Positions 1 to 64,000 are shown, numbered from the stretch's first letter. The stretch: 64,000 bases of DNA from an uncultured Magnetococcales bacterium (GCA_963974105.1 CAXBBG010000002.1:127396-191395), one strand, 5' to 3'. Notes: a model not told the origin generated them from the letters alone. Translations and numbers: made by a program.

Positions 1-479
1 ATATCGAATAGGCTTGGATATGAAGAACCTTCAACAAGACCAAGCGTTACTTTACCGCTTGATATTTTTTCAAATAAGAAGCTGTCTTTTATGTCCGCAT
101 AATTGATCATGAATAAGAATGCACCTACAAGGCCACCTATAACAAAAACACCAGCGTCCTTACGACCTGTTGCAAAGGCTGTTATACCTGTTCCTGGACA
201 GTAACCTGAAATGGCAAAACCTATTCCTAATAATGCACCACCAACGACAACACCAATGTAAGAGTCTTTGACAGATAAATGTGCAATATCAATAAGGCCA
301 AGTTCAATACCAGCAAATAAGCCGATAGATGAAAAACCAATAGCACCAAGAATAATCTTCATGAGTCTTGTGTCTGTTAATCTAAGCATGTTTATAATGT
401 TGTTAGGGTTTGTTGCACCCACTCTGTCTAGAGCAAAGCCAAATAAACCACCAATAAGGATTGCTAGAAATATACTCAT
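1..479 (-). CDS. YeeE/YedE (DUF395) family sulfur-compound transporter half-protein; 3' end cut by window edge
   Basis: Absent from the ORF track because it runs off the edge. Minus-strand ATG at 479-477 gives MSIFLAILIGGLFGFALDRVGATNPNN..., later ...GALLGIGFAISGYCPGTGIT.... These are glycine-rich TM helices plus the conserved Cys motif of YeeE/YedE. It starts 1 nt after the stop of the upstream paralogue. Confidence 0.75.
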   Translation of the reverse strand, partial: MSIFLAILIGGLFGFALDRVGATNPNNIINMLRLTDTRLMKIILGAIGFSSIGLFAGIELGLIDIAHLSVKDSYIGVVVGGALLGIGFAISGYCPGTGITAFATGRKDAGVFVIGGLVGAFLFMINYADIKDSFLFEKISSGKVTLGLVEGSSYPSLFD

Positions 480-480
480 A

Positions 481-1062
481 TTATTTCTCCTTTTTTCTAA
501 ATACTAAGATAGCGGTAGGAATGCCTGCGGCAAATGCACCAGCTGCAAATAAATAACCACTTAATGATGTTTGCATAATACCACTCATCATGTGACCACT
601 TGTGCAACCGCCAGCAAGCCTTGCCCCATACAAAACAAGCACACCTGAAAGAAATGCAACGATATAACGCTTGGTCTTATTGTTACCGTAGTTATCGCGC
701 CAAACCTTTGGCATTGTGTTTTCTTCTTGAGTTTGTCCGCCACGTAGTTTAGACGATATCCAAGCACCTGCTAACATGGCAAAAACAAATACATAACTGT
801 AATTTAATGGGTTACTTACACTTTTGGCGTATTTTCCACCGCTTTTATTAAGGTATTCATTCGTACTTACATAACCACTTTTTGCAGCTGCGTCCTCTGT
901 TATAAGGGAAGGTGTTACCGCATCCCATACAATAGCATCTGCAATAACAAACTGTGTAGACACGCCAATAGGCTTCACAAGCCATACAGCGAGTAGGAAT
1001 ACACCACCAAGCATAATAATAGCTTTAAGCAATGATTTGTTCTCTTTACATTTATATTTCAT
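481..1062 (-). CDS. YeeE/YedE (DUF395) family sulfur-compound transporter half-protein
   Basis: 193 aa, multi-TM, motif GGCTSGHMMSG typical of YeeE/YedE. Paired with a second half-size paralogue downstream and an ArsR-type regulator divergently upstream. Confidence 0.8.
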   Translation of the reverse strand: MKYKCKENKSLLKAIIMLGGVFLLAVWLVKPIGVSTQFVIADAIVWDAVTPSLITEDAAAKSGYVSTNEYLNKSGGKYAKSVSNPLNYSYVFVFAMLAGAWISSKLRGGQTQEENTMPKVWRDNYGNNKTKRYIVAFLSGVLVLYGARLAGGCTSGHMMSGIMQTSLSGYLFAAGAFAAGIPTAILVFRKKEK

Positions 1063-1135
1063 ATCAACTTTCTCTCATATTAGATATATTTAATATTATT
1101 ATATGTGTTTGCATGTCATTAGTCAATAGTGTAAT

Positions 1136-1151
1136 ATTAGAAAAATCTAAT
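1136..1151. promoter_or_regulatory. Perfect inverted repeat ATTAGA-N4-TCTAAT in the yeeE/arsR divergent intergenic region; candidate operator
   Basis: Read directly at 1136-1151, about 20 nt upstream of the ArsR-family start codon. No binding data. Confidence 0.2.
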
Positions 1152-1170
1152 TTAATAAAGGACGTGCATT

Positions 1171-1467
1171 ATGGTGAGTGAAGTTAACAAAGAATCTTTG
1201 GCTGATGTTGTTGCTATAATGAAGTTGCTTTCAAATCCTACAAGGCTTGGTGCACTTTGCCTTATGCTTGAAGATGAAATATCTGTAAGTGATTTATCAA
1301 AAAAGTTAGAAATAGAGCAAACAGCACTTTCTCAACACTTGAAAATGCTACGCGACAATGACTTAGTTGAAGTGCGCAGAGACCACCGTACGCTTTATTA
1401 TAGTTCTAAAAATAAAAATATTTTAACTTTAATAAAAACGCTTAAAGATCTTTATTGTCAGCCATAA
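1171..1467 (+). CDS. ArsR/SmtB family winged-helix transcriptional regulator (BigR/SqrR-like, non-metal type)
   Basis: 98 aa; LSNPTRLGALCLML...ISVSDLSKKLEIEQTALSQHLKMLRDNDLVEVRRDHRTLYY is the ArsR HTH core. It lacks the ELCVCDL metal site but has one Cys in helix 2 (ALCLM) and one near the C-terminus (LYCQP). Confidence 0.8.
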   Translation: MVSEVNKESLADVVAIMKLLSNPTRLGALCLMLEDEISVSDLSKKLEIEQTALSQHLKMLRDNDLVEVRRDHRTLYYSSKNKNILTLIKTLKDLYCQP

Positions 1468-1506
1468 TACAAATTAGATAAAGCATTCGCCCGCTTTATT
1501 TATGCA

Positions 1507-3216
1507 TTAACTTCCCTCTGTAGGGATTATTTTCTTTTCTATATCAAGGTAATTTAAAACGCTCTGTGATAATTGGGTGGCAATATTAATGTGTTCAGGG
1601 ATCGTTGAAATGTTGTAATGAGACATAAGCGCTTGCGCGTGCTCACTGTCTATTGCGCGTGCAAAAATGGGAAGGTCTGGATAACTAGCGCGAATTTCTT
1701 TAATGCATTTATCAGTGGCTTCTTGACTATTTAAAGTAATAACAACACCTCTAGCTTTATCTAGATAGAGCTTTTTAAGGGTTGATGCTTTTAGCACGTC
1801 ACCGTAAAGGGCGTCGACACCAATTCGTTTGGCTAAGTTAAATTTTGCGGCGTTTTTATCAAGTGCAATAATGTGCATACCTTGTGTTGCCAGACGTTCA
1901 CTTAAATAGTGTCCCACGCGCCCATATCCAATAATGACGAGGTGATCTGAAATGTTCATTATATCAGGTTGAGAAGGCGTAGATTCAGATACGTCAGGGC
2001 TTTCATTATCGGATATCCTTTGCCCAATTTTTCTAGCGATAGGTGAAATAACAGGTGTGGCTATCATGGTTATACCGATGATGATAAGTATAAATTCTCC
2101 CGCATTTTGATTTACTAGGCCGCTTGTTAGGGTTGTACCTATAACAAGTAAACCAAATTCACCTGCTTGAGGCAATAAAAGTGCTGTTTCGGTTGCGATG
2201 GCATGAGATTTTTTCCATAGCCTGCAAAGCACGTAAATAATTGTTGATTTTAATGCCATTAAACCAAAGGCAGATACGAAGTAAAGAAGAGGCGATTCGA
2301 ATATTTTTGATATGTTGATGCTCATACCAAATGAAATAAAAAATATGCCGAGTAAAAGACCTTTAAATGGCATGATGGTAGACTCTATCTCATGTCTAAA
2401 TTCAGTTTCTGCAAGCAGCAAGCCCGCTAAAAATGCACCCAGTGCGAGTGATATTCCAGCAAGGCCTGCAAGAGATGACGTAAGTAATATGACAAGCAAT
2501 GTTAAAGCCATAAATACTTCGATGTTGCCATGCTTGTTCGCAAATATAAAGACAGGTCTTAATACAAAACGTCCTGAAATGTAGATAAATACGCCTGTAA
2601 CAATCATTTTCCCTAAAGCCAATACAAGTGCAGTATGAATAGGTTGGTCACTGTTTGTAGAAAGTATGGTTAGCAGGAATAGAATAGGCATAACGGCAAT
2701 GTCTTGCATAAGTAATATGCCGAATGTTGTGCGTCCTGTTTGGGTGGCAAATAACTTTTTTTCTTGAAGCCACTGGGTAATAATAGCTGTGGAAGATAAG
2801 GAAAGCGCCAAACCTATCAGTATAGAAATTGTGATCGAATTTCCCCACAAGTATGCTACGCCACCAATAGCGGTGGCTGTTATTATGACTTGTGCGCTAC
2901 CAAGCCCAAATACAAGTTGCCTCATTTGCCAAAGCCTTTGTGGTGAAAGCTCAAGACCAATGACAAAGAGCAGAAGTATTATGCCAAGCTCGGAGGCGTG
3001 GTGTACGTATTCATTACTTTGAAATGTTAGATGTGAAAGAAAAGGGTAATCACCGACAAGTAACCCAATACCAAAAGGGCCTAATATAATACCTGATATT
3101 AAATATCCAAGAGTGTTGGTTATTCTGATTTTTTTTAGCAATGGCACAACCAAAGCCGCGACTGCTAAAAACAGACATACTTCAATCAATATAGGTAATA
3201 ATGGCGACTCTTTCAT
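1507..3216 (-). CDS. Monovalent cation:proton antiporter-2 (CPA2) family K+ efflux protein, KefB/KefC-like, with C-terminal TrkA-N (RCK) domain
   Basis: 569 aa; about 12 TM helices, then HLVIIGYGRVGHYLSERL (Rossmann GxGxxG of the TrkA-N domain). Confidence 0.8.
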   Translation of the reverse strand: MKESPLLPILIEVCLFLAVAALVVPLLKKIRITNTLGYLISGIILGPFGIGLLVGDYPFLSHLTFQSNEYVHHASELGIILLLFVIGLELSPQRLWQMRQLVFGLGSAQVIITATAIGGVAYLWGNSITISILIGLALSLSSTAIITQWLQEKKLFATQTGRTTFGILLMQDIAVMPILFLLTILSTNSDQPIHTALVLALGKMIVTGVFIYISGRFVLRPVFIFANKHGNIEVFMALTLLVILLTSSLAGLAGISLALGAFLAGLLLAETEFRHEIESTIMPFKGLLLGIFFISFGMSINISKIFESPLLYFVSAFGLMALKSTIIYVLCRLWKKSHAIATETALLLPQAGEFGLLVIGTTLTSGLVNQNAGEFILIIIGITMIATPVISPIARKIGQRISDNESPDVSESTPSQPDIMNISDHLVIIGYGRVGHYLSERLATQGMHIIALDKNAAKFNLAKRIGVDALYGDVLKASTLKKLYLDKARGVVITLNSQEATDKCIKEIRASYPDLPIFARAIDSEHAQALMSHYNISTIPEHINIATQLSQSVLNYLDIEKKIIPTEGS

Positions 3217-3450
3217 GGTTATATTAAACCATAAATTTCATTTGAATGTGAGTGAGATTTTATAAATACTAATAAAAAAACTTTAAAAAGGTGATTGTTT
3301 TATCATTATAAGTGGCTGTAAATTTTTTGTTATTTAGATATTGTCAGTTAGATTCTACTATGGAAATGCAAAAGTATATATGTACATTTTATCTTTTACT
3401 ACTCATTGCAGTTGTGCTGTTTTGGGCGTACACTTAATCAAAATAAGAAT

Positions 3451-5412
3451 ATGGAGTCCTTTATGAGCTTGAAAAAATCCTATCCCGTTCCTCAAAAAGT
3501 TAAAGATAATGCTTATATTGATCAAAAAAAATATAAAGAAATGTATGCGCTTTCTATAACGGATCCGCATAAGTTTTGGGGAGATATGGCAGAAAAGTTT
3601 TTGTCTTGGGATAAAAAATGGGATGAAGTAAGCCATTGTAATTTTGAAGAACCGCGTATTGAATGGTTTAAAGGGGGGCAACTTAATGTGTCTTATAACT
3701 GTTTAGACAGACATCTTAAAGAGCGTGGTGACAAAATAGCTATTTTATGGGAAGCCGATAACCCCGAAGAAAAAGATGTACGCTTAACCTATGCACAATT
3801 GCATGAACGGGTTTGTAAGTTTTCAAATGTGTTAAAAAAACATGGTGTTCAAAAAGGTGACCGTGTGTGCATTTATATGCCTATGGTGCCAGAGGCAGCT
3901 ATAGCGATGCTAGCATGTGCACGTATCGGCGCTATTCATAATGTTGTTTTTGGTGGTTTTAGTGCTGAGGCTTTGCAAAGCCGCATTGAAAGTTCTGAGT
4001 GTAAAATTGTTATTACAGCCGATGAAGGTTGGCGTGGCGGGAAAAGAATTAAGCTAAAAGACACGGTAGATAACGCTTTAGATCATGCTTGTCAAAGTGT
4101 GAAGAAGGTCGTTGTGCTAAAGCGTACAGGCGGAGATATAAACTTTCAAGAGGGGCGTGACCTTTGGTACTACGATGAAATGTTGACGGCCAGTAAGGAC
4201 TGCCCTGTAGAGATTATGGACGCGCAAGATCCTTTGTTTATTTTATATACCAGTGGTTCAACAGGTCAACCAAAAGGCGTTGTGCATGGCACAGGCGGTT
4301 ATCTGCTTTATGCGGCGGCAACGTTTAAATATGTGTTCGACTATAAGGAGGATGATATATTTTGGTGTACAGCAGATGTGGGTTGGATTACGGGGCACAG
4401 TTATATGGTTTATGGCCCTTTGGCAAACGGCGCAACCACACTTATGTTTGAAGGCGTGCCGCAATATCCAAGTTGGAGTAGGTTTTGGGAGGTGGTTGAT
4501 AAATATAAGGTCAATATTTTATACACAGCGCCTACAGCTATTCGTGCCATTGAAAGTCATGGTGATGCATATTTAGAAAGTACCAGTAGAAAAAGTTTAC
4601 GCATTTTAGGTTCAGTAGGAGAGCCTATCAATCCTGAAGCATGGTTGTGGTATTACGAAAAGGTTGGGCATGGTGATTGTCAAATAGTTGATACATGGTG
4701 GCAAACGGAAACAGGCGGGCATATGCTTACGCCACTTCCAGGCGTAACCGACCTTAAACCCGGTTGTGCGACATTGCCATTTTTTGGTGTGGTTCCAAAA
4801 ATTGTAGATGAAAATGGTAACGAGCTAAAAGGTGCTTGTGAGGGTATTTTGTGCATTGAAAGCAGTTGGCCAGGGCAAATGATAACGGTTTATGGTGACC
4901 ATAAACGTTACAAAGACGCTTATTTTAGCACTTTTAAAAATTCATATTTCACAGGTGACGGTTGCACACGTGACGCAGACGGTTATTATTGGATTACAGG
5001 ACGCGTGGATGATCTTATCAATGTGTCAGGTCACCGTATTGGAACGGCAGAGGTTGAAAGTGCATTGGTGTTGCATAAAGCGGTTTCAGAAGCGGCGGTT
5101 GTTGGTTTCCCGCACCCTATTAAAGGTGAGGGAATATATGCCTATGTGACCTTGCACGATGGATATGAGGCAAGTGATGGGCTATATAATGAGCTGATTG
5201 CGCAATGTGCTAAGGAAATTGGTCCTATCGCAAAGCCCGATGTTATTCACTGGACGCAAGCTTTACCTAAAACAAGGTCGGGTAAAATTATGCGCCGTAT
5301 TTTACGCAAAATTAGCGCACAGGAAACAGATAATTTAGGTGATATTTCCACATTGGCAGAACCAGAGGTTGTGAGCGAACTTATAAAAGGTCGTCAAAAA
5401 ATTAAGCTGTAA
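3451..5412 (+). CDS. acs: Acetyl-CoA synthetase (AMP-forming)
   Basis: [15 protein letters not shown]-binding motif, WWQTETGG, and a C-terminal [11 protein letters not shown] motif with the acetylatable Lys. The track ORF opens at 3406, but an ATG at 3451 ([14 protein letters not shown]...) or 3463 is more plausible. Confidence 0.93.
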
Positions 5413-5934
5413 AATGAATACTGTTCACGGATATATCGTGGCAGCGTATAGCGGTAATAATAGACACCAAACTTGCTTTTATGTAAGTACATGAGTGGTG
5501 AGTTTAGTGTCGAAATGAGAAGAGGTAAAGGTTTTGTTAAAGCTTAGCCACATTCATAACTAAGTTATAGATAAACCAGCCATCGCCAGTAATAAATGAC
5601 TGCGGCTTAGCTGTAGCAGCATCACGCTGCACACCCAATCCATCATCGTATGGTTGAAATGAAACAATCTTATCTAACTTAATTCTCAATAGCTTTTAAA
5701 TCATCTATATCTTCAAAGTTTTCAATAAGGTTGATAATATCACTCTTAGCTTGATTATATTTTGATTTGCACTCTTTATGTGAACGTCTTAAAAAGCCAG
5801 CAGGTTCTTCGCAATATTTACAAATAAGATATCAACAGCTTACAGCCCACCACAAAAGACAGTTTGTACAACCAAATTGTACCACCTGCATACAAACCTG
5901 AATAACCTGATGAAATAAATAAGAAAGTTATAAA

Positions 5935-6019
5935 TGGTGCGGATAATAGGAATCGAACCTACACATCTTTCGATACAAGAACCTAAATCTTGCGCGTCTA
6001 CCAGTTCCGCCATATCCGC
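5935..6019 (-). tRNA. tRNA-Leu (anticodon UAG), long variable arm, CCA encoded
   Basis: Reverse complement GCGGATATGGCGGAACTGGTAGACGCGCAAGATTTAGGTTCTTG...TATCCGCACCA. Acceptor GCGGATA/TATCCGC, anticodon stem CAAGA/TCTTG, loop TTTAGGT. Confidence 0.9.
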
Positions 6020-6048
6020 AAAACACCATATAACACAGCTTTAATAAA

Positions 6049-6125
6049 TGGGGCGAGCGACCGGGCTTGAACCGGCGACATCCAGCACCACAAGCTGGCG
6101 CTCTACCAACTGAGCTACGCCCGCC
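6049..6125 (-). tRNA. tRNA-His (anticodon GUG) with G-1, CCA encoded
   Basis: Reverse complement GGCGGGCGTAGCTCAGTTGGTAGAGCGCCAGCTTGTGGTGCTGG...CGCTCGCCCCA. Anticodon stem CCAGC/GCTGG, loop TTGTGGT, and the 8-bp acceptor stem typical of tRNA-His. Confidence 0.9.
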
Positions 6126-6285
6126 ATAAGTTGAGTTACTTTTCAGTCATCTCTCTTAAAGCTGGTTTGAGTTTTAACCAACTTTTAAACAAAGTGCAAC
6201 TAAAAAAAACGCAAAAACAAAAAAAAGTTTCATGTGCATTAAAATACCTTGCCAAATACACTGATTATGCTATGTTTTGATTGTT

Positions 6286-6362
<77 letters not shown>

Positions 6363-6604
6363 TTTAATCTAGATTTTGTCGAACTTTAGAGAAATCCCCT
6401 CAAAAAAGCCCGCTGTGTGCGGCGAATCGCCGAAACTGTTTTTCCGATGGACAGTAGAGAATATCCATTTCTCATGCAATATAGTGCGTTTTCTCTATGG
6501 GTTAATTTTTCGTCCCTCGGGCACATAGATCATAATCCAATTATAATTAGATTTATTTCAGATAAGTGGACCTTACTATAAAGGAATTTATATGAAGGAA
6601 TCGT

Positions 6605-6901
6605 TTAGAATGAAATTTCCAAAATCTTCGCAATAACATTGCGGACGTAGCGGCTGGAGCAATTTTCTCGTTCGGCAATAGTTTGTAGATTTTTACCTGC
6701 GAAATGTTCTTCTCGCCAAATGGTTCCTTGGACAATCTTTTTAATTTCAGTAGTGGATAAACTATCGATGTCATTTTGAATGTTTGATCTGATGACAATT
6801 GCACCTCTTTTTACACGCTTGGTTTGATAGGGTATAGTTAAATTTATTTCATTTGAAATAGTGTTGATATTCAGCTCTAAATACTCTTTAGCAAGTGCTG
6901 T
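6605..6901 (-). pseudogene. C-terminal fragment of a resolvase-family (serine) recombinase: start-less, N-terminal catalytic domain missing, extreme C-terminus truncated
   Basis: Own translation of the minus strand (a different frame from track ORF 6553..6804): TALAKEYLELNINTISNEINLTIPYQTKRVKRGAIVIRSNIQNDIDSLSTTEIKKIVQGTIWREEHFAGKNLQTIAERENCSSRYVRNVIAKILEISF*. The block ...W...F.G..L..IAERE..S.RYV... resembles, from memory, the HTH tail of alphaproteobacterial 'recombinase family protein' genes. Bounded upstream by TAG at 6904-6902, with no Met. Confidence 0.5.
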
Positions 6902-7062
6902 CTATTGGACAACTGGACAACAAAGTTTACAGTTGCTAAATATACCTATTAAATGAGTTGGACGCTCTTAAATGGGAATATGTTTCTATACGATTACAAA
7001 TCGTAAATTGAGGCGACAGCCTAAACAAATCATTTTTTTACCACCTCAAAATCACCAATAAT

Positions 7063-9072
7063 TTATTTCTTAATACCCCAATACTTATAGAGTTCAGTGC
7101 CTTTTTGTGGAATGGTGACAGTATTTTCTCGTTGACAGAAACCGTTGATCAAGCCTAACAAACCAATAAGAACAAGGGCACGAGCCAGTTGGCCTGCGTA
7201 CGGGAACTTGTCTTTGTACTTACCTGCACTTCTCCAAATTGAAATATAAACAAATGCACAATAAAAAAGGACGAACCAATAGAAAATAGCTACAACCCCC
7301 ATGCCTTTTAAGGAGTAAATAAAACTATCGTAATTCGTATTAATATAGTTGAATAGTAAAGGGAATGCTACAAGTCCAAAACCTGCAAAAACCCAGAAGG
7401 TTACCTTTAGAGGGATATCTCCATTAAAAAGCTTGATGAAAAAGTTTTTCTTATCGCTTTTAGTGTCGTTTGATACTCGAACTTTAGAAGTTTCTAGGTT
7501 TTTATATCCAGTAAAAAAAATCCTATATATTTTAAGGCTTAAGATACTAAATAAGATGGCAAGCATTGGGCTCATGTAATATCTATAACGTTGGTTTTCA
7601 CCAATTTCTAATAATATAGAAGTCGTTGTTACGTAACCAATAATATAAAGCATTGCCCAGTAAACTATTGCTTGTGGGTCTTTATTATAACTTTTATGAC
7701 AAGCTACACAGAAGCCATAACCAATAAGTCCTAATAAAATAAACGGTGTAAACCACGGGAAATTAGTCCAGCCATTATATTCAATGTATTCCCAAATATA
7801 ATTGGGCATATCATGGTTTTTAGTCCATCGCTCTCTCAAGATTTGACTTTGTGACATGCTTGTCCAATTCATACGTCCAGTGGTTATAAAGCTCCAAGCC
7901 CTGTCCCAGGGTTCGGTCGCGTTTTTACCGTATGTATGAAACCACTCGCTAGGTGAAAGCATGAACAGATAAAGTGCTGCTTGAGTGCCTTTAAGATAAA
8001 CCTCTGGGTGTGTCTTGAGCATATTTAAAGAGTTTTTTTCTGCTTCCTTAGAAAAAGTCGCCATTGCTAAATGATGTAAATTGGATGTTTTCCCATCGGC
8101 GTGCTTAACCATATCGAGAATAGGTATTCCAGTAGATTCTTTTACGTCTTCAAAATTAGGATAAGCTTCCACTGGGGTAAATGGTTTGATATGTGCATTA
8201 GGTGTAATCACACCTTCTTTGATAAAATTATTTTTTTCCTCGGGCGATGTTGGGTAGTACAACATGATATTAGAAATGCTCAAGCCGCCCCAAGTTGAAG
8301 CTGCAAATTGTCCTGTTTGCATGTATGTTTTCCCATACCATGATAAAATAATGCACAATGGTATAATACACCCAAGTAAAATTTTCCAACGATACTTACC
8401 TATAAATAAAAACAATAGCAAGGCAGCAACCACAAAAAATACAAGATGAAATATACTGTGCAACAGTGATACTGCTACCAAGCAAAAAAAGATGTAGCTT
8501 GCATTTTTATAACTAGGTTTATCTACAAATTTAATTAAATTAAATATCGAAAGGGTGATCAAAACAGTTATAGGAAAAGTGTATAAAAAATAACTTCCGT
8601 AATAAAGAGAGTTTGCACTAATACTAAATAAAAATGCGATTCCAGCAGACCAGTAGGCTGGAACACCTAGCCTTAATTGAATATTATAAAGCGTAAGCAT
8701 AAGTATAACACCTAGCACAACAAATATAGGTAAGGCTGCAATCCAGTATTGTTCAAAAGGAGACAGGTTTATAACAAGCCAGGTGAAAATTGCAAATAAA
8801 GGAGGTTGGGCATGCATACTCCATAAATTTACCCAAAAATCATTTTGCATAAGGTTAATGTCCATCATAAACATTCCGCCTATTGTTGCTTCCATGTTAA
8901 TTCCTACAAATAAAATGCAGGCTCTTACTAAGAGATATAAGGCTGTAAGAATTAAAGGGATTTTATAATGAATAAAGTTTTTATCTGTAGATAGTGCTGG
9001 CATCATACGAAAAAAATCACAGCATTTTTGTTTGACTTTATTTATGGATAAATAAGGGGTTTTTAGCTTCAT
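7063..9072 (-). CDS. GT-C fold polyprenyl-phosphate-sugar-dependent glycosyltransferase (ArnT/PMT_2/GtrC-like) with a fused C-terminal small membrane module
   Basis: 669 aa, more than 12 TM helices. The first periplasmic loop carries acidic residues followed by HAQPPLFAIFTWLV (the H-PPL signature of the PMT_2/ArnT family), and there is a large periplasmic loop around residues 270-420. It is divergent from a GT2/GtrA operon. The last ~115 aa (FFIKLFNGDIPLKVTFW...IWRSAGKYKDK...) look like a separate small-membrane-protein family fused in frame. Confidence 0.65.
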   Translation of the reverse strand: MKLKTPYLSINKVKQKCCDFFRMMPALSTDKNFIHYKIPLILTALYLLVRACILFVGINMEATIGGMFMMDINLMQNDFWVNLWSMHAQPPLFAIFTWLVINLSPFEQYWIAALPIFVVLGVILMLTLYNIQLRLGVPAYWSAGIAFLFSISANSLYYGSYFLYTFPITVLITLSIFNLIKFVDKPSYKNASYIFFCLVAVSLLHSIFHLVFFVVAALLLFLFIGKYRWKILLGCIIPLCIILSWYGKTYMQTGQFAASTWGGLSISNIMLYYPTSPEEKNNFIKEGVITPNAHIKPFTPVEAYPNFEDVKESTGIPILDMVKHADGKTSNLHHLAMATFSKEAEKNSLNMLKTHPEVYLKGTQAALYLFMLSPSEWFHTYGKNATEPWDRAWSFITTGRMNWTSMSQSQILRERWTKNHDMPNYIWEYIEYNGWTNFPWFTPFILLGLIGYGFCVACHKSYNKDPQAIVYWAMLYIIGYVTTTSILLEIGENQRYRYYMSPMLAILFSILSLKIYRIFFTGYKNLETSKVRVSNDTKSDKKNFFIKLFNGDIPLKVTFWVFAGFGLVAFPLLFNYINTNYDSFIYSLKGMGVVAIFYWFVLFYCAFVYISIWRSAGKYKDKFPYAGQLARALVLIGLLGLINGFCQRENTVTIPQKGTELYKYWGIKK

Positions 9073-9248
9073 TTTTAAGAACGCTCACGTAAATTGATAA
9101 TACTTATTTTAATAAGCGCACATTAAAACACACGCGTAAAAAAATTAAAATCTTAAATTAAATTTTTTATAATGGGGGGCTATATTAATTATAGTCATAA
9201 TTCAAATTTTATGATAATTTCGTCATGTAAAATAAAGGAAATAATTCA

Positions 9249-10259
9249 ATGCCTCAGAATAAAGAAACTACCGTTTTTGATAAAAATATTGTTTTTTCAG
9301 TTGTTGCGCCTGTTTATAATGAAGAAGAAGCTATTCATATTTACATTGAAAAAACACTTAAAACCCTAAAAGAAATGGGTGTTAATTACGAGCTGATATT
9401 GGTTAATGACGGATCTACTGACAACACACTAGAAATTTTAAAAACTTCCGCACAAAAAGAACAATGCGTTAGAGTTATTGAACTTTCTCGTAATTTTGGT
9501 AGAGAAATTGCCATGACAGCAGGGCTTGAACACTCTGTTGGTGATTATGTTGTTATTATGGATAGCGATATGCAAGACCCACCTGAACTGATCCCTGATC
9601 TTCTACAAAAGCTTTTAACTGATGAGCTCGACATTGTTTATGCTGCTCGCCAGTCTCGTAATGGCGAAACCTTCCTTAAAAAATTATCCTCCAAATTGTT
9701 TTATCGTGTAGCTTCAAGTATGACTGGATTAAATATCCCACAAAATGCTGGAGATTTCCGGGTTTTTTCACGCAAAGCTTTAAATTCTATTTTAACGATG
9801 CGAGAGCATAACCGTTATCTAAAAATGCTTTATGCGTATGTTGGTTATAGGGTTGGAAGTGTTGCCTTTGATAGGCCTGAAAGGTTGGCAGGAGAGTCAA
9901 GCTACAATTGGAGCTCACTTCTAGGTGCGGCAACAGACGCAATCTTCGCCTTTTCAAATAAACCATTAAGAATTATGAGTTTAGTAAGTATTACCATCAG
10001 CTCATGTTTGTTTGTTTATGCATGCTATATTTTTGTAACAAAAATTATGGGCGCAAATGTTGTTGAAGGTTGGACTAGTCTTATGTTGCTCATGTCCTTC
10101 ATGTTTTCAATTCTATTTGTTTTTCTTGCTTTAATTAGTGAGTATATCTCACGTATTCTTATTGAATGTAAAAATCGACCTCTATACTATATACGCGATG
10201 AAACAGGTAACGCCGTTTTTGACATTCCAGAAATGTTACAAAATGAAAAGAAAGATTAA
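9249..10259 (+). CDS. GT2 family polyprenyl-phosphate glycosyltransferase (GtrB/ArnC/DPM1-like)
   Basis: 336 aa; VVAPVYNEEEAI, LVNDGSTDNT, SRNFGREIAMTAGLEHSVGDYVVIMDSDMQDPPELI (DxD plus QDPPE), and two C-terminal TM helices as in GtrB/ArnC. Confidence 0.88.
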   Translation: MPQNKETTVFDKNIVFSVVAPVYNEEEAIHIYIEKTLKTLKEMGVNYELILVNDGSTDNTLEILKTSAQKEQCVRVIELSRNFGREIAMTAGLEHSVGDYVVIMDSDMQDPPELIPDLLQKLLTDELDIVYAARQSRNGETFLKKLSSKLFYRVASSMTGLNIPQNAGDFRVFSRKALNSILTMREHNRYLKMLYAYVGYRVGSVAFDRPERLAGESSYNWSSLLGAATDAIFAFSNKPLRIMSLVSITISSCLFVYACYIFVTKIMGANVVEGWTSLMLLMSFMFSILFVFLALISEYISRILIECKNRPLYYIRDETGNAVFDIPEMLQNEKKD

Positions 10260-10657
10260 TGACCTTAACTCAATTTCAGAAATTATTTAATTTCCGACAA
10301 TTTATTTTATACTCATCAGTCGGGATTTTAAACACCATTGTAGGTGTTAGTTTTATGGCTTTGGGTGTTTACCTTGAATGGTCTTATGTGGCCTATACAT
10401 TACTTGGTTACAGCATTGCTTTTTGTGTTAGCTTTACCCTTAATTTTAAGGTTACATTTAAAGTTCAGGGCAAAACAAAAAAGAGAGCTATACGTTTTTT
10501 GTGCTTTAACCTTTTAAACCTAGCCTGTGCACAGGCCTTACAAATACTTCTTATTGAAAAATATGAGATTCAGGAATATGTTGCAGTTGCAGCTACCATG
10601 GTACTTTATACAATTGTTGGATTTATCGTTAATAAGAAATTTGTTTATAATGACTAA
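10259..10657 (+). CDS. GtrA family membrane protein (putative lipid-linked sugar translocation)
   Basis: 132 aa, 4 TM helices, N-terminal FRQFILYSSVGILNTIVGVSFMAL typical of GtrA. Its start overlaps the GT2 stop (TAATG). Confidence 0.8.
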   Translation: MTLTQFQKLFNFRQFILYSSVGILNTIVGVSFMALGVYLEWSYVAYTLLGYSIAFCVSFTLNFKVTFKVQGKTKKRAIRFLCFNLLNLACAQALQILLIEKYEIQEYVAVAATMVLYTIVGFIVNKKFVYND

Positions 10658-10670
10658 GAAAGATAAGAAT

Positions 10671-11372
10671 ATGCCTAAAAGTTACTTACTTACAGGTGCA
10701 ACATCTGGTATTGGACTTGCTATTTATAAGTCGCTTCATGAACAAGGTCATCATATTACCGTTGTTTTAAGAGATAAAAGACGCGCCGAAGTTTTGCCTT
10801 ATAGCCCGCAAAATATCATAGAGGCAGACTTTGCAAACCCTCTCCAAGTAGACAAATCCTTTAAAGGTTTTGATACACCTCTCGATGGTATTATAAATGC
10901 TGCAGGTATATTACAAGGGAACAGCATATTTGAAAGTACCCCCGAAACTTTAAGTGAGCTTTTCAATATTAATGTCATTAGCCCGATCTTGATGATTAAG
11001 CACACATCATCACAGCTAAGTAAAGGTGGGGCGGTAATTTTATTTGGTTCTATTTCTGGCCACAAAGGAAGTTATGATGATGCTTACGCAGCAAGTAAGG
11101 GTGCTATACATAGTTTAGTTCGCTCGCTCTCTTTAAAGTTAGCACCTAATGCACGAGTGGTGGGTATTGCCCCTGGAATGACTTTAAATACAGGGATGAC
11201 AAATAGCCTGATTGAGGGACGCTTGGAACATAATATTAAACTTATCCCTATGCAACTTGCCGGAGACCCAGGAGACATTGCAAGCCTAACAAATTATATC
11301 CTCAGTGATGAGGCTCAATTTATGACTGGAAATGTTATAGATATTAATGGAGGGCAATACCTTAGATCATGA
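10671..11372 (+). CDS. SDR family NAD(P)-dependent oxidoreductase
   Basis: LLTGATSGIGLAI (TGxxxGxG), NAAG, and catalytic S...YAASK. The track ORF from 10527 is an out-of-gene extension overlapping gtrA. The start is ATG 10671 (MPKSY) or ATG 10650 (8-nt overlap with gtrA). Confidence 0.85.
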   Translation: MPKSYLLTGATSGIGLAIYKSLHEQGHHITVVLRDKRRAEVLPYSPQNIIEADFANPLQVDKSFKGFDTPLDGIINAAGILQGNSIFESTPETLSELFNINVISPILMIKHTSSQLSKGGAVILFGSISGHKGSYDDAYAASKGAIHSLVRSLSLKLAPNARVVGIAPGMTLNTGMTNSLIEGRLEHNIKLIPMQLAGDPGDIASLTNYILSDEAQFMTGNVIDINGGQYLRS

Positions 11373-12478
11373 GTACAAATTTTGATATTGCTATTGTTGG
11401 CGGCGGGTTGTACGGTTGTAGAACGGCAATACTTCTTGCCCAAAAAGGAAAAAAAGTTGTTCTTCTTGAGCAAGAAAACTCTCTTTTAAGTCGCGCAAGT
11501 CGCAATAACCAATCTCGGATTCACAATGGCTACCATTACCCACGTAGCTTAATGACGGCTATTGGTTCTCACCGTAATTATGAAAGATTTAAAACAGATT
11601 ATTCTGCATGTGTGGTTGATGACTTTAAGCACATTTATGCCATTGCTGGGCATACATCTAAAATTAACCCTTATCAATTCAAATCATTTTGCAACGTTGT
11701 AGGCATACCTTTGTCTGAACCTACAAAACTACAACGAGGTCTTTTTGATTTTAATCGGATAGATGAAATATTCATTGCCGAAGAGGCCTCTATTAATACA
11801 GATATGTTTAGTGATATTGTTACTAAACAAGTGGAAGCTGAACCTAATATTACGATACACTTAAACAAATCATGTACACGTGTACATGTGGAAAACTCGT
11901 ATGTATGCTTGAAAAACTCAGGCGAAGATATTAAAGCAGGCGGTGTTATTATAGCTACCTATGCAAACCTGAACAACTTCCTAATTAGTAGTGACCTTAA
12001 ACCCCTTGGCTTGAAATTAGAACTTACTGAAATGCCTCTTATTAAACGTCCTCAAGATCTACAACAAACTGGAATAACGGTAATGGATGGCGCATTCTTT
12101 TCTGTAATGCCATTCGGTGGAGAGGGGTATGCAACTTTAAGTCATGTACACTATACACCTCACGCTTCTGCTCTAGCTGGCAAAGGCGATGCTTATAAAG
12201 CTTTAGAAAATTATAAGCAGAGCCACGGATCTCATTTCCCTTTCATGCGAAATGATGCCGCACGTTATATACCTAGTATGCGACAAGCAGAATACATAGA
12301 TACTATTTTCGAGGTTAAGGCTATTCCAGTTAAAAATGAATTAGATGATGGCCGACCTATTCTTATATGTGAGCATGTCGGAGCACTTGGAGGGGCTGAA
12401 CCATTCGTTGTTTCTTTGCTAGGTTCAAAGCTTGATACTATTTATGAGTGGGAATTGGCCCTGAATGAAAAATATTAA
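11369..12478 (+). CDS. FAD-dependent oxidoreductase (DAO-type Rossmann fold)
   Basis: 369 aa; N-terminal DIAIVGGGLYGCRTAILLAQKGKKVVLLEQ dinucleotide-binding motif. ATGA overlap with the SDR stop. Confidence 0.8.
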   Translation: MSTNFDIAIVGGGLYGCRTAILLAQKGKKVVLLEQENSLLSRASRNNQSRIHNGYHYPRSLMTAIGSHRNYERFKTDYSACVVDDFKHIYAIAGHTSKINPYQFKSFCNVVGIPLSEPTKLQRGLFDFNRIDEIFIAEEASINTDMFSDIVTKQVEAEPNITIHLNKSCTRVHVENSYVCLKNSGEDIKAGGVIIATYANLNNFLISSDLKPLGLKLELTEMPLIKRPQDLQQTGITVMDGAFFSVMPFGGEGYATLSHVHYTPHASALAGKGDAYKALENYKQSHGSHFPFMRNDAARYIPSMRQAEYIDTIFEVKAIPVKNELDDGRPILICEHVGALGGAEPFVVSLLGSKLDTIYEWELALNEKY

Positions 12479-12728
12479 TTTATGCAATTTATTTTTAGCT
12501 CGGTAATGTTAAGGCGTCACATATGGCTATTTTTTTACGGTATAAAAGAGCCTCGTCTTTAAGTGTTTCTTGCTTGAATACAACTACCTTCTTTTCATCC
12601 ATAAGAACAGTAATGTTCTGTTGAGCAGGGTTAGCGCATAAATGCAAGGTGAACCATTCTTAATAAATTCACATTTGCATTAAAAAAAACTCTAAAGATA
12701 AGTCGTATAAATCTTTTATGCTGAGGCG

Positions 12729-13625
12729 TTACCAAGGCAGGTCTTTACCTGTCTCAGTCAGCATCTCTAAAAACAAACGAACACGGGTAGATAAATGCCT
12801 GTTTTGGGGGAATATTGCATAGATACCCCCACCAGATAAAATTTCATATTCTGGTAATATATGTATTAACTCGCCTGATTTAATGTACTTCGAAACCATG
12901 AATATTGGCAGGGCGCAAATACCAACATTTTGTAGGCAGCTTGCTAATAACATTTCACCGTTATTTGCTTTTAAACATGGATTTAATACAATGCTTCCAT
13001 TTTTATTTTCATATTTGTATGCCCATGCTGTATTTTGGGAATGCTTTGTAAATATAAGAGTTTTATGGTCTTTAAGCTGCTCTATGTTTTTTGGTTTACC
13101 ATATTTTGTTAGGTATTTAGGTGTCGCACAAATAAGTACAGGGCAATCAGCAATTTTCCTTGAGATGAAAGATGAGTCTTCAAGCGACCCTATACGCACA
13201 GCGAGGTCGTAACTCTCAGCTAGAATATCCACTTTACGATCATCAAAATCCACTTCTAATTTTACATCTGGGTATTTGTTTGCAAAGTCAGCTATAGGCT
13301 TTGTCATATACTGAAGGCCAAAAGACATGGGTATGCTAACTTTTAATATACCAGTTGGACAAGTTTTCATTTCTTGAATGAAATTTTCAGCTTCTTGTAG
13401 GTCGCTAATGGCACGGTGAGCGCGCTCCTGATAAATGGCACCTTCCTCTGTTAGAGTGACATTTCTGGTTGTTCTTTGAAATAGAGTAACGTCTAGCCTG
13501 TTTTCAAGTTTTTGTATTTGTTTGCTAATGGCTGACCCTGTCATGCCAAGTTCTTTCCCCGCTTTAGAAAAGTTGTGATGTTTAGCAACTGCCAAGAATA
13601 TACTGATACGTGAAATGTTATCCAT
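12729..13625 (-). CDS. LysR family transcriptional regulator
   Basis: 298 aa; N-terminal HTH FLAVAKHHNFSKAGKELGMTGSAISKQIQKLENRL plus a LysR substrate-binding domain. Divergent from the cytochrome b561 operon. Confidence 0.9.
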   Translation of the reverse strand: MDNISRISIFLAVAKHHNFSKAGKELGMTGSAISKQIQKLENRLDVTLFQRTTRNVTLTEEGAIYQERAHRAISDLQEAENFIQEMKTCPTGILKVSIPMSFGLQYMTKPIADFANKYPDVKLEVDFDDRKVDILAESYDLAVRIGSLEDSSFISRKIADCPVLICATPKYLTKYGKPKNIEQLKDHKTLIFTKHSQNTAWAYKYENKNGSIVLNPCLKANNGEMLLASCLQNVGICALPIFMVSKYIKSGELIHILPEYEILSGGGIYAIFPQNRHLSTRVRLFLEMLTETGKDLPW

Positions 13626-13665
13626 TTAAGTCCCTTTTGGAATGAATTATGTTCCGTTTGTCTAT

Positions 13666-13695
13666 ATTGTAAACTAAATGTAAGTTTATTACAAT
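13666..13695. promoter_or_regulatory. Inverted repeat ATTGTAA-N16-TTACAAT in the lysR / b561 divergent region; candidate LTTR site
   Basis: Read directly. The position between divergent genes fits a LysR-type autoregulated operator; the spacing is not the classical T-N11-A. Confidence 0.2.
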
Positions 13696-13742
13696 TTATT
13701 ATGAAGTTAAAGTTTATGAAATTATTTGGAGTTACTTGCGAT

Positions 13743-14297
13743 ATGAAGTGGAAAAACAGCCAAAAAACATGGGGAGGTGTCTCAATTACTTTGCATTGGG
13801 TAACGGCCTTAACGGTGGTTGGTTTATTTTGTCTTGGATTGTGGATGACTGACTTAACTTACTACAGCGATTGGTATAAAACGGCACCATTTATTCATAA
13901 GAGCATAGGTGGGTTGTTATTTATTGTTATGTTATTTAGGCTGCTATGGCGCATGACTGATAATAAGCCTAAACCTTTAGCAACGCATACTAAAAGTGAG
14001 AGAATAATGGCTCATTTAGCTCATATAGCCCTATATGTTCTTATTTTTGCTATTTTTATAAGTGGTTACTTAATCTCAACGGCCGACGGCCGAGCTATTA
14101 GTGTTTTCAATTTATTTGAAGTGCCGGCCTTGCCCTTTGCTTTCGATAAACAAGAAGATATAGCAGGATTTATACACTACTACCTTGCACTTGGTGTTAT
14201 CGCTTTAGCATCACTTCACGGATTTGCAGCACTTAAACATCACTTTGTAGATAAAGACAATACGCTTAATCGCATGATTGGCCGTATGAAAAAATAA
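13743..14297 (+). CDS. Cytochrome b561 family protein (CybB/YceJ-like)
   Basis: 4 TM helices with conserved His (ITLHWVTAL, ...HIALYVL, ...LHGFAALKHH). The track ORF starts at 13701; the internal ATG at 13743 (MKWKNSQK) fits the family length better. Confidence 0.8.
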   Translation: MKWKNSQKTWGGVSITLHWVTALTVVGLFCLGLWMTDLTYYSDWYKTAPFIHKSIGGLLFIVMLFRLLWRMTDNKPKPLATHTKSERIMAHLAHIALYVLIFAIFISGYLISTADGRAISVFNLFEVPALPFAFDKQEDIAGFIHYYLALGVIALASLHGFAALKHHFVDKDNTLNRMIGRMKK

Positions 14298-14322
14298 TTA
14301 AATTATAATAGGAGAATACTCA

Positions 14323-14895
14323 ATGAAAAAGACATTTTTATATACACTACTCGCAGCATCAATAATGGTACCTTCAGCCTATGCTGACCAATATCAAATT
14401 GACACCAAAGGTGCCCATGCTTTTATAGAATTTAAAATTAAACACCTGGGATATAGCTGGTTGTCAGGACGCTTTAACACCTTTGACGGTTCGTTTACAT
14501 ATAGCAAAAAAGATATGAAAACATTAACTGCAACAGTTAACATTGACCCATCAAGTATTGATAGTAATCACGCTGAACGTGATAAGCATTTACGTAGCGA
14601 AGATTTTCTTGCAGTGAAGTCTTTTCCAAAATCTTCTTTCGTAAGCACCTCGTATAAAGAAATAGATGAAAATACAGGTGTGATGACAGGTGACTTAACA
14701 TTACGCGGTGTCACAAAATCCGTCGACCTTACTGTGAATCGTATAGGCGAAGGCAATGACCCTTGGGGTGGCTACCGTGCTGGGTTTACAGGTTCAACAA
14801 CTTTAACGCTCAAAGATTATGGCATTGATTATGACCTAGGCCCTGCGTCAACTCAAGTTGAGATGACTTTGCATGTAGAAGGTATTTATCAATAA
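14323..14895 (+). CDS. yceI: YceI family periplasmic polyisoprenoid-binding protein
   Basis: 190 aa with a signal peptide; HAFIEFKIKHLGYSWLSGRF and SNHAERDKHLRSEDFL are YceI signatures. The b561-yceI pairing is classical. Confidence 0.88.
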   Translation: MKKTFLYTLLAASIMVPSAYADQYQIDTKGAHAFIEFKIKHLGYSWLSGRFNTFDGSFTYSKKDMKTLTATVNIDPSSIDSNHAERDKHLRSEDFLAVKSFPKSSFVSTSYKEIDENTGVMTGDLTLRGVTKSVDLTVNRIGEGNDPWGGYRAGFTGSTTLTLKDYGIDYDLGPASTQVEMTLHVEGIYQ

Positions 14896-14920
14896 GGGAC
14901 CTGAATCAAGGAATAATATT

Positions 14921-15874
14921 ATGGGACTATTAATAGAAGGCAAATGGCACGACCAGTGGTATGACACCAAAAAAACTGGCGGGAAATTTGAAAGAAAAGA
15001 ATCAGCATTTAGGGATTTTATAGGTACAGATAAATTTCCTGCTGAAGCGGGGAGGTATCACCTATATATCTCCCATGCTTGCCCTTGGGCACACCGTACG
15101 GCAATTTTCCGTAAGCTAAAAGGCTTAGAGGATATTATCCCAATGACTGTGGTCGATGCTTATATGGGTGAAAACGGTTGGAGCTTGAATGAAAGCGGTG
15201 ATCCTTTAAATGGTAAGGAATTTGCGTATGAGCTTTATACTTTAGCAGACTCTAACTATACAGGTCGCGTTACCGTACCGATATTATGGGATACTAAAAC
15301 AAAGACAATCGTGAACAATGAATCTTCTGAAATTATCCGTATGTTTAACACGGCTTTTAATAAATTGACGGGCAATGAAGATGATTATTATCCGTCGGCT
15401 TTGCGTAGTGAAATAGACGATATAAATGACTTTATATACAGCACAATAAATAACGGTGTTTACAAGGCTGGCTTTGCGACAGAACAAAGTGTTTATAACG
15501 AAGAGGTTACTAAACTCTTTGACGCATTAGATGTCATAGAGCAAAAGCTATCGCATCAACGTTACCTTTTGGCTGATACTATAACAGAAGCTGATTGGCG
15601 TTTGTTTACGACGCTTGTTAGGTTTGACCCTGTCTATGTTGGTCATTTTAAATGCAATATAAAACGCATAGCTGACTATCCAAATATTTCAAATTATGTG
15701 CGAGATCTTTATCAAATTGAAGGCGTGGCTGATACGGTTAATATGCAGCATATTAAAACACATTATTATACGAGCCATGCAACTATAAATCCAACTTCAA
15801 TTATACCTATTGGCCCAGAACTTAACTATGGACAAGCCCATGACCGTACCAGGTTTAGCAAGGAGGTGGCTTAG
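14921..15874 (+). CDS. yqjG: Glutathionyl-hydroquinone reductase (Xi-class GST, YqjG/ECM4-like)
   Basis: 317 aa; GRYHLYISHACPWAHRTAIFRKLKGLE contains the CPWA active-site motif of Xi-class GSTs. Confidence 0.88.
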   Translation: MGLLIEGKWHDQWYDTKKTGGKFERKESAFRDFIGTDKFPAEAGRYHLYISHACPWAHRTAIFRKLKGLEDIIPMTVVDAYMGENGWSLNESGDPLNGKEFAYELYTLADSNYTGRVTVPILWDTKTKTIVNNESSEIIRMFNTAFNKLTGNEDDYYPSALRSEIDDINDFIYSTINNGVYKAGFATEQSVYNEEVTKLFDALDVIEQKLSHQRYLLADTITEADWRLFTTLVRFDPVYVGHFKCNIKRIADYPNISNYVRDLYQIEGVADTVNMQHIKTHYYTSHATINPTSIIPIGPELNYGQAHDRTRFSKEVA

Positions 15875-16576
15875 ATGATAAAAGTTCAAAAATTTAAAGA
15901 TTTAGGTGAAATGAAGATTTCTTGGTTACATGCAAGGTATCACTTCAGCTTTGCAAATTATTATAACCCCAACCGCATGGGCTTTGGTCAATTGCTTGTT
16001 GTGAATGACGACATTGTCCGTGCTGGTGGTGGTTTTGATACTCATCCGCACAGAGATATGGAAATTATCACCTATGTTCGCAAAGGTGCTATTACCCATA
16101 GAGATAGTGAAGGAAATGAAGGGCGCACAGCCGCTGGTGATGTTCAGGTGATGAGCGCAGGTACAGGTGTTTATCATTCTGAATATAACTTAGAAAGTGA
16201 AGACACAAGCCTTTATCAAATATGGATAAAACCATATAAAAAAGGAGTGAAACCCAGCTGGGCCGCTGTTAAATTCCCTAAAAATACCAGTGAGGATGAA
16301 TTGCCTCTGCTTGTTTCTGGCCGCATAGAAGACTCTGACAAAGACGTGCTTCATATCAACCAATACGCATCAATATATGGCGGTAAAATTGCGAGTTGTA
16401 AAAGTATAAAACATAGAATTAAAAATCAGGCGTACATTCTTGTCTCTGATGGTGAGGTAAAGATCAATGGTAATCTTCTTCGTAAAGGTGACGCATGTGA
16501 AGTTGTGGATGAAAGATATATTGAAATAAAAACGGTTACACATAGTGAAATTTTATTGATTGATGTTCCAGAGTAA
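15875..16576 (+). CDS. Pirin family protein (YhhW-like)
   Basis: 233 aa; GGGFDTHPHRDMEIITYV and GTGVYHSEYN cupin metal-binding motifs. The start abuts the yqjG stop. Confidence 0.9.
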   Translation: MIKVQKFKDLGEMKISWLHARYHFSFANYYNPNRMGFGQLLVVNDDIVRAGGGFDTHPHRDMEIITYVRKGAITHRDSEGNEGRTAAGDVQVMSAGTGVYHSEYNLESEDTSLYQIWIKPYKKGVKPSWAAVKFPKNTSEDELPLLVSGRIEDSDKDVLHINQYASIYGGKIASCKSIKHRIKNQAYILVSDGEVKINGNLLRKGDACEVVDERYIEIKTVTHSEILLIDVPE

Positions 16577-16789
16577 CGAGCATTTTCTGTTTTTTTATAC
16601 ATGCTACCCTTGTTTGGTTGATTATGGTTTGATGAATCAAAACATAATTATGAAGCTCTAGCCTTACAACACCTTTAGGAGTGTCTGAAATAAGCAGTCC
16701 TGTGTCAATTAAACCTTTTAATGCCATCCTTGCTCTCACGGTCTTTATAGCCTGAAAGAGTAGGGATGACAAGCTATGAAGATTGCATA

Positions 16790-16817
16790 AAAAAAGCCCT
16801 CAAATGAGGGCTTTTTG
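16790..16817. terminator. Bidirectional rho-independent terminator
   Basis: AAAAAAGCCCTC-AAAT-GAGGGCTTTTT. The hairpin is flanked by an A-run and a T-run, 14 nt beyond the stop of the minus-strand 3-gene operon. Confidence 0.8.
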
Positions 16818-16830
16818 TCGATAGAAGGTG

Positions 16831-17883
16831 TTAACCTTCATTTTTAAGTGCATCGTTTTCACGATGTTCTTTGTTTGGTGCGACGCCATCGCTGGTTTCC
16901 CAGTCATTGTCGAGCGCAGGGCTCTCAAGTTTGGAACCTTGCTCACCTTTTTTACCGGCTTGAGCCTCTATTTCCTCACGTGAACTACCATTCACAGGTA
17001 AGGTAATGCTTAACCCGCTACCAGGACGCATACCTTTGCCTTTACCAGAGCTTTCTCCATCAGCTTCACCCTTTTCTTTGGCCTTTTTCATGGCTTCAAT
17101 TTGTTGCTTCATAATTTCTTTGCCTAAACCGTCTAACGCTTTTTTAGCATCGCTGGTTTTGTCTAAAGAGTCCTCTGACTTTGCCATTTCTTTGGCAAGA
17201 TCCTCCTTCTCTTTCTCTGTCATTTTCGACAAAGCGTCTATGGCATTGATTTTATCAAGCATATCTTTTTGTTTTTTGAGCTTATTGTACCATTGGCGTA
17301 CTTCCTTTTGCTCCTGAGCTTCGCGTTGTTCTCGCTTTTGCTGTTTTGCCTTTTCTTGAGGGGACTGCTTACTTGGGTCTTTTTCTTTAACCTTTTTAGG
17401 TTTTGGAAAAATATCAAACGCACAATAATGTTCCTCATCAGAGCCAGCACCTTCAAACGCTTTAACACGGATCCGTAAAACGCCTTCTTGAAGCTTTATA
17501 TCCTGTAAAGGGAAATAATATCGCTTCAGTTTTGGGAATTTTGCCATAGCAGGTTCACCATTTATAAGCATTGGCTTTCCTGTTGCTGGATCCACTACTT
17601 GTTTAAATTCATAAAGGATGTCGCCATCGGCATTGCGGTCAAAAACTTCACATTGCATGTCAGCTTTACCAATATATGCACGCTCTAATACGCGCGGATA
17701 TACCAGAATGCTAGCCAGCAATATGCAGCTCATAACTATAATGGCAGCATTTGCTTTGGTGCCTTTTACTTGGGACATATTCGCCGAAAGAAAAGCAACC
17801 ATAGATAAAATTACCGTACACCCAACAACAACAATTAAAGTGTTGACGCTGATGTATTCGGCAATGCTATTAAAAAAGTCCAT
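16831..17883 (-). CDS. Hypothetical membrane protein: 2 N-terminal TM helices, small Cys-containing domain, long Lys/Glu-rich helical region (TolA-like architecture)
   Basis: 350 aa. TM helices at about aa 15-34 and 46-63, and a ~95-aa domain with 2 Cys. A highly charged stretch follows (KPKKVKEKDPSKQSPQEKAKQQKREQREAQEQKE...EAMKKAKEKGE), then a Gly/Ser-rich and acidic tail. Third gene of the MotA-like operon. Confidence 0.6.
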   Translation of the reverse strand: MDFFNSIAEYISVNTLIVVVGCTVILSMVAFLSANMSQVKGTKANAAIIVMSCILLASILVYPRVLERAYIGKADMQCEVFDRNADGDILYEFKQVVDPATGKPMLINGEPAMAKFPKLKRYYFPLQDIKLQEGVLRIRVKAFEGAGSDEEHYCAFDIFPKPKKVKEKDPSKQSPQEKAKQQKREQREAQEQKEVRQWYNKLKKQKDMLDKINAIDALSKMTEKEKEDLAKEMAKSEDSLDKTSDAKKALDGLGKEIMKQQIEAMKKAKEKGEADGESSGKGKGMRPGSGLSITLPVNGSSREEIEAQAGKKGEQGSKLESPALDNDWETSDGVAPNKEHRENDALKNEG

Positions 17884-17934
17884 AATAGAACCTCGTATAG
17901 TATTGAATTAAAATAATGATGGGTTTATAGATGT

Positions 17935-18675
17935 TTAAGGCCCAGGAGGGCGCGAAAATTGTTTAATGTCTTGCTGCACAATTTCTTCTTGTGAGCCTTC
18001 AACAAAATTTCCATGTTGTATTTGAAATTGGCAAACGGTAATTTCTTGACCTTTATGGGTTAGTTGAGCAGCGCTGTCATGCGCAGCTTCTAAATTACAA
18101 ACCAGTCTTTCTTTACCGCGTAAGCCTTTAAATACAGTAACTTGAACATCGGCGCAAATTTTACCTGCAGTAACTAATTCTTTTTTGTCAGCGTAAAGGT
18201 GAAGGTTGATATAATACCAGCCATCCGTTAAATGGTTCAACGCAGAGGTAATAATCTCTTTGTTGGTTTCAGCCATTTCTTTACCATCAGAATTACCTAT
18301 TACAGGCTCAGTGCCAGAATAACCTTTGTCGTCACGGTCCAAAACAAAGTAACGTGTTTTACGGTCAGGGGTGTTAAAACCTAAAATATCGGTAATTTCA
18401 CCGTTTGGCGTGTTAAACTTACCCATAATATAGGTGTCAACATCGGCTTTTGAATAGCCAGGTATGCGGTCACCTTTTAAGCAGGTGTCCCAAACAACTG
18501 TTACCTTTAAGGCATCATATTCAGGTACTTTTGTAATGGCTTTTGTACTTACAATAATAAGCAACAAAACGGCAGCTACAATAAAGATGAATGCAATACC
18601 AAAGGTAAGGTCATTTAAAACTTGGCTTGTTTGCAGGCCAGACCGATTGCTTGATTGATGACGATTACGTTTCAT
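17935..18675 (-). CDS. MotB/ExbD/TolR-like single-pass membrane protein (Asp-bearing TM) with an unrecognised periplasmic domain
   Basis: 246 aa. A basic N-terminus is followed by VLNDLTFGIAFIFIVAAVLLLIIV, with Asp22 at the cytoplasmic edge of the only TM helix, as in MotB (ADFMTAMMAFF) and ExbD/TolR. The remaining ~195 aa has 4 Cys and none of the OmpA-like or TolR-like motifs I can recognise. 11-nt overlap with the upstream MotA-like gene. Confidence 0.6.
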   Translation of the reverse strand: MKRNRHQSSNRSGLQTSQVLNDLTFGIAFIFIVAAVLLLIIVSTKAITKVPEYDALKVTVVWDTCLKGDRIPGYSKADVDTYIMGKFNTPNGEITDILGFNTPDRKTRYFVLDRDDKGYSGTEPVIGNSDGKEMAETNKEIITSALNHLTDGWYYINLHLYADKKELVTAGKICADVQVTVFKGLRGKERLVCNLEAAHDSAAQLTHKGQEITVCQFQIQHGNFVEGSQEEIVQQDIKQFSRPPGP

Positions 18676-19480
18676 GGCGAGTTACCTCGTCTTTAGTTTT
18701 TACCCACCCCATTTCTTTTGCAAGAGTAGCGTAGGTATTTTCATAACATAGAACACGACCCATTTCTTGGATACTGTCTATTATTTTCATGAAGTTATGT
18801 GTATGCGATGCACGTAGGTTTTTATGTTGATTTAACAGTATAATGGAACTAACAAGGCCAATAATACTGGTAACCAATGCCACTTGAACACCACCCACAA
18901 CACCACCTACAATAGAAAGTGCTGTATCGGCAGTAAGAGCGCCCCAGTTAACGGATGCAAAACCCCAAACAAGGCCCATAAATGTACCAAGCATACCATA
19001 TTTTGTTAAATTTTCAGCCTGAGCCAATTCCTCTGCAACGCGGTAATTAAAGTCTTCTTCAATTAAAGCTTCACATGTTTCCATATTGCCTTGACTCAGC
19101 GGTTGAGAAGGGTTGCGTTGTATATAACGAAGTAAACGCGCAAATAAAATTTTAATAGACGCATCTTTCATGGCGCAAATACGTTCATTTGAAATAAATT
19201 CACCTAAAGTTTTTGCGTAATTTGAACTATTGTTCAATCGAGAAAGTATTTTTTTATTTGCGTCATTATTAAGCTGTTCACGTTTTACGTTTTTATACTG
19301 AATTCTTGCTGCTTGCGTCAGCGTATAAATAATAAATACGCTAAAAACAATGCCAAGAGTATCTTCAGAAATAAGAACGTCAATATTGCCTGTTACCCAT
19401 AACAAAAAGGTAAGCATTAAAATGGCAACGGTTACTGTGACCCAGCGTGTGTGTACATTTTTAGATTTTTGAGTGGCCAT
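18665..19480 (-). CDS. MotA/TolQ/ExbB proton-channel family protein
   Basis: 271 aa. Two N-terminal TM helices, a ~100-aa cytoplasmic loop, then YGMLGTFMGLVWGF...GGVQVALVTSIIGLVSSIILL, which matches the G(L/M)LGT...AL.T...GL signature of the MotA_ExbB family. Confidence 0.75.
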   Translation of the reverse strand: MATQKSKNVHTRWVTVTVAILMLTFLLWVTGNIDVLISEDTLGIVFSVFIIYTLTQAARIQYKNVKREQLNNDANKKILSRLNNSSNYAKTLGEFISNERICAMKDASIKILFARLLRYIQRNPSQPLSQGNMETCEALIEEDFNYRVAEELAQAENLTKYGMLGTFMGLVWGFASVNWGALTADTALSIVGGVVGGVQVALVTSIIGLVSSIILLNQHKNLRASHTHNFMKIIDSIQEMGRVLCYENTYATLAKEMGWVKTKDEVTRHET

Positions 19481-19777
19481 GATTTGACCTCCATCAGTAA
19501 AGAAATGCTATTTATGAAGTGTTAAGGAGTTTTAAGATTTGAGTAATAAGACTCAGTTGATGAAATTTTGTCTGCCAACATGTTTGTCTGTAGCAGCTAA
19601 AAGGGATGAATGTATCTATTATGATCGGATTATTTCACACTAATAACTAATTGTAAAGATTTTAGTATACAGTTGTTTATGCTTTGTTATGTTTGAATTA
19701 AGAATGTTTTTGTTTGACGAATGTTGGCGTGGGATTTAATCTATGCCGTAATAAAAAAATGAAGGAAACCTTACCAC

Positions 19778-20260
19778 GTGAAAATTGCTTTATACCCAGG
19801 CACATTTGATCCCTTTACAAAGGGACATTTAGACATTGCTAAACGTGCTGCAAAGCAGTTTGACGAAATAATCATAGCTGTAAGCGAGCACGAAAAAAAG
19901 AAAACGCTTTTTAGCTTAGAGGCGCGTATAGATTTAATAAAGCAAAGCGTAGCGGAAGCGGACATTAAAAATGTTACCGTCCAAGGGTTTAGTAATTTAC
20001 TGGCAAATTTTGCGAAGGAAAAAGGCGCAACTGTTGTTATTCGTGGTTTGCGCGTAACGTCTGACTTTGAATATGAATTTAAAATGGCTCAGTTTAATAA
20101 CGAAATGCACCCAGGTCTAGAAGTTGTTTATTTAATGTCTACGGCAGCTTTCTTGCATGTTTCATCCACATCGGTGAAGGAGATTGCAAGTTTGGGTGGT
20201 GACGTGAGCGCTTATGTGCCCAAATGCGTCAAACAAAAATTAGATAAAGTGAAAATATAA
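19778..20260 (+). CDS. coaD: Phosphopantetheine adenylyltransferase
   Basis: GTG start; KIALYPGTFDPFTKGHLDI (nucleotidyltransferase T/HxGH motif) and SSTSVKEI. Confidence 0.93.
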   Translation: MKIALYPGTFDPFTKGHLDIAKRAAKQFDEIIIAVSEHEKKKTLFSLEARIDLIKQSVAEADIKNVTVQGFSNLLANFAKEKGATVVIRGLRVTSDFEYEFKMAQFNNEMHPGLEVVYLMSTAAFLHVSSTSVKEIASLGGDVSAYVPKCVKQKLDKVKI

Positions 20261-20697
20261 TGGCAAGCCTTAACACCATTTCGGGTGTTATTTCTTTTAA
20301 GGAAGAAAATGGCAAACTGACCCATTTAACATGGGGCAATACTTACAGCGAATGCCCATGTTCAACTCAAATTATAAATGAGCTCGGGGCGTACTTTACA
20401 GGAAACGATAAAAAATTTAATATCCCTTTAGAACCTAAAGGCACAGCGTTTCAAAAAAAGGTATGGCACTATTTATTAACCATTCCATACGGCGCATTAA
20501 AAACTTACAAAGATGTAGCGATAGCAGTGGGCAGTCATCCACGTGCTGTGGGCGGGGCGGTTGGTAAAAATCCAATTCCTATTATTATACCTTGCCACCG
20601 TGTTGTTGCGTCGAACGGTAAAATGTGTGGATTTAGTGGCGGTGAGGGGATAAAAACCAAGGAAATTCTTTTAAAACACGAACAATTGCATAAATAA
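20260..20697 (+). CDS. ogt: Methylated-DNA--protein-cysteine methyltransferase
   Basis: 145 aa; active site IPCHRVV and the helix-turn-wing YKDVAIAVGSHPRAVGGAVGKNP. Confidence 0.88.
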   Translation: MASLNTISGVISFKEENGKLTHLTWGNTYSECPCSTQIINELGAYFTGNDKKFNIPLEPKGTAFQKKVWHYLLTIPYGALKTYKDVAIAVGSHPRAVGGAVGKNPIPIIIPCHRVVASNGKMCGFSGGEGIKTKEILLKHEQLHK

Positions 20698-20730
20698 AAA
20701 ATTAAAAAACTAAAATGAAAGTAAGAAAAT

Positions 20731-21270
20731 ATGAAAAAAATTAAACTATTTTTAATCTCAGCGATGATGCTATTGAGTGCCAATGCACAGGCTGAACTGA
20801 CAGGCGGTACAGTACAATACCCAGATCCTGCCAAAATGATTTACGTTAAAATGGAAACAAAGCACGGTGACGTGATTATGAAGCTTTTCCCTGATGTTGC
20901 ACCAAAAACAGTTGCTGCTTTTGTAGAGCGTGTTAAAGAAGGCTTTTATGATGGTATTTATTTCCACCGCGTTATACCTGGTTTTGTAGCGCAAGGCGGT
21001 GACCCTACATTGGTTGGTCGCCCAGCTGTAAATTATACATTGCCACCAGAATTCCAAAATCGTGTAAAACATAAGCGTGGTACACTTGCTATGGCGCGTA
21101 CAAACGACGTAAACTCCGCGTCAACCCAGTTTTACATCGCTTACACAAGCATTCCACATCTTGACAACCAGTACACCGTTTTTGGTGAAGTGGAAAGTGG
21201 CATGAGTGCTGTTGATAAAATTAACAAAGGTGACAAAATGTTAAAAGTTTACCTTGTTAACAAACAATAG
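20731..21270 (+). CDS. ppiA: Peptidyl-prolyl cis-trans isomerase, cyclophilin type, secreted form
   Basis: Signal peptide MKKIKLFLISAMMLLSANAQA; FHRVIPGFVAQGGDP, GTLAMAR, STQFYI. Confidence 0.9.
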   Translation: MKKIKLFLISAMMLLSANAQAELTGGTVQYPDPAKMIYVKMETKHGDVIMKLFPDVAPKTVAAFVERVKEGFYDGIYFHRVIPGFVAQGGDPTLVGRPAVNYTLPPEFQNRVKHKRGTLAMARTNDVNSASTQFYIAYTSIPHLDNQYTVFGEVESGMSAVDKINKGDKMLKVYLVNKQ

Positions 21271-21285
21271 TTGCTTAAATTTATT

Positions 21286-21317
21286 AAAGAAGGCCTTTTT
21301 ATTAAGAGGCCTTTTTT
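21286..21317 (+). terminator. Rho-independent terminator after ppiA
   Basis: AAAGAAGGCCT-loop-AGGCCTTTTTT. Confidence 0.6.
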
Positions 21318-21403
21318 ATTGACAAAAAACCCTGTTTTAAATTACTAAATACTTTATATTAAAACAAACAAAGCGCGCTTTAATCTTTTTAAGGTGTGGC
21401 TCA

Positions 21404-21847
21404 ATGAAAGAAATTAAAATGGCAGATGCAAGACTTGTAACAAAATACGGTGAAGTATTGATTAACTTTTACCCAGAAGTAGCACCTAAAACAGTAGCTT
21501 CAATTAAAGAGCGTATTGCAGAAGGGTTTTACGATGGCTTAACATTCCACCGCGTGATTGAGGGCTTTATGGCACAATGCGGTGATGCTGAATCTTCAGG
21601 TCGTGAAGGTGTTGACTACACACTAGAAGCGGAATTTAGCGAGGTGGAACACACACGCGGTATTCTTTCTATGGCACGTATGGGGCATGACATTCACTCT
21701 GCTTCAACACAGTTTTTCATTTGCTACGACGCACACCCACACTTAGACGGTGAATACACAGTATTTGGTGAAGTGGAAAGTGGTATGGAAGCTGTTGACC
21801 AGCTTAAAAATGGCGACGAAATGGTTGAGTTTACACTTTGTGACTAA
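21404..21847 (+). CDS. ppiB: Peptidyl-prolyl cis-trans isomerase, cyclophilin type, cytoplasmic form
   Basis: 147 aa, no signal peptide; FHRVIEGFMAQCGD, SMARMG, STQFFI. Tandem paralogue of the preceding gene. Confidence 0.9.
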   Translation: MKEIKMADARLVTKYGEVLINFYPEVAPKTVASIKERIAEGFYDGLTFHRVIEGFMAQCGDAESSGREGVDYTLEAEFSEVEHTRGILSMARMGHDIHSASTQFFICYDAHPHLDGEYTVFGEVESGMEAVDQLKNGDEMVEFTLCD

Positions 21848-21861
21848 GTGTTATCATTCTT

Positions 21862-21893
21862 AAAAAAAGCCCGCATCATACGGGCTTTTTTTT
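21862..21893 (+). terminator. Rho-independent terminator after ppiB
   Basis: AAAAAAAGCCCG-CATCATA-CGGGCTTTTTTTT. Confidence 0.85.
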
Positions 21894-21987
21894 ATCAATT
21901 TCTATAAAAATCTATAATTTATAAACATAATTATTGGCTATGTGGGCAATATGCTATAAAACTGCATGACATACAATGAAGGAATGA

Positions 21988-22707
21988 ATGATGACAACTT
22001 GGATATTTGGACACCATGCCGTAGAAGGCGTTATAAAGGCTGGTAAGCGTGAAGTTTATGAACTTTTAGTGACGCAAAAAAATGTAAATCGTTATGCCGA
22101 ATATAAAAAAGACCTTAAAGGTGCGCGTGTTGATACCGTTCATCCAAGAGAGTTAGATAAGAAGTTTCCTGATCTTGTTCACCAAGGTGTTGCTGCTAAG
22201 GTGGGTAATTTAAAAGAGATGAGCTTAGAGTCTGTTTTAGGGCACGCCAATTTTTTACTTATTTTAGATCAAGTAACAGACCAGCGTAATATTGGTGCTT
22301 GTTTGCGTAGTGCGAACGCTTTTGGTTGCGATGCTGTTCTTATTCCAGCACATGGGGCGGGGGCATTAAATGACGTTGCTGTTAAGGCTTCTGTGGGTGC
22401 AAGTGAATATACACCTGTTATTCAAGTGGGTAACTTGAACAAAACGATAGAGCAAATTCAAAAAGAAGGTTTTTGGACTGTCGGTCTTGACGGTTATGCT
22501 GAAAAAGAGCTTTCAGACGTCGACTTAACAGGTAAAATTGCCATCATTATGGGCAGCGAAGGTAATGGCTTGCGTGATTTGGTGAAGAAAAACTGTGATT
22601 TTACGGCTAAATTACCGATGGTGGGCGAAGTGGAGAGCTTAAATGTAAGTGTTGCAACGGGTATCAGTTTATACGAAGCTTGTAAGCAGCGCAAAAAACA
22701 AAAATAA
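21988..22707 (+). CDS. rlmB: TrmH/SpoU family 23S rRNA (guanosine-2'-O)-methyltransferase, RlmB-like
   Basis: 239 aa; LDQVTDQRNIGACLRSANAFG, IIMGSEGNGLR, ESLNVSVATGISLYE (SpoU motifs 1-3). Confidence 0.85.
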   Translation: MMTTWIFGHHAVEGVIKAGKREVYELLVTQKNVNRYAEYKKDLKGARVDTVHPRELDKKFPDLVHQGVAAKVGNLKEMSLESVLGHANFLLILDQVTDQRNIGACLRSANAFGCDAVLIPAHGAGALNDVAVKASVGASEYTPVIQVGNLNKTIEQIQKEGFWTVGLDGYAEKELSDVDLTGKIAIIMGSEGNGLRDLVKKNCDFTAKLPMVGEVESLNVSVATGISLYEACKQRKKQK

Positions 22708-22726
22708 GCGTTAAATTTCATATTTT

Positions 22727-22767
22727 AGGCATTTATATCTATATTTTAGGTGTAAATGCCTTTTTTT
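22727..22767 (+). terminator. Rho-independent terminator after rlmB
   Basis: AGGCATTTA-17 nt-TAAATGCCTTTTTTT. Confidence 0.65.
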
Positions 22768-22908
22768 ACGCATAAAAGACAAGTTTTTGTTCTGTGGGGT
22801 TGTAATTTAAAAGTAAAGATACTATATACGTATTAGATATTGCGTAACCTATACTTTTACTGGAGGAATCTCCTCCAATCTTCTTTTCCTTTATAAGGAG
22901 TTTTATCT

Positions 22909-23295
22909 ATGAGCCAAAAATCGGTTTACAGAGTCAAAATGACAGATCCAAGCAAAATGACGCGCCATTCATATTATACATTAAAACTTGTTTCAGGTAT
23001 TTGCCCGAATACAAGACGCGTGGCGGGTAGGGCATTAACGTCCCATCAACCGGGCTTATATCATGTTTATGAGAATGTATCACAAATGTTAGAAGATGCG
23101 TTGAAACAGGCTGAAAATTTGAATGAAAAGATTTATATTCATTTAAATGTTGAAGCTGGTATTTGCATTGGCGATATAAAGAAAGAATGCGATAAAGCTT
23201 TAAAAGGCGTGGCGATAGCCCACATTCTTCATCCAAGCACTGCATCTGTCAAAGTAAATGCACGTGAGCATATTATTTTATTGCAAACTGTCTAA
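22909..23295 (+). CDS. Hypothetical protein (128 aa), no recognisable motif
   Basis: Long ORF in an otherwise empty gap, AAGGAG Shine-Dalgarno 8 nt upstream, own terminator downstream. Confidence 0.55.
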   Translation: MSQKSVYRVKMTDPSKMTRHSYYTLKLVSGICPNTRRVAGRALTSHQPGLYHVYENVSQMLEDALKQAENLNEKIYIHLNVEAGICIGDIKKECDKALKGVAIAHILHPSTASVKVNAREHIILLQTV

Positions 23296-23305
23296 ATTTT
23301 CGAAA

Positions 23306-23333
23306 TAAAAAAGCACCAGTCGGTGCTTTTTTT
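23306..23333 (+). terminator. Rho-independent terminator
   Basis: AAAAAGCACC-AGTC-GGTGCTTTTTTT. Confidence 0.85.
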
Positions 23334-23414
23334 ATGCCTATCTTGCGGTATAGGCGATAAACTGATATATCTAGTATCAACATATTTTTTATATAAAAAC
23401 AGGAATAATAAATT

Positions 23415-24548
23415 ATGCTCATTACCATCCCAAGTGAAGCCCAGGGTGAAAACCGCGTTGCAATGACACCTGATACGGTTAAACGTTTACTCAGCAAGTT
23501 TAAAGGCGTTGACATAGCTGTAGAAAAGGGTGCTGGACAAAAAGCTTATATAGAAGACAGCGCTTTTGAAGCTGTAGGTGCAAAAATTGTAACACGCGCA
23601 AAATCATTTGGGGGTGACATTGTATTAACGGTAAATGCACCAGCAAAGGCGGATATTAAAAATTTTAAAAAAGGTGCTTTGCTTATTGGTAGTTTAGACC
23701 CATCTTCAAATACCAACCTGTTTAAAGACTTTGCAAAAAGTGGCGTTAACGCGCTTGCTACAGAAAAAATTCCACGTATTTCACGTGCACAAGCTATGGA
23801 CACATTGTCATCTCAAGCCAACATTGCAGGCTATATGGCTGTTCTCGAAGCGACAAATCACTTCAATAAATTTTTCCCTGTAATGATGACGGCGGCGGGT
23901 TCAAGTAAACCTGCAAAAGTTATTATTTTAGGTGTGGGTGTTGCGGGGCTTCAAGCCATTGCCACAGCCAAACGCTTAGGTGCTTCGGTTGAAGCGTTTG
24001 ATGTACGCCCAGAAGTGGCAGAGCAAGTTCAGTCTCTTGGTGCTAAGTTTATTGACCTTGGTTTAGACGAAGACGGATCGGGCGAGGGCGGCTACGCAAA
24101 AGAATTAAGCACTGAAGGTAAAGAAAAGCAGCAAGCTGCTTTACAAGAATATCTGAAAAAGGCTGATATTGTTATTACAACCGCTCAAATTCCTGGGCGC
24201 GCAGCACCTATCCTTATTACAGAAGGCGCTGTTAAAGGCATGAAAGAAGGTTCTGTTGTGATTGATATGGCGGCAGGTGGCTTTAATCAAGCTAATAAAA
24301 TTGCTGGGGGTAACTGCCCTTTAACTGTGGTGAATGAAGTTTGCGTGAAGCACGGCGTAACGCTTGTGGGTTATACCGATTACCCTTCACGTATGTCGGG
24401 TGATGCAAGTGCGTTCTTCTCACGCAACTTACTTAATATTTTACCGCTTCTTATCGAAGAAAATGAAGGTAAATCAGTTTTGAATATACATACAGATGAT
24501 GAAATTATTGTGAAGTCACTGGTAACGTTAGATGGAGAGGTTAAGTAA
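23415..24548 (+). CDS. pntAA: NAD(P) transhydrogenase subunit alpha part 1 (dI, NAD-binding)
   Basis: 377 aa; Ala-dehydrogenase/PNT fold with VIILGVGVAGLQAIATAKRLGA Rossmann motif. Followed by pntAB and pntB. Confidence 0.93.
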   Translation: MLITIPSEAQGENRVAMTPDTVKRLLSKFKGVDIAVEKGAGQKAYIEDSAFEAVGAKIVTRAKSFGGDIVLTVNAPAKADIKNFKKGALLIGSLDPSSNTNLFKDFAKSGVNALATEKIPRISRAQAMDTLSSQANIAGYMAVLEATNHFNKFFPVMMTAAGSSKPAKVIILGVGVAGLQAIATAKRLGASVEAFDVRPEVAEQVQSLGAKFIDLGLDEDGSGEGGYAKELSTEGKEKQQAALQEYLKKADIVITTAQIPGRAAPILITEGAVKGMKEGSVVIDMAAGGFNQANKIAGGNCPLTVVNEVCVKHGVTLVGYTDYPSRMSGDASAFFSRNLLNILPLLIEENEGKSVLNIHTDDEIIVKSLVTLDGEVK

Positions 24549-24914
24549 ATGGTTGTTTCATTATTCACAGTCGCAGTTATTGTTTTTGTGTTGGCATGTT
24601 TTGTTGGTTATCACGTTGTGTGGGGGGTAACACCTGCATTACACACGCCTTTAATGGCTGTGACTAACGCTATTTCTGGTATTGTTATTGTTGGCGCTAT
24701 GATGGTTGCTGGTGGCGCTGTTGAAGTTGACATGGCACAGTCAGATGTTCTGCTTGATATGATGGACGTGCAAGAGCATGCACCTGAATACAGTGCCTAC
24801 ATCGCAAAGGCCATTGGTTCTGTTGGTGTGTTTTTGGCATCTATTAACATTTTTGGTGGTTTTGTTGTGACCAACCGTATGTTGGCGATGTTTAAATCGA
24901 AGGACAAAAAATAA
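24549..24914 (+). CDS. pntAB: NAD(P) transhydrogenase subunit alpha part 2 (membrane dII fragment)
   Basis: 121 aa, 3-4 TM helices, ...[20 protein letters not shown].... The start abuts the pntAA stop (TAAATG). Confidence 0.9.
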
Positions 24915-24985
24915 AAGGCTTTATGAAGGGCTTTGTAAACTAAATTCATAATTATATATTATAGATTATTGAGGGAATAATAAAA

Positions 24986-26413
24986 ATGACTGAACTTAAA
25001 TCAATGTTAATACCTTATTTAACAGGTGACACATTTGCGCTTATTTATCTGATAGCAGGCGTATTATTTATTTTAGGGCTTAAGGGCTTGGCACATCCAT
25101 CAAGTGCAAGGCGCGGTAATAATTTTGCTATGCTTGGTATGTTCATTGCTATTGTAGCAACGCTTTTCCACCCTCATGTTGTAGACTACTTATGGATATT
25201 TATTCCAATGGCATTAGGGGCACTTATTGGTGTGCCTTTGGCGCTTAAAATTAACATGACATCTATGCCGCAATTGGTTGCAATACTTCACTCGTTTGTG
25301 GGTATGGCAGCTGTTTTGGTTGCAGGTGGTATGTATTTAGAAAATCCACAAGCGCATGACACCGTTGCCATGATTGAAATTTTTATGGGTGCATGGATTG
25401 GTGCCATCACTTTCACGGGGTCAATTGTTGCCTTTGGTAAACTTAATGGTAACTTCCGTAGTGCACCGATTACATTTAAAGGTCAGCATTTGTTGAACCT
25501 TATTATCTTCACAGCTATGATTTTAGCAGGTATTTGCTTTGTTACTCAGCATAGCTTGCCAGCATTTATGATTATGTGTGGCTTGGCATTTTTACTTGGT
25601 TTTACACTGATTATTCCAATCGGTGGCGCGGATATGCCTGTCATTGTTTCGATGTTAAACTCTTATTCAGGTTGGGCAGCCGCAGCAACTGGTTTCACAC
25701 TTGGTAACATGCAGCTTATTATTGCAGGTGCGCTTATTGGTTCTTCTGGTGCTATTCTTTCATATATTATGTGTAAAGCGATGAACCGTAGCTTTATCAG
25801 TGTTATTTTAGGTGGTTTTGGTGCATCCGAAGAAGAAACCGCTATGGCGGCGAAGCAGGCATCGGCTGCCGAAAAAGGTGTGAAATCAGCGGCTGTAGAA
25901 GACGCTGCTTACATGCTTGAAAATGCTGAAAGCGTTATCATTGTTCCAGGTTATGGTATGGCGGTTGCACAAGCGCAGCACGCATTAAAAGACGTAATGG
26001 AAGTTTTAGAAGAAAAAGGTGTGAAGGTGCGTTTTGCTATTCACCCTGTAGCAGGTCGTATGCCAGGGCACATGAACGTGCTTTTGGCAGAGTCGGATGT
26101 ACCATATGACCGTGTGGAAGAAATGGACGAAATTAACGGATCATTTTCACAAACTGATGTCGTACTGGTTGTTGGCGCAAACGACGTTGTAAACCCTGAC
26201 GCAAAAGAAGATCCTTCAAGTCCACTTTATGGTATGCCAATTCTTGACGCTTATAAGGCTAAAATGGTTTACGTTGTGAAGCGTTCGATGAACAGTGGTT
26301 ATGCAGGTGTTGAAAACACGTTGTTTTATATGGATAATACCTATATGATATTTGGTGACGCAAAAGAAGTTGCAGAAAATATGTCTAGTAGTCTTAAAGG
26401 TACAGGTCATTAA
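24986..26413 (+). CDS. pntB: NAD(P) transhydrogenase subunit beta
   Basis: 475 aa; membrane N-terminal half, and a C-terminal dIII with VPGYGMAVAQAQH, HPVAGRMPGHMNVLLAE, GANDVVNP. Confidence 0.95.
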   Translation: MTELKSMLIPYLTGDTFALIYLIAGVLFILGLKGLAHPSSARRGNNFAMLGMFIAIVATLFHPHVVDYLWIFIPMALGALIGVPLALKINMTSMPQLVAILHSFVGMAAVLVAGGMYLENPQAHDTVAMIEIFMGAWIGAITFTGSIVAFGKLNGNFRSAPITFKGQHLLNLIIFTAMILAGICFVTQHSLPAFMIMCGLAFLLGFTLIIPIGGADMPVIVSMLNSYSGWAAAATGFTLGNMQLIIAGALIGSSGAILSYIMCKAMNRSFISVILGGFGASEEETAMAAKQASAAEKGVKSAAVEDAAYMLENAESVIIVPGYGMAVAQAQHALKDVMEVLEEKGVKVRFAIHPVAGRMPGHMNVLLAESDVPYDRVEEMDEINGSFSQTDVVLVVGANDVVNPDAKEDPSSPLYGMPILDAYKAKMVYVVKRSMNSGYAGVENTLFYMDNTYMIFGDAKEVAENMSSSLKGTGH

Positions 26414-26445
26414 GGTTTGGTAAAAATAATAAAAGGTAACCTTGC

Positions 26446-26931
26446 ATGAAAAACTTAATTAAATTTTTATTGTCACCTAAGGGGCGCATACGCCGCATGG
26501 CATTTGTTAATGCTTGGGTGTTGGTTATATCTTTGATGATTGCTTGTTATTTAATCGTTCCTGCAGGTGTTAATTATCTTATATTTATGCCGTTATTTTT
26601 GTTCATACCAACGGTTAAACGCTTACATGATATTCATTTAAATGGGTTTTATGCTTTGATAGTGTATCAGCTATATGGTTTGCTTGCTTTTCAGGCAAAT
26701 GGCATGAATGCTATTGAAATGTTTGGCTACGTTGTGCCTATGTCCACATTAATTTATTATATGCTTTGGCCTACATTTGTTATTTTGTTTTATCTTGCTG
26801 TAAAAAAGGGCGATATAGGGACAAACCGTTATGGTATTAACCCCGCTTGGAAAGTCGTGCCTCGCGTTCCTTTGGCTGAGTTTTTGTCATGGCGTGGCAT
26901 TGCACTTAAAATTGGAGAAAAGCATAAATGA
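26446..26931 (+). CDS. DUF805 family inner-membrane protein
   Basis: 161 aa; N-terminal KGRIRRMAFVNAW followed by 4 TM helices, the pattern of YhaH/YhaI-type DUF805 proteins. Confidence 0.65.
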   Translation: MKNLIKFLLSPKGRIRRMAFVNAWVLVISLMIACYLIVPAGVNYLIFMPLFLFIPTVKRLHDIHLNGFYALIVYQLYGLLAFQANGMNAIEMFGYVVPMSTLIYYMLWPTFVILFYLAVKKGDIGTNRYGINPAWKVVPRVPLAEFLSWRGIALKIGEKHK

Positions 26932-27245
26932 GTTCTTATGCCGTTGTTTTTACCACGATGCCAGATAAGTCAAAAGCAAAAGACTTGGCAAAATATTTGG
27001 TTACAAACAAATTAGCGGCATGTGTGAATATTCTTCAAAACGCTACTTCCGTTTATGAATGGGAAGGGGAGCTTGTTGAAGAATCTGAAACTGTTCTTAT
27101 TGTTAAAACCCGCACAGATATGGTTGAAAAAGTGATGATTGACATTCGTCATCACCATCCTTATGAAATTCCAGCGCTTTACAGTTTTACGGTTGATAAG
27201 GGCGACGAAGGTTATATGTCGTGGGTTGATAAGCAGCTTTTATAA
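26928..27245 (+). CDS. cutA: Divalent-cation tolerance protein CutA
   Basis: 105 aa; VVFTTMPDKSKAKDLAKYLVTNKLAACVNI...VYEWEGEL...ETVLIVKT...HPYEIPA. Confidence 0.9.
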   Translation: MSSYAVVFTTMPDKSKAKDLAKYLVTNKLAACVNILQNATSVYEWEGELVEESETVLIVKTRTDMVEKVMIDIRHHHPYEIPALYSFTVDKGDEGYMSWVDKQLL

Positions 27246-27250
27246 ATTAT

Positions 27251-27281
27251 AAAAAAAAGCCCTTCGATAGGGCTTTTTTTT
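27251..27281. terminator. Bidirectional rho-independent terminator between convergent cutA and the fimbrial operon
   Basis: AAAAAAAAGCCCT-TCGAT-AGGGCTTTTTTTT. Confidence 0.85.
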
Positions 27282-27300
27282 AATGGGTTTTATGTGTAAA

Positions 27301-27858
27301 TTAGCTGGGTTCAATTGTAATGGTCAGCGTACCGCTATAAGTACCGTTACTCATACCCGCCATAGCTGTATCTTGAATTTGAACATGTAAATTAGCGCTG
27401 TTGCCACCAGTCGCACAGGTGCTGCTTTGCTGATTGGCATTTGGTATATTGTCTAATTTTACATTCGCAGTGAGTGCTGATTCTCCAACTGTTGTACCTG
27501 CAACGCTGTTCCATCGCACGCGGTAAGCAATGGCATCAGTTCCGTTTGTAATGGTGAATGCACTGCTCGCGCCATCACCAGAGGCCGTCACGCCATACTG
27601 CGCTGTTGGCGTATTACTGTAAACACATACAGGGTAATCATCATCAAAATCACCCGATACATATGTACCAAAGCTAATATCTTGCATGCCTGTAATGCGC
27701 ACGCGGTCAGGAATGGTTACAGAAACATCAAAGCTTCCTGTTGATGTTGGGTTTAGTAAGCCTTGTGTCGCGGCAATACTGCTTGGGATGGCATAAATTC
27801 CTGAAGCGATAATAGCTGTGAGTAAGCATTTTTTATAAACGTTGTTTTGCATATTCAT
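27301..27858 (-). CDS. Secreted fimbrial subunit, spore-coat-U (SCPU)/Csu-type pilin-like
   Basis: 185 aa with a signal peptide (…SSIAATQG). ISFGTY, AIAYRVRWNSVAG, two Cys, and a C-terminal GTYSGTLTITIEPS beta-strand resemble SCPU-domain subunits of archaic chaperone-usher pili. Starts 7 nt downstream of the usher gene. Confidence 0.6.
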   Translation of the reverse strand: MNMQNNVYKKCLLTAIIASGIYAIPSSIAATQGLLNPTSTGSFDVSVTIPDRVRITGMQDISFGTYVSGDFDDDYPVCVYSNTPTAQYGVTASGDGASSAFTITNGTDAIAYRVRWNSVAGTTVGESALTANVKLDNIPNANQQSSTCATGGNSANLHVQIQDTAMAGMSNGTYSGTLTITIEPS

Positions 27859-27865
27859 TTATCCT

Positions 27866-30427
27866 TTATCCGCATGTAATATCGCCAATTTGCATAAATT
27901 GCTCATCTTCTTTTATAGGAGGGAGCGCAAATACACATTGGTTTTTAGCTGTATTTATGTATGGCGTTTCTGAGCCAAGTAATTCCATTTGAAAGAAGCC
28001 ATTACTGTCAGTTGTTGAAAAATCTTTCAAGCCTTCAATGCGTTGCCAAGCAATAGGGTTGCCATTGGTGTCAACGGCGCGCCCCATATATAGATATACC
28101 TTGTTAACTACCCATTCGTGTTGGGCAATGTTCCCAGGGAATAAGGTGATTTCAACAGGTGCTGTATTGTAGTCAAGCATGGCGCTTGTTTTGCTAGAAG
28201 GTGCAATGGTGAGTTTACCGCCAGAGTATTCTGGAATAGAAAAGGCAATATTATCTCCAACTTTTCCGTATGCTTTTGGAATACCATTGAAGTTAATAGA
28301 AACATCTTCACCTATGGCGTTACCCTTTAACTTTACAATGATGTTATTTGTTTGCCCACCCATGCTTGGTACTAAGACAGAGCTTTTTTCTTCGGCATCT
28401 AAAATAGAGTCACGTGTCGCAAGGAATGTTGTGTCCATGGTATAGTCAAGTTTTTGACTGTGTGGTCTATCATTGCGGTCTACGTTGTTGTAGTTTGCAG
28501 CAAATGACATGCTTTCCATGTCATGTGTAGCGGCAATATTTGTTGTGTAAACATCAAGGTCATTACTAATTGAAGCTGTGTTATTTACATTGAATGAAGA
28601 GCCAAGGGAGTTCGCCCTGCGGTTGTTATATGATAAGTCTTGAGCAAGTTTATTATATGTTTGGCTTGTATTGCTGGCATTACCCGCAGAGCTTTTGTAT
28701 TGCCATTTTGTTAATGGTTTTAAGTATTGATATGTTAAAAACACACCGTGGTTTGTGTAGTTACGTCCACGGGTAATGTTGGCCTGTGTTGAAAGCCTGT
28801 GTCCGTTATTATAGTACATGCGCCAGTTAACAGAAGGGCCAAATGTGTAAGTTGATTGTGTATTTAAGTTTTTAGCACCTTGAGCGTTGAGCGACCATGT
28901 AAAGTCATTGACGGTATAACGCATACCTGCCACAACATTTGTTCTTTTTATGCCAATGTTGTTTAAAAAGTCGTATTCATCAAGTCCTGTCGTGTCATGG
29001 TTGTAACCAAGGATGGCGTGTTGTGCGCGCACAAACCATGATGCTTTATCTGATTGATGGACAGGGTTATATTCAAATCCACCTGTAAAGGAAAGGTCGT
29101 TTTCTGATGTCATTGTGAATGCGGCATCGTATTTATAGCCATTGCCAAAGAATCCGCGTAATTTAGGTTCAAAGGCATAACCTGTATCTACACCATAAAG
29201 GTTTGCACTTAATTCAAGGGCATCGCTCAATCGCGTTGTATATTCAAATTGATAAACACCTTGTGAAAGCATATCGAGTCCGTCACGTTGGATACCTGCG
29301 GTGAATCTAAACTGTGGTCTTTCTCTTGAAATAAGCGAGTTGTCTTTTTGGAAAAATCGACGTTCCTCTGTCACGGTACCTGTATCATCTGTAATTTCAA
29401 TACGGATATCATATGAGCCTGTTGGGAATCGCTTTGTATCAATTGTGGTCATACCAAATGGGTGCTGTTCAGAATAAATGATCTGACTTTCGTTGCGATA
29501 AATGCGCACTTGTCCACGCGCGGGGATAAAAATTTCAACTGGCGTTGCTTTTAGGCTTGCATCATCACTATTATTTCTACCGTTACTTTCAATACGCACA
29601 CCATATATATTGGCACCTGACGTTAAGTTAACACCGCCAGTGTTTAACATACCAGCAGAGTAGATATTGCTGCCTAGGTTATGTTCTATTACTGCATTTG
29701 CAAAGTCATAACCTTCATTTTTAATGTAGTTACCTGTCGCTTTAGCACCCCAGTTACCACGGCTCAGGGCCATGCTGTGGTATAAGCCAAGAGAATCTCT
29801 TGTTAGAGGGTCAAAGTCGGTTGTCCCTGTCATGCGCATACGACTTGAGAATGAAATGTAATTCGCTGTACTGCGCTTTATAGATTTTGATTCAGTGGTT
29901 TCGGCAAGGGCTTGGGCTTGTGCTACTTTAATAGAAAGGGTAAAGTTTTTTGGATCTACAGAAACTGAACCAACATTCTCAAGTTCTTTGCTTTCACCTG
30001 CATATATTCTTCCCGTTAACAAAGGTAAAAAAGCTTTGACATCTTTTACTTTTGGCATTTGATCTAATACATCAACAGGGTTATCAATTTCAACCCATTT
30101 ATCTGTGTAGGTTACAAGTACACTACCAAAATAATTACCAACGGCATAAATATCAAATACCATTGTTTCAGGCGGCATTTCTTCTGAAATTTTCAGTGCA
30201 AGTTGCTTGGCTTTTTCAAGGCTTGTTGTAGGTTCTTCAACAATTTTTTTAGGTATTGCTGTTATATTGTTAGGTTCTGCTGGTGCTTCACCTGCAAACA
30301 TGTCTGGTACATCTGCTGCTTGGGCCGTTAATGCAGAAAAAAGGCTCGTCGCCAATAAAGGTAAAGCGCCCAGCGCGACGGTTTGTTTTTTATTCGGTGA
30401 TGTGTAAATAAAGCGGTTATTCTTCAT
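27866..30427 (-). CDS. Fimbrial outer-membrane usher-like protein
   Basis: 853 aa, signal peptide ending TAQAADV, beta-rich with many aromatic/Gly-X alternations, C-terminal ...TTDSNGFFQMEL...C...GDITCG. The size, its position between the chaperone and pilin genes, and the 11-nt overlap with the chaperone gene fit an usher. The family (Csu-like versus TcfC/CooC-like) was not resolved. Confidence 0.65.
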   Translation of the reverse strand: MKNNRFIYTSPNKKQTVALGALPLLATSLFSALTAQAADVPDMFAGEAPAEPNNITAIPKKIVEEPTTSLEKAKQLALKISEEMPPETMVFDIYAVGNYFGSVLVTYTDKWVEIDNPVDVLDQMPKVKDVKAFLPLLTGRIYAGESKELENVGSVSVDPKNFTLSIKVAQAQALAETTESKSIKRSTANYISFSSRMRMTGTTDFDPLTRDSLGLYHSMALSRGNWGAKATGNYIKNEGYDFANAVIEHNLGSNIYSAGMLNTGGVNLTSGANIYGVRIESNGRNNSDDASLKATPVEIFIPARGQVRIYRNESQIIYSEQHPFGMTTIDTKRFPTGSYDIRIEITDDTGTVTEERRFFQKDNSLISRERPQFRFTAGIQRDGLDMLSQGVYQFEYTTRLSDALELSANLYGVDTGYAFEPKLRGFFGNGYKYDAAFTMTSENDLSFTGGFEYNPVHQSDKASWFVRAQHAILGYNHDTTGLDEYDFLNNIGIKRTNVVAGMRYTVNDFTWSLNAQGAKNLNTQSTYTFGPSVNWRMYYNNGHRLSTQANITRGRNYTNHGVFLTYQYLKPLTKWQYKSSAGNASNTSQTYNKLAQDLSYNNRRANSLGSSFNVNNTASISNDLDVYTTNIAATHDMESMSFAANYNNVDRNDRPHSQKLDYTMDTTFLATRDSILDAEEKSSVLVPSMGGQTNNIIVKLKGNAIGEDVSINFNGIPKAYGKVGDNIAFSIPEYSGGKLTIAPSSKTSAMLDYNTAPVEITLFPGNIAQHEWVVNKVYLYMGRAVDTNGNPIAWQRIEGLKDFSTTDSNGFFQMELLGSETPYINTAKNQCVFALPPIKEDEQFMQIGDITCG

Positions 30428-31121
30428 ACGGTATAATAACCTCCTTTATTTCACCAAGGCTGCGCATCTCTATGGAGATATCTTTGTCTTGCAGTGGCTC
30501 GGGTAGGCTTAAGACCCACATATCACCAGCCCATAAACGCTGACCGCTGATGGTGCATTTAATTTCCTTAGCACAAAATCCGTCACGGCGAAGAACAAGG
30601 TTTGTATTGCCATTGTTTGTAAATGTAATACGGTCTTCGGTGCGTTCCCATGTAAGGTTTTCGGTCGGGGAAGGTGGGTTTAAAATAACCATAACACCTG
30701 TCGTTGTAAGTGTATGAATTTTAGAAGTCGCCACACCACCCTGCTCAATAACCTTTGGGCTAAAGACTATTCTAAAAATGCGTTCTTTATTTTCAGGGCG
30801 TTCCTGAGATGCAATGCGGACAGCACGCTGCGTTTTAGGTGAAAGGGTGAACATTTCAGGCGCAGTGAAAAGCGTTTTGGTTGATAGGTGTTCAGCATTT
30901 TCTGAAGCAGGGTTAATCACTTCTGTAATAACTGATTTTATTTGAATAGTTTTGTCAGCACTGTAATTCCCAACTGCAATATCAGTTATCAATCTTTCGC
31001 CATCTTTAAATTCTAAAATAGCGTCACTCACAATTACCTGTGCAAAGCAGGTAAAGGGTATGCAGGCTAATACAGCGAGCAGCGTAAATGAAGCGGTAGC
31101 TTTTCTAAATAAAATTCTCAT
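30417..31121 (-). CDS. Periplasmic fimbrial chaperone (PapD-like fold)
   Basis: 234 aa with a signal peptide. LFTAPEMFTLSPKTQRAVRIASQERPENKERIFRIVFSPKV matches the chaperone pattern f.v.PP.f.l.p...q.vRi.....p.drE..f.l.v..iP. Confidence 0.7.
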   Translation of the reverse strand: MRILFRKATASFTLLAVLACIPFTCFAQVIVSDAILEFKDGERLITDIAVGNYSADKTIQIKSVITEVINPASENAEHLSTKTLFTAPEMFTLSPKTQRAVRIASQERPENKERIFRIVFSPKVIEQGGVATSKIHTLTTTGVMVILNPPSPTENLTWERTEDRITFTNNGNTNLVLRRDGFCAKEIKCTISGQRLWAGDMWVLSLPEPLQDKDISIEMRSLGEIKEVIIPYEE

Positions 31122-31337
31122 AGCTAAAATTATATAGCGTTTGTGTTAAGAACGCTTACTTAGAATGGTTTGAAGCGGTTTAAAAGCCTTAAGTAGCACG
31201 AAGGTGTGTGGCACAATTTATACGCTTTTTACGCAGTTGTCTTTTTTGCACCGCTCCTCTGTAGAAACTTTGTATTTTTTTAGTGTGCTGAGTCTTTTTT
31301 ACTTGATGTTCTTGTGTGTGTATTTGCAAAATAAGGT

Positions 31338-32324
31338 ATGAATAAATTTGTACCAACGTCACTTAAATTATGGGCAGTGCCTTTTGCGCTGATTATAGCT
31401 GTGCCTTTTACCGCACATGCTAAAGTGATGGGTTTAAAGGTTGATGAGCCTGTTGATACCGCATCTATTATGCCTGAAGCAAACATAAAAAGTGGCTTAA
31501 TGCCAAATTTAACGGTTAATTTTCAATTGAATTCTACATTAGGTCCAGAAGAGACGGCGTACTATGCGAAGATTGTTGAAAAAATGCTTTCTGATATGCC
31601 TAAAAAAATTCAGTTAGAGGGCGAGGAGCGTCACCTTCTTTCGGGCTCTAACCAATACGACACATTGAAGGTTGTTGCATATCTTCCTCCTGTAAATGAA
31701 GAAATTTCAGATAATCCTTTAAACAAGGTGGTAAAAAAGTTTGATATATCTTTTGAATTACCGCGTGAAAAAAAGCTTGAGCGTGTTATAGCGACTGCAA
31801 AGACAGGTCAAGCTATTGTGGTAGAACAAAAAGATTCGTATGAAACCTTTATGGCAAAAGTCGGTATAATGAAGGACGGCGGTGATATTTCTGCGAGCGC
31901 TGTTCCGCTGCCACCCATTCAAGAGCCAGAAGAGCCTTCTAAGAAGGTGGAATCATCTGTAAAAACGTCCACTGTTTCTGCTGGAAAAGTAACACCTAAA
32001 AAGGCCTTAGAAAAACCTAAAGCTGTTGTTAAAATTAAGCCCGTTGAACTTACATATTTCGATGCGAACTCAGATTTTATATCGGCGCATCAGAAGAGTT
32101 TTGATGCTTTTGTGGCCCAATTTAAGTCGTCAGGTCAAAATCATTTAAGTGTTATTACCCAAACAATGGCGAGTCCTTTTACGCCGTGGGCTGATGTGCG
32201 TGATGCGCGTGTAACGCATTTAAAAGAACTGCTTCAAAGTGCTGGTGTCGATGTATCTAAGGTGAAGTTTAGCTTTGTTCATTTGAAGTCTATTTCAAAG
32301 CAGACCGTTCTTTTAGAAATTTAA
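31338..32324 (+). CDS. Secreted hypothetical protein with Pro/Lys-rich linker and a degenerate OmpA-C-like C-terminal domain
   Basis: 328 aa, signal peptide ...PFTAHAKV, linker PLPPIQEPEEPSKK...KPKAVVKIKP. The C-terminal ~95 aa (LTYFDANSDFISAHQKSFDAFVAQFKSSGQNHLSVITQT...ARVTHLKELLQSAGVDVSKVKF) follows the OmpA-like secondary pattern but lacks the TD..G...N..LS..RA residues. Confidence 0.5.
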   Translation: MNKFVPTSLKLWAVPFALIIAVPFTAHAKVMGLKVDEPVDTASIMPEANIKSGLMPNLTVNFQLNSTLGPEETAYYAKIVEKMLSDMPKKIQLEGEERHLLSGSNQYDTLKVVAYLPPVNEEISDNPLNKVVKKFDISFELPREKKLERVIATAKTGQAIVVEQKDSYETFMAKVGIMKDGGDISASAVPLPPIQEPEEPSKKVESSVKTSTVSAGKVTPKKALEKPKAVVKIKPVELTYFDANSDFISAHQKSFDAFVAQFKSSGQNHLSVITQTMASPFTPWADVRDARVTHLKELLQSAGVDVSKVKFSFVHLKSISKQTVLLEI

Positions 32325-32326
32325 TT

Positions 32327-32650
32327 TTACTGTTTGGGCATTTTAAATTTGATACGAATATTTTTTTCGTTAAACCCGCAATTGAGTTCTCTGTTGTGCA
32401 TAATAGATTCTTGAACGTCTTTGTATATTAGCTCTTCGCTACCTGCGGCGCCACCAACCGATTCATACTTTTCAAATTCCGTCACAAGTTTATTAAGGTT
32501 TGATTGAACTCCCATGCATGAAAGGCCGTTAATTTGCTTATGCTCCCATAGTATATACAGGATAATCATACTAATGACCGTGATACCTAGGAAGATATAT
32601 GTGCCGCGGTTGCTTTCTACTTCGGAGTTGTGATTTTTTAGGTTGTTCAT
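32327..32650 (-). CDS. Hypothetical small single-pass membrane protein (107 aa)
   Basis: I use the internal ATG at 32650 (MNNLKNHNSEV...); one TM helix (YIFLGITVISMIILYILW). The longer track ORF (to 32926) would overlap the divergent response-regulator gene and is AT-rich junk. Confidence 0.4.
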   Translation of the reverse strand: MNNLKNHNSEVESNRGTYIFLGITVISMIILYILWEHKQINGLSCMGVQSNLNKLVTEFEKYESVGGAAGSEELIYKDVQESIMHNRELNCGFNEKNIRIKFKMPKQ

Positions 32651-32800
32651 GATAATAAGTTTATGGTTTCTACTGAGTTTTGTAAAATTAAAACTTAAAA
32701 TTATTTTGTTATATATAAAATTTTTAGGAAATAAAAAGCAGTTTGTGTTATAAAATATTAAGTTAATTTTATTTAAATAAAAAGAAGAAGTGCCTATAAA

Positions 32801-33691
32801 ATGCAGTTGGTTATTGAAAACGCTGAAGAAGAAATTAGAGAACGCGTTGAAGAGATGGAAGCGCACCCAATGGCTTGGCGCGCAATTCATTGCTTGTGGC
32901 CTGAAGCGCCTAAATATCAACTCCAAGAATTGTGCGGCAAATTGCGAGAAACCTTGGGTGACGAAGATAGCTATATTTTTAGATGGGGTAAAAGCGATAT
33001 TTTTATTATTGCAAAAGGTACGCGTATTGAACCTCTAGAAAAGGCACGCCTAGACACTGAAAAACACTGCCGTGAATGTCAACATATTGACAAGGACGAG
33101 CCATACAAAACAGTTGCTTATGACTTGAGTATTTCGTGGGACGAATTTAGAGACTTTTTCTCATTCCGTGAGCGTGAAATTGCTAAAGAGGAAGAAGTTA
33201 GTCACGAATCGATTCAGCGGGATATGAAAGAAGAAGAAATAAAACTTATTAACATGGACTTTAGTGAAAAGAAGGTTGAACTTCAAAGGCGTGCCATGCG
33301 CCCGGGTGTCACTATTTTGGCTGTGGATGCTGATAACGGAACGCTTGAACTTTTAGACGGTATTTGCAAAGGATATAAAGTTATTCGTGCCCATAATGGT
33401 GAAGAAGCATTGGTGCGTTACTTTGATGAAGCGCCTGATATTGTTATTATGGATACGCAACTGCCTATTTTAGATGGTTGGGAAGTGGTAAAGCATATCT
33501 TTAAATATGATAATAATGCTTTTGTCATCATGGTTACAGCTAAAACAGATGCCTCTGACGTGCAGCGCGCTATTGCTTCAGGCGTGAATGGTATTGTTAA
33601 GAAACCTTTTAACCAAGGTAAAATTGCACAATATCTTGCACGTTTTACATCAAAAGCGCCAATGCACAAGCGTGTGCTAGACGAATGCTAA
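32801..33691 (+). CDS. Response regulator with C-terminal receiver domain and an unrecognised ~170-aa N-terminal domain
   Basis: 296 aa. The REC domain is at aa ~172-290: TILAVDADNG..., phospho-acceptor IVIMDTQLPILDG, VTAKTD, KKPF. I could not assign the N-terminal part. Confidence 0.8.
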   Translation: MQLVIENAEEEIRERVEEMEAHPMAWRAIHCLWPEAPKYQLQELCGKLRETLGDEDSYIFRWGKSDIFIIAKGTRIEPLEKARLDTEKHCRECQHIDKDEPYKTVAYDLSISWDEFRDFFSFREREIAKEEEVSHESIQRDMKEEEIKLINMDFSEKKVELQRRAMRPGVTILAVDADNGTLELLDGICKGYKVIRAHNGEEALVRYFDEAPDIVIMDTQLPILDGWEVVKHIFKYDNNAFVIMVTAKTDASDVQRAIASGVNGIVKKPFNQGKIAQYLARFTSKAPMHKRVLDEC

Positions 33692-33805
33692 TTTTTTAAG
33701 ACTAATTTGCCCTTTATTTCGCCATTTTGTACTTAAAAACGTTGCAATTTTTGCAAAAATTGTCATGATGTATGGTATCTAAAATTCAAATAAGGCAATT
33801 TCTAT

Positions 33806-34951
33806 ATGACATCAGTTTTAGCTCAAAACAAACCTGTATTTAGTGAAGGTGTCCTACCTTCTCAAGACTTTGAACGTATGATATCAAGCGGTATTATTAA
33901 GGCTGATGAACTTGTTGAAAATGGCCAAATTCAACCTGCAAGCATGGACTTGCGTCTTGGTTCAATTGCGTATCGTGTGCGTGCTGGTTTCTTAGCGGGG
34001 CAGGGTAATACCGTCCTTGAACGCATGGAAGAGCTTAAAATGCATGAGGTTGATATTTCAGACAGTGGCGTGCTTGAGCGCGGTGCTGTTTACATTATCC
34101 CATTGCTTGAGTCTGTGAATTTACCGACTGATATCGAAGGTATTGCCAGCCCTAAAAGCACAACAGGTCGTCTTGATATTTTAACACGTTTAATTTGTGA
34201 TAATGGCACAAGTTTTGACCAAATTCCATCTGGTTATCAAGGCCGTTTATATGTTGAAGTGACGCCGCTTACTTTTAGCGTTATTGTTCATAAAGGTGAC
34301 AAATTAAATCAACTTCGCTTGCGTAAAGGAAACACGGTTTTAAACGACGCTGAACTTGCTAAACTGGATGAAAAAACACCACTTATTTATAACGATGAAA
34401 AACAGGCAGAAAGCCCAATGTTTTGTGAAGGTGTTTGGTTGAGTGTTGACCTTAAAGGTAAAGACGGCAGCCATATTGTTGGTTACCGTGCACGTAAAAA
34501 TGCGCCGTTGGTTGACCTTCAAAAAATTGGACACTATGACATCGAAGAGTTTTGGGAACCTATTCAAAAACCTACGTCAGGCAGGCTTATTTTAAACCCA
34601 GAAGATTTTTACATTTTAGCCTCAAGGGAATGTATCCGAGTTCCTGGGAATTACAGTTCAGAAATGATGGCTTATGAAACCACAGCAGGTGAATTACGCG
34701 TTCATTACGCAGGGTTTTTTGACCCAGGATTTGGTTGTGATGTTGCTGGTGAAGGTGGTTGTGGTACCACAGGTGTACTTGAAATTCGCTCACATGATGT
34801 GCCTTTTGTTTTAGAACATGGGCAACGCATTTGCCGTATGGTTTATGAAAAATTAAGCGACGTACCAGAAAAAATATACAGCCAAAATATTGGTTCGAAC
34901 TATGCAGGTCAAACACTTAAACTGGCTAAACAATTTAAGATGGAAAAATAA
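33806..34951 (+). CDS. dcd: 2'-deoxycytidine 5'-triphosphate deaminase, long (~380 aa) form
   Basis: 381 aa. The N-terminal part has the dCTP-deaminase/dUTPase-like pattern (QPASMDLRLG, PKSTTGRLDI, a second HYAGFFDPGF block). The length and position upstream of maf match the long-form dcd annotated in alphaproteobacteria (from memory). Confidence 0.65.
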   Translation: MTSVLAQNKPVFSEGVLPSQDFERMISSGIIKADELVENGQIQPASMDLRLGSIAYRVRAGFLAGQGNTVLERMEELKMHEVDISDSGVLERGAVYIIPLLESVNLPTDIEGIASPKSTTGRLDILTRLICDNGTSFDQIPSGYQGRLYVEVTPLTFSVIVHKGDKLNQLRLRKGNTVLNDAELAKLDEKTPLIYNDEKQAESPMFCEGVWLSVDLKGKDGSHIVGYRARKNAPLVDLQKIGHYDIEEFWEPIQKPTSGRLILNPEDFYILASRECIRVPGNYSSEMMAYETTAGELRVHYAGFFDPGFGCDVAGEGGCGTTGVLEIRSHDVPFVLEHGQRICRMVYEKLSDVPEKIYSQNIGSNYAGQTLKLAKQFKMEK

Positions 34952-34952
34952 A

Positions 34953-35528
34953 ATGACAGCATTTATCTTGGCTTCATCTTCACCGCGCAGGCAACAGATG
35001 TTTCAAGACTTACAAGCTGAATTTACCGTTGTTGTCCCTGATATTGACGAGTCGGTTTTAAAAGGTGAAAAGCCTGTAGACTATGTACGCCGTGTGGCAC
35101 GTGAAAAGGCATTGGCTGTTTCTGCTAGACAACCAAATCAAGTTGTACTGGCAGCGGACACAACAGTGGCTTTGGGGCGCTCTATTCTAGGTAAACCATC
35201 AGATAAAGCAGATGCAGAAAATATGCTTCACCTTATGTCGGGGCGTCGTCAAAATGTTATCAGCGCAGTTTGTGTTATAGATGCACGAGGTAACCTCCAC
35301 GAAGACTATACAATTACAAAAGTGAAAATCAAACCGCTTTCAAAAATGGATATTAAACGCCATATTTCTCATGCCGATAATTGGCAGGGTAAGGCTGGTG
35401 GTTATGGTATTCAGACCACGGCAGGTGGTGCACTTATTCACAGTATTCAAGGTTCTCATACAGGGGTAGTGGGGTTACCGTTACCGCAGGCTATTAACTT
35501 ATTAAGGAGATGTAACATTGAGCTATGA
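34953..35528 (+). CDS. maf: Maf family nucleoside-triphosphate pyrophosphatase
   Basis: FILASSSPRRQQMF..., AADTTV, GKAGGYGIQ. The ATG at 34953 lies 1 nt after the dcd stop; the track ORF's 21-aa upstream extension is rejected. Confidence 0.9.
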   Translation: MTAFILASSSPRRQQMFQDLQAEFTVVVPDIDESVLKGEKPVDYVRRVAREKALAVSARQPNQVVLAADTTVALGRSILGKPSDKADAENMLHLMSGRRQNVISAVCVIDARGNLHEDYTITKVKIKPLSKMDIKRHISHADNWQGKAGGYGIQTTAGGALIHSIQGSHTGVVGLPLPQAINLLRRCNIEL

Positions 35529-36660
35529 TATCGTTTATGAATCGTGCCCATGGTACCAGCGCGCATCTTTATTTAATGAACATAAAAAATTATTAAGCTT
35601 ACACCAAGATTTTGAAAGTAGTACTTATAAAGAAGGCGCTGTAATTGTAGGGCGTATACGTACTATTGTTGCTGGCTTAAATGCTGCTTTTGTTGATATT
35701 GGTGACATTGATGATGGTTTTTTGCCTTTAAATAAAATTCCTAAAAGTTTGGGTAATTTGTGTGAAGGTCAGGCTATTGTTGTGCGTATTACAAGGGAGC
35801 GTACGGACGAAAAGGGGGCAACCTTAAATGCCAATGTTTTACATGCAATGCCCGAAGGCGTTTTAAAATTACCAATGATACTTGAATACCCGCCTGTTGC
35901 GTTATCGCGCGCATTGATGAGTTCTGGTTCAGCGCCAGTACGTGTGTGGATTAACGACGCACGTTTAAGAGTTGAGGCGCTTAAATTTATCCCTGAAACA
36001 AAAATTTATCAACTTGATCAGCATGAAGATGTGGATCTATTTGAGAAATTAGACGATGAATTGTCTCTGCTTTCGGGCAACGTTTTCCCGCTTATAGGTG
36101 GTGGTAGTTTAACCATTGAACGCACAAAAGCGCTCACATCTATTGATGTGGACTCTGGTTCTATGATTATGGCGAAGAAGGAAGACTTAGCATTTCAGGT
36201 GAATATGATAGCGACAGGTGAGATTGTAAGGCTTTGTCGTTTATTGAATATTGGTGGCAGTGTTATTGTTGACTTTATTACGATGCGTTCTAATGCACAT
36301 CGTGCGCAAGTTACGGAGCACTTAAAGGAGTTGTTTTATGAAAGTGATGTGATGCGTGTGGATGTTTTACGCATGTCACGTTTTGGATTACTTGAATTTA
36401 ATCGCGAAAAGGTTGGGGCAACGCTTTTACAAAACCTTACGAAACCTTCTGCTGTGGCGAGTGATATTTTATTGAAGTTGTGGCGTGATAAACCTGGTTC
36501 GAAAATACATAGGGTTGTCGCTTCTAGTGATGTGATTGGTGTGTTGTCTAGCCGTTTAACCGCGTCGACATGTATTGCTTATTTAGGGCGACCGGTAGAG
36601 CTTGTTGCCCGTGATGACTTTACTTCAGAATGTTACGCCCTTTCATCTACAGACGTTTAA
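35518..36660 (+). CDS. rng: Rne/Rng family ribonuclease (short RNase G-like)
   Basis: 380 aa, TTG start. S1-like GAVIVGRIRTIVAGLNAAFVDIGDIDDGFLPL and DNase-I-like TSIDVDSG. maf-rng synteny as in many proteobacteria. Confidence 0.75.
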   Translation: MSYDIVYESCPWYQRASLFNEHKKLLSLHQDFESSTYKEGAVIVGRIRTIVAGLNAAFVDIGDIDDGFLPLNKIPKSLGNLCEGQAIVVRITRERTDEKGATLNANVLHAMPEGVLKLPMILEYPPVALSRALMSSGSAPVRVWINDARLRVEALKFIPETKIYQLDQHEDVDLFEKLDDELSLLSGNVFPLIGGGSLTIERTKALTSIDVDSGSMIMAKKEDLAFQVNMIATGEIVRLCRLLNIGGSVIVDFITMRSNAHRAQVTEHLKELFYESDVMRVDVLRMSRFGLLEFNREKVGATLLQNLTKPSAVASDILLKLWRDKPGSKIHRVVASSDVIGVLSSRLTASTCIAYLGRPVELVARDDFTSECYALSSTDV

Positions 36661-36690
36661 ATTTCTGTAGATGAGGTGTTTTTTCAGAGC

Positions 36691-38859
36691 CTATTTTAGT
36701 TTTCCAGCTTCGTAAAGTGGTTTAAGCTTAGCGACATATTCAAGCGAAGCGGGGAAGTCGGCCTGAATTTCCAAAGATTTTAAGAAGTGGTTATAAGCTT
36801 CTAAATTACGTCCAATGTAAAGCAATGAAATGGCATATACCGCGTGCGCATTTGGAGTGTAATATGAAAGTTCTAGAGCGCGTTTGGCATGTTCATGTCC
36901 GCTTACAATAAGCTTTGTTGCAAGTCCTTTATCACCTGCGTTTAATACACGCTGCCCCTCACGCATTTTTAACATGGCAATGTTTATCAAGGTATTTTGT
37001 GCGTATGGGTCGTATTTTAAAGCTTCTTCTAAGGTTTTAATGCGGTCTTCGTATGATATAACAGCTTTACTGTTTGGTTTAGTGCTGTCATGTGCCATGG
37101 TTATAACGCCATGAATTTCACGCTCGCGCGGGTTAAATGTATAATAATTGTGAGACTTGTTTATAAGGTACAAAGTTGTATCATTATTTTGTCCAATTCT
37201 TGAAAGGCCAAGCGCGGGCTTTAGATATTTTGTACCTTCACGGCGCATGTAGTTGTCGTAAGTTGTAAATATCAGCGCTGCAAAGACAATAACGCCAAGT
37301 GTTGCTGTAACGACTTTGTTTGGAAGTGGTGTTTCGAGTGCCCATCCTTTATGTGCATTTTTTATATTCAGGGCATATAAGCCTGTCATTATGCCTGCTA
37401 ATAGCCAAAGTACAGCTGGTGCTGTTGGCATTTGTAGAGGGAAGTCACCTAAAGAATTGACGCACATACCGCCAATGGCGAGTAATATGAAGAATGAAAA
37501 GACCTTTGTTTTTTCTGTGGTTTTTTCATTTTTTCCAAGGCGCCATGCCATGATAAGCGGACTTAAAAAGATGAATAAGTGGGCAGCGCCACCAACAACG
37601 CCTAATTCAACAAAAGCTTGAAACATGTCATTGTGCATGCGACGTGGTCTAGCTGCAAGGTTGTAACCTGTTTTTGGTGTAAGGACCGATGACTTAAAAT
37701 ATTTTGGGTAAATCGTATGGAAACCACCAAGCCCTACACCAAAAGGGTAGTCCATGATGATATCTACACCGTTAATATTGTAAGCAGATCGCACGCTAAG
37801 TTCACCTTCACTGATACCGCCAATGCTTGAAAATTGTTGGCTGACTGTTTTGTCCATAGAGTGGAACGTTTGTCCTGTTCTGTTTAAATTACTATTGTAT
37901 GAAGATGCCCAAAAAATAATAAGTAGAGATGTTAAAATGGCAATAATTTTAGCCATATTAAATTGTGATAAAACGGCTTTGCGTTGTGGTTTGTTAATGC
38001 TGAGCCAAAAAATAGCAAAAACGATAACGGCTATGGCACTTATCCAGCTACCACGTGAACGCGTGTAAATAAGGAATATACTTGCCAGTGTGAAGGCTAT
38101 GCTTGAAAGTATAAGCCTGAAGTTTCTTTTACTTGTAAGCATTAAATAAAGCATAAGGGGGATGCACATCACCATGTATGAAGCGGCTAAATTTTTATTC
38201 GCAAAGGCGCCAGCAGGTGGTGCTGACTGTTGGAAAAAGTTTATAAATGTTATCTTATCAACAAAGGGTAAGTAATTTGCAATTTGCACATCACTTACAG
38301 CAAAAAACTGTAAAATACCCAACATGGCGTTAAAAGCAACGCCAATAGCTAAAAGCCAAGCAAGGTTTCGGTACCAAATTTCGTGGCGTAAATGTAAGGC
38401 AAAAGTAAACACCAAAGCGTAGCCTACAAGGTTTTTAAGAAACCACCAGTTGTTTGGTAGGCTTAAACCCCATATCATAGTCAGAAAACCAAAAAACACA
38501 GTGATGGCAACAGCCCACGATGTAGGTGTGAGCTTTAAGTTTAGTGTGAACTTTTCACCTTTTTTGCTTTGCATAAAACAGTGTGTCAAAAAGACGCAAA
38601 TAAGGGCAAGGCCTGTAAAGTGCATCATATACCAACGCATGTCACCCGCAACTTCAGGTACGGCAAAGTCGTAAGCGAAAGGAATTGTTAATATAAGGGT
38701 TGAAATGGTAAAGCGTGCAAATGTGTAATACCATTTTGCATTTTCATCGTTATTTACAGGTGCCATAAATTGGCGCACGGGCTTAAGCAACCCAGCAAGA
38801 TATATAAACATCACCATTTTTAATACGAATGGGAAATATGAAATTGTAAAAGTATCCAT
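36691..38859 (-). CDS. O-antigen ligase/polymerase family (Wzy_C) membrane protein with C-terminal TPR domain
   Basis: 722 aa, about 12 TM helices. YTRSRGSWISAIAVIVFAIFW and a periplasmic loop with RRMHNDMFQAFVELG (the R...H motif of Wzy_C/WaaL-type proteins). The last ~170 aa are TPR-like (YDPYAQNTLINIAMLKMREG..., AYNHFLKSLEIQADF). Confidence 0.7.
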   Translation of the reverse strand: MDTFTISYFPFVLKMVMFIYLAGLLKPVRQFMAPVNNDENAKWYYTFARFTISTLILTIPFAYDFAVPEVAGDMRWYMMHFTGLALICVFLTHCFMQSKKGEKFTLNLKLTPTSWAVAITVFFGFLTMIWGLSLPNNWWFLKNLVGYALVFTFALHLRHEIWYRNLAWLLAIGVAFNAMLGILQFFAVSDVQIANYLPFVDKITFINFFQQSAPPAGAFANKNLAASYMVMCIPLMLYLMLTSKRNFRLILSSIAFTLASIFLIYTRSRGSWISAIAVIVFAIFWLSINKPQRKAVLSQFNMAKIIAILTSLLIIFWASSYNSNLNRTGQTFHSMDKTVSQQFSSIGGISEGELSVRSAYNINGVDIIMDYPFGVGLGGFHTIYPKYFKSSVLTPKTGYNLAARPRRMHNDMFQAFVELGVVGGAAHLFIFLSPLIMAWRLGKNEKTTEKTKVFSFFILLAIGGMCVNSLGDFPLQMPTAPAVLWLLAGIMTGLYALNIKNAHKGWALETPLPNKVVTATLGVIVFAALIFTTYDNYMRREGTKYLKPALGLSRIGQNNDTTLYLINKSHNYYTFNPREREIHGVITMAHDSTKPNSKAVISYEDRIKTLEEALKYDPYAQNTLINIAMLKMREGQRVLNAGDKGLATKLIVSGHEHAKRALELSYYTPNAHAVYAISLLYIGRNLEAYNHFLKSLEIQADFPASLEYVAKLKPLYEAGKLK

Positions 38860-38950
38860 GCTGGTAAATTCTGCCCTATATTTTTCTTATCATTTAATTT
38901 TGTGAAGTTTATATTGTTTTAGTTGTGAATACAAATGATTATCACACAAA

Positions 38951-38976
38951 AAAAAGCCCCTATAAAAAGGGCTTTT
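38951..38976 (-). terminator. Rho-independent terminator (minus orientation) after the 127-aa gene
   Basis: The minus strand reads AGCCC-TTTTTATAG-GGGCTTTTTTTT. Confidence 0.6.
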
Positions 38977-38982
38977 AGGTCG

Positions 38983-39366
38983 TTATACAAGTTTTGCAAG
39001 GGCAGCCTCTGTGTCTTCAATGATATATTGAATTGTGTCACAGATGAAATGCTGCACTTCTTTACGTTTGTTGTTACTCCAGTGTTTTGTTGGGTTTAAA
39101 AGTACTTCTTCTTCTAAATATGCCAAAACAGCGTTCATATTTTTTAAAGCCTCTCTATAGGTAATTTTGCTATAGGTCGGTAAAAAAGAGCGTGTGCTTC
39201 TTTTTAACTTTAAGCTTTTATGAAGATTGCTGTTCTGTGCGCCATCCAATACTTTGTAAAGAGAGTTATAAACACCTATAATACGGTGCTTTGTTATGTC
39301 GTTTTGCATCATAATAGGTAAGTGTGCAACGTTTTTCCATGCTTTTAAAGCTTGAATCGTTTCCAT
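38983..39366 (-). CDS. Hypothetical protein (127 aa, helical, basic)
   Basis: Clean ORF with its own terminator, divergent from groES. No motif recognised. Confidence 0.5.
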   Translation of the reverse strand: METIQALKAWKNVAHLPIMMQNDITKHRIIGVYNSLYKVLDGAQNSNLHKSLKLKRSTRSFLPTYSKITYREALKNMNAVLAYLEEEVLLNPTKHWSNNKRKEVQHFICDTIQYIIEDTEAALAKLV

Positions 39367-39445
39367 GATAAAAGTCCAGGTTAGGTATTATTAAATAATA
39401 TATGGTTGTTTTGTGTGCATGTTTCAAGTGGTTGTCTGTATCGAC

Positions 39446-39473
39446 TTGCATTTTGTGGGTAAAACGTTATATT
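39446..39473 (+). promoter_or_regulatory. Putative groESL promoter (TTGCAT-N16-TATATT; also readable as CTTG-N17-GTTATAT, sigma-32-like)
   Basis: Read directly about 65-90 nt upstream of groES. No CIRCE element (TTAGCACTC-N9-GAGTGCTAA) is present in the leader. Confidence 0.3.
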
Positions 39474-39537
39474 ATCTGCCCTATAGGCGCATATGCGCTG
39501 TAAAAAATGTTTAACCTAAATTAAGGATGTTATTCAA

Positions 39538-39840
39538 ATGAGTAAAACTAGTATTCGTCCATTACATGACCGTGTTGTTGTAAAGCGTTTGCCTCAGCAA
39601 ACAAAAACAGCAGGCGGTATCATTATTCCAGATTCTGCAAAAGAAAAGCCTTTAGAGGGTGAAGTTCTTGCTGTTGGTAATGGTTTTGTTATGCCCGATG
39701 GCACTGTGCGTGCATTAGACGTAAAAGTGGGTGACAAAGTCCTTTTTGGTAAGTGGGGCACCACAACGGAAATCAACATAAATGGTGATGATATTCTTGT
39801 TATGAAAGAAGACGACATTATCGCGATATACGAAGCTTAA
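39538..39840 (+). CDS. groES: Co-chaperonin GroES
   Basis: 100 aa; [13 protein letters not shown]..., [21 protein letters not shown]. Confidence 0.97.
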
Positions 39841-39926
39841 TATAACTCAAACAAGTATATACAAATATATATATGAATAAAAATAATATTAAACTTTAAC
39901 ATTAAATTATCAATATAAGGTATTGA

Positions 39927-41567
<1,641 letters not shown>

Positions 41568-41590
41568 TTCATGGTATAACCACTTTTATT

Positions 41591-41614
41591 AAAAGCGCCT
41601 TCGGGCGCTTTTTT
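41591..41614 (+). terminator. Rho-independent terminator after groEL
   Basis: AAAAGCGCC-TTCG-GGCGCTTTTTT. Confidence 0.88.
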
Positions 41615-41715
41615 CGTCATTTTTTCCTTGAAATACAATGCCGTATGCTATACATTCCACCTATAAAACCTACCGCCACGTTTTTGTGGTCTATCTTTTA
41701 TGGAGGCATAAATAT

Positions 41716-42150
41716 ATGTCCTTAACCTATGAAAAAGTTGTTAAAATTAACAATGATCGTTTGGCTCAACTTCCACGCACGGTTATTACCTCGCAGCTTG
41801 AAGCGGCATGCATTGCACAAGCCGAAGCTGTTTTTATCGACCCTGAAAATGCCGCATGGGAATTAGATAAATTTGATTGGATCGTTAAAATTGATCTCGG
41901 CTTATTTGATGACCCAAACAGTGCAGAAGTGAGTGCTTATATTCAACGCATTGGGCGTGCTATTGCGCACCTCGATGATGCTTTTGAAAATAGCAAGCCA
42001 AAGCTTGGTGCACGCTGTGTTACAAATTTTAACACGATCCAGTTAGGTCATATTAAATTTATTGAGAATTGTGTGCGTTTGCTGTCGAACCCCACACGTT
42101 TACAGCTTGAAATACGCATCCCGATGCAAAAAGACTGGTGGAATAGCTAG
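41716..42150 (+). CDS. Hypothetical protein (144 aa)
   Basis: ATG at 41716 (MSLTYEKVVK) preceded by GGAGG 7 nt upstream. The track ORF's 26-aa N-terminal extension from 41638 is rejected. No motif recognised. Confidence 0.55.
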   Translation: MSLTYEKVVKINNDRLAQLPRTVITSQLEAACIAQAEAVFIDPENAAWELDKFDWIVKIDLGLFDDPNSAEVSAYIQRIGRAIAHLDDAFENSKPKLGARCVTNFNTIQLGHIKFIENCVRLLSNPTRLQLEIRIPMQKDWWNS

Positions 42151-42265
42151 TGCATAGAATTTTTTTAATAGTATGTTTATGCATTCCCTTGTAAATATAC
42201 AGGGGAATGCTTATAAAAATAAAAACGCAACATCTCATCCTTACTTACCTTTTTAGGAGAATATT

Positions 42266-42649
42266 ATGTCATCACTTGTTCAGCGTATCGAAAAAAGTGA
42301 GCATCTTAAAAACATTAAGCCCTCAAACCCAAGGCATGCTATCGCACAAGTCAATCAGCAAATTAAAGAAGAGCTTTCTGCTTTTTTAAATGTCTGTGTT
42401 TCAAACCCAGAAAGCCAAAATTGGTCGGTGATTGAAGTGAAAAATGTGACGAAATGCAACGCGTATTTGTCTGTACTTGTACCACAAATGAAAGACGTCG
42501 ACTTTCGTCAGGCCACAGCAAGTCGTCTGGCAAGCGAAGTTTCTGCTTCATGCAAAGAACTTCTTTTAGCGCATAAAATTAAAGTGTCTGTCGCACTGTA
42601 TAATGCGTCACTCCGAGTCATTAAATTTAGAATACAAGCCTTGTCGTAA
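42266..42649 (+). CDS. Hypothetical protein (127 aa)
   Basis: AGGAGA Shine-Dalgarno 6 nt upstream, strong terminator downstream. No motif recognised. Confidence 0.55.
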   Translation: MSSLVQRIEKSEHLKNIKPSNPRHAIAQVNQQIKEELSAFLNVCVSNPESQNWSVIEVKNVTKCNAYLSVLVPQMKDVDFRQATASRLASEVSASCKELLLAHKIKVSVALYNASLRVIKFRIQALS

Positions 42650-42665
42650 GGCGCAATCGAACGAA

Positions 42666-42698
42666 GAGACCTTGCTTGTTTGAGCAGGGTCTTTTTTT
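42666..42698 (+). terminator. Rho-independent terminator
   Basis: AGACCTTGCT-TGTTTG-AGCAGGGTCTTTTTTT. Confidence 0.85.
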
Positions 42699-42756
42699 AT
42701 GATATACTGCCTTCAATTAAATACATTTTTATGACTTTTTGTGTAAGGAGATCCTT

Positions 42757-44475
42757 ATGAACAGTTCCTATAACAGCGCAACCGCTAAACGGATTGAACA
42801 AGGGCGTAGTTTGCGCCAGGCACCCTATGCGACAAAAATGGTCGATACCTTAAACTTTGCAACACTCTTTCGGGAACGTGTTACGCAAAACCCTTCAAAA
42901 GAATTTTTAACATTTGTTCCTAAAAGTGGTGAAATTACCCAACACACCTATGCTGGTTTTTACGCGCGCGTTTGCCAGCTGGCTAACTTACTTTTAAGTG
43001 AATTTGACATACAGTTAAATGACCGTGTTTCTTCTGTGGCTTATAACCACGAAGATACGGTGACACTTATGTTTGCATGTTTTATGGTAGGGGCTTGTTA
43101 TGTGCCTATTAACGCAGGCGAAGACGACGATCGTTTGGTATTTGTGCATAATAATGCAGAAGTAAAGGCGATGTTTGTAATGCCTGAATATGTTGAACGT
43201 ATTACAGCGCTTAAAGGTCAGCTTGAAACTGTTCAGTATTTTGTACAAATGAATGGTGATGAGGCTGAAGGCTTTGAGTCGTTAACCGATTTAATGGCAA
43301 CGTCACCGGTGGAATTTGAATTTGACGATAGAGCCACGCTAGATAGCGACGCGCTTATTGTTTATACGTCAGGAACAACTGGCACGCCTAAAGGTGTTTT
43401 ACTTCAGCAGTATAATTGCTTGGTCGATGCAAAAAATATTTGTGAGTGGTATAGCTTTTCAGAAAGTGATAAAGCGATGCTTATTTTGCCAATTCACCAT
43501 GTGAACGGCATTATTGTAACCTTGTTAACACCGCTTTATTTTGGTGGTTCAATTGTGTTAAACGAAAAATTTAGCGTCAGTAACTACTGGGAAACCGTTC
43601 AAGACTACGGCTGTACTTATGGGAGCGTGGTGCCAACCATTCTTTCGTTCTTATGCGAGGGAACTGACGCTAAAACAGCCAAAAAAGTTCTGCAACAACG
43701 CAAAAATAAGGTGAATCCATATTTTGTGATATGTGGAGCTGGTCCTTTAACGGTTGAAAGTGCTAAGCGCTTTGACGAGAAGTTTCATGTTAAAGTAAAC
43801 CATGGTTACGGTTTAAGTGAAACCACATGCTATAGCTGTTATTTACCTTTTGACCTAAATGATGCTGACTACAAAAAATGGATGAGTGACTTTGGTTATC
43901 CTTCTATTGGCGTGGCATTGCCGTGTAATGAAATGGATATCCATGACACAAATGGGAAGACTGTTGCTATTGGTGAAAAAGGTGAAATTGTCATTCGCGG
44001 TCATAATGTTATGTCCTGCTACTACAGGCGACCAGACGCAAATGCGGAGGCTTTTAAGTTTGGGTGGTTTAGAAGCGGTGACGAAGGCTTTTATCAGATA
44101 GATGACATTGGGCGTAAGTTCTTCTTTATTACAGGTCGTTTAAAAGAGCTCATTATTCGAGGTGGCGTCAATTACTCGCCGCTTGAAATTGATGAGGTTA
44201 TCAACAAAGTTGAAGGTGTAAAGGCGGGTATGGCTGTTGGTTTTGAAAATAACATGTACGGCGAAGAAATTGGTGCCTTTGTTGTTTTAGAGCCAGGTGT
44301 AACGCTGACAGAGCAAGAGCTTTTATCAGCTTTTTCTGAGTTACCATACAGCAAACGCCCTAAGGTTGTTATTGTGGGTGAAAACTTACCCGTGACTTCT
44401 ACAGGTAAATACCAGCGCAATAAGCTTAAGCCGTTGTTTGAAAAATGGTCTGATACTCAATTTAGAGAAGATTAA
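42757..44475 (+). CDS. AMP-dependent synthetase/ligase (acyl-CoA synthetase family)
   Basis: IVYTSGTTGTPKGV, GYGLSET, WFRSGDEG, TSTGKYQRNKL. ATG at 42757 with an AAGGAG SD; the TTG at 42739 in the track is rejected. Confidence 0.88.
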   Translation: MNSSYNSATAKRIEQGRSLRQAPYATKMVDTLNFATLFRERVTQNPSKEFLTFVPKSGEITQHTYAGFYARVCQLANLLLSEFDIQLNDRVSSVAYNHEDTVTLMFACFMVGACYVPINAGEDDDRLVFVHNNAEVKAMFVMPEYVERITALKGQLETVQYFVQMNGDEAEGFESLTDLMATSPVEFEFDDRATLDSDALIVYTSGTTGTPKGVLLQQYNCLVDAKNICEWYSFSESDKAMLILPIHHVNGIIVTLLTPLYFGGSIVLNEKFSVSNYWETVQDYGCTYGSVVPTILSFLCEGTDAKTAKKVLQQRKNKVNPYFVICGAGPLTVESAKRFDEKFHVKVNHGYGLSETTCYSCYLPFDLNDADYKKWMSDFGYPSIGVALPCNEMDIHDTNGKTVAIGEKGEIVIRGHNVMSCYYRRPDANAEAFKFGWFRSGDEGFYQIDDIGRKFFFITGRLKELIIRGGVNYSPLEIDEVINKVEGVKAGMAVGFENNMYGEEIGAFVVLEPGVTLTEQELLSAFSELPYSKRPKVVIVGENLPVTSTGKYQRNKLKPLFEKWSDTQFRED

Positions 44476-44591
44476 TTAAAATGTCTTTTATATGTATACA
44501 AAAAAGTGTACTATGGTGTAGAAATTATTATTACCTTCCCTTTTTCTAAAAGCGTCATTCTGGCGCTATATTACTTTTAGAGGTTCTTTTT

Positions 44592-44933
44592 ATGCCTATG
44601 AAATCTAAAACTTTTTTAGTGCCGTTTACGAAAGAGTTAGAAGCCCTTTTGTGTCTTATTAATGGCCACGCAGATGTATATGCCTATGCTGAAAAGCATG
44701 CAAGGGCAGTATGTACCTTCACGACAGATGATGATCTTGAACAACACCCTCACAGGGTTATAGAAATTTTACTATTAGAAATTGATGGTGAAATTGTGTT
44801 GTTGGAAAATAATGTTGGTGATGAAGATAAACTGTGGGGTGAGATTATAACAGAGTTATTTTCTTATCTTTCTGAAGAGGAAGTTGCGGGTTTGGTTGAA
44901 GTTGAAACAATACAGCCAGATTTAATGGATTAA
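44592..44933 (+). CDS. Hypothetical acidic protein (113 aa)
   Basis: ORF with an upstream AGAGG and a strong terminator downstream. No motif recognised. Confidence 0.5.
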   Translation: MPMKSKTFLVPFTKELEALLCLINGHADVYAYAEKHARAVCTFTTDDDLEQHPHRVIEILLLEIDGEIVLLENNVGDEDKLWGEIITELFSYLSEEEVAGLVEVETIQPDLMD

Positions 44934-44970
44934 ACTTTTTCATAAATTCTTAAAAGCTAATAACTCGATA

Positions 44971-44998
44971 AAAGCCTCCTGATTGGAGGCTTTTTTTT
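44971..44998 (+). terminator. Rho-independent terminator
   Basis: AAAGCCTCC-TGATT-GGAGGCTTTTTTTT. Confidence 0.88.
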
Positions 44999-45067
44999 AA
45001 GCTTAAGTTAGAGAAGAGTGGGGGATTCGAGATTGTTCTTTTTCGTTAAAATTTAATGCCTATTTGT

Positions 45068-45286
45068 CTATTTTTTATTATGTTTTTGCGGGAGAAATTG
45101 TACTGCGTAGCGATGTTTCCCCGAAGAATTTTCGCTTAGCAATAAGCGTTTCTCCAAAGATATTTTGCTTATTTGTAAGGGGGTGCTAGTATATCGTCTT
45201 GCTGTCCTGTCGTCATTTGCCACGGCAACGGCAATACATGAGAGAATAAATAGTAAGGTGCTGTTCACTAATATTAGTGTTTTCAT
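45068..45286 (-). CDS. Possible small secreted protein (72 aa)
   Basis: N-terminal signal-like MKTLILVNSTLLFILSCIAVAVA and a weak AAGGAC SD. Could be spurious. Confidence 0.3.
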   Translation of the reverse strand: MKTLILVNSTLLFILSCIAVAVANDDRTARRYTSTPLQISKISLEKRLLLSENSSGKHRYAVQFLPQKHNKK

Positions 45287-45359
45287 TTTTTAAGGTCCTT
45301 TGCGTTCTAAGTAAGTTTAGGATAGCGAAGGACCGTCTATACTGGCAATAAAAAGAATG

Positions 45360-45986
45360 TTATTTATTGTAGCGATCAGGGCGTGCAAGATGGAACCCTG
45401 TAATTTTATTGCAATTATTACAGCACTTTATTATATTTTTATAATGTGTAACATTAACATTAAATCTTTGAGCATTGTACATTTGTGGTATCAGGCAAAC
45501 ATCAGCTAAAGTGGGTGCGTTGCCATATAAAAAATCGTCATCGTCATCTAACATTTTTTCTAAAGCATCAAAGCCTTCCGTTATCCATTTAGCGTACCAT
45601 TCTTCCACTTGTGTTTCTGTGGCGTGAAGTTCATTTTTAAGATAAGCCGTTACACCGATATTATTTAAGGGGTGAATATCACATGCTATTAAATTGGCCA
45701 TGGCGCGTACTTTTGCACGGGCTTCTGGCTCTTTTGGTAAAAGCGGTGCGCCAGCACAGCATTCGTCTAAATATTCAATAATGGCGAGTGACTGGGTTAA
45801 AACTGTCCCATTTTCAAGGTCAAGTGCGGGCACTCGTCCTTGCGGGTTAATTTTTTTATAATCTGTTTGGCATTGCTCACCTTCAAGTAAGTTTACAGGG
45901 CGCACATCAAAAGGTTCTCCTTTAAGGTGCAAGGCAATACGTACACGGTAAGACGATGAGGAGCGCCAGTAATCGTAAAGTATCAT
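45360..45986 (-). CDS. maiA: Maleylacetoacetate isomerase (zeta-class GST)
   Basis: 208 aa; LYDYWRSSSSYRVRIAL (SSxYRVRIAL zeta-GST motif). Last gene of the homogentisate operon. Confidence 0.9.
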   Translation of the reverse strand: MILYDYWRSSSSYRVRIALHLKGEPFDVRPVNLLEGEQCQTDYKKINPQGRVPALDLENGTVLTQSLAIIEYLDECCAGAPLLPKEPEARAKVRAMANLIACDIHPLNNIGVTAYLKNELHATETQVEEWYAKWITEGFDALEKMLDDDDDFLYGNAPTLADVCLIPQMYNAQRFNVNVTHYKNIIKCCNNCNKITGFHLARPDRYNK

Positions 45987-46969
45987 CCTTTAACAACCTT
46001 TTGTTCGATGACACCAAATGGAGAAATACCGTCTTTATATGGCATTTCAATACGAATGATGTCACCAGGTTTCATAAATGGTGTTGTCGCTTCGCCATTT
46101 TCCATCATTTCTAGCATGCGTTTTTCGACGATACATGAAGAGCCTTTGCTGCGGTCGTGGTTAGAAATTGTACCAGCTCCAATAACGGTACCTGCAAAAA
46201 GAGGGCGCGTTTTAGCTGCATGATGAATAAGTTGAGCATAATTGAAATACATATCTTCACCTGCATCGCATCTGCCAAATTCTTCACCATTTAAAGTGCA
46301 AACCATGGGCAGGTGTAGTTTTGTGTCTTTCCAAACATCGCTGAGTTCGTCAGGTGTTACAAAAATAGGGGCGAGGGCGTTGTGTGGTTTAACATGAATA
46401 AAACCAAAGCCTTTGCCGAGTTCATTTTTAGCAAGCCCGCGCAAGGACACGTCGTTAATGAGTGTTATAAACTTAATATGTTCAGCAGCTTTTTCGACGC
46501 TAACACCTTGTGGCACATGGTCTGTTACCACAACAATTTCAGCTTCAAAATCTAAACCCCATGTTTCGTCTGCAATGGGTAAGTCTTCATGTGCGGCCAT
46601 AAAATTATCGCCTGTGCCTTGATACATTAAAGGGTCGTGATAAAGGTTTTGCGGCATTTCAGCCCCGCGCGATTTTCGTGTAAGCTCAACGTGGCTTAAG
46701 TAAACACTGCCATCTAAAAACTGATAAGAACGTGGAAGAGGGGCAGCTAAATATTTCATATCAAGGTCTAAAGCTTCAATAAGTTCAGGGTTGGCATCGT
46801 TTAAGCGGTTATAAACACACTGAAGTTCAGTGCTAAGTGTTTCCCAATTTTCTATGGCTTCTTGCATTGTTTTTGCTATATTTTTAGGGATAGCGTATTT
46901 TTTAAGATCCTTACTGACAACAATCAAAGTGCCGTCGCGTCCGCCTTGTTTTAAACTTGCGAGTTTCAT
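45983..46969 (-). CDS. Fumarylacetoacetate hydrolase family protein (probable fumarylacetoacetase of the homogentisate pathway)
   Basis: 328 aa; FAH-fold C-terminal half (...DFEAEIVVV..., ...GTVIGAGT...). ATGA overlap with maiA, immediately after hmgA. The function is inferred from context. Confidence 0.75.
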   Translation of the reverse strand: MKLASLKQGGRDGTLIVVSKDLKKYAIPKNIAKTMQEAIENWETLSTELQCVYNRLNDANPELIEALDLDMKYLAAPLPRSYQFLDGSVYLSHVELTRKSRGAEMPQNLYHDPLMYQGTGDNFMAAHEDLPIADETWGLDFEAEIVVVTDHVPQGVSVEKAAEHIKFITLINDVSLRGLAKNELGKGFGFIHVKPHNALAPIFVTPDELSDVWKDTKLHLPMVCTLNGEEFGRCDAGEDMYFNYAQLIHHAAKTRPLFAGTVIGAGTISNHDRSKGSSCIVEKRMLEMMENGEATTPFMKPGDIIRIEMPYKDGISPFGVIEQKVVKG

Positions 46970-46997
46970 ACTATTTTCCTTTTATGTTTGCGCTGGT

Positions 46998-48137
46998 TTA
47001 CTTTTGTTTCCAGCTGTTTACATATTGTGTGTCTTCTGTTTGTTTTGCACCTTCGCAAAGGGTTAGAGGGCTTCTGGTGTCAATCATAACCGCCACTTCG
47101 TCCGTGCTTTCTTTGCTTTGAACTAAAGCATTTTGCATAGCTTTAGGGTGTGGGCCATGTGGGAAACCTGAAGGATGGAAAGTGACCATGCCCGCTTCGA
47201 TGTTGTCCCTGCTAAAGAAATCACCTTGGTGGTAAAATAGAACTTCATCATAGTCGTCATTGCTGTGGAAAAATGGCACTTTAAGAGCACGTTCACCTGT
47301 TTCAAATGGGCGCGGCACAAAGGTGCAAACCACAAAACCGTTGCCTACAAATGTTGTATGTGCCGAAGGTGGTACGTGATAGCGGTGGCTCATGATAGGG
47401 CGAATGTCACGCCAGTTCAGCTTAACAACCACGTTGTTACCATGCCAGCCAATGGCGTCTAACGGGTTATGCGGAAAAACGACCTGTGTTATATCATTTT
47501 GCTTTTTAATGCGTATTTCCCAGTCATTTTCGTCTTGTTGGGCTTTAAACTTGTCGTTTATTTCAGGTGTTTCTAAAACCGCATCGTCAAAAACTGCGTG
47601 AGGACCAAGCATCCCTTTTTCAGGTAAGGCGTATGCGGCACCTGTATTTTCAATGAGTAAAATACTTGCATTGCCCTTAGATTCGATACGCCATAAAGTG
47701 CCACGTGGGATAACAATGTAGTCACCTTCGCTAAATGTCATATGTCCATAGTCGCAATATAAGTCACCTTCACCTACGTGTACAAATAACAGGTCATCAC
47801 CATCGGCATTGCGTACCAGATGCTTCATGTCCCCCATGGTGTGCCAAATGCGAAAGAAACAGTTCGCATTCTTTAAAACTTCGTCTGCATGAAAAGGGCA
47901 GCGATGTGTATTGCTTTTTAATTTATTCAGGTCAAAAGCATGTGGTTGTAAACTGCCAGAAAAACTTTTCCAAGCCGTTGGGGGATGTTTGTGATGAAGG
48001 TGTGTGGCGGGGCCAAAAAAACCTTCACGCCCAGTTTCGCGTTCAAATGTATTTTCGGGCATGCAGGCATGTGCCTGTTTTGAAAATATGCCCGATGATT
48101 TCACAAATGATATCCATTTTTTCATTTGGCGTTTCAT
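46998..48137 (-). CDS. hmgA: Homogentisate 1,2-dioxygenase (short ~380-aa form)
   Basis: FFHSNDDYDEVLFYHQGDFFSR, HPSGFPHGPHP, HRYHVPPS. The exact start is uncertain (48137 or an internal Met such as MPENTF at 48062). Confidence 0.85.
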   Translation of the reverse strand: MKRQMKKWISFVKSSGIFSKQAHACMPENTFERETGREGFFGPATHLHHKHPPTAWKSFSGSLQPHAFDLNKLKSNTHRCPFHADEVLKNANCFFRIWHTMGDMKHLVRNADGDDLLFVHVGEGDLYCDYGHMTFSEGDYIVIPRGTLWRIESKGNASILLIENTGAAYALPEKGMLGPHAVFDDAVLETPEINDKFKAQQDENDWEIRIKKQNDITQVVFPHNPLDAIGWHGNNVVVKLNWRDIRPIMSHRYHVPPSAHTTFVGNGFVVCTFVPRPFETGERALKVPFFHSNDDYDEVLFYHQGDFFSRDNIEAGMVTFHPSGFPHGPHPKAMQNALVQSKESTDEVAVMIDTRSPLTLCEGAKQTEDTQYVNSWKQK

Positions 48138-48169
48138 TCCTTTTTGGTTCTTATTTCATGCGCTAGCAA

Positions 48170-48231
48170 TTCGCTTTTCATTCGCCTTGCGTTCGCTTTA
48201 ATTCGCCCTTATTCCGTTTTATTCGTGTTTA
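48170..48231. repeat. Six tandem, degenerate 10-11 bp repeats (TTCGCyTTnn) in the hppD-hmgA spacer
   Basis: Unit starts at 48170, 48181, 48192, 48202, 48212, 48222: ttcgcttttca / ttcgccttgcg / ttcgctttaa / ttcgccctta / ttccgtttta / ttcgtgttta. The last unit overlaps the hppD stop codon. Confidence 0.8.
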
Positions 48232-49287
48232 TAAAACGCCGCGATTTACTTGGTCTTCTTCAATAGATTCAAACAAAGCTTTAAAGTTACCTTCGCCAAA
48301 ACCTTCGTTGCCTTTACGCTGGATAATTTCAAAAAACACAGGGCCAATAACGGTTTTTGTGAAAATTTGAAGTAAAATTCCATCGTCTGTCGGCGCGCCA
48401 TCGATTAAAATTCTGTCCTTTTTCATGCGCTCAATATCTTCACCATGGTCTGGTATGCGGCTGTCGATTTTTGCATAATATGTGTCAGGTGTCGGCATGA
48501 ATTCCATACCAGTTTCCCTAAGGTTTTCAACGGTTTTGTAGATATTTTCTGAGGTCATAGCAATGTGCTGAATGCCTTCACCACCAAACTCGTTTAGATA
48601 TTCCTCAATCTGGCTTTTATCGTCGCTAGACTCGTTAATTGGAATTCGAATTTTCCCACAGGGACTGGTCATCGCGCGGGATTTTAATCCTGTTAATTTA
48701 CCTTCAATATCGAAGTAACGGATCTCTCTAAAATTAAATAATTTTTCATAAAAACCAGCCCATTTGTCCATGTTGCCACGGTGTACGTTGTGCGTGATAT
48801 GGTCAATGATATCAAGACCTACGCCAGTTGGGTTTTTGTTTTCAGCGTCAAGAAAATCGAAGTCGGCTTCGTAAATATTTCCTTTTTCATTATATTTGTC
48901 AACCAGGTAAATAACAGTACCGCCTATGGCTTCAATTGCAGGGATTTTTTCTTCACCAGAACTAATAGCACTTACATAAGGCTTAGCACCTAATTCAAGT
49001 GCGCGCTTATGTGCTACTGCGGCATCTTTTACACGGAAAGCCATAGCACATGCGCCGCCGATGTGTTGATTATTAAAATGAGTCACTTGGTCTGTATGTT
49101 CTTCATTTAATAAAAAGTTTACATGGCCTTGTCTGTAAAGTGTTACATGCTTAGATTTATGTTTGGCAACAACCTTAAACCCTAATGATTTAAATAAAGT
49201 ATCAAGCTCTTGTGGTTTCTTAGAGGAAAATTCTAAAAATTCAAAACCGTCTGTACCCATTGGGTTGTGTGAGGAGTTGCTGATCAT
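48229..49287 (-). CDS. hppD: 4-hydroxyphenylpyruvate dioxygenase
   Basis: GTDGFEFLEF, GIQHIAM, FFEIIQRKG..GFGEGNFKALFESIE. I use the ATG at 49287 (MISNSSHNPMG); the 29-aa upstream extension in the track is rejected. Confidence 0.92.
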   Translation of the reverse strand: MISNSSHNPMGTDGFEFLEFSSKKPQELDTLFKSLGFKVVAKHKSKHVTLYRQGHVNFLLNEEHTDQVTHFNNQHIGGACAMAFRVKDAAVAHKRALELGAKPYVSAISSGEEKIPAIEAIGGTVIYLVDKYNEKGNIYEADFDFLDAENKNPTGVGLDIIDHITHNVHRGNMDKWAGFYEKLFNFREIRYFDIEGKLTGLKSRAMTSPCGKIRIPINESSDDKSQIEEYLNEFGGEGIQHIAMTSENIYKTVENLRETGMEFMPTPDTYYAKIDSRIPDHGEDIERMKKDRILIDGAPTDDGILLQIFTKTVIGPVFFEIIQRKGNEGFGEGNFKALFESIEEDQVNRGVL

Positions 49288-49408
49288 TATAAAGCACCTT
49301 TTTGTTATTATTTTTGCATATTTTAGTTCTTTTAAGACTTTATGGCAAATTAACATTTTGAAATGTAAATTCATTGACGTATAAAAGTAAGTTTACAATT
49401 AAAGGATA

Positions 49409-49819
49409 ATGCCTATGACTTCGATATTTGACGAAAAAATTAAAGCGCAAAATTCAGTGGATAAAACTCATGAAATTTTGGAACGTGCAATGAATGTGGG
49501 TTTTAAATGGAATAGTATGGATGGTGTCTTTGAAAAAATATATGAAGAGCTAGATGAAGTTAAAGAGGCAATAGCTGTAGGTAATGCCGATGATGTAAGA
49601 TCTGAAGTAGGGGATTTACTTTTTGCCGTTATAAAACTTGCGGCTTATTCAGGGTTTAAGGCTAATGATGCCCTTGAAATGTGTAATGACAAATTTTTGG
49701 AACGTTTTATGTTTATGGAGAAATATATGGCAAAAAATTTTGAAGGTGATCTTAATGACAGATCTGTGGAAGAAATGATGCAGGGCTGGAATAAGGCTAA
49801 AGATATCAATAATTTATGA
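49409..49819 (+). CDS. MazG-type nucleotide pyrophosphohydrolase domain protein (single domain)
   Basis: 136 aa; GFKWNSMDGVFEKIYEELDEVKEAI and EVGDLLFAVIKLA (the E..E...E..D metal-binding helices). Confidence 0.75.
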   Translation: MPMTSIFDEKIKAQNSVDKTHEILERAMNVGFKWNSMDGVFEKIYEELDEVKEAIAVGNADDVRSEVGDLLFAVIKLAAYSGFKANDALEMCNDKFLERFMFMEKYMAKNFEGDLNDRSVEEMMQGWNKAKDINNL

Positions 49820-50046
49820 TGAGTTCTTGCGATGAATTATATTTTTTCGTGTACCGTTGAAGGGGGGGGCTAAGAAAGCTATTCTCACCTTTTTATGTTA
49901 GCCAGCGGTTTTTTTTATGAGCTATGGTTATTTATATATTTGAAAAATGGTTTGTTATTAAGCTGTATGCAGTATTAAATAATAGTGATGAAAGTGAATT
50001 GGCTTGCATATCTTTCTTATTTTTGTATTATGGGCGTATTCAGCGT

Positions 50047-50121
50047 GCTGCTGTAGCTCAGTGGTAGAGCACTACATTGGTAATGTAGAGGTCGAGAGTT
50101 CAATTCTCTCCAGTAGCACCA
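50047..50121 (+). tRNA. tRNA-Thr (anticodon GGU), CCA encoded
   Basis: GCTGCTGTAGCTCAGTGGTAGAGCACTACATTGGTAATGTAGAGGTCGAGAGTTCAATTCTCTCCAGTAGCACCA. Anticodon stem CTACA/TGTAG, loop TTGGTAA. Confidence 0.9.
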
Positions 50122-50149
50122 GTTTTTTATAGCAGTCTGTCAATTGGTC

Positions 50150-52753
50150 TTATTGATGTAGCCATTGCGATAGCTTTTGCTGTACTTCTAGCTTCTTGGC
50201 TGGTTTTGAAATGTAATCGTCCATGCCGGCTTCTAGGCATTTATCGCTGTCACCTTTCATAGCATTTGCTGTGTACGCCATAATGATAGTTCTTTCTAAA
50301 GATTTCTTTTTTTCTATCTTACGTATTTTAGCCGTTGCTTCATAACCGTCCATTTTAGGCATTTGGCAATCCATAATGATAAGGTCGTATTTATTTTTTT
50401 TAAATAACTCTAAAGCTTCCAAACCATTTTTGGCTATGCTGACGGTTGTACCCAGTTTCTTTAAAATTGTTTTAGCAATTAAAATGTTTATATCGTTATC
50501 GTCTACGAGTAATATTTTTGAATTAAATGTCTTGTTTACTGAGATTTCTTCAGTCTTGCTGTTTAGCATAGATTCTGTTGCTAGGTTAAGAGCTATTGTA
50601 AATGTAAATGTGGATCCTTGCCCTGATATACTATTTACATAAATATCTCCGCCCATAATATTACAGAGCTGTTTACATATAGCTAGTCCAAGCCCTGTTC
50701 CGCCAAACATTTTTGTGGTTGAAGAGTCGACTTGGTCAAATTTATTAAAAATACTTTGTAGCTTGTTTTCAGGTATGCCTATACCTGTGTCGGATATTGA
50801 AAAGGTGTAAATTTGTTTACCAGAAGGATCTATGCCCGAGTCTTCAACCTTGATATTAATAGACCCTTTATGTGTAAATTTTTGTGCATTACTTAATAGG
50901 TTGAGGAATATTTGTCTTATACGTCCTTCGTCGCCTATGACAAGGATTGGAATGTTTTCACTATAGTTTAAATTTGTTTCAATGTAATTGCTGTTGTCAC
51001 TGGTACTAGATTTTATGATCTTTATCGTCTCACATATTTTTTCTTTTAAATTAAAAGGGGTTTCGTATAATTCAAGTTTACCAGCCTCAATTTTTGAAAA
51101 ATCTAAAATATCATTTATAAGAAGTAATAATGCATTGGAAGAACTTTCGATAGCCTCTAAATATTTCTTCTGTGTTTTATTAAGTTTTGTTGTACTTAAT
51201 AGGCCTGACATACCCATAATACCATGCATAGGAGTGCGAATTTCATGGCTCATATTTGCAAGAAATTCTGACTTGAGCCTGGCCGATTCTTCTGCCTTCG
51301 CTTGGGTTCTTTTAAATTCTGTAATATCGGTATGTGCACCTACAATACGTATTGGAATACCTTCGTCATTTAGTTCGTATACAGCACGCATTAAAATATA
51401 TTTGATAGAACCGTTTTTATGTTGAAATTTGTATATTTCTTGAAATTCTGAGGCCCTACCGTTTTTGTAGTCTTCAATGTTTTTGATAAAATCTAGATAG
51501 CTTTCTGGGTGTAAGATAATTTGCCAGCTTACCAAGCTGTTTTTTAATTCGTCATCTTCGTATCCTAGCATTTGTTTAGCCTTAGGTGAAAACCACATGT
51601 TTTGTGTTTTAAGATCATAATCCCAAACACCATCTTGTGTTGCTGTGAGCGATAATTCTAAAAACTTTTTCTGTTTCTTTAGGTTTTCTTCATCTTTTTT
51701 ACGTTCCGAGATATCACGTATACTGCCGACATAAAAATTTTCATCATCAATTTTAAACGCTTCTAATTGTAATTCTAACGGGAAGCGTTCGCCTGTTTTT
51801 CGCTTGCCAACCAACTCACTTATACCTTTTGATATATCTATTATGTTTTGATTTAGACCTGTTACAATGAGCGAATTAATATTTTTTCCGTTCAGCTCTT
51901 CAGGGATATATCCAAATATATTATCTATAGATACGTTTGTAGATGTAATCATGCCTGCTGTATTGAAGGTAATAATGCCATCGGATATTTTATTGAGAAT
52001 TGTTTGTATTCTATATTCAGTTTCCGACATGTTTTTTAAGAGGTTGTTGTATTCTTTAGCGACGTTACCCATTTCATCTAATTGATAAATGGTCACTTGT
52101 TTGTTAATGCCATTATGTCGTGCTTCAATGGCTTTTAACATAGATGATATAGGTTTAAAGACAAATCTTTGCAGTTGAAAGTATAGTGATAATAAAATGA
52201 GGAATATACCTGTTACAATAACAGATAAAATAATCTTTATTTGCTTCGACGTTTGCTGTATGTCGTTATGAATATCAATTTCAATAATGAGAGTTGCAAG
52301 GTTGTCCTTTAAGCCCGACTTGTTACGGATGCGTATATTTGTAATAAGCTCGGCTGTTTCAGTTTCTTCATGAATTTCAAAAACGGGGGTTCCTGTTTGA
52401 CGCACGTGTTCAATTTCTTTTAACATGTGGGCATTCGTTATTATTTTACGCTCTAATTCTTTTTTGTTTGATACATTTATTTTATAAGATTCTTGATCTA
52501 GTAATTTAATTTCGTTTATATGTCTTTCAGCACCTATCATGCTTATTAGACGTTCTAAATCTCTCGATTCACCTGTGATAAGAGAGATTTGGTCGATAGC
52601 ACGCACCATGATAGAAATTTTTTCCTGAACTTTTAAAGTAACCAAGTGGCTCATAAAAGTTTTTGACATAAATCCAGTAGAAATAACAATAATAACCCCC
52701 ATAATAGCAACTGGAGTTATTATTGAATAACACAGAGATTTTTTGTTAAACAT
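50150..52753 (-). CDS. Hybrid sensor histidine kinase/response regulator (periplasmic sensor-HAMP-PAS-PAS-HisKA-HATPase-REC)
   Basis: 867 aa. Two TM helices flank a ~150-aa loop. H-box ANMSHEIRTPMHG, N/G boxes (LLSNAQKFT, DTGIGI, GGTGLGLAI), C-terminal REC (ILLVDDNDIN...IIMDCQMPKMDG). Confidence 0.92.
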   Translation of the reverse strand: MFNKKSLCYSIITPVAIMGVIIVISTGFMSKTFMSHLVTLKVQEKISIMVRAIDQISLITGESRDLERLISMIGAERHINEIKLLDQESYKINVSNKKELERKIITNAHMLKEIEHVRQTGTPVFEIHEETETAELITNIRIRNKSGLKDNLATLIIEIDIHNDIQQTSKQIKIILSVIVTGIFLILLSLYFQLQRFVFKPISSMLKAIEARHNGINKQVTIYQLDEMGNVAKEYNNLLKNMSETEYRIQTILNKISDGIITFNTAGMITSTNVSIDNIFGYIPEELNGKNINSLIVTGLNQNIIDISKGISELVGKRKTGERFPLELQLEAFKIDDENFYVGSIRDISERKKDEENLKKQKKFLELSLTATQDGVWDYDLKTQNMWFSPKAKQMLGYEDDELKNSLVSWQIILHPESYLDFIKNIEDYKNGRASEFQEIYKFQHKNGSIKYILMRAVYELNDEGIPIRIVGAHTDITEFKRTQAKAEESARLKSEFLANMSHEIRTPMHGIMGMSGLLSTTKLNKTQKKYLEAIESSSNALLLLINDILDFSKIEAGKLELYETPFNLKEKICETIKIIKSSTSDNSNYIETNLNYSENIPILVIGDEGRIRQIFLNLLSNAQKFTHKGSINIKVEDSGIDPSGKQIYTFSISDTGIGIPENKLQSIFNKFDQVDSSTTKMFGGTGLGLAICKQLCNIMGGDIYVNSISGQGSTFTFTIALNLATESMLNSKTEEISVNKTFNSKILLVDDNDINILIAKTILKKLGTTVSIAKNGLEALELFKKNKYDLIIMDCQMPKMDGYEATAKIRKIEKKKSLERTIIMAYTANAMKGDSDKCLEAGMDDYISKPAKKLEVQQKLSQWLHQ

Positions 52754-52755
52754 TT

Positions 52756-53745
52756 TTATGGTTCATACGCCTTTCTAAGTGGTCGTGTATTGACCATGTT
52801 ATCGGGGTTGAATTTTTCTGATATATGTCCAGACGTTGATAGTATGTAGATGGCTGTATTGATCGAATTTTTAACTGTTTTTTTGTTCTCGATATAATCT
52901 AATTGTTGCTGACTGTTAAGGATGACAACCCCTTCAAGTGCATTTTTAAATTCTTCAGGTGTTATTTTTTCTCGTTCAGACATTATTTCAATTGCCCTTT
53001 TGGGGTTTTCTTCCTTAAACTTTAAAGCTTTGTCCCATGCACGTACAATAGCTTTGTATTTGTTTAAGTTTTTCTCAATATGCTCTTCTTTTGCAACCAG
53101 AATATCTATAACTTCTCCAGGTATAAAAGAGGAGTCAAATATGACATGTGTACCTGAAACTTCCCTTAGAATATCTATAGAGAAGGGCGGGTATGAAATA
53201 GATATATCTATTTCGCCTTTCCTGATGGCTTCACGTTGATTGCTTTGACTCATACCTATAATTTCTACTTCGTCTCTCGCTATACCGGTTTGAGTTAATA
53301 ATTTTTCCAGCATAAAAAGCCCAAGTGACTCAGGTTCAACGGCTATTTTTTTACCTTTTATATCGGCTATATTTTTGACTGTCTTAGTGGCGATGACTGC
53401 ATCGCTACCATTGGAAAAATCGGTTATTAAGAATGTCTCTAATTTATTTTCTATCCTATTTGCACTCAGTAGCATTTCAATAATAGTAGAAGCCATAATA
53501 TCAATTTGTCCCTGTTCAAATCCAAAGCGTGTATCCTCAAGAGAGGTGTACTGTACAATCTCAATATTAACGCCTTCTTCCTCATAAAGTCTCAGCTCTT
53601 TTGCGAGGTATAAAAATTCATACCCAGGCCAGTCATTTAAACCTATGCGTATAGTCTCAACTTCTTTGTTAGGGGTTGCGTAATAAATGATAGTGCTCAC
53701 GATTATAATAGCGATAAGACTAAGTGTTTCTTTCATCAATCCCAC
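52756..53745 (-). CDS. Membrane-anchored periplasmic substrate-binding protein (NMT1/SsuA/TauA-like SBP)
   Basis: 329 aa, N-terminal anchor; IRIGLNDWPGYEFLY..., GKKIAVEPESLG..., an alternating alpha/beta type-2 SBP pattern. Its stop lies 2 nt before the kinase start. Confidence 0.65.
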   Translation of the reverse strand: MGLMKETLSLIAIIIVSTIIYYATPNKEVETIRIGLNDWPGYEFLYLAKELRLYEEEGVNIEIVQYTSLEDTRFGFEQGQIDIMASTIIEMLLSANRIENKLETFLITDFSNGSDAVIATKTVKNIADIKGKKIAVEPESLGLFMLEKLLTQTGIARDEVEIIGMSQSNQREAIRKGEIDISISYPPFSIDILREVSGTHVIFDSSFIPGEVIDILVAKEEHIEKNLNKYKAIVRAWDKALKFKEENPKRAIEIMSEREKITPEEFKNALEGVVILNSQQQLDYIENKKTVKNSINTAIYILSTSGHISEKFNPDNMVNTRPLRKAYEP

Positions 53746-53894
53746 TTTAAATAATTTTATTATTTTTGTATGTAGTAAAGCTTATCAATCTTTTTGTTTT
53801 TACCCTTACTTATAATGCAAAACAATACGATTTGCGTCATTTTATAGATGTTTGAAAAATGTATATTGTTTAATGAATTTTACTTATTAAAGTA

Positions 53895-53926
53895 TAAAAA
53901 AGCCCCTTATAAAAGGGGCTTTTTTT
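53895..53926 (-). terminator. Rho-independent terminator after pepF (hairpin flanked by A- and T-runs)
   Basis: AAAAAAGCCCCTT-ATAA-AAGGGGCTTTTTTT. Confidence 0.85.
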
Positions 53927-53949
53927 CGTTATGTAGTTATGGTGTTACA

Positions 53950-55791
53950 TTAAATGTAGCCAAGTTTTTTAGCTAAAACTTCGGCTTCGTCTAACCACGC
54001 CGTAATAGAAGCATTGATACCGTCCGTCCAGAAATCTGGGTCGGTCGGATCAAGCCCAAATGGTTTCATTAAGTCTACAGCACCTTCTGTACCGCCTTTG
54101 CGTAAAAGGTCTAGGTACATTGGTTCAAATTTGTCACCAAAATTGTCTTTGGTAGCAAATAAGCTTTGTGTGAACAATTCACCAAATGCATAAGCATAAA
54201 CATAAAACGGGTTCATGAAATGCCCTACATAGCTCCACATGTTTTCCATATCACTATGATTAAACAAAGTGCCGTCGGCGCCATAAAGTTCAGTTACTGA
54301 ATCAAGCCATGCCTGATTAAAGTCTTCAACTGTTAATTTGCCATTTCTACGCTGATTGTGAATGTTTTGTTCAAAGATAGAAAAACCAATTTGGCGTACA
54401 ACCGTGTTCATAAAGTCGTCGGATTTACCAATTAATAAAACCAATTTTTCTTGGTCATCTGTAATTTTTGACAACATATGTGTAAAGGTAACCATTTCAC
54501 CAAAAATACTGGCTGTTTCTGCGTAAACCATAGGTGCATGCCACATAAGAGAACCTTGTGCTTCGGCGGCTAACATGCCGTGAACACCGTGTCCAAGTTC
54601 ATGCGCTGCTGTCATAACGTCTCGGACTGAACCTTGATGGTTTAAGAAATTGTAACTACGAATTTCTCCACCAGGGAACGTGCCAGAAGCGTTGAATGCA
54701 CCACCTTGTTTGCCTTTTACCGCAGGTGCGTCAACCCAGTTATTGTCAAATATAGTGTTAACTAATTTGGCTAGTGTTGGGCTAAAGCTTTGGTAAGCGT
54801 CAATCACAGTCTTTTTAGTTTCGTCCCAACTTATAATGCTATTACTCGCAAAAGGTAGTGGAGCGTTACGGTTAGACCAAGGTTGAGCACCTTCGGCTTT
54901 CATTAAAGCGAACTTTAACTTGTAAAAGCGTTGGCATTCTTCAGCACCCTTCGTGCGTACAGCGTCATGTAAGGCGGTAACGGTTGCGTCATCTACTTTA
55001 GACCCCTTGTTACGGGCTGAAATAGGCAAGTCGTAACCACGCTGGTCATCATTCACAGCTTTTGCACCCATTACAATATTTAAGGCGCGTGCACGGAACT
55101 TTGTAAAGTTCTGTTCACTTAAACCTGTGTTGATGGCTTTTAATGCTTCAAGGCGGACGGCTTCATTTTTATCTTCTGATAAAATGTTTAAAGCTTCTGT
55201 TAAGGTAACTTCTTTACCGCTAATGTTGAACTTAAGTTCAGCTTCCATTTCATCGCAAAAGTCGTCCCATTCACTGCTACCAAAAGGGCTGCGCATACTT
55301 AAAGCTTGTTCTACATCTTCACTGAGCAGATGTTTAGCATTTTCACGCATGTCATCTAGCATGGGTTTGTGATGCTTTACAACTTTGTCTGTGCTGAGTA
55401 ATTTTTGGTAAACTTTTTCATCCAATAAAATCACTTCATGTTCAAAGAAGTTCATGTGGATGGCGGATTCTTTAGAAACAGATTCGCCAACTTGGCTCAT
55501 GCGTTGCTTGATTTCTTCATTGGTTACGTCAGTTGAATTTGACAAAAACATGAAATATTCAAGTTTGTTATGAAGGTTAGTGATTTGGCAGTCTGCTGTA
55601 ATGGCGTCGCCAAGTTTTGTGGCAAGTTTGCCTTTGAAATTACTGAAATCTTGTATCATAGATACAAGTGTTTTTAAATCCGCATCAATTTGCGGATCGT
55701 TTAGGTCTTGGTATAAAGTGCTTAGGTCCCAACGGGCATTTTCTGCACCTGTATTAACGTCGCTCATAAGTTGCTCCTTATTATTATGCAA
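53950..55791 (-). CDS. pepF: M3 family oligoendopeptidase F
   Basis: 613 aa; zinc motif TAAHELGHGVH and downstream ETASIFGE. The true start may be the Met at 55767 (MSDVNTG). Confidence 0.88.
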   Translation of the reverse strand: MHNNKEQLMSDVNTGAENARWDLSTLYQDLNDPQIDADLKTLVSMIQDFSNFKGKLATKLGDAITADCQITNLHNKLEYFMFLSNSTDVTNEEIKQRMSQVGESVSKESAIHMNFFEHEVILLDEKVYQKLLSTDKVVKHHKPMLDDMRENAKHLLSEDVEQALSMRSPFGSSEWDDFCDEMEAELKFNISGKEVTLTEALNILSEDKNEAVRLEALKAINTGLSEQNFTKFRARALNIVMGAKAVNDDQRGYDLPISARNKGSKVDDATVTALHDAVRTKGAEECQRFYKLKFALMKAEGAQPWSNRNAPLPFASNSIISWDETKKTVIDAYQSFSPTLAKLVNTIFDNNWVDAPAVKGKQGGAFNASGTFPGGEIRSYNFLNHQGSVRDVMTAAHELGHGVHGMLAAEAQGSLMWHAPMVYAETASIFGEMVTFTHMLSKITDDQEKLVLLIGKSDDFMNTVVRQIGFSIFEQNIHNQRRNGKLTVEDFNQAWLDSVTELYGADGTLFNHSDMENMWSYVGHFMNPFYVYAYAFGELFTQSLFATKDNFGDKFEPMYLDLLRKGGTEGAVDLMKPFGLDPTDPDFWTDGINASITAWLDEAEVLAKKLGYI

Positions 55792-56103
55792 TTTGGGCGT
55801 TGAAAAAAATTAAAGATAGTTCTTTATCACAGAGTAGTATAGTTCTTGTGTATACCTTTTACAAGGCTTTCTCTTTATTTTCTATTGTAGGCTTGTGAAT
55901 TGTATTTGTTGTAAAAAGCACGCAACGGATGCATTTTAATTTTACTATTTAAAGTTGAAAAGACCTTGTTTTTAGGGGTTTAAAAGTCATTCAAAAGAAT
56001 GCAAGTGAAAAATGATTATTTTTTGTGCAAAATGTACTTGATTTTGTCTTGAAGTGCCGTTAGTATCCCCACTCTCAAAGCACAGTAAAAGGATTTATAC
56101 CCC

Positions 56104-57141
56104 GTGATTAATACACTTAAAATTGGAAATATTGCATTGGAGAATAATGTTATTCTTGCACCAATGTCGGGCATTTCAGATGCACCTTTCCGTCTTATTT
56201 GTAAAGAGTACGGTGCAGGTATGGTTGTGAGTGAAATGGTTGCTTGCGAAGCGATGATACGCGACAACATTGTTTCAAAACAAAAGGGGTCTTTTTTCCC
56301 TGGGCAGGGTGTTATTAACGTTCAGATTGTTGGCGCTGATCCTGAAAATATGGCGGCTGCTGCAAAAATGAATGAACTTGCTGGTGCAGAAATTATTGAT
56401 ATCAATATGGGTTGCCCTGTTAAGAAGGTTGTAAATACGCTTGCAGGAAGTGCTTTATTAAAAGACGAAGAGCTGGTAGAACGTATTTTGAAAGCAGTTG
56501 TTGCTGCTGTTAATATTCCTGTCACACTTAAAATTCGTACGGGTTGGTCAGACGACCTTAAAAATGGTGCACGCATTGCTAAAATAGCACAAGAGTGTGG
56601 CGTTCAGATGTTAAGTGTACACGGTCGTACACGTGCACAAATGTACAAAGGCAAGGCTGACTGGGCATTTGTTGGTGAAATTAAAAAAGCAGTAACGATT
56701 CCTGTGAATGTGAACGGGGACATTATTGTTGAAGAAGATGCAAAAATGGCTTTAGAGCAGTCTGGTTGCGATGGTGTTCTTATTGGACGCGGCGCACAGG
56801 GGCGTCCATGGTTCTTCGGTCAAGTTGTGCATTATTTAAAAACGGGCGAGAAATTGCCAGACCCTTCTTTAGAAGAGCAGTTAGAAGTTGTGCTAAAGCA
56901 CTTCGATCTTTCTATTGAACATTACGGTGAACTTCGTGGCATACGCCACATGCGTAAACATTTAGGATGGTATTCTAAAGGCTTTAAGCATGGTAATGAG
57001 TTCCGCAGACAGATTAATACCTTAACAGATGCAAATGTGATACGTGATCTTGTAAAAAGATTTTACGCACTTTGCGCAGAAGCAGGGGACACAGGCTCTA
57101 ACCCGCATGTGGCTTCAATGAATGATAAAACTGCTGCTTAA
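56104..57141 (+). CDS. dusB: tRNA-dihydrouridine synthase B
   Basis: GTG start; [36 protein letters not shown]. Confidence 0.93.
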
Positions 57142-57180
57142 TAAAGCTGCAATATTTAAATTAATGGATAAAGAGTAGAT

Positions 57181-57501
57181 ATGTCAGAACAATACAACAA
57201 TACAACTATGCTATTAAAGAAAAAGAAAGAAAGCCTTGTTGGCTTAGCACAAACAAGTAACGAATGTTTAGAGCGTTATTTTGACGACCTTGGTGGTATG
57301 ACACCTCCGCCTGACCTTTACGACAAAATTATGTCTCAAGTTGAAAAGCCTCTTTTAGAAAACGTTTTACGTTATGTACGTGGTAACCAAGTGCGTGCTG
57401 CCGCTATTTTAGGCATTAACCGTAATACTTTGCGTAAAAAAATCGCTTACTTAAATGTTGATATCGACCTTATTATGGAACGTAAAGTTATCCGCCGATA
57501 A
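57181..57501 (+). CDS. Fis-family small DNA-binding protein (HTH_8)
   Basis: 106 aa. CLERYFDDLGG...PPDLYDKIMSQVEKPLLENVLRYVRGNQVRAAAILGINRNTLRKKI aligns by eye along almost the full length of E. coli Fis ([59 protein letters not shown], recalled from memory). Confidence 0.8.
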   Translation: MSEQYNNTTMLLKKKKESLVGLAQTSNECLERYFDDLGGMTPPPDLYDKIMSQVEKPLLENVLRYVRGNQVRAAAILGINRNTLRKKIAYLNVDIDLIMERKVIRR

Positions 57502-57615
57502 AATGAATTTTACGGATGATATATTTCATTTTTACAGTTGTTATTTATAGGCTGTAAAAGTGCTTGCTTGAAAAGTAAAATATCTCACGCCGTACTTATT
57601 CATTTATTTGAAATT

Positions 57616-57644
57616 CAAAAAAGCACCTACAGGTGCTTTTTTTT
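57616..57644 (+). terminator. Rho-independent terminator after the fis-like gene
   Basis: AAAAAAGCACC-TACA-GGTGCTTTTTTTT. Confidence 0.88.
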
Positions 57645-57762
57645 GTGTGTTGCAGCGACGCCATGACGAAATGAGTATCTTTCTTTAAATATATAATGAG
57701 TTCTAGCAATTTTATAAATATCCGCTAAACTCAAATATCTTAAAAATATAAAGGGTGAAAAG

Positions 57763-59925
57763 TTGCCAGATAATGAAAAATCAAAAATGAATATCGTGTT
57801 ACGCATTTTTATGTGGCTTATTCTTTTCGGTATTTTAGGTTTTTCAACAATGTTAATGAGCTCGGTTGTGTTAAACCCAAGTGCGACAGGGCCTATTTAT
57901 TTAGCCTTAATTAACATTAACCTTTTATTTGCTATTCTATTCTTGGCATTTATTGGTCACCGTTTTGTCCATATTTTACTCGAAAGACGACGCGGGCTTA
58001 TTGGTAGTCGTATGAACTTACGTTTCGTTGCCTTGTTTAGTGCTTTTGCTGTTGTGCCTACTATTGTTGTAGGGGCAGGGTCTTTATGGCTTTTGAATGA
58101 AGGGATTGAAAGCTGGTTTTCAAACCGCATTACAACCGCACTTGATGGTTCATTACAAGTTGCACAAGAATATTTGGTTGAGCATGAAAATAACCTCCTT
58201 ATTCGTACAGAGTCTATTGCGAAGTCGCCTGAATTGGGAAGTGCTGCCATTTTAATGGACACAGAATTTGTTGAAATATTTTTAGCTAAACGTAAAAAAG
58301 AAAACTTTTTATCAGACCTAAGGCTTTATAAAGGAACAGGTGAGTTGATAGCTAACTCGGATAGTATTCCACCAGGCCCGTTAAATCCAGAAATTCGTTC
58401 ATTTATGAATAAGCCTCTATCGAGCGGTTTAACTTTTAAAGACTTGAATACAAGGCAATTGTTTGCGGTTTCAGAGGTAGACGGTGTGCACTTTTTAGTA
58501 GCATCTAAAATTATTAACCCAACGGTTTTAAGTCGTATGGCTAGTACGAAGGCGGCATATAATGAATATTATGAGCTTCAAAGCCGAAGTGATACTGTAC
58601 GTTATATCTTTATTCTAAGTTTATCGGTCTTAGCCTTTTCAACACTGGCGGGTGCTATTTGGTTTGGTTTTAAATTTGCATTAAGTATTACGAAGCCTGT
58701 AACGGCATTAGTACATGCGACCAATAAGGTGAGTTCTGGTGATTTAGATATTCGTTTAACGCCACTTAATGACGATGAATTAGGTATTTTAACGCAGTCT
58801 TTTAACCGCATGGCGAGCCAAATTCAAACTGGTCAAAACTTACTGACGAGTAAAAACAAAGAGCTTGATGAGCGTCGTAAAATTACAGAAGCTGTATTAA
58901 CAGGTGTGAGTGCAGGGGTCTTTAGTTTGGATGGGGCTGGTGTGATTCAAATGGCGAACACCGTGGCAGAAGAAACCTTCGGTTTGAAGATTGGGGAAAC
59001 TTTGGCACAGGTAAATGATGACCTTGGTGTTATTTATGCCAAATTTATAAAATCGCCGCAGCCGCTATTTCAAGAAAAAATACAACTTAAGATAGATGAT
59101 GAAGCGAGACGCTTTTTATTCCGCATGGTGCCGCAAATGGCAAGTGGTGGTCGTGTTGCAAATGTGGTTGTGACTTTTGACGATATTACAGAGCTTTTAA
59201 GTGCGCAAAAGGTTGCGGCATGGTCGGACGTGGCACGTCGTATTGCACATGAAATTAAAAACCCTCTGACGCCGATTCAGTTGAGCGCTGAACGCTTAAA
59301 ACGACGCTATACTAAAAAGTTTGAAGAGCCAGAAGATAAGGAATTGTTTGAACAATTGACGGGTACCATTGTACGTCAGGTAGAAGAAATGCGTTTGATG
59401 GTAAATGAATTTAGTGACTTTGCACGTATGCCAGCAGCTGTGATGGTTGAAGAAGATGTGGTGCCTATTATTAACAGTATTGTGTTACTACAACAGCAAG
59501 CAAGGCCAGATATTAAATTTGATGTACAGGTGCCAGAAAATGAACCTGTGAAAATGATTTGCGATGCGTCCCAAATCTCTAGGGTTTTCACCAATATTAT
59601 CGAAAATTCTGTCAATGCGATTGAGGAAGATGAGTCGGGTGATGAAAAAAATGACGCATCTGCGATAAAAATTGTTGTGGAAATGTCACATTATGGTACA
59701 ATGCTCGTAACAGTCAAAGACAACGGTAAAGGTTTACCAGAAGACGTTGATGTTAGTAAGCTTTTTGACCCATACGTGACAACACGTAAAAAAGGGACAG
59801 GATTAGGTTTAGCTATCGTTAGACGTGTTGTTGATGAGCATGGGGGGCAAATTCGTTTGTCGCGTCGAGAAGAGGGCGGCACCTGTGTAGAAATAACATT
59901 CCCTCTCAGTAAGAAGAAAGAGTAA
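57763..59925 (+). CDS. ntrY: Sensor histidine kinase NtrY
   Basis: 720 aa, TTG start. 4 N-terminal TM helices, HAMP, PAS, H-box ARRIAHEIKNPLTPIQLSAERLKRR, HATPase (GTGLGLAIV). Followed directly by ntrX. Confidence 0.88.
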   Translation: MPDNEKSKMNIVLRIFMWLILFGILGFSTMLMSSVVLNPSATGPIYLALININLLFAILFLAFIGHRFVHILLERRRGLIGSRMNLRFVALFSAFAVVPTIVVGAGSLWLLNEGIESWFSNRITTALDGSLQVAQEYLVEHENNLLIRTESIAKSPELGSAAILMDTEFVEIFLAKRKKENFLSDLRLYKGTGELIANSDSIPPGPLNPEIRSFMNKPLSSGLTFKDLNTRQLFAVSEVDGVHFLVASKIINPTVLSRMASTKAAYNEYYELQSRSDTVRYIFILSLSVLAFSTLAGAIWFGFKFALSITKPVTALVHATNKVSSGDLDIRLTPLNDDELGILTQSFNRMASQIQTGQNLLTSKNKELDERRKITEAVLTGVSAGVFSLDGAGVIQMANTVAEETFGLKIGETLAQVNDDLGVIYAKFIKSPQPLFQEKIQLKIDDEARRFLFRMVPQMASGGRVANVVVTFDDITELLSAQKVAAWSDVARRIAHEIKNPLTPIQLSAERLKRRYTKKFEEPEDKELFEQLTGTIVRQVEEMRLMVNEFSDFARMPAAVMVEEDVVPIINSIVLLQQQARPDIKFDVQVPENEPVKMICDASQISRVFTNIIENSVNAIEEDESGDEKNDASAIKIVVEMSHYGTMLVTVKDNGKGLPEDVDVSKLFDPYVTTRKKGTGLGLAIVRRVVDEHGGQIRLSRREEGGTCVEITFPLSKKKE

Positions 59926-59927
59926 AT

Positions 59928-61265
59928 ATGGTGTACGAAATTCTTATTGTTGATGATGAAGCTGATATCCGCACTTCAATGTCAGGCCTATTAGAAGATG
60001 AAGGTTACCGCACACGTTGTGCTGCGAGTGGTCAAGAAGCTTTGGATATGGTGTCTGAGCGTCAACCTAACTTAGTTCTGCTTGATATTTGGATGGAAGG
60101 TATGGACGGTCTTGAAGTTCTATCTCGTCTAAAACGTCGCGTGCCAGACCTACCTATCATTATGATTAGTGGTCACGGTAACATTGAAACAGCCGTAACA
60201 GCGACTCAAAAAGGTGCTTACGATTTCATTGAAAAACCACCGCAAGCCGATCGACTTCTTCTTACAGCTTCTCGTGCTATCCGCGAAGCACAGCTTAGAA
60301 AAGAAAATTTATTATTACGCAGCCGTAATGGTGATGTGCAAGAATTACTGGGTGTTTCAAGTGAAATTGCAACAGTACGTCAAACTGTAAAGCAAGTTGC
60401 ACAGGGCGATAGCCGTGTACTTGTAACAGGTGAAAGTGGTTGCGGCAAAGAAGTTGTAGCACGCCTTATTCACAAAAACTCTCAGCGTCGTGAACGTCCT
60501 TTTGTATGTCTTTCACCAGCCGCTGTAAGTGATACAACCTTTGAAATGGCTTTAAACAACATGTTGGCTCAAGCGACTGGCGGCACACTTTTCCTAGATG
60601 AAGTTGCTGACCTACATGCGCCAATGCAAGCACGCTTACTTAAGTTTTTACAAGAAGGTTTTCTTGTAGACCCACGCAGTGGTGCACGTATTGAGGCGGA
60701 CGTTCGTATTGTAAGTGCAACTTCTAAAAACATTAAATCATTGGTTGAAGCTGGCTCTTTTAGAGCTGACCTGTTTTATCGTTTAAATGTTGTGCCTATT
60801 ACAGTACCACCATTACGTATACGCTCAATGGACATCCCATCTTTGGTGCAACACTTCCTTAAAGTTGTTTCACCAGACAGTGCAAGTGTCCCTAAAATTG
60901 CACCAGCAACAATGGCTGTCCTAACAAGCTATTACTGGCCTGGTAACGTGCGACAACTGAAAAACCTGATTGAATGGTTGATCATTATGCACCCTGGTAA
61001 AATGATTGTGCCAGATATGCTTCCACCAGAAATGACGAAGAGTGAATCTTTGGATATTAACATGATGGAAAAAGTTTCTGCATTACCACTTCGCCAAGCG
61101 CGTGAAATGTTTGAAAAGAGCTACCTTGCAAACCAACTGCAACGCTTTAGCGGAAATGTTTCTCGCACAGCTGACTTTGTTGGTATGGAGCGTAGCGCTT
61201 TGCACCGTAAGTTAAAGTCATTAGGTGTTGAATCAAGAGAGACAACAGCTGCAGGGCTTAACTAA
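59928..61265 (+). CDS. ntrX: Response regulator NtrX (REC-AAA+-HTH_8, NtrC family)
   Basis: 445 aa; ILIVDDEADIR...LLDIWMEGMDG, Walker A GESGCGKE, GGTLFLDEV, YYWPGNVRQL, C-terminal HTH. Confidence 0.9.
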   Translation: MVYEILIVDDEADIRTSMSGLLEDEGYRTRCAASGQEALDMVSERQPNLVLLDIWMEGMDGLEVLSRLKRRVPDLPIIMISGHGNIETAVTATQKGAYDFIEKPPQADRLLLTASRAIREAQLRKENLLLRSRNGDVQELLGVSSEIATVRQTVKQVAQGDSRVLVTGESGCGKEVVARLIHKNSQRRERPFVCLSPAAVSDTTFEMALNNMLAQATGGTLFLDEVADLHAPMQARLLKFLQEGFLVDPRSGARIEADVRIVSATSKNIKSLVEAGSFRADLFYRLNVVPITVPPLRIRSMDIPSLVQHFLKVVSPDSASVPKIAPATMAVLTSYYWPGNVRQLKNLIEWLIIMHPGKMIVPDMLPPEMTKSESLDINMMEKVSALPLRQAREMFEKSYLANQLQRFSGNVSRTADFVGMERSALHRKLKSLGVESRETTAAGLN

Positions 61266-61274
61266 AAACTGACT

Positions 61275-61305
61275 AAAAAGCCCTTGTATAATGCAGGGGC
61301 TTTTC
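61275..61305 (+). terminator. Rho-independent terminator (weak T-tract) after ntrX
   Basis: AAAAAGCCCTTG-TATAATG-CAGGGGCTTTT. Confidence 0.6.
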
Positions 61306-61326
61306 TATAAATAATAAGAAGATAAT

Positions 61327-62679
61327 ATGAAAAGTATTGTAATTGGCGCCGGTGATGTTGGCTTAAACATTGCTAGGCATTTGGTGATGGAAGACCGTGA
61401 TGTTGTTGTCATTGATAGCTCTCTTGAGCGTCTTCAACTTGTAAATGAAACGCTTGATGTGCAAACGATTCATGGCAAAGGGGCGCACCCTGACGTGCTT
61501 GAACGTGCAGGTGCAGGTAATGCTGATATGTTGATTGCTGTAACCCAGTCGGACGAAGTGAATATGGTTGCTTGTCAAATGGCTTACAGTCTTTTCAATG
61601 TTCCTAAAAAAATTGCCCGCGTGAGGCATACCTCTTATTTAAAACTTGTTAAAGGCCATTTATTCACGCCCGATAACATGCCTATTGATGTCATTATTAG
61701 CCCTGAAGCCGAAGTAGCGGACTCTATTATTCGTAACTTAGATATTCCAGGCGCATTTGATTCGAACTATTTTGCTGAAGGTGAAATAGCTTTAATTGGT
61801 ATTAATATTCAAGAAAACTCGCCTGTTATAAACATTGCTTTAAAGCTATTGACCAATTCAGCAGATACAGAGTTTGTTGCGGTAGCTATCTACCGTGGTG
61901 GCCGCGGTATTACACCTCGTGGGAGTGATCATTTAGAGGCGGGTGACGAGGTTTTCTTTGTTTGCCGCACAAGTGATATTCATGATGTGATGAACCTTTT
62001 TGGCTTTGAATCTCAGAAAAAAGTACGCCGCGTTTTTGTTATTGGTGGTGGATTTATTGGTTTTGAAGTTTGTAAACGTTTGGTAGCACGTGGTATTTCT
62101 ACACGTGTTATTGAAAGTGATAAGGCGCGCGCGCTTCACTTAGCCGACATGATTGACGATATTACAGTAATTCACGGCAACGCTGTTGATAGCGATTTGT
62201 ATGAGCAAGAAAATGTTGGGCAGATGGATGCTGTTTTAGCAATTACCAATGATGATGCTGTCAATATTTTAGCTTCCGTAATGGCAAAACAAATTGGTGT
62301 TGAGGTTGTAGTAACACGTATTAACGAAGCTAATTATATGCCGTTAATTGATAATTTGAATTTACATAAAGTTGTGTCACCTCTCGAAATTACAGCGTCG
62401 CGTATTTTACAACATGTACGCCGCGGTTTTGTACATTCATTACACACAATTCACGAAGGTAAAGCACAGGTTATTGAAGCACAGGTTACAAGAACAAGTA
62501 AAATTGTAGGAAGTCATGTTATGGATATTGACTTACCAGAAGGTGTAACAATTGCAGCAATTTACAATGCCAAAAAAGGTATGATTTTGCCAAGGGAAAT
62601 GACAATTATACGTGAAGGAGATCGTGTTATCTTCTTTAGTGCGGTTGAGCAGATTTCAGAAGTTGATGAACTATTTTAA
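61327..62679 (+). CDS. trkA: Trk system potassium uptake protein TrkA
   Basis: 450 aa; two RCK-N/RCK-C repeats (IVIGAGDVGLNIARHL and VFVIGGGFIGFEV). Confidence 0.92.
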   Translation: MKSIVIGAGDVGLNIARHLVMEDRDVVVIDSSLERLQLVNETLDVQTIHGKGAHPDVLERAGAGNADMLIAVTQSDEVNMVACQMAYSLFNVPKKIARVRHTSYLKLVKGHLFTPDNMPIDVIISPEAEVADSIIRNLDIPGAFDSNYFAEGEIALIGINIQENSPVINIALKLLTNSADTEFVAVAIYRGGRGITPRGSDHLEAGDEVFFVCRTSDIHDVMNLFGFESQKKVRRVFVIGGGFIGFEVCKRLVARGISTRVIESDKARALHLADMIDDITVIHGNAVDSDLYEQENVGQMDAVLAITNDDAVNILASVMAKQIGVEVVVTRINEANYMPLIDNLNLHKVVSPLEITASRILQHVRRGFVHSLHTIHEGKAQVIEAQVTRTSKIVGSHVMDIDLPEGVTIAAIYNAKKGMILPREMTIIREGDRVIFFSAVEQISEVDELF

Positions 62680-62690
62680 AGAGATAAACT

Positions 62691-64000
62691 ATGCATTTTT
62701 CACTCATTTTTAATATATTAGGCTGGTTGCTTACAGCTTTTGGTGTAACAATGTTTGTGCCTGCATCTATTTCGTATTTTTCTGGCGGTAATGCTTATGA
62801 TAACTTTGTTGTGAGTGGGTTGGGTACAATTTTTTGTGGTATTATGTTTGTGTTGATGACACGTGGTTCTGGTAAAATACTTTCTCACCGAGACGCATTT
62901 TTAATGACATTTTTAGCTTGGTTTTCTCTTTCGTTATTTGCGGCGACGCCGTTATATAATTCAGGCGTTGTACCCACTTATGTTGACGCATTCTTTGAAT
63001 CTGTATCTGGGTTAACCACAACAGGTGCAAGCGTTATGACTGGGCTTGATAAATTAGACCACGGTATTTTGTTTTGGCGTTGCTTACTTCAATGGCTTGG
63101 TGGTATGGGTGTTGTTGTGTTGGCAACTGCTATTATTCCATTTTTAGGGGTTGGTGGTATGCAGCTTTATAAAGCAGAGATGCCAGGTGTAGAAAAAGAC
63201 AAACTTCAGCCACGATTAAAAGAAACGGCTTCTTTATTGTGGGGAGTATATTTAATTTTTACAGTAATATGTGCTTTGCTTTACAAATATGGTGGCATGA
63301 CAGCGTTTGATTCTATTTGTCATGCTTTTACAACGGTTGCTACAGGCGGGTTTTCAAACCATGAAGCATCTATTGGTTTTTATAATAGCCCATTCATTGA
63401 AGGGGTTTGTATTGCATTTATGATGATTGGGGCTGTAAACTTTGGGCTTCACTTTATGTTTCTGTCAAAGCGTAACATCTTTGTTTATTTTAAAAATGTT
63501 GAATTTAGAACTTATATGTTCGTTTCATTTGCAGCTGTTTTATTTTTGACTTATGCCATTACAGGCGCTGAAAATGGTTATCCAACATATCTTGAGTCAT
63601 TTAGACATACAATGTTTAGCGTTGCATCAATTGTGTCGACGACCGGTTTTGCGACAGAGGATTACTCAACATGGCCTTTTGTATTTTCTATGTTTACTAT
63701 GTTTTTAATGTTTGTTGGTGGTTGTTCTGGTTCAACTTCTGGTGGGTTAAAGGTTTTGCGTATGATGATTATATTGAGGCAAGGTATTCGTGAATTGGTA
63801 AAAATGATTCATCCACATGCTATTGTACCGCTTAAAATTGATGGAAATTCTATTGGTGATAAAATTGTGCAAGCGGTTTGGAGTTTTGCAGGGTTATATG
63901 TTTTGTCGTTTATTGTTATTGCAACTTTGTTGTCGTATTTAAATGATTTGAATTTAGTGACTTCCTTTAGTGCGGCACTTGCAACGCTAACAAGTTTGGG
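62691..64000 (+). CDS. trkH: Trk system potassium uptake protein TrkH (3' end cut by window edge)
   Basis: Absent from the ORF track (no stop in the window). ATG at 62691 gives MHFSLIFNILGWLLTAFG...FFESVSGLTTTGASV...LQWLGGMGVVV...FTTVATGGFS..., the selectivity-filter-like repeats of TrkH. Confidence 0.9.
   Translation, partial: MHFSLIFNILGWLLTAFGVTMFVPASISYFSGGNAYDNFVVSGLGTIFCGIMFVLMTRGSGKILSHRDAFLMTFLAWFSLSLFAATPLYNSGVVPTYVDAFFESVSGLTTTGASVMTGLDKLDHGILFWRCLLQWLGGMGVVVLATAIIPFLGVGGMQLYKAEMPGVEKDKLQPRLKETASLLWGVYLIFTVICALLYKYGGMTAFDSICHAFTTVATGGFSNHEASIGFYNSPFIEGVCIAFMMIGAVNFGLHFMFLSKRNIFVYFKNVEFRTYMFVSFAAVLFLTYAITGAENGYPTYLESFRHTMFSVASIVSTTGFATEDYSTWPFVFSMFTMFLMFVGGCSGSTSGGLKVLRMMIILRQGIRELVKMIHPHAIVPLKIDGNSIGDKIVQAVWSFAGLYVLSFIVIATLLSYLNDLNLVTSFSAALATLTSL

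Follow-up and report, generated by a model that had tools for sequence, protein, structure and literature searches.

An apparently mobile glycosylation cassette pairing a GlpD-like flavoprotein with a classical SDR, for a possible redox step on a lipid-linked sugar

Described systems and the present locus

Three-component glycosylation systems, exemplified by the GtrABC systems of Shigella and Salmonella serotype conversion, CsbB-GtcA-YfhO and ArnC-ArnE/F-ArnT, combine a GT2 glycosyltransferase carrying a C-terminal transmembrane (TM) hairpin with a GtrA-family protein and a large polytopic GT-C. GtrABC cassettes are compact and mobile, and are found near tRNA genes, IS elements or integrase genes. 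In mycobacteria, Rv3789-DprE1-DprE2-AftA (a GtrA-family protein, an FAD oxidase, an SDR reductase and a neighbouring GT-C) convert decaprenyl-phospho-ribose to decaprenyl-phospho-arabinose, with oxidation followed by reduction through a keto intermediate on the lipid-linked sugar. Entry into that pathway is by a PRPP-dependent UbiA-type prenyl-phosphate phosphoribosyltransferase, and DprE1 has the VAO/FAD_binding_4 fold. The pentofuranose three-component systems of Citrobacter youngae O1/O2 start from PRPP via a polyprenyl phosphoribose synthase and rely on a MATE flippase and, as GT-C, a GT136 enzyme; in O2, an accessory cytoplasmic SDR (ORF13) alters the undecaprenyl-phosphate-linked sugar before the flip and GT-C transfer and, with DprE1/E2, sets a precedent for lipid-linked epimerisation in such systems (Kelly et al. 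2024, PMC11127046). Systems of this type have either one SDR, of the GalE-like kind, or genuine DprE1/E2 homologues, the latter occurring in relatives of the Citrobacter systems, while the Bacillus versions have FAD oxidoreductases and NAD(P) epimerases (PMC11194591).

Here we describe a five-gene cassette at 7063-12478 of a 64,000-nt window (the whole stretch of DNA analysed). It resembles the GtrABC-type systems in its GT2 with C-terminal TM hairpin, its GtrA-family protein and its large polytopic putative GT-C, and in being compact, apparently mobile and associated with tRNA genes, IS elements or integrase. Furthermore, unrelated proteins take the GT-C slot in related cassettes, a situation known from the serotype-specific GtrC proteins. 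Unlike those systems, it holds two cytoplasmic redox enzymes inside the operon, and its putative GT-C, from a family for which there is no model, matches neither ArnT, PMT_2 nor GtrII in sequence. With the mycobacterial set it shares a GtrA-family protein, a predicted FAD oxidase, an SDR and a neighbouring (here putative) GT-C, together with the proposed keto intermediate, whereas its flavoprotein has the DAO/GlpD fold and entry is via a nucleotide-sugar GT2. To the familiar apparatus for putting a sugar on the cell surface by way of a lipid carrier, the cassette adds an NAD(P) reductase and a flavin oxidase, which probably reshape the sugar on the lipid.

By analogy, a DprE1/DprE2-like oxidise-then-reduce step on the lipid-linked sugar is the best reading, in which we infer the sugar, the acceptor and the stage at which the substrate is modified. 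To the reading of all five genes as a single mobile unit that serves extracytoplasmic glycosylation via a lipid-linked monosaccharide, with a two-enzyme redox step on that sugar, we give a probability of roughly 0.5. The initial annotation had read the locus in much the same way. The cassette passed the co-conservation test that it had set, and its view of the flavoprotein fold and the GT2 type stood up, while its description of the membrane protein as ArnT/PMT_2-like did not at the sequence level.

Gene layout and glycosylation components

Re-derivation from the sequence returned the same five ORFs, gene order and three junctions as had been annotated: 7063-9072 (-), 9249-10259 (+), 10259-10657 (+), an ORF ending at 11372 with possible starts at 10527, 10650 and 10671 (+), and 11369-12478 (+). 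GT2 and GtrA genes overlap by 1 nt (TAATG), and the SDR and FAD genes by ATGA. At the GtrA/SDR junction, ATG 10650 would give an 8-nt overlap and ATG 10671 a 13-nt gap, the two options originally proposed. Ten orthologous SDRs begin 1-4 residues ahead of the TGxxxGxG motif; the start is therefore placed at ATG 10671, which settles the junction as the 13-nt gap. The AT-rich region between the divergent transcripts (9073-9248, 176 bp) has an AAGGA ribosome-binding site ahead of the GT2 start and promoter-like hexamers on both strands (+ strand 9145-9173, - strand 9217-9188), which are consensus matches only and fewer than in shuffled sequence. The cassette adjoins a tRNA cluster, and its GC content is lower than that of its flanks.

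The 336-aa GT2 (9249-10259, +) is a polyprenyl-phosphate glycosyltransferase of the ArnC/GtrB/DPMS type. It matches Glycos_transf_2 in Pfam (PF00535, 5.9e-38) and, over its full length, the NCBIfam models PgfS (3e-69) and ArnC (1e-50), both under the equivalog cut-offs. Alignment to E. coli ArnC gave 31% identity over 310 residues (full length, E 7e-51), including the C-terminal two-helix membrane anchor, and paired its DSD motif with the DAD of ArnC. As in GtrABC-type systems, a cytoplasmic GT-A domain with a DxD motif precedes the hairpin. The model matches and the alignment uphold the annotation of the entry enzyme as an ArnC/GtrB-type nucleotide-sugar GT2 and not a PRPP-dependent prenyltransferase. 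The next gene (10259-10657, +) encodes a small four-helix membrane protein of 132 aa, confirmed as a GtrA-family putative lipid-linked-sugar flippase by GtrA_DPMS_TM (PF04138, 2.2e-17, 63.8 bits against a 26.1-bit cut-off).

Divergent from the operon lies the gene for a 669-aa polytopic membrane protein (7063-9072, -). Its conserved core spans about aa 30-520; the loop that follows TM helix 1 holds a nearly invariant D71, and residues 89-92 form a QPPL motif. Homologues end near aa 525 in the alignment, and the C-terminal extension (about aa 523-669; 7063-7506, -), with several further predicted helices and pLDDT <50 over most of its length, has no counterpart in any of them. Searches of Pfam, NCBIfam and the PDB sequences gave no match to the protein. 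We rejected its assignment by sequence to ArnT/PMT_2 (GT83/GT39-like), since PF13231 and PF02366 did not match and hhalign of the family alignment against E. coli ArnT gave 0.5% probability; one distant member of the family has a sub-threshold PMT_2 match (E 0.0018). At the fold level, a medium-confidence AlphaFold2 model (pLDDT 74) found GT-C enzymes in 31 of its 35 best Foldseek PDB matches, with weak scores (E >=3e-3, TM 0.2-0.36) headed by ArnT 5f15 (E 3e-3, itself weak). The "GT-C" half of the original label thus persists as a putative, fold-level assignment. The family has 3982 representatives.

The redox pair

The fourth gene (10671-11372, +) encodes a classical SDR of 233 aa, as annotated: it matches adh_short_C2 in Pfam (PF13561, 1.1e-35) and carries the motifs TGATSGIG and NAAG, the Ser and YAASK. 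NCBIfam and PDB returned generic FabG-like matches only, the best curated ones being generic FabG- and YmfI-like models, all under cut-off. The conserved Arg that follows strand 2 points to NADP(H) as the cofactor. The resemblance to DprE2, an SDR-superfamily NAD(P)H-dependent reductase adjoining a flavin oxidase, holds at the level of superfamily and arrangement only.

The fifth gene (11369-12478, +) encodes an FAD-dependent oxidoreductase of 369 aa, matching DAO in Pfam (PF01266, 3.5e-12, 46.9 bits against a 27.9-bit cut-off). Its AlphaFold2 model (pLDDT 91.8) shows a GR2-type FAD-binding domain with an interleaved substrate-binding beta-sheet domain, which places it in the DAAO/GlpD family. 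Pfam gave DAO and related Rossmann-type FAD families only, so that a VAO/PCMH-type protein (FAD_binding_4, the DprE1 fold) is ruled out; all 50 best Foldseek matches were DAAO/GlpD-type, and DprE1 was absent among them. The flavoprotein is therefore GlpD/glycine-oxidase-like and not DprE1-like, in agreement with the annotated fold, and, if the proposed scheme holds, would be a convergent solution relative to DprE1.

Within this family, the protein shares with the GlpD/GlpO/L-2-hydroxyglutarate dehydrogenase branch the two-domain fold and an N-terminal motif region, (R/S)xxxxxxIHxGxxY. By TM-score its closest structural analogue is E. coli GlpD (TM 0.77-0.79), which supports the best reading. 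GlpD is a flavoenzyme associated with the membrane, and the secondary alcohol that it oxidises adjoins a phosphate ester. The similarity is at the fold level only, at about 15% identity, and although hhalign gave 90.8%, the profile alignment covers the N-terminal 200 residues only. Unlike GlpD, the protein has no C-terminal cap domain, and its family has its own motif, N47-Q-x-R-x-H-N-G-Y-H-Y-P-R59, and its own invariant residues (N47, Q48, R50, H52, H56, Y57, R59, H259, Y262, R329, K354 and D356). Against the best reading, the phosphate-binding Arg54 of GlpD aligns by hhalign with a His in this family, and most DAO-family enzymes characterised so far act on C-N bonds rather than on sugar hydroxyls. 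We collected 5401 homologues, and a literature search found no paper on the family. Neither redox protein has a signal peptide and both begin directly with their Rossmann folds; they would therefore act at the cytoplasmic face, before the flip.

Recurrence, proposed pathway and alternatives

The order GT2-(GtrA)-SDR-FAD was found again in loci L003, L005, L088, L089, L090 and L091 (FAD identity 45-63%), the first four of which keep GtrA at the same position. In total, 10 loci of different lineages have the orthologous SDR-FAD pair behind a polyprenyl-phosphate GT2; six of these have an SDR-FAD junction of -4 nt, and two have one of -1 nt. Recurrence of the cassette in other genomes puts the arrangement far beyond chance. 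Members of the 669-aa family adjoin the SDR-FAD operon in L005, L088, L089 and L090, and in L003 a Pfam-recognised PMT_2 protein takes their place. L088 counts against the best reading in having no divergent membrane protein upstream, while the 669-aa homologue downstream looks split. The L003 cassette is flanked by IS elements, and those of L005 and L089 adjoin Abi/integrase/prophage-like genes; to judge from these neighbourhoods, and from the tRNA cluster and lower GC content in the window, the cassette moves horizontally as one unit.

We surveyed the flavoprotein family as a whole across many phyla, in 80 loci. Of these, 61 have an ArnC-like GT2 within 5 genes of the flavoprotein gene, 40 of them directly beside it; 59 contain a large polytopic membrane protein, and 53 encode an NAD(P) oxidoreductase, either fused or no more than 5 genes away. 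The 19 loci with no ArnC-like GT2 within 5 genes, some of them on short contigs, count against the best reading. Together with the 10 orthologous loci, the figure of 61/80 bears out the co-conservation with gtr-like genes on which the initial annotation had staked its proposal, and by its gene neighbourhoods the flavoprotein represents a large uncharacterised family that accompanies lipid-linked glycosylation machinery in many phyla. Its pairing with a reductase recurs, two gene fusions included, and the reductases are of three types unrelated to one another. One is the classical SDR seen in the window. Another is a GFO_IDH_MocA domain, which two Helicobacter loci (L034, L049) have in one protein with the FAD domain and a third (L026) encodes in a separate gene. 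The last, in the main branch, is an extended-SDR-like protein with a keto-sugar-epimerase-like TIM barrel (best matches 5-keto-L-gluconate epimerase and psicose 3-epimerase), the two being fused to each other in an archaeal locus. The TIM barrel fits chemistry through a keto-sugar intermediate.

In the pathway we propose, the ArnC/GtrB-like GT2, to judge from its family, would load undecaprenyl phosphate, at the cytoplasmic face, with a sugar taken from a nucleotide sugar. The flavoprotein would then oxidise a secondary hydroxyl of the lipid-linked sugar to a ketone, its electrons probably passing to quinone or oxygen, and the SDR, probably with NADPH, would reduce the ketone from the other face to give the epimer, as DprE1/DprE2 do. 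GtrA, again going by its family, would flip the product, and the putative GT-C may transfer it to an envelope acceptor, e.g. LPS, pilin or another surface protein. Somewhat short of even odds, we place the wider idea that the flavoprotein stands for a cross-phylum GlpD-like family (>5000 sequence clusters) of non-homologous DprE1 analogues, oxidising polyprenyl-phosphate-linked sugars to keto intermediates and completed by interchangeable partners: classical SDR, GFO/MocA reductase, or epimerase TIM barrel plus extended-SDR-like reductase. If true, bacteria and some archaea would have a general, hitherto undescribed way of building rare sugars on the lipid carrier itself for use in periplasmic glycosylation.

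The redox pair might instead tailor a soluble nucleotide sugar before GT2 loading, making the cassette an ordinary gtrABC/arn-like system with its own precursor genes. Most bacterial sugar tailoring does occur on nucleotide sugars, as in the arn pathway, where arnA and arnB adjoin arnC; the main-branch NAD(P) partner weakly matches the nucleotide-sugar epimerase family PF01370, and gene order alone fits either stage. We nevertheless consider this unlikely, as the window SDR is a short FabG-like protein without the C-terminal nucleotide-sugar-binding extension typical of extended SDRs, the flavoprotein's 50 best structural matches include no nucleotide-sugar enzyme, and its gene most often stands directly next to that of the lipid-loading GT2. 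Oxidation of an amine is quite improbable: the flavoprotein would deaminate a lipid- or nucleotide-linked amino sugar to a keto sugar, to be reduced to the hydroxyl by the SDR or transferred as such. Its best Foldseek E-values are indeed to C-N oxidisers (glycine oxidase, 8e-21; NikD, sarcosine oxidase and D-arginine dehydrogenase), and JGI labels homologues "glycine/D-amino acid oxidase-like deaminating enzyme", but the highest TM-scores go to GlpD, the best NCBIfam matches include the C-OH oxidisers glycerol-3-phosphate oxidase and L-2-hydroxyglutarate oxidase, and the neighbourhoods have no conserved aminotransferase or deacetylase.

Action on the polyprenyl carrier itself, for example saturating or oxidising an isoprene unit, would recall eukaryotic dolichol synthesis, in which an SDR and a reductase act on polyprenol, and both redox proteins would associate with membrane lipid; we hold this very improbable given the two-domain DAAO/GlpD fold, with no geranylgeranyl-reductase-type protein among the 50 best matches, and the TIM barrel, which points to sugar chemistry. 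That the SDR and FAD genes merely adjoin the glycosylation genes is hardly credible and already largely refuted by synteny, since, however large and diverse both superfamilies are and although all curated family matches fall under cut-off, the stop/start overlaps, orthology and order behind the GT2 persist across lineages and mobile elements, and a GT2 is so often within 5 genes. Finally, the window cassette is carried by a marine bacterium, and carriers of the flavoprotein family include Helicobacter, Legionella, Brucella/Ochrobactrum, Paraburkholderia, Saccharibacteria and cyanobacteria.

Gene content, recurrence and mobility of the cassette

The ORF map places a 669-aa membrane protein on the minus strand (window 7063-9072) and, transcribed divergently from it across an AT-rich spacer of 176 bp, a 336-aa GT2 (9249-10259), a 132-aa GtrA-family protein (10259-10657) and a 369-aa FAD protein (11369-12478), all on the plus strand; the SDR lies before the FAD gene on the same strand (open frame 10527-11372, start ATG 10671). 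Four of the five domain assignments made in the initial annotation were borne out by Pfam: Glycos_transf_2 for the GT2 (5.9e-38), GtrA_DPMS_TM for the GtrA protein (2.2e-17), adh_short_C2 for the SDR (1.1e-35) and DAO for the FAD protein (3.5e-12, exceeding the gathering score). The genes and junctions described there are real, and only its sequence-level ArnT/PMT_2-like label for the 669-aa protein fails. The GT2/GtrA junction is a TAATG with a 1-nt overlap, the SDR/FAD junction is an ATGA, and the GtrA/SDR junction offers the two options already noted, an 8-nt overlap from ATG 10650 or a 13-nt gap from ATG 10671. Since all ten aligned orthologous SDRs begin 1-4 residues ahead of the TGxxxGxG motif, we place the start at ATG 10671, as MPKSYLLTGATSG. 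The GT2 matches the PgfS and ArnC models across the full length of each, with scores below their equivalog cut-offs, and shares 31% identity with E. coli ArnC in a 310-residue alignment, C-terminal membrane hairpin included (E 7e-51); together these matches identify it as an ArnC/GtrB-type polyprenyl-phosphate glycosyltransferase. Promoter and terminator scans gave no enrichment over shuffled sequence.

Co-conservation of the SDR-FAD pair with gtr-like genes, on which the initial annotation had staked its reading, is what we observed among close relatives, that is, loci in other genomes whose flavoproteins are 45-63% identical to that of the window (L003, L005 and L088-L091): GT2-(GtrA)-SDR-FAD recurs throughout. 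The order GT2-GtrA-SDR-FAD is preceded by a divergent PMT_2 protein in L003 and by a divergent homologue of the 669-aa protein in L005 and L089, and is also found in L088. L090 carries GT2-SDR-FAD followed by a Wzx-like flippase, and L091 carries GT2-SDR-FAD within a polysaccharide cluster. A family profile detected members of the 669-aa family a few kb or less from the operon in L005, L088, L089 and L090, and found no member in the flavoprotein family's other branch. The L088 homologue lies downstream of the operon and is matched as two overlapping ORFs (8145-8747 and 8605-9801), pointing to a frameshift, a pseudogene or a misassembly. The FAD-adjacent SDRs are clearly orthologous in ten loci; six of these have an SDR/FAD junction of -4 nt and two have one of -1 nt. 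The five genes are one conserved, mobile functional unit.

Proximity to tRNA genes, low GC and the neighbours seen in other genomes suggest that the cassette was acquired horizontally. A tRNA cluster (window 5935-6362), with minus-strand tRNA-Leu(tag) and tRNA-His(gtg) and plus-strand tRNA-Arg(tct), lies ~700 bp upstream, and the sequence between (6363-7062) contains no convincing ORF. The GC content of the cassette is 0.30-0.36, lower than the 0.38-0.40 of its flanks, and the region resembles a tRNA-associated island. Neither an integrase nor a clear att repeat was found in the cassette/tRNA region of the window; direct repeats flanking the cassette were just short AT-rich matches, probably due to chance. 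In L003, a Hyphomicrobiales MAG, IS transposase genes stand on either side of the same cassette (3101-3863 and 9663-10887). In L005, another alphaproteobacterial MAG, it abuts Abi_alpha, phage integrase, HNH, DNA methylase, Vsr and prophage-like genes (9329-16901), and Abi_alpha adjoins it in L089 too (2262-3005). In its mobility the cassette behaves like the gtrABC serotype-conversion units.

The window belongs to a Tara Oceans metagenome scaffold of 394 kb, and seven of the window's proteins, searched for by exact sequence, had no named relative at 90% identity. Elsewhere in the window are a CS1-type (TcfC/CooC) pilus usher (27866-30427) and a 722-aa Wzy_C protein resembling O-antigen ligases and pilin O-oligosaccharyltransferases (36691-38859); the acceptor for the cassette's sugar could come from either pathway. 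Both proteins indicate that the cell is Gram-negative. A 350-aa protein without a Pfam family (16831-17883) has a single hydrophobic segment, at its N-terminus, and a long C-terminal half of low complexity that is rich in Lys and Glu.

The 669-aa membrane protein

Sequence comparison did not uphold the ArnT/PMT_2-like label: the protein has no match in sequence searches of Pfam, NCBIfam or PDB sequences, and its family profile matched nothing among Pfam, NCBIfam, PDB sequences or solved structures and showed no similarity to E. coli ArnT in hhalign. Nor did the PMT_2 protein of L003 supply a bridging PMT_2 profile, as in a jackhmmer search among 77 neighbouring large membrane proteins it matched itself alone. 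The 669-aa protein belongs to a large family covered by no model. A word-indexed search returned 11 homologues, and a profile search of 1.84 billion cluster representatives returned 3982 relatives, of which 1869 reach E<=1e-30; the 150 best are mostly ~500 aa long. Among ten members scanned, one gave a sub-threshold PMT_2 match (E 0.0018) and one carries a TPR tail.

The AlphaFold2 model (pLDDT 74) is good roughly over residues 30-520. GT-C enzymes make up 31 of its 35 best Foldseek PDB matches, all of them weak (E at least 3e-3, TM 0.2-0.36), with ArnT first, followed by STT3, AglB, PglB, Pmt1/2/4, ALG9, ALG3, PimE, AftB, AftD and EmbA/B. The family keeps a QPPL motif and a nearly invariant Asp, D71, in a loop past the first TM helix where the model puts short helices, features that match the catalytic-loop architecture of GT-C enzymes. 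Judging from the model, the 669-aa protein is a likely, not an established, GT-C enzyme. Its last ~145 residues (aa ~523-669; window 7063-7506, minus strand) form a helical extension with pLDDT <50 that is missing from every homologue, and may be either a small membrane protein that became fused or an addition specific to the lineage.

A proposed redox step on a lipid-linked sugar

The AlphaFold2 model of the flavoprotein is confident (pLDDT 91.8), and its Foldseek matches are those of a DAAO/GR2-family protein: the best E-value is to glycine oxidase (8e-21) and the best TM-scores are to E. coli GlpD (0.77-0.79), with NikD, sarcosine oxidase, L-2-hydroxyglutarate dehydrogenase and GlpO as further matches. 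Residues invariant in the family include R50, H52, H56, R59, H259, Y262, R329 and K354. Profile comparison with GlpD gave a probability of 90.8% across the N-terminal 200 residues and aligned the family motif NQxRxHNGYHYPR with GlpD SSKLIHGGLRY. DprE1 has a VAO-type fold; the initial annotation was right that the two folds differ, and we reject the flavoprotein as a DprE1 homologue. GlpD is a monotopic membrane enzyme that oxidises a secondary alcohol beside a phosphate ester, with quinone as the electron acceptor. Oxidation of the 2'-OH of a prenyl-phosphate sugar would be chemically analogous, an analogy rather than evidence.

We read the cassette, with a probability of roughly one half, as a gtrABC-like extracytoplasmic glycosylation system with a redox step on the lipid-linked sugar, carried out by a GlpD-like flavoenzyme and an SDR, that arose independently of DprE1/DprE2. 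The flavoenzyme would oxidise the sugar on its lipid carrier, the SDR would then reduce it while still lipid-linked, and GtrA would flip the product. Neither the flavoprotein nor the SDR has a signal peptide, so any action on a lipid-linked sugar would take place at the cytoplasmic face, before the GtrA flip. The main rival, in which a nucleotide sugar is tailored ahead of lipid loading, we consider improbable. Ring contraction of the UDP-galactopyranose mutase type is rejected, as that enzyme matches the N-terminal dinucleotide-binding motif alone (E ~0.3) and does not appear among the 50 best fold matches.

To our knowledge, few systems epimerise lipid-linked sugars, namely DprE1/E2, a major tuberculosis drug target, and Citrobacter ORF13. 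The redox step proposed for the cassette would share the oxidise-then-reduce logic of DprE1/DprE2 and would have an independent origin. A literature search found no paper on the flavoprotein family or on the GT2-GtrA-SDR-FAD arrangement; work on pentofuranose three-component systems alone came up. Kelly et al. (2024, PMC11127046) describe three-component systems whose entry step uses PRPP and a polyprenyl phosphoribose synthase, and in which the SDR ORF13 turns Und-P-Ribf into Und-P-Xylf and DprE1/E2 homologues go with Araf-containing glycans. They were aware of no further epimerases in O-antigen side-chain glycosylation, and argue, as we do here, for action at the cytoplasmic face before flipping in the case of ORF13 (PMC11127046). 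Bacillus versions of the PRPP-based systems have FAD oxidoreductases and NAD(P) epimerases (commentary, PMC11194591). Unlike the systems of Kelly et al., the cassette has a nucleotide-sugar GT2 as its entry enzyme and GtrA as its flippase; the fold of its flavoprotein and the family of its putative GT-C enzyme are different as well.

The wider flavoprotein family and its partners

Homologues of the flavoprotein make up 5401 clusters at E<=1e-3, and a scan of one genome per species gave at least 566 relatives over many phyla. Carriers include Helicobacter, Legionella santicrucis, Brucella pseudogrignonensis, Paraburkholderia, Saccharibacteria, cyanobacteria, Acidobacteriota and a Methanosarcinales archaeon. 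For the best 80 non-redundant loci we called ORFs and labelled the neighbours by iterative HMM searches, with query proteins anchored beforehand with Pfam and NCBIfam. An ArnC-like GT2 directly adjoins the FAD gene in 40 of the 80 loci and lies within two genes in 51 and within five in 61; a large polytopic membrane protein is found within five genes in 59, and an NAD(P) oxidoreductase, within five genes or fused, in 53. Among 77 neighbouring large membrane proteins, Pfam assigned 11 to PMT_2 and three to PMT, and left most unmatched.

The NAD(P) partner takes three unrelated forms. On a neighbour-joining tree, the classical SDR marks one clade, to which the window belongs, and is also found in two basal loci and in a single isolated one. 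A GFO_IDH_MocA protein has a gene of its own in Helicobacter trogontum (L026), and its NAD-binding domain is fused to the flavoprotein N-terminus in two other Helicobacter loci (L034, 1791-4073; L049, 8738-11146). In the main branch the partner is a ~260-aa Rossmann protein with weak PF01370 similarity, accompanied in 30/80 loci by a xylose-isomerase-like TIM barrel; the two are fused in an archaeal locus (L033, 11008-12588, Methanosarcinales MAG). Among curated families the TIM barrel best matches 5-keto-L-gluconate epimerase and D-psicose 3-epimerase, two enzymes that epimerise a carbon beside a carbonyl. Two more components are usual in the main branch: a small protein, either EamA/SMR-like or GtrA, and another GT2, which lacks TM helices and best matches dolichyl- or polyprenyl-phosphate hexose synthases (AglJ, PpgS, ArnC). 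Gene content across the family consistently bears the signature of keto-sugar chemistry coupled with a lipid-phosphate-sugar synthase, a flippase and a polytopic transferase.

More tentatively, we suggest that the flavoprotein family as a whole, across phyla, may consist of lipid-linked-sugar oxidases whose reductase or epimerase partners are interchangeable. If true, this would be a second, evolutionarily independent flavin/NAD(P) solution, entered via a nucleotide-sugar GT2 and present in many phyla. Thousands of 'glycine/D-amino acid oxidase-like' genes would then have a function, as would a family of ~4000 orphan membrane proteins; rare sugars as yet undiscovered would be expected on LPS, pili or cell walls, and glycoengineering would gain new parts. 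Because several carriers of the wider family are in culture, among them Brucella pseudogrignonensis CCUG 30717, Legionella santicrucis SC-63-C7, Helicobacter trogontum ATCC 700114 and Paraburkholderia rhizosphaerae, the hypothesis is directly testable.

A widely conserved cluster, present in Legionella santicrucis (L051, 8967-13949) and also in L054, L066, L077, L050 and L024, contains an ArnC-like GT2, the FAD oxidoreductase, the ~260-aa Rossmann protein, the TIM barrel, an EamA/SMR-like protein and the TM-less GT2. In L051 the Rossmann protein has no significant Pfam match, the orthologues giving weak PF01370 matches at most. Very large polytopic membrane proteins flank the cluster, and rhamnose-biosynthesis-like genes adjoin it in L051.
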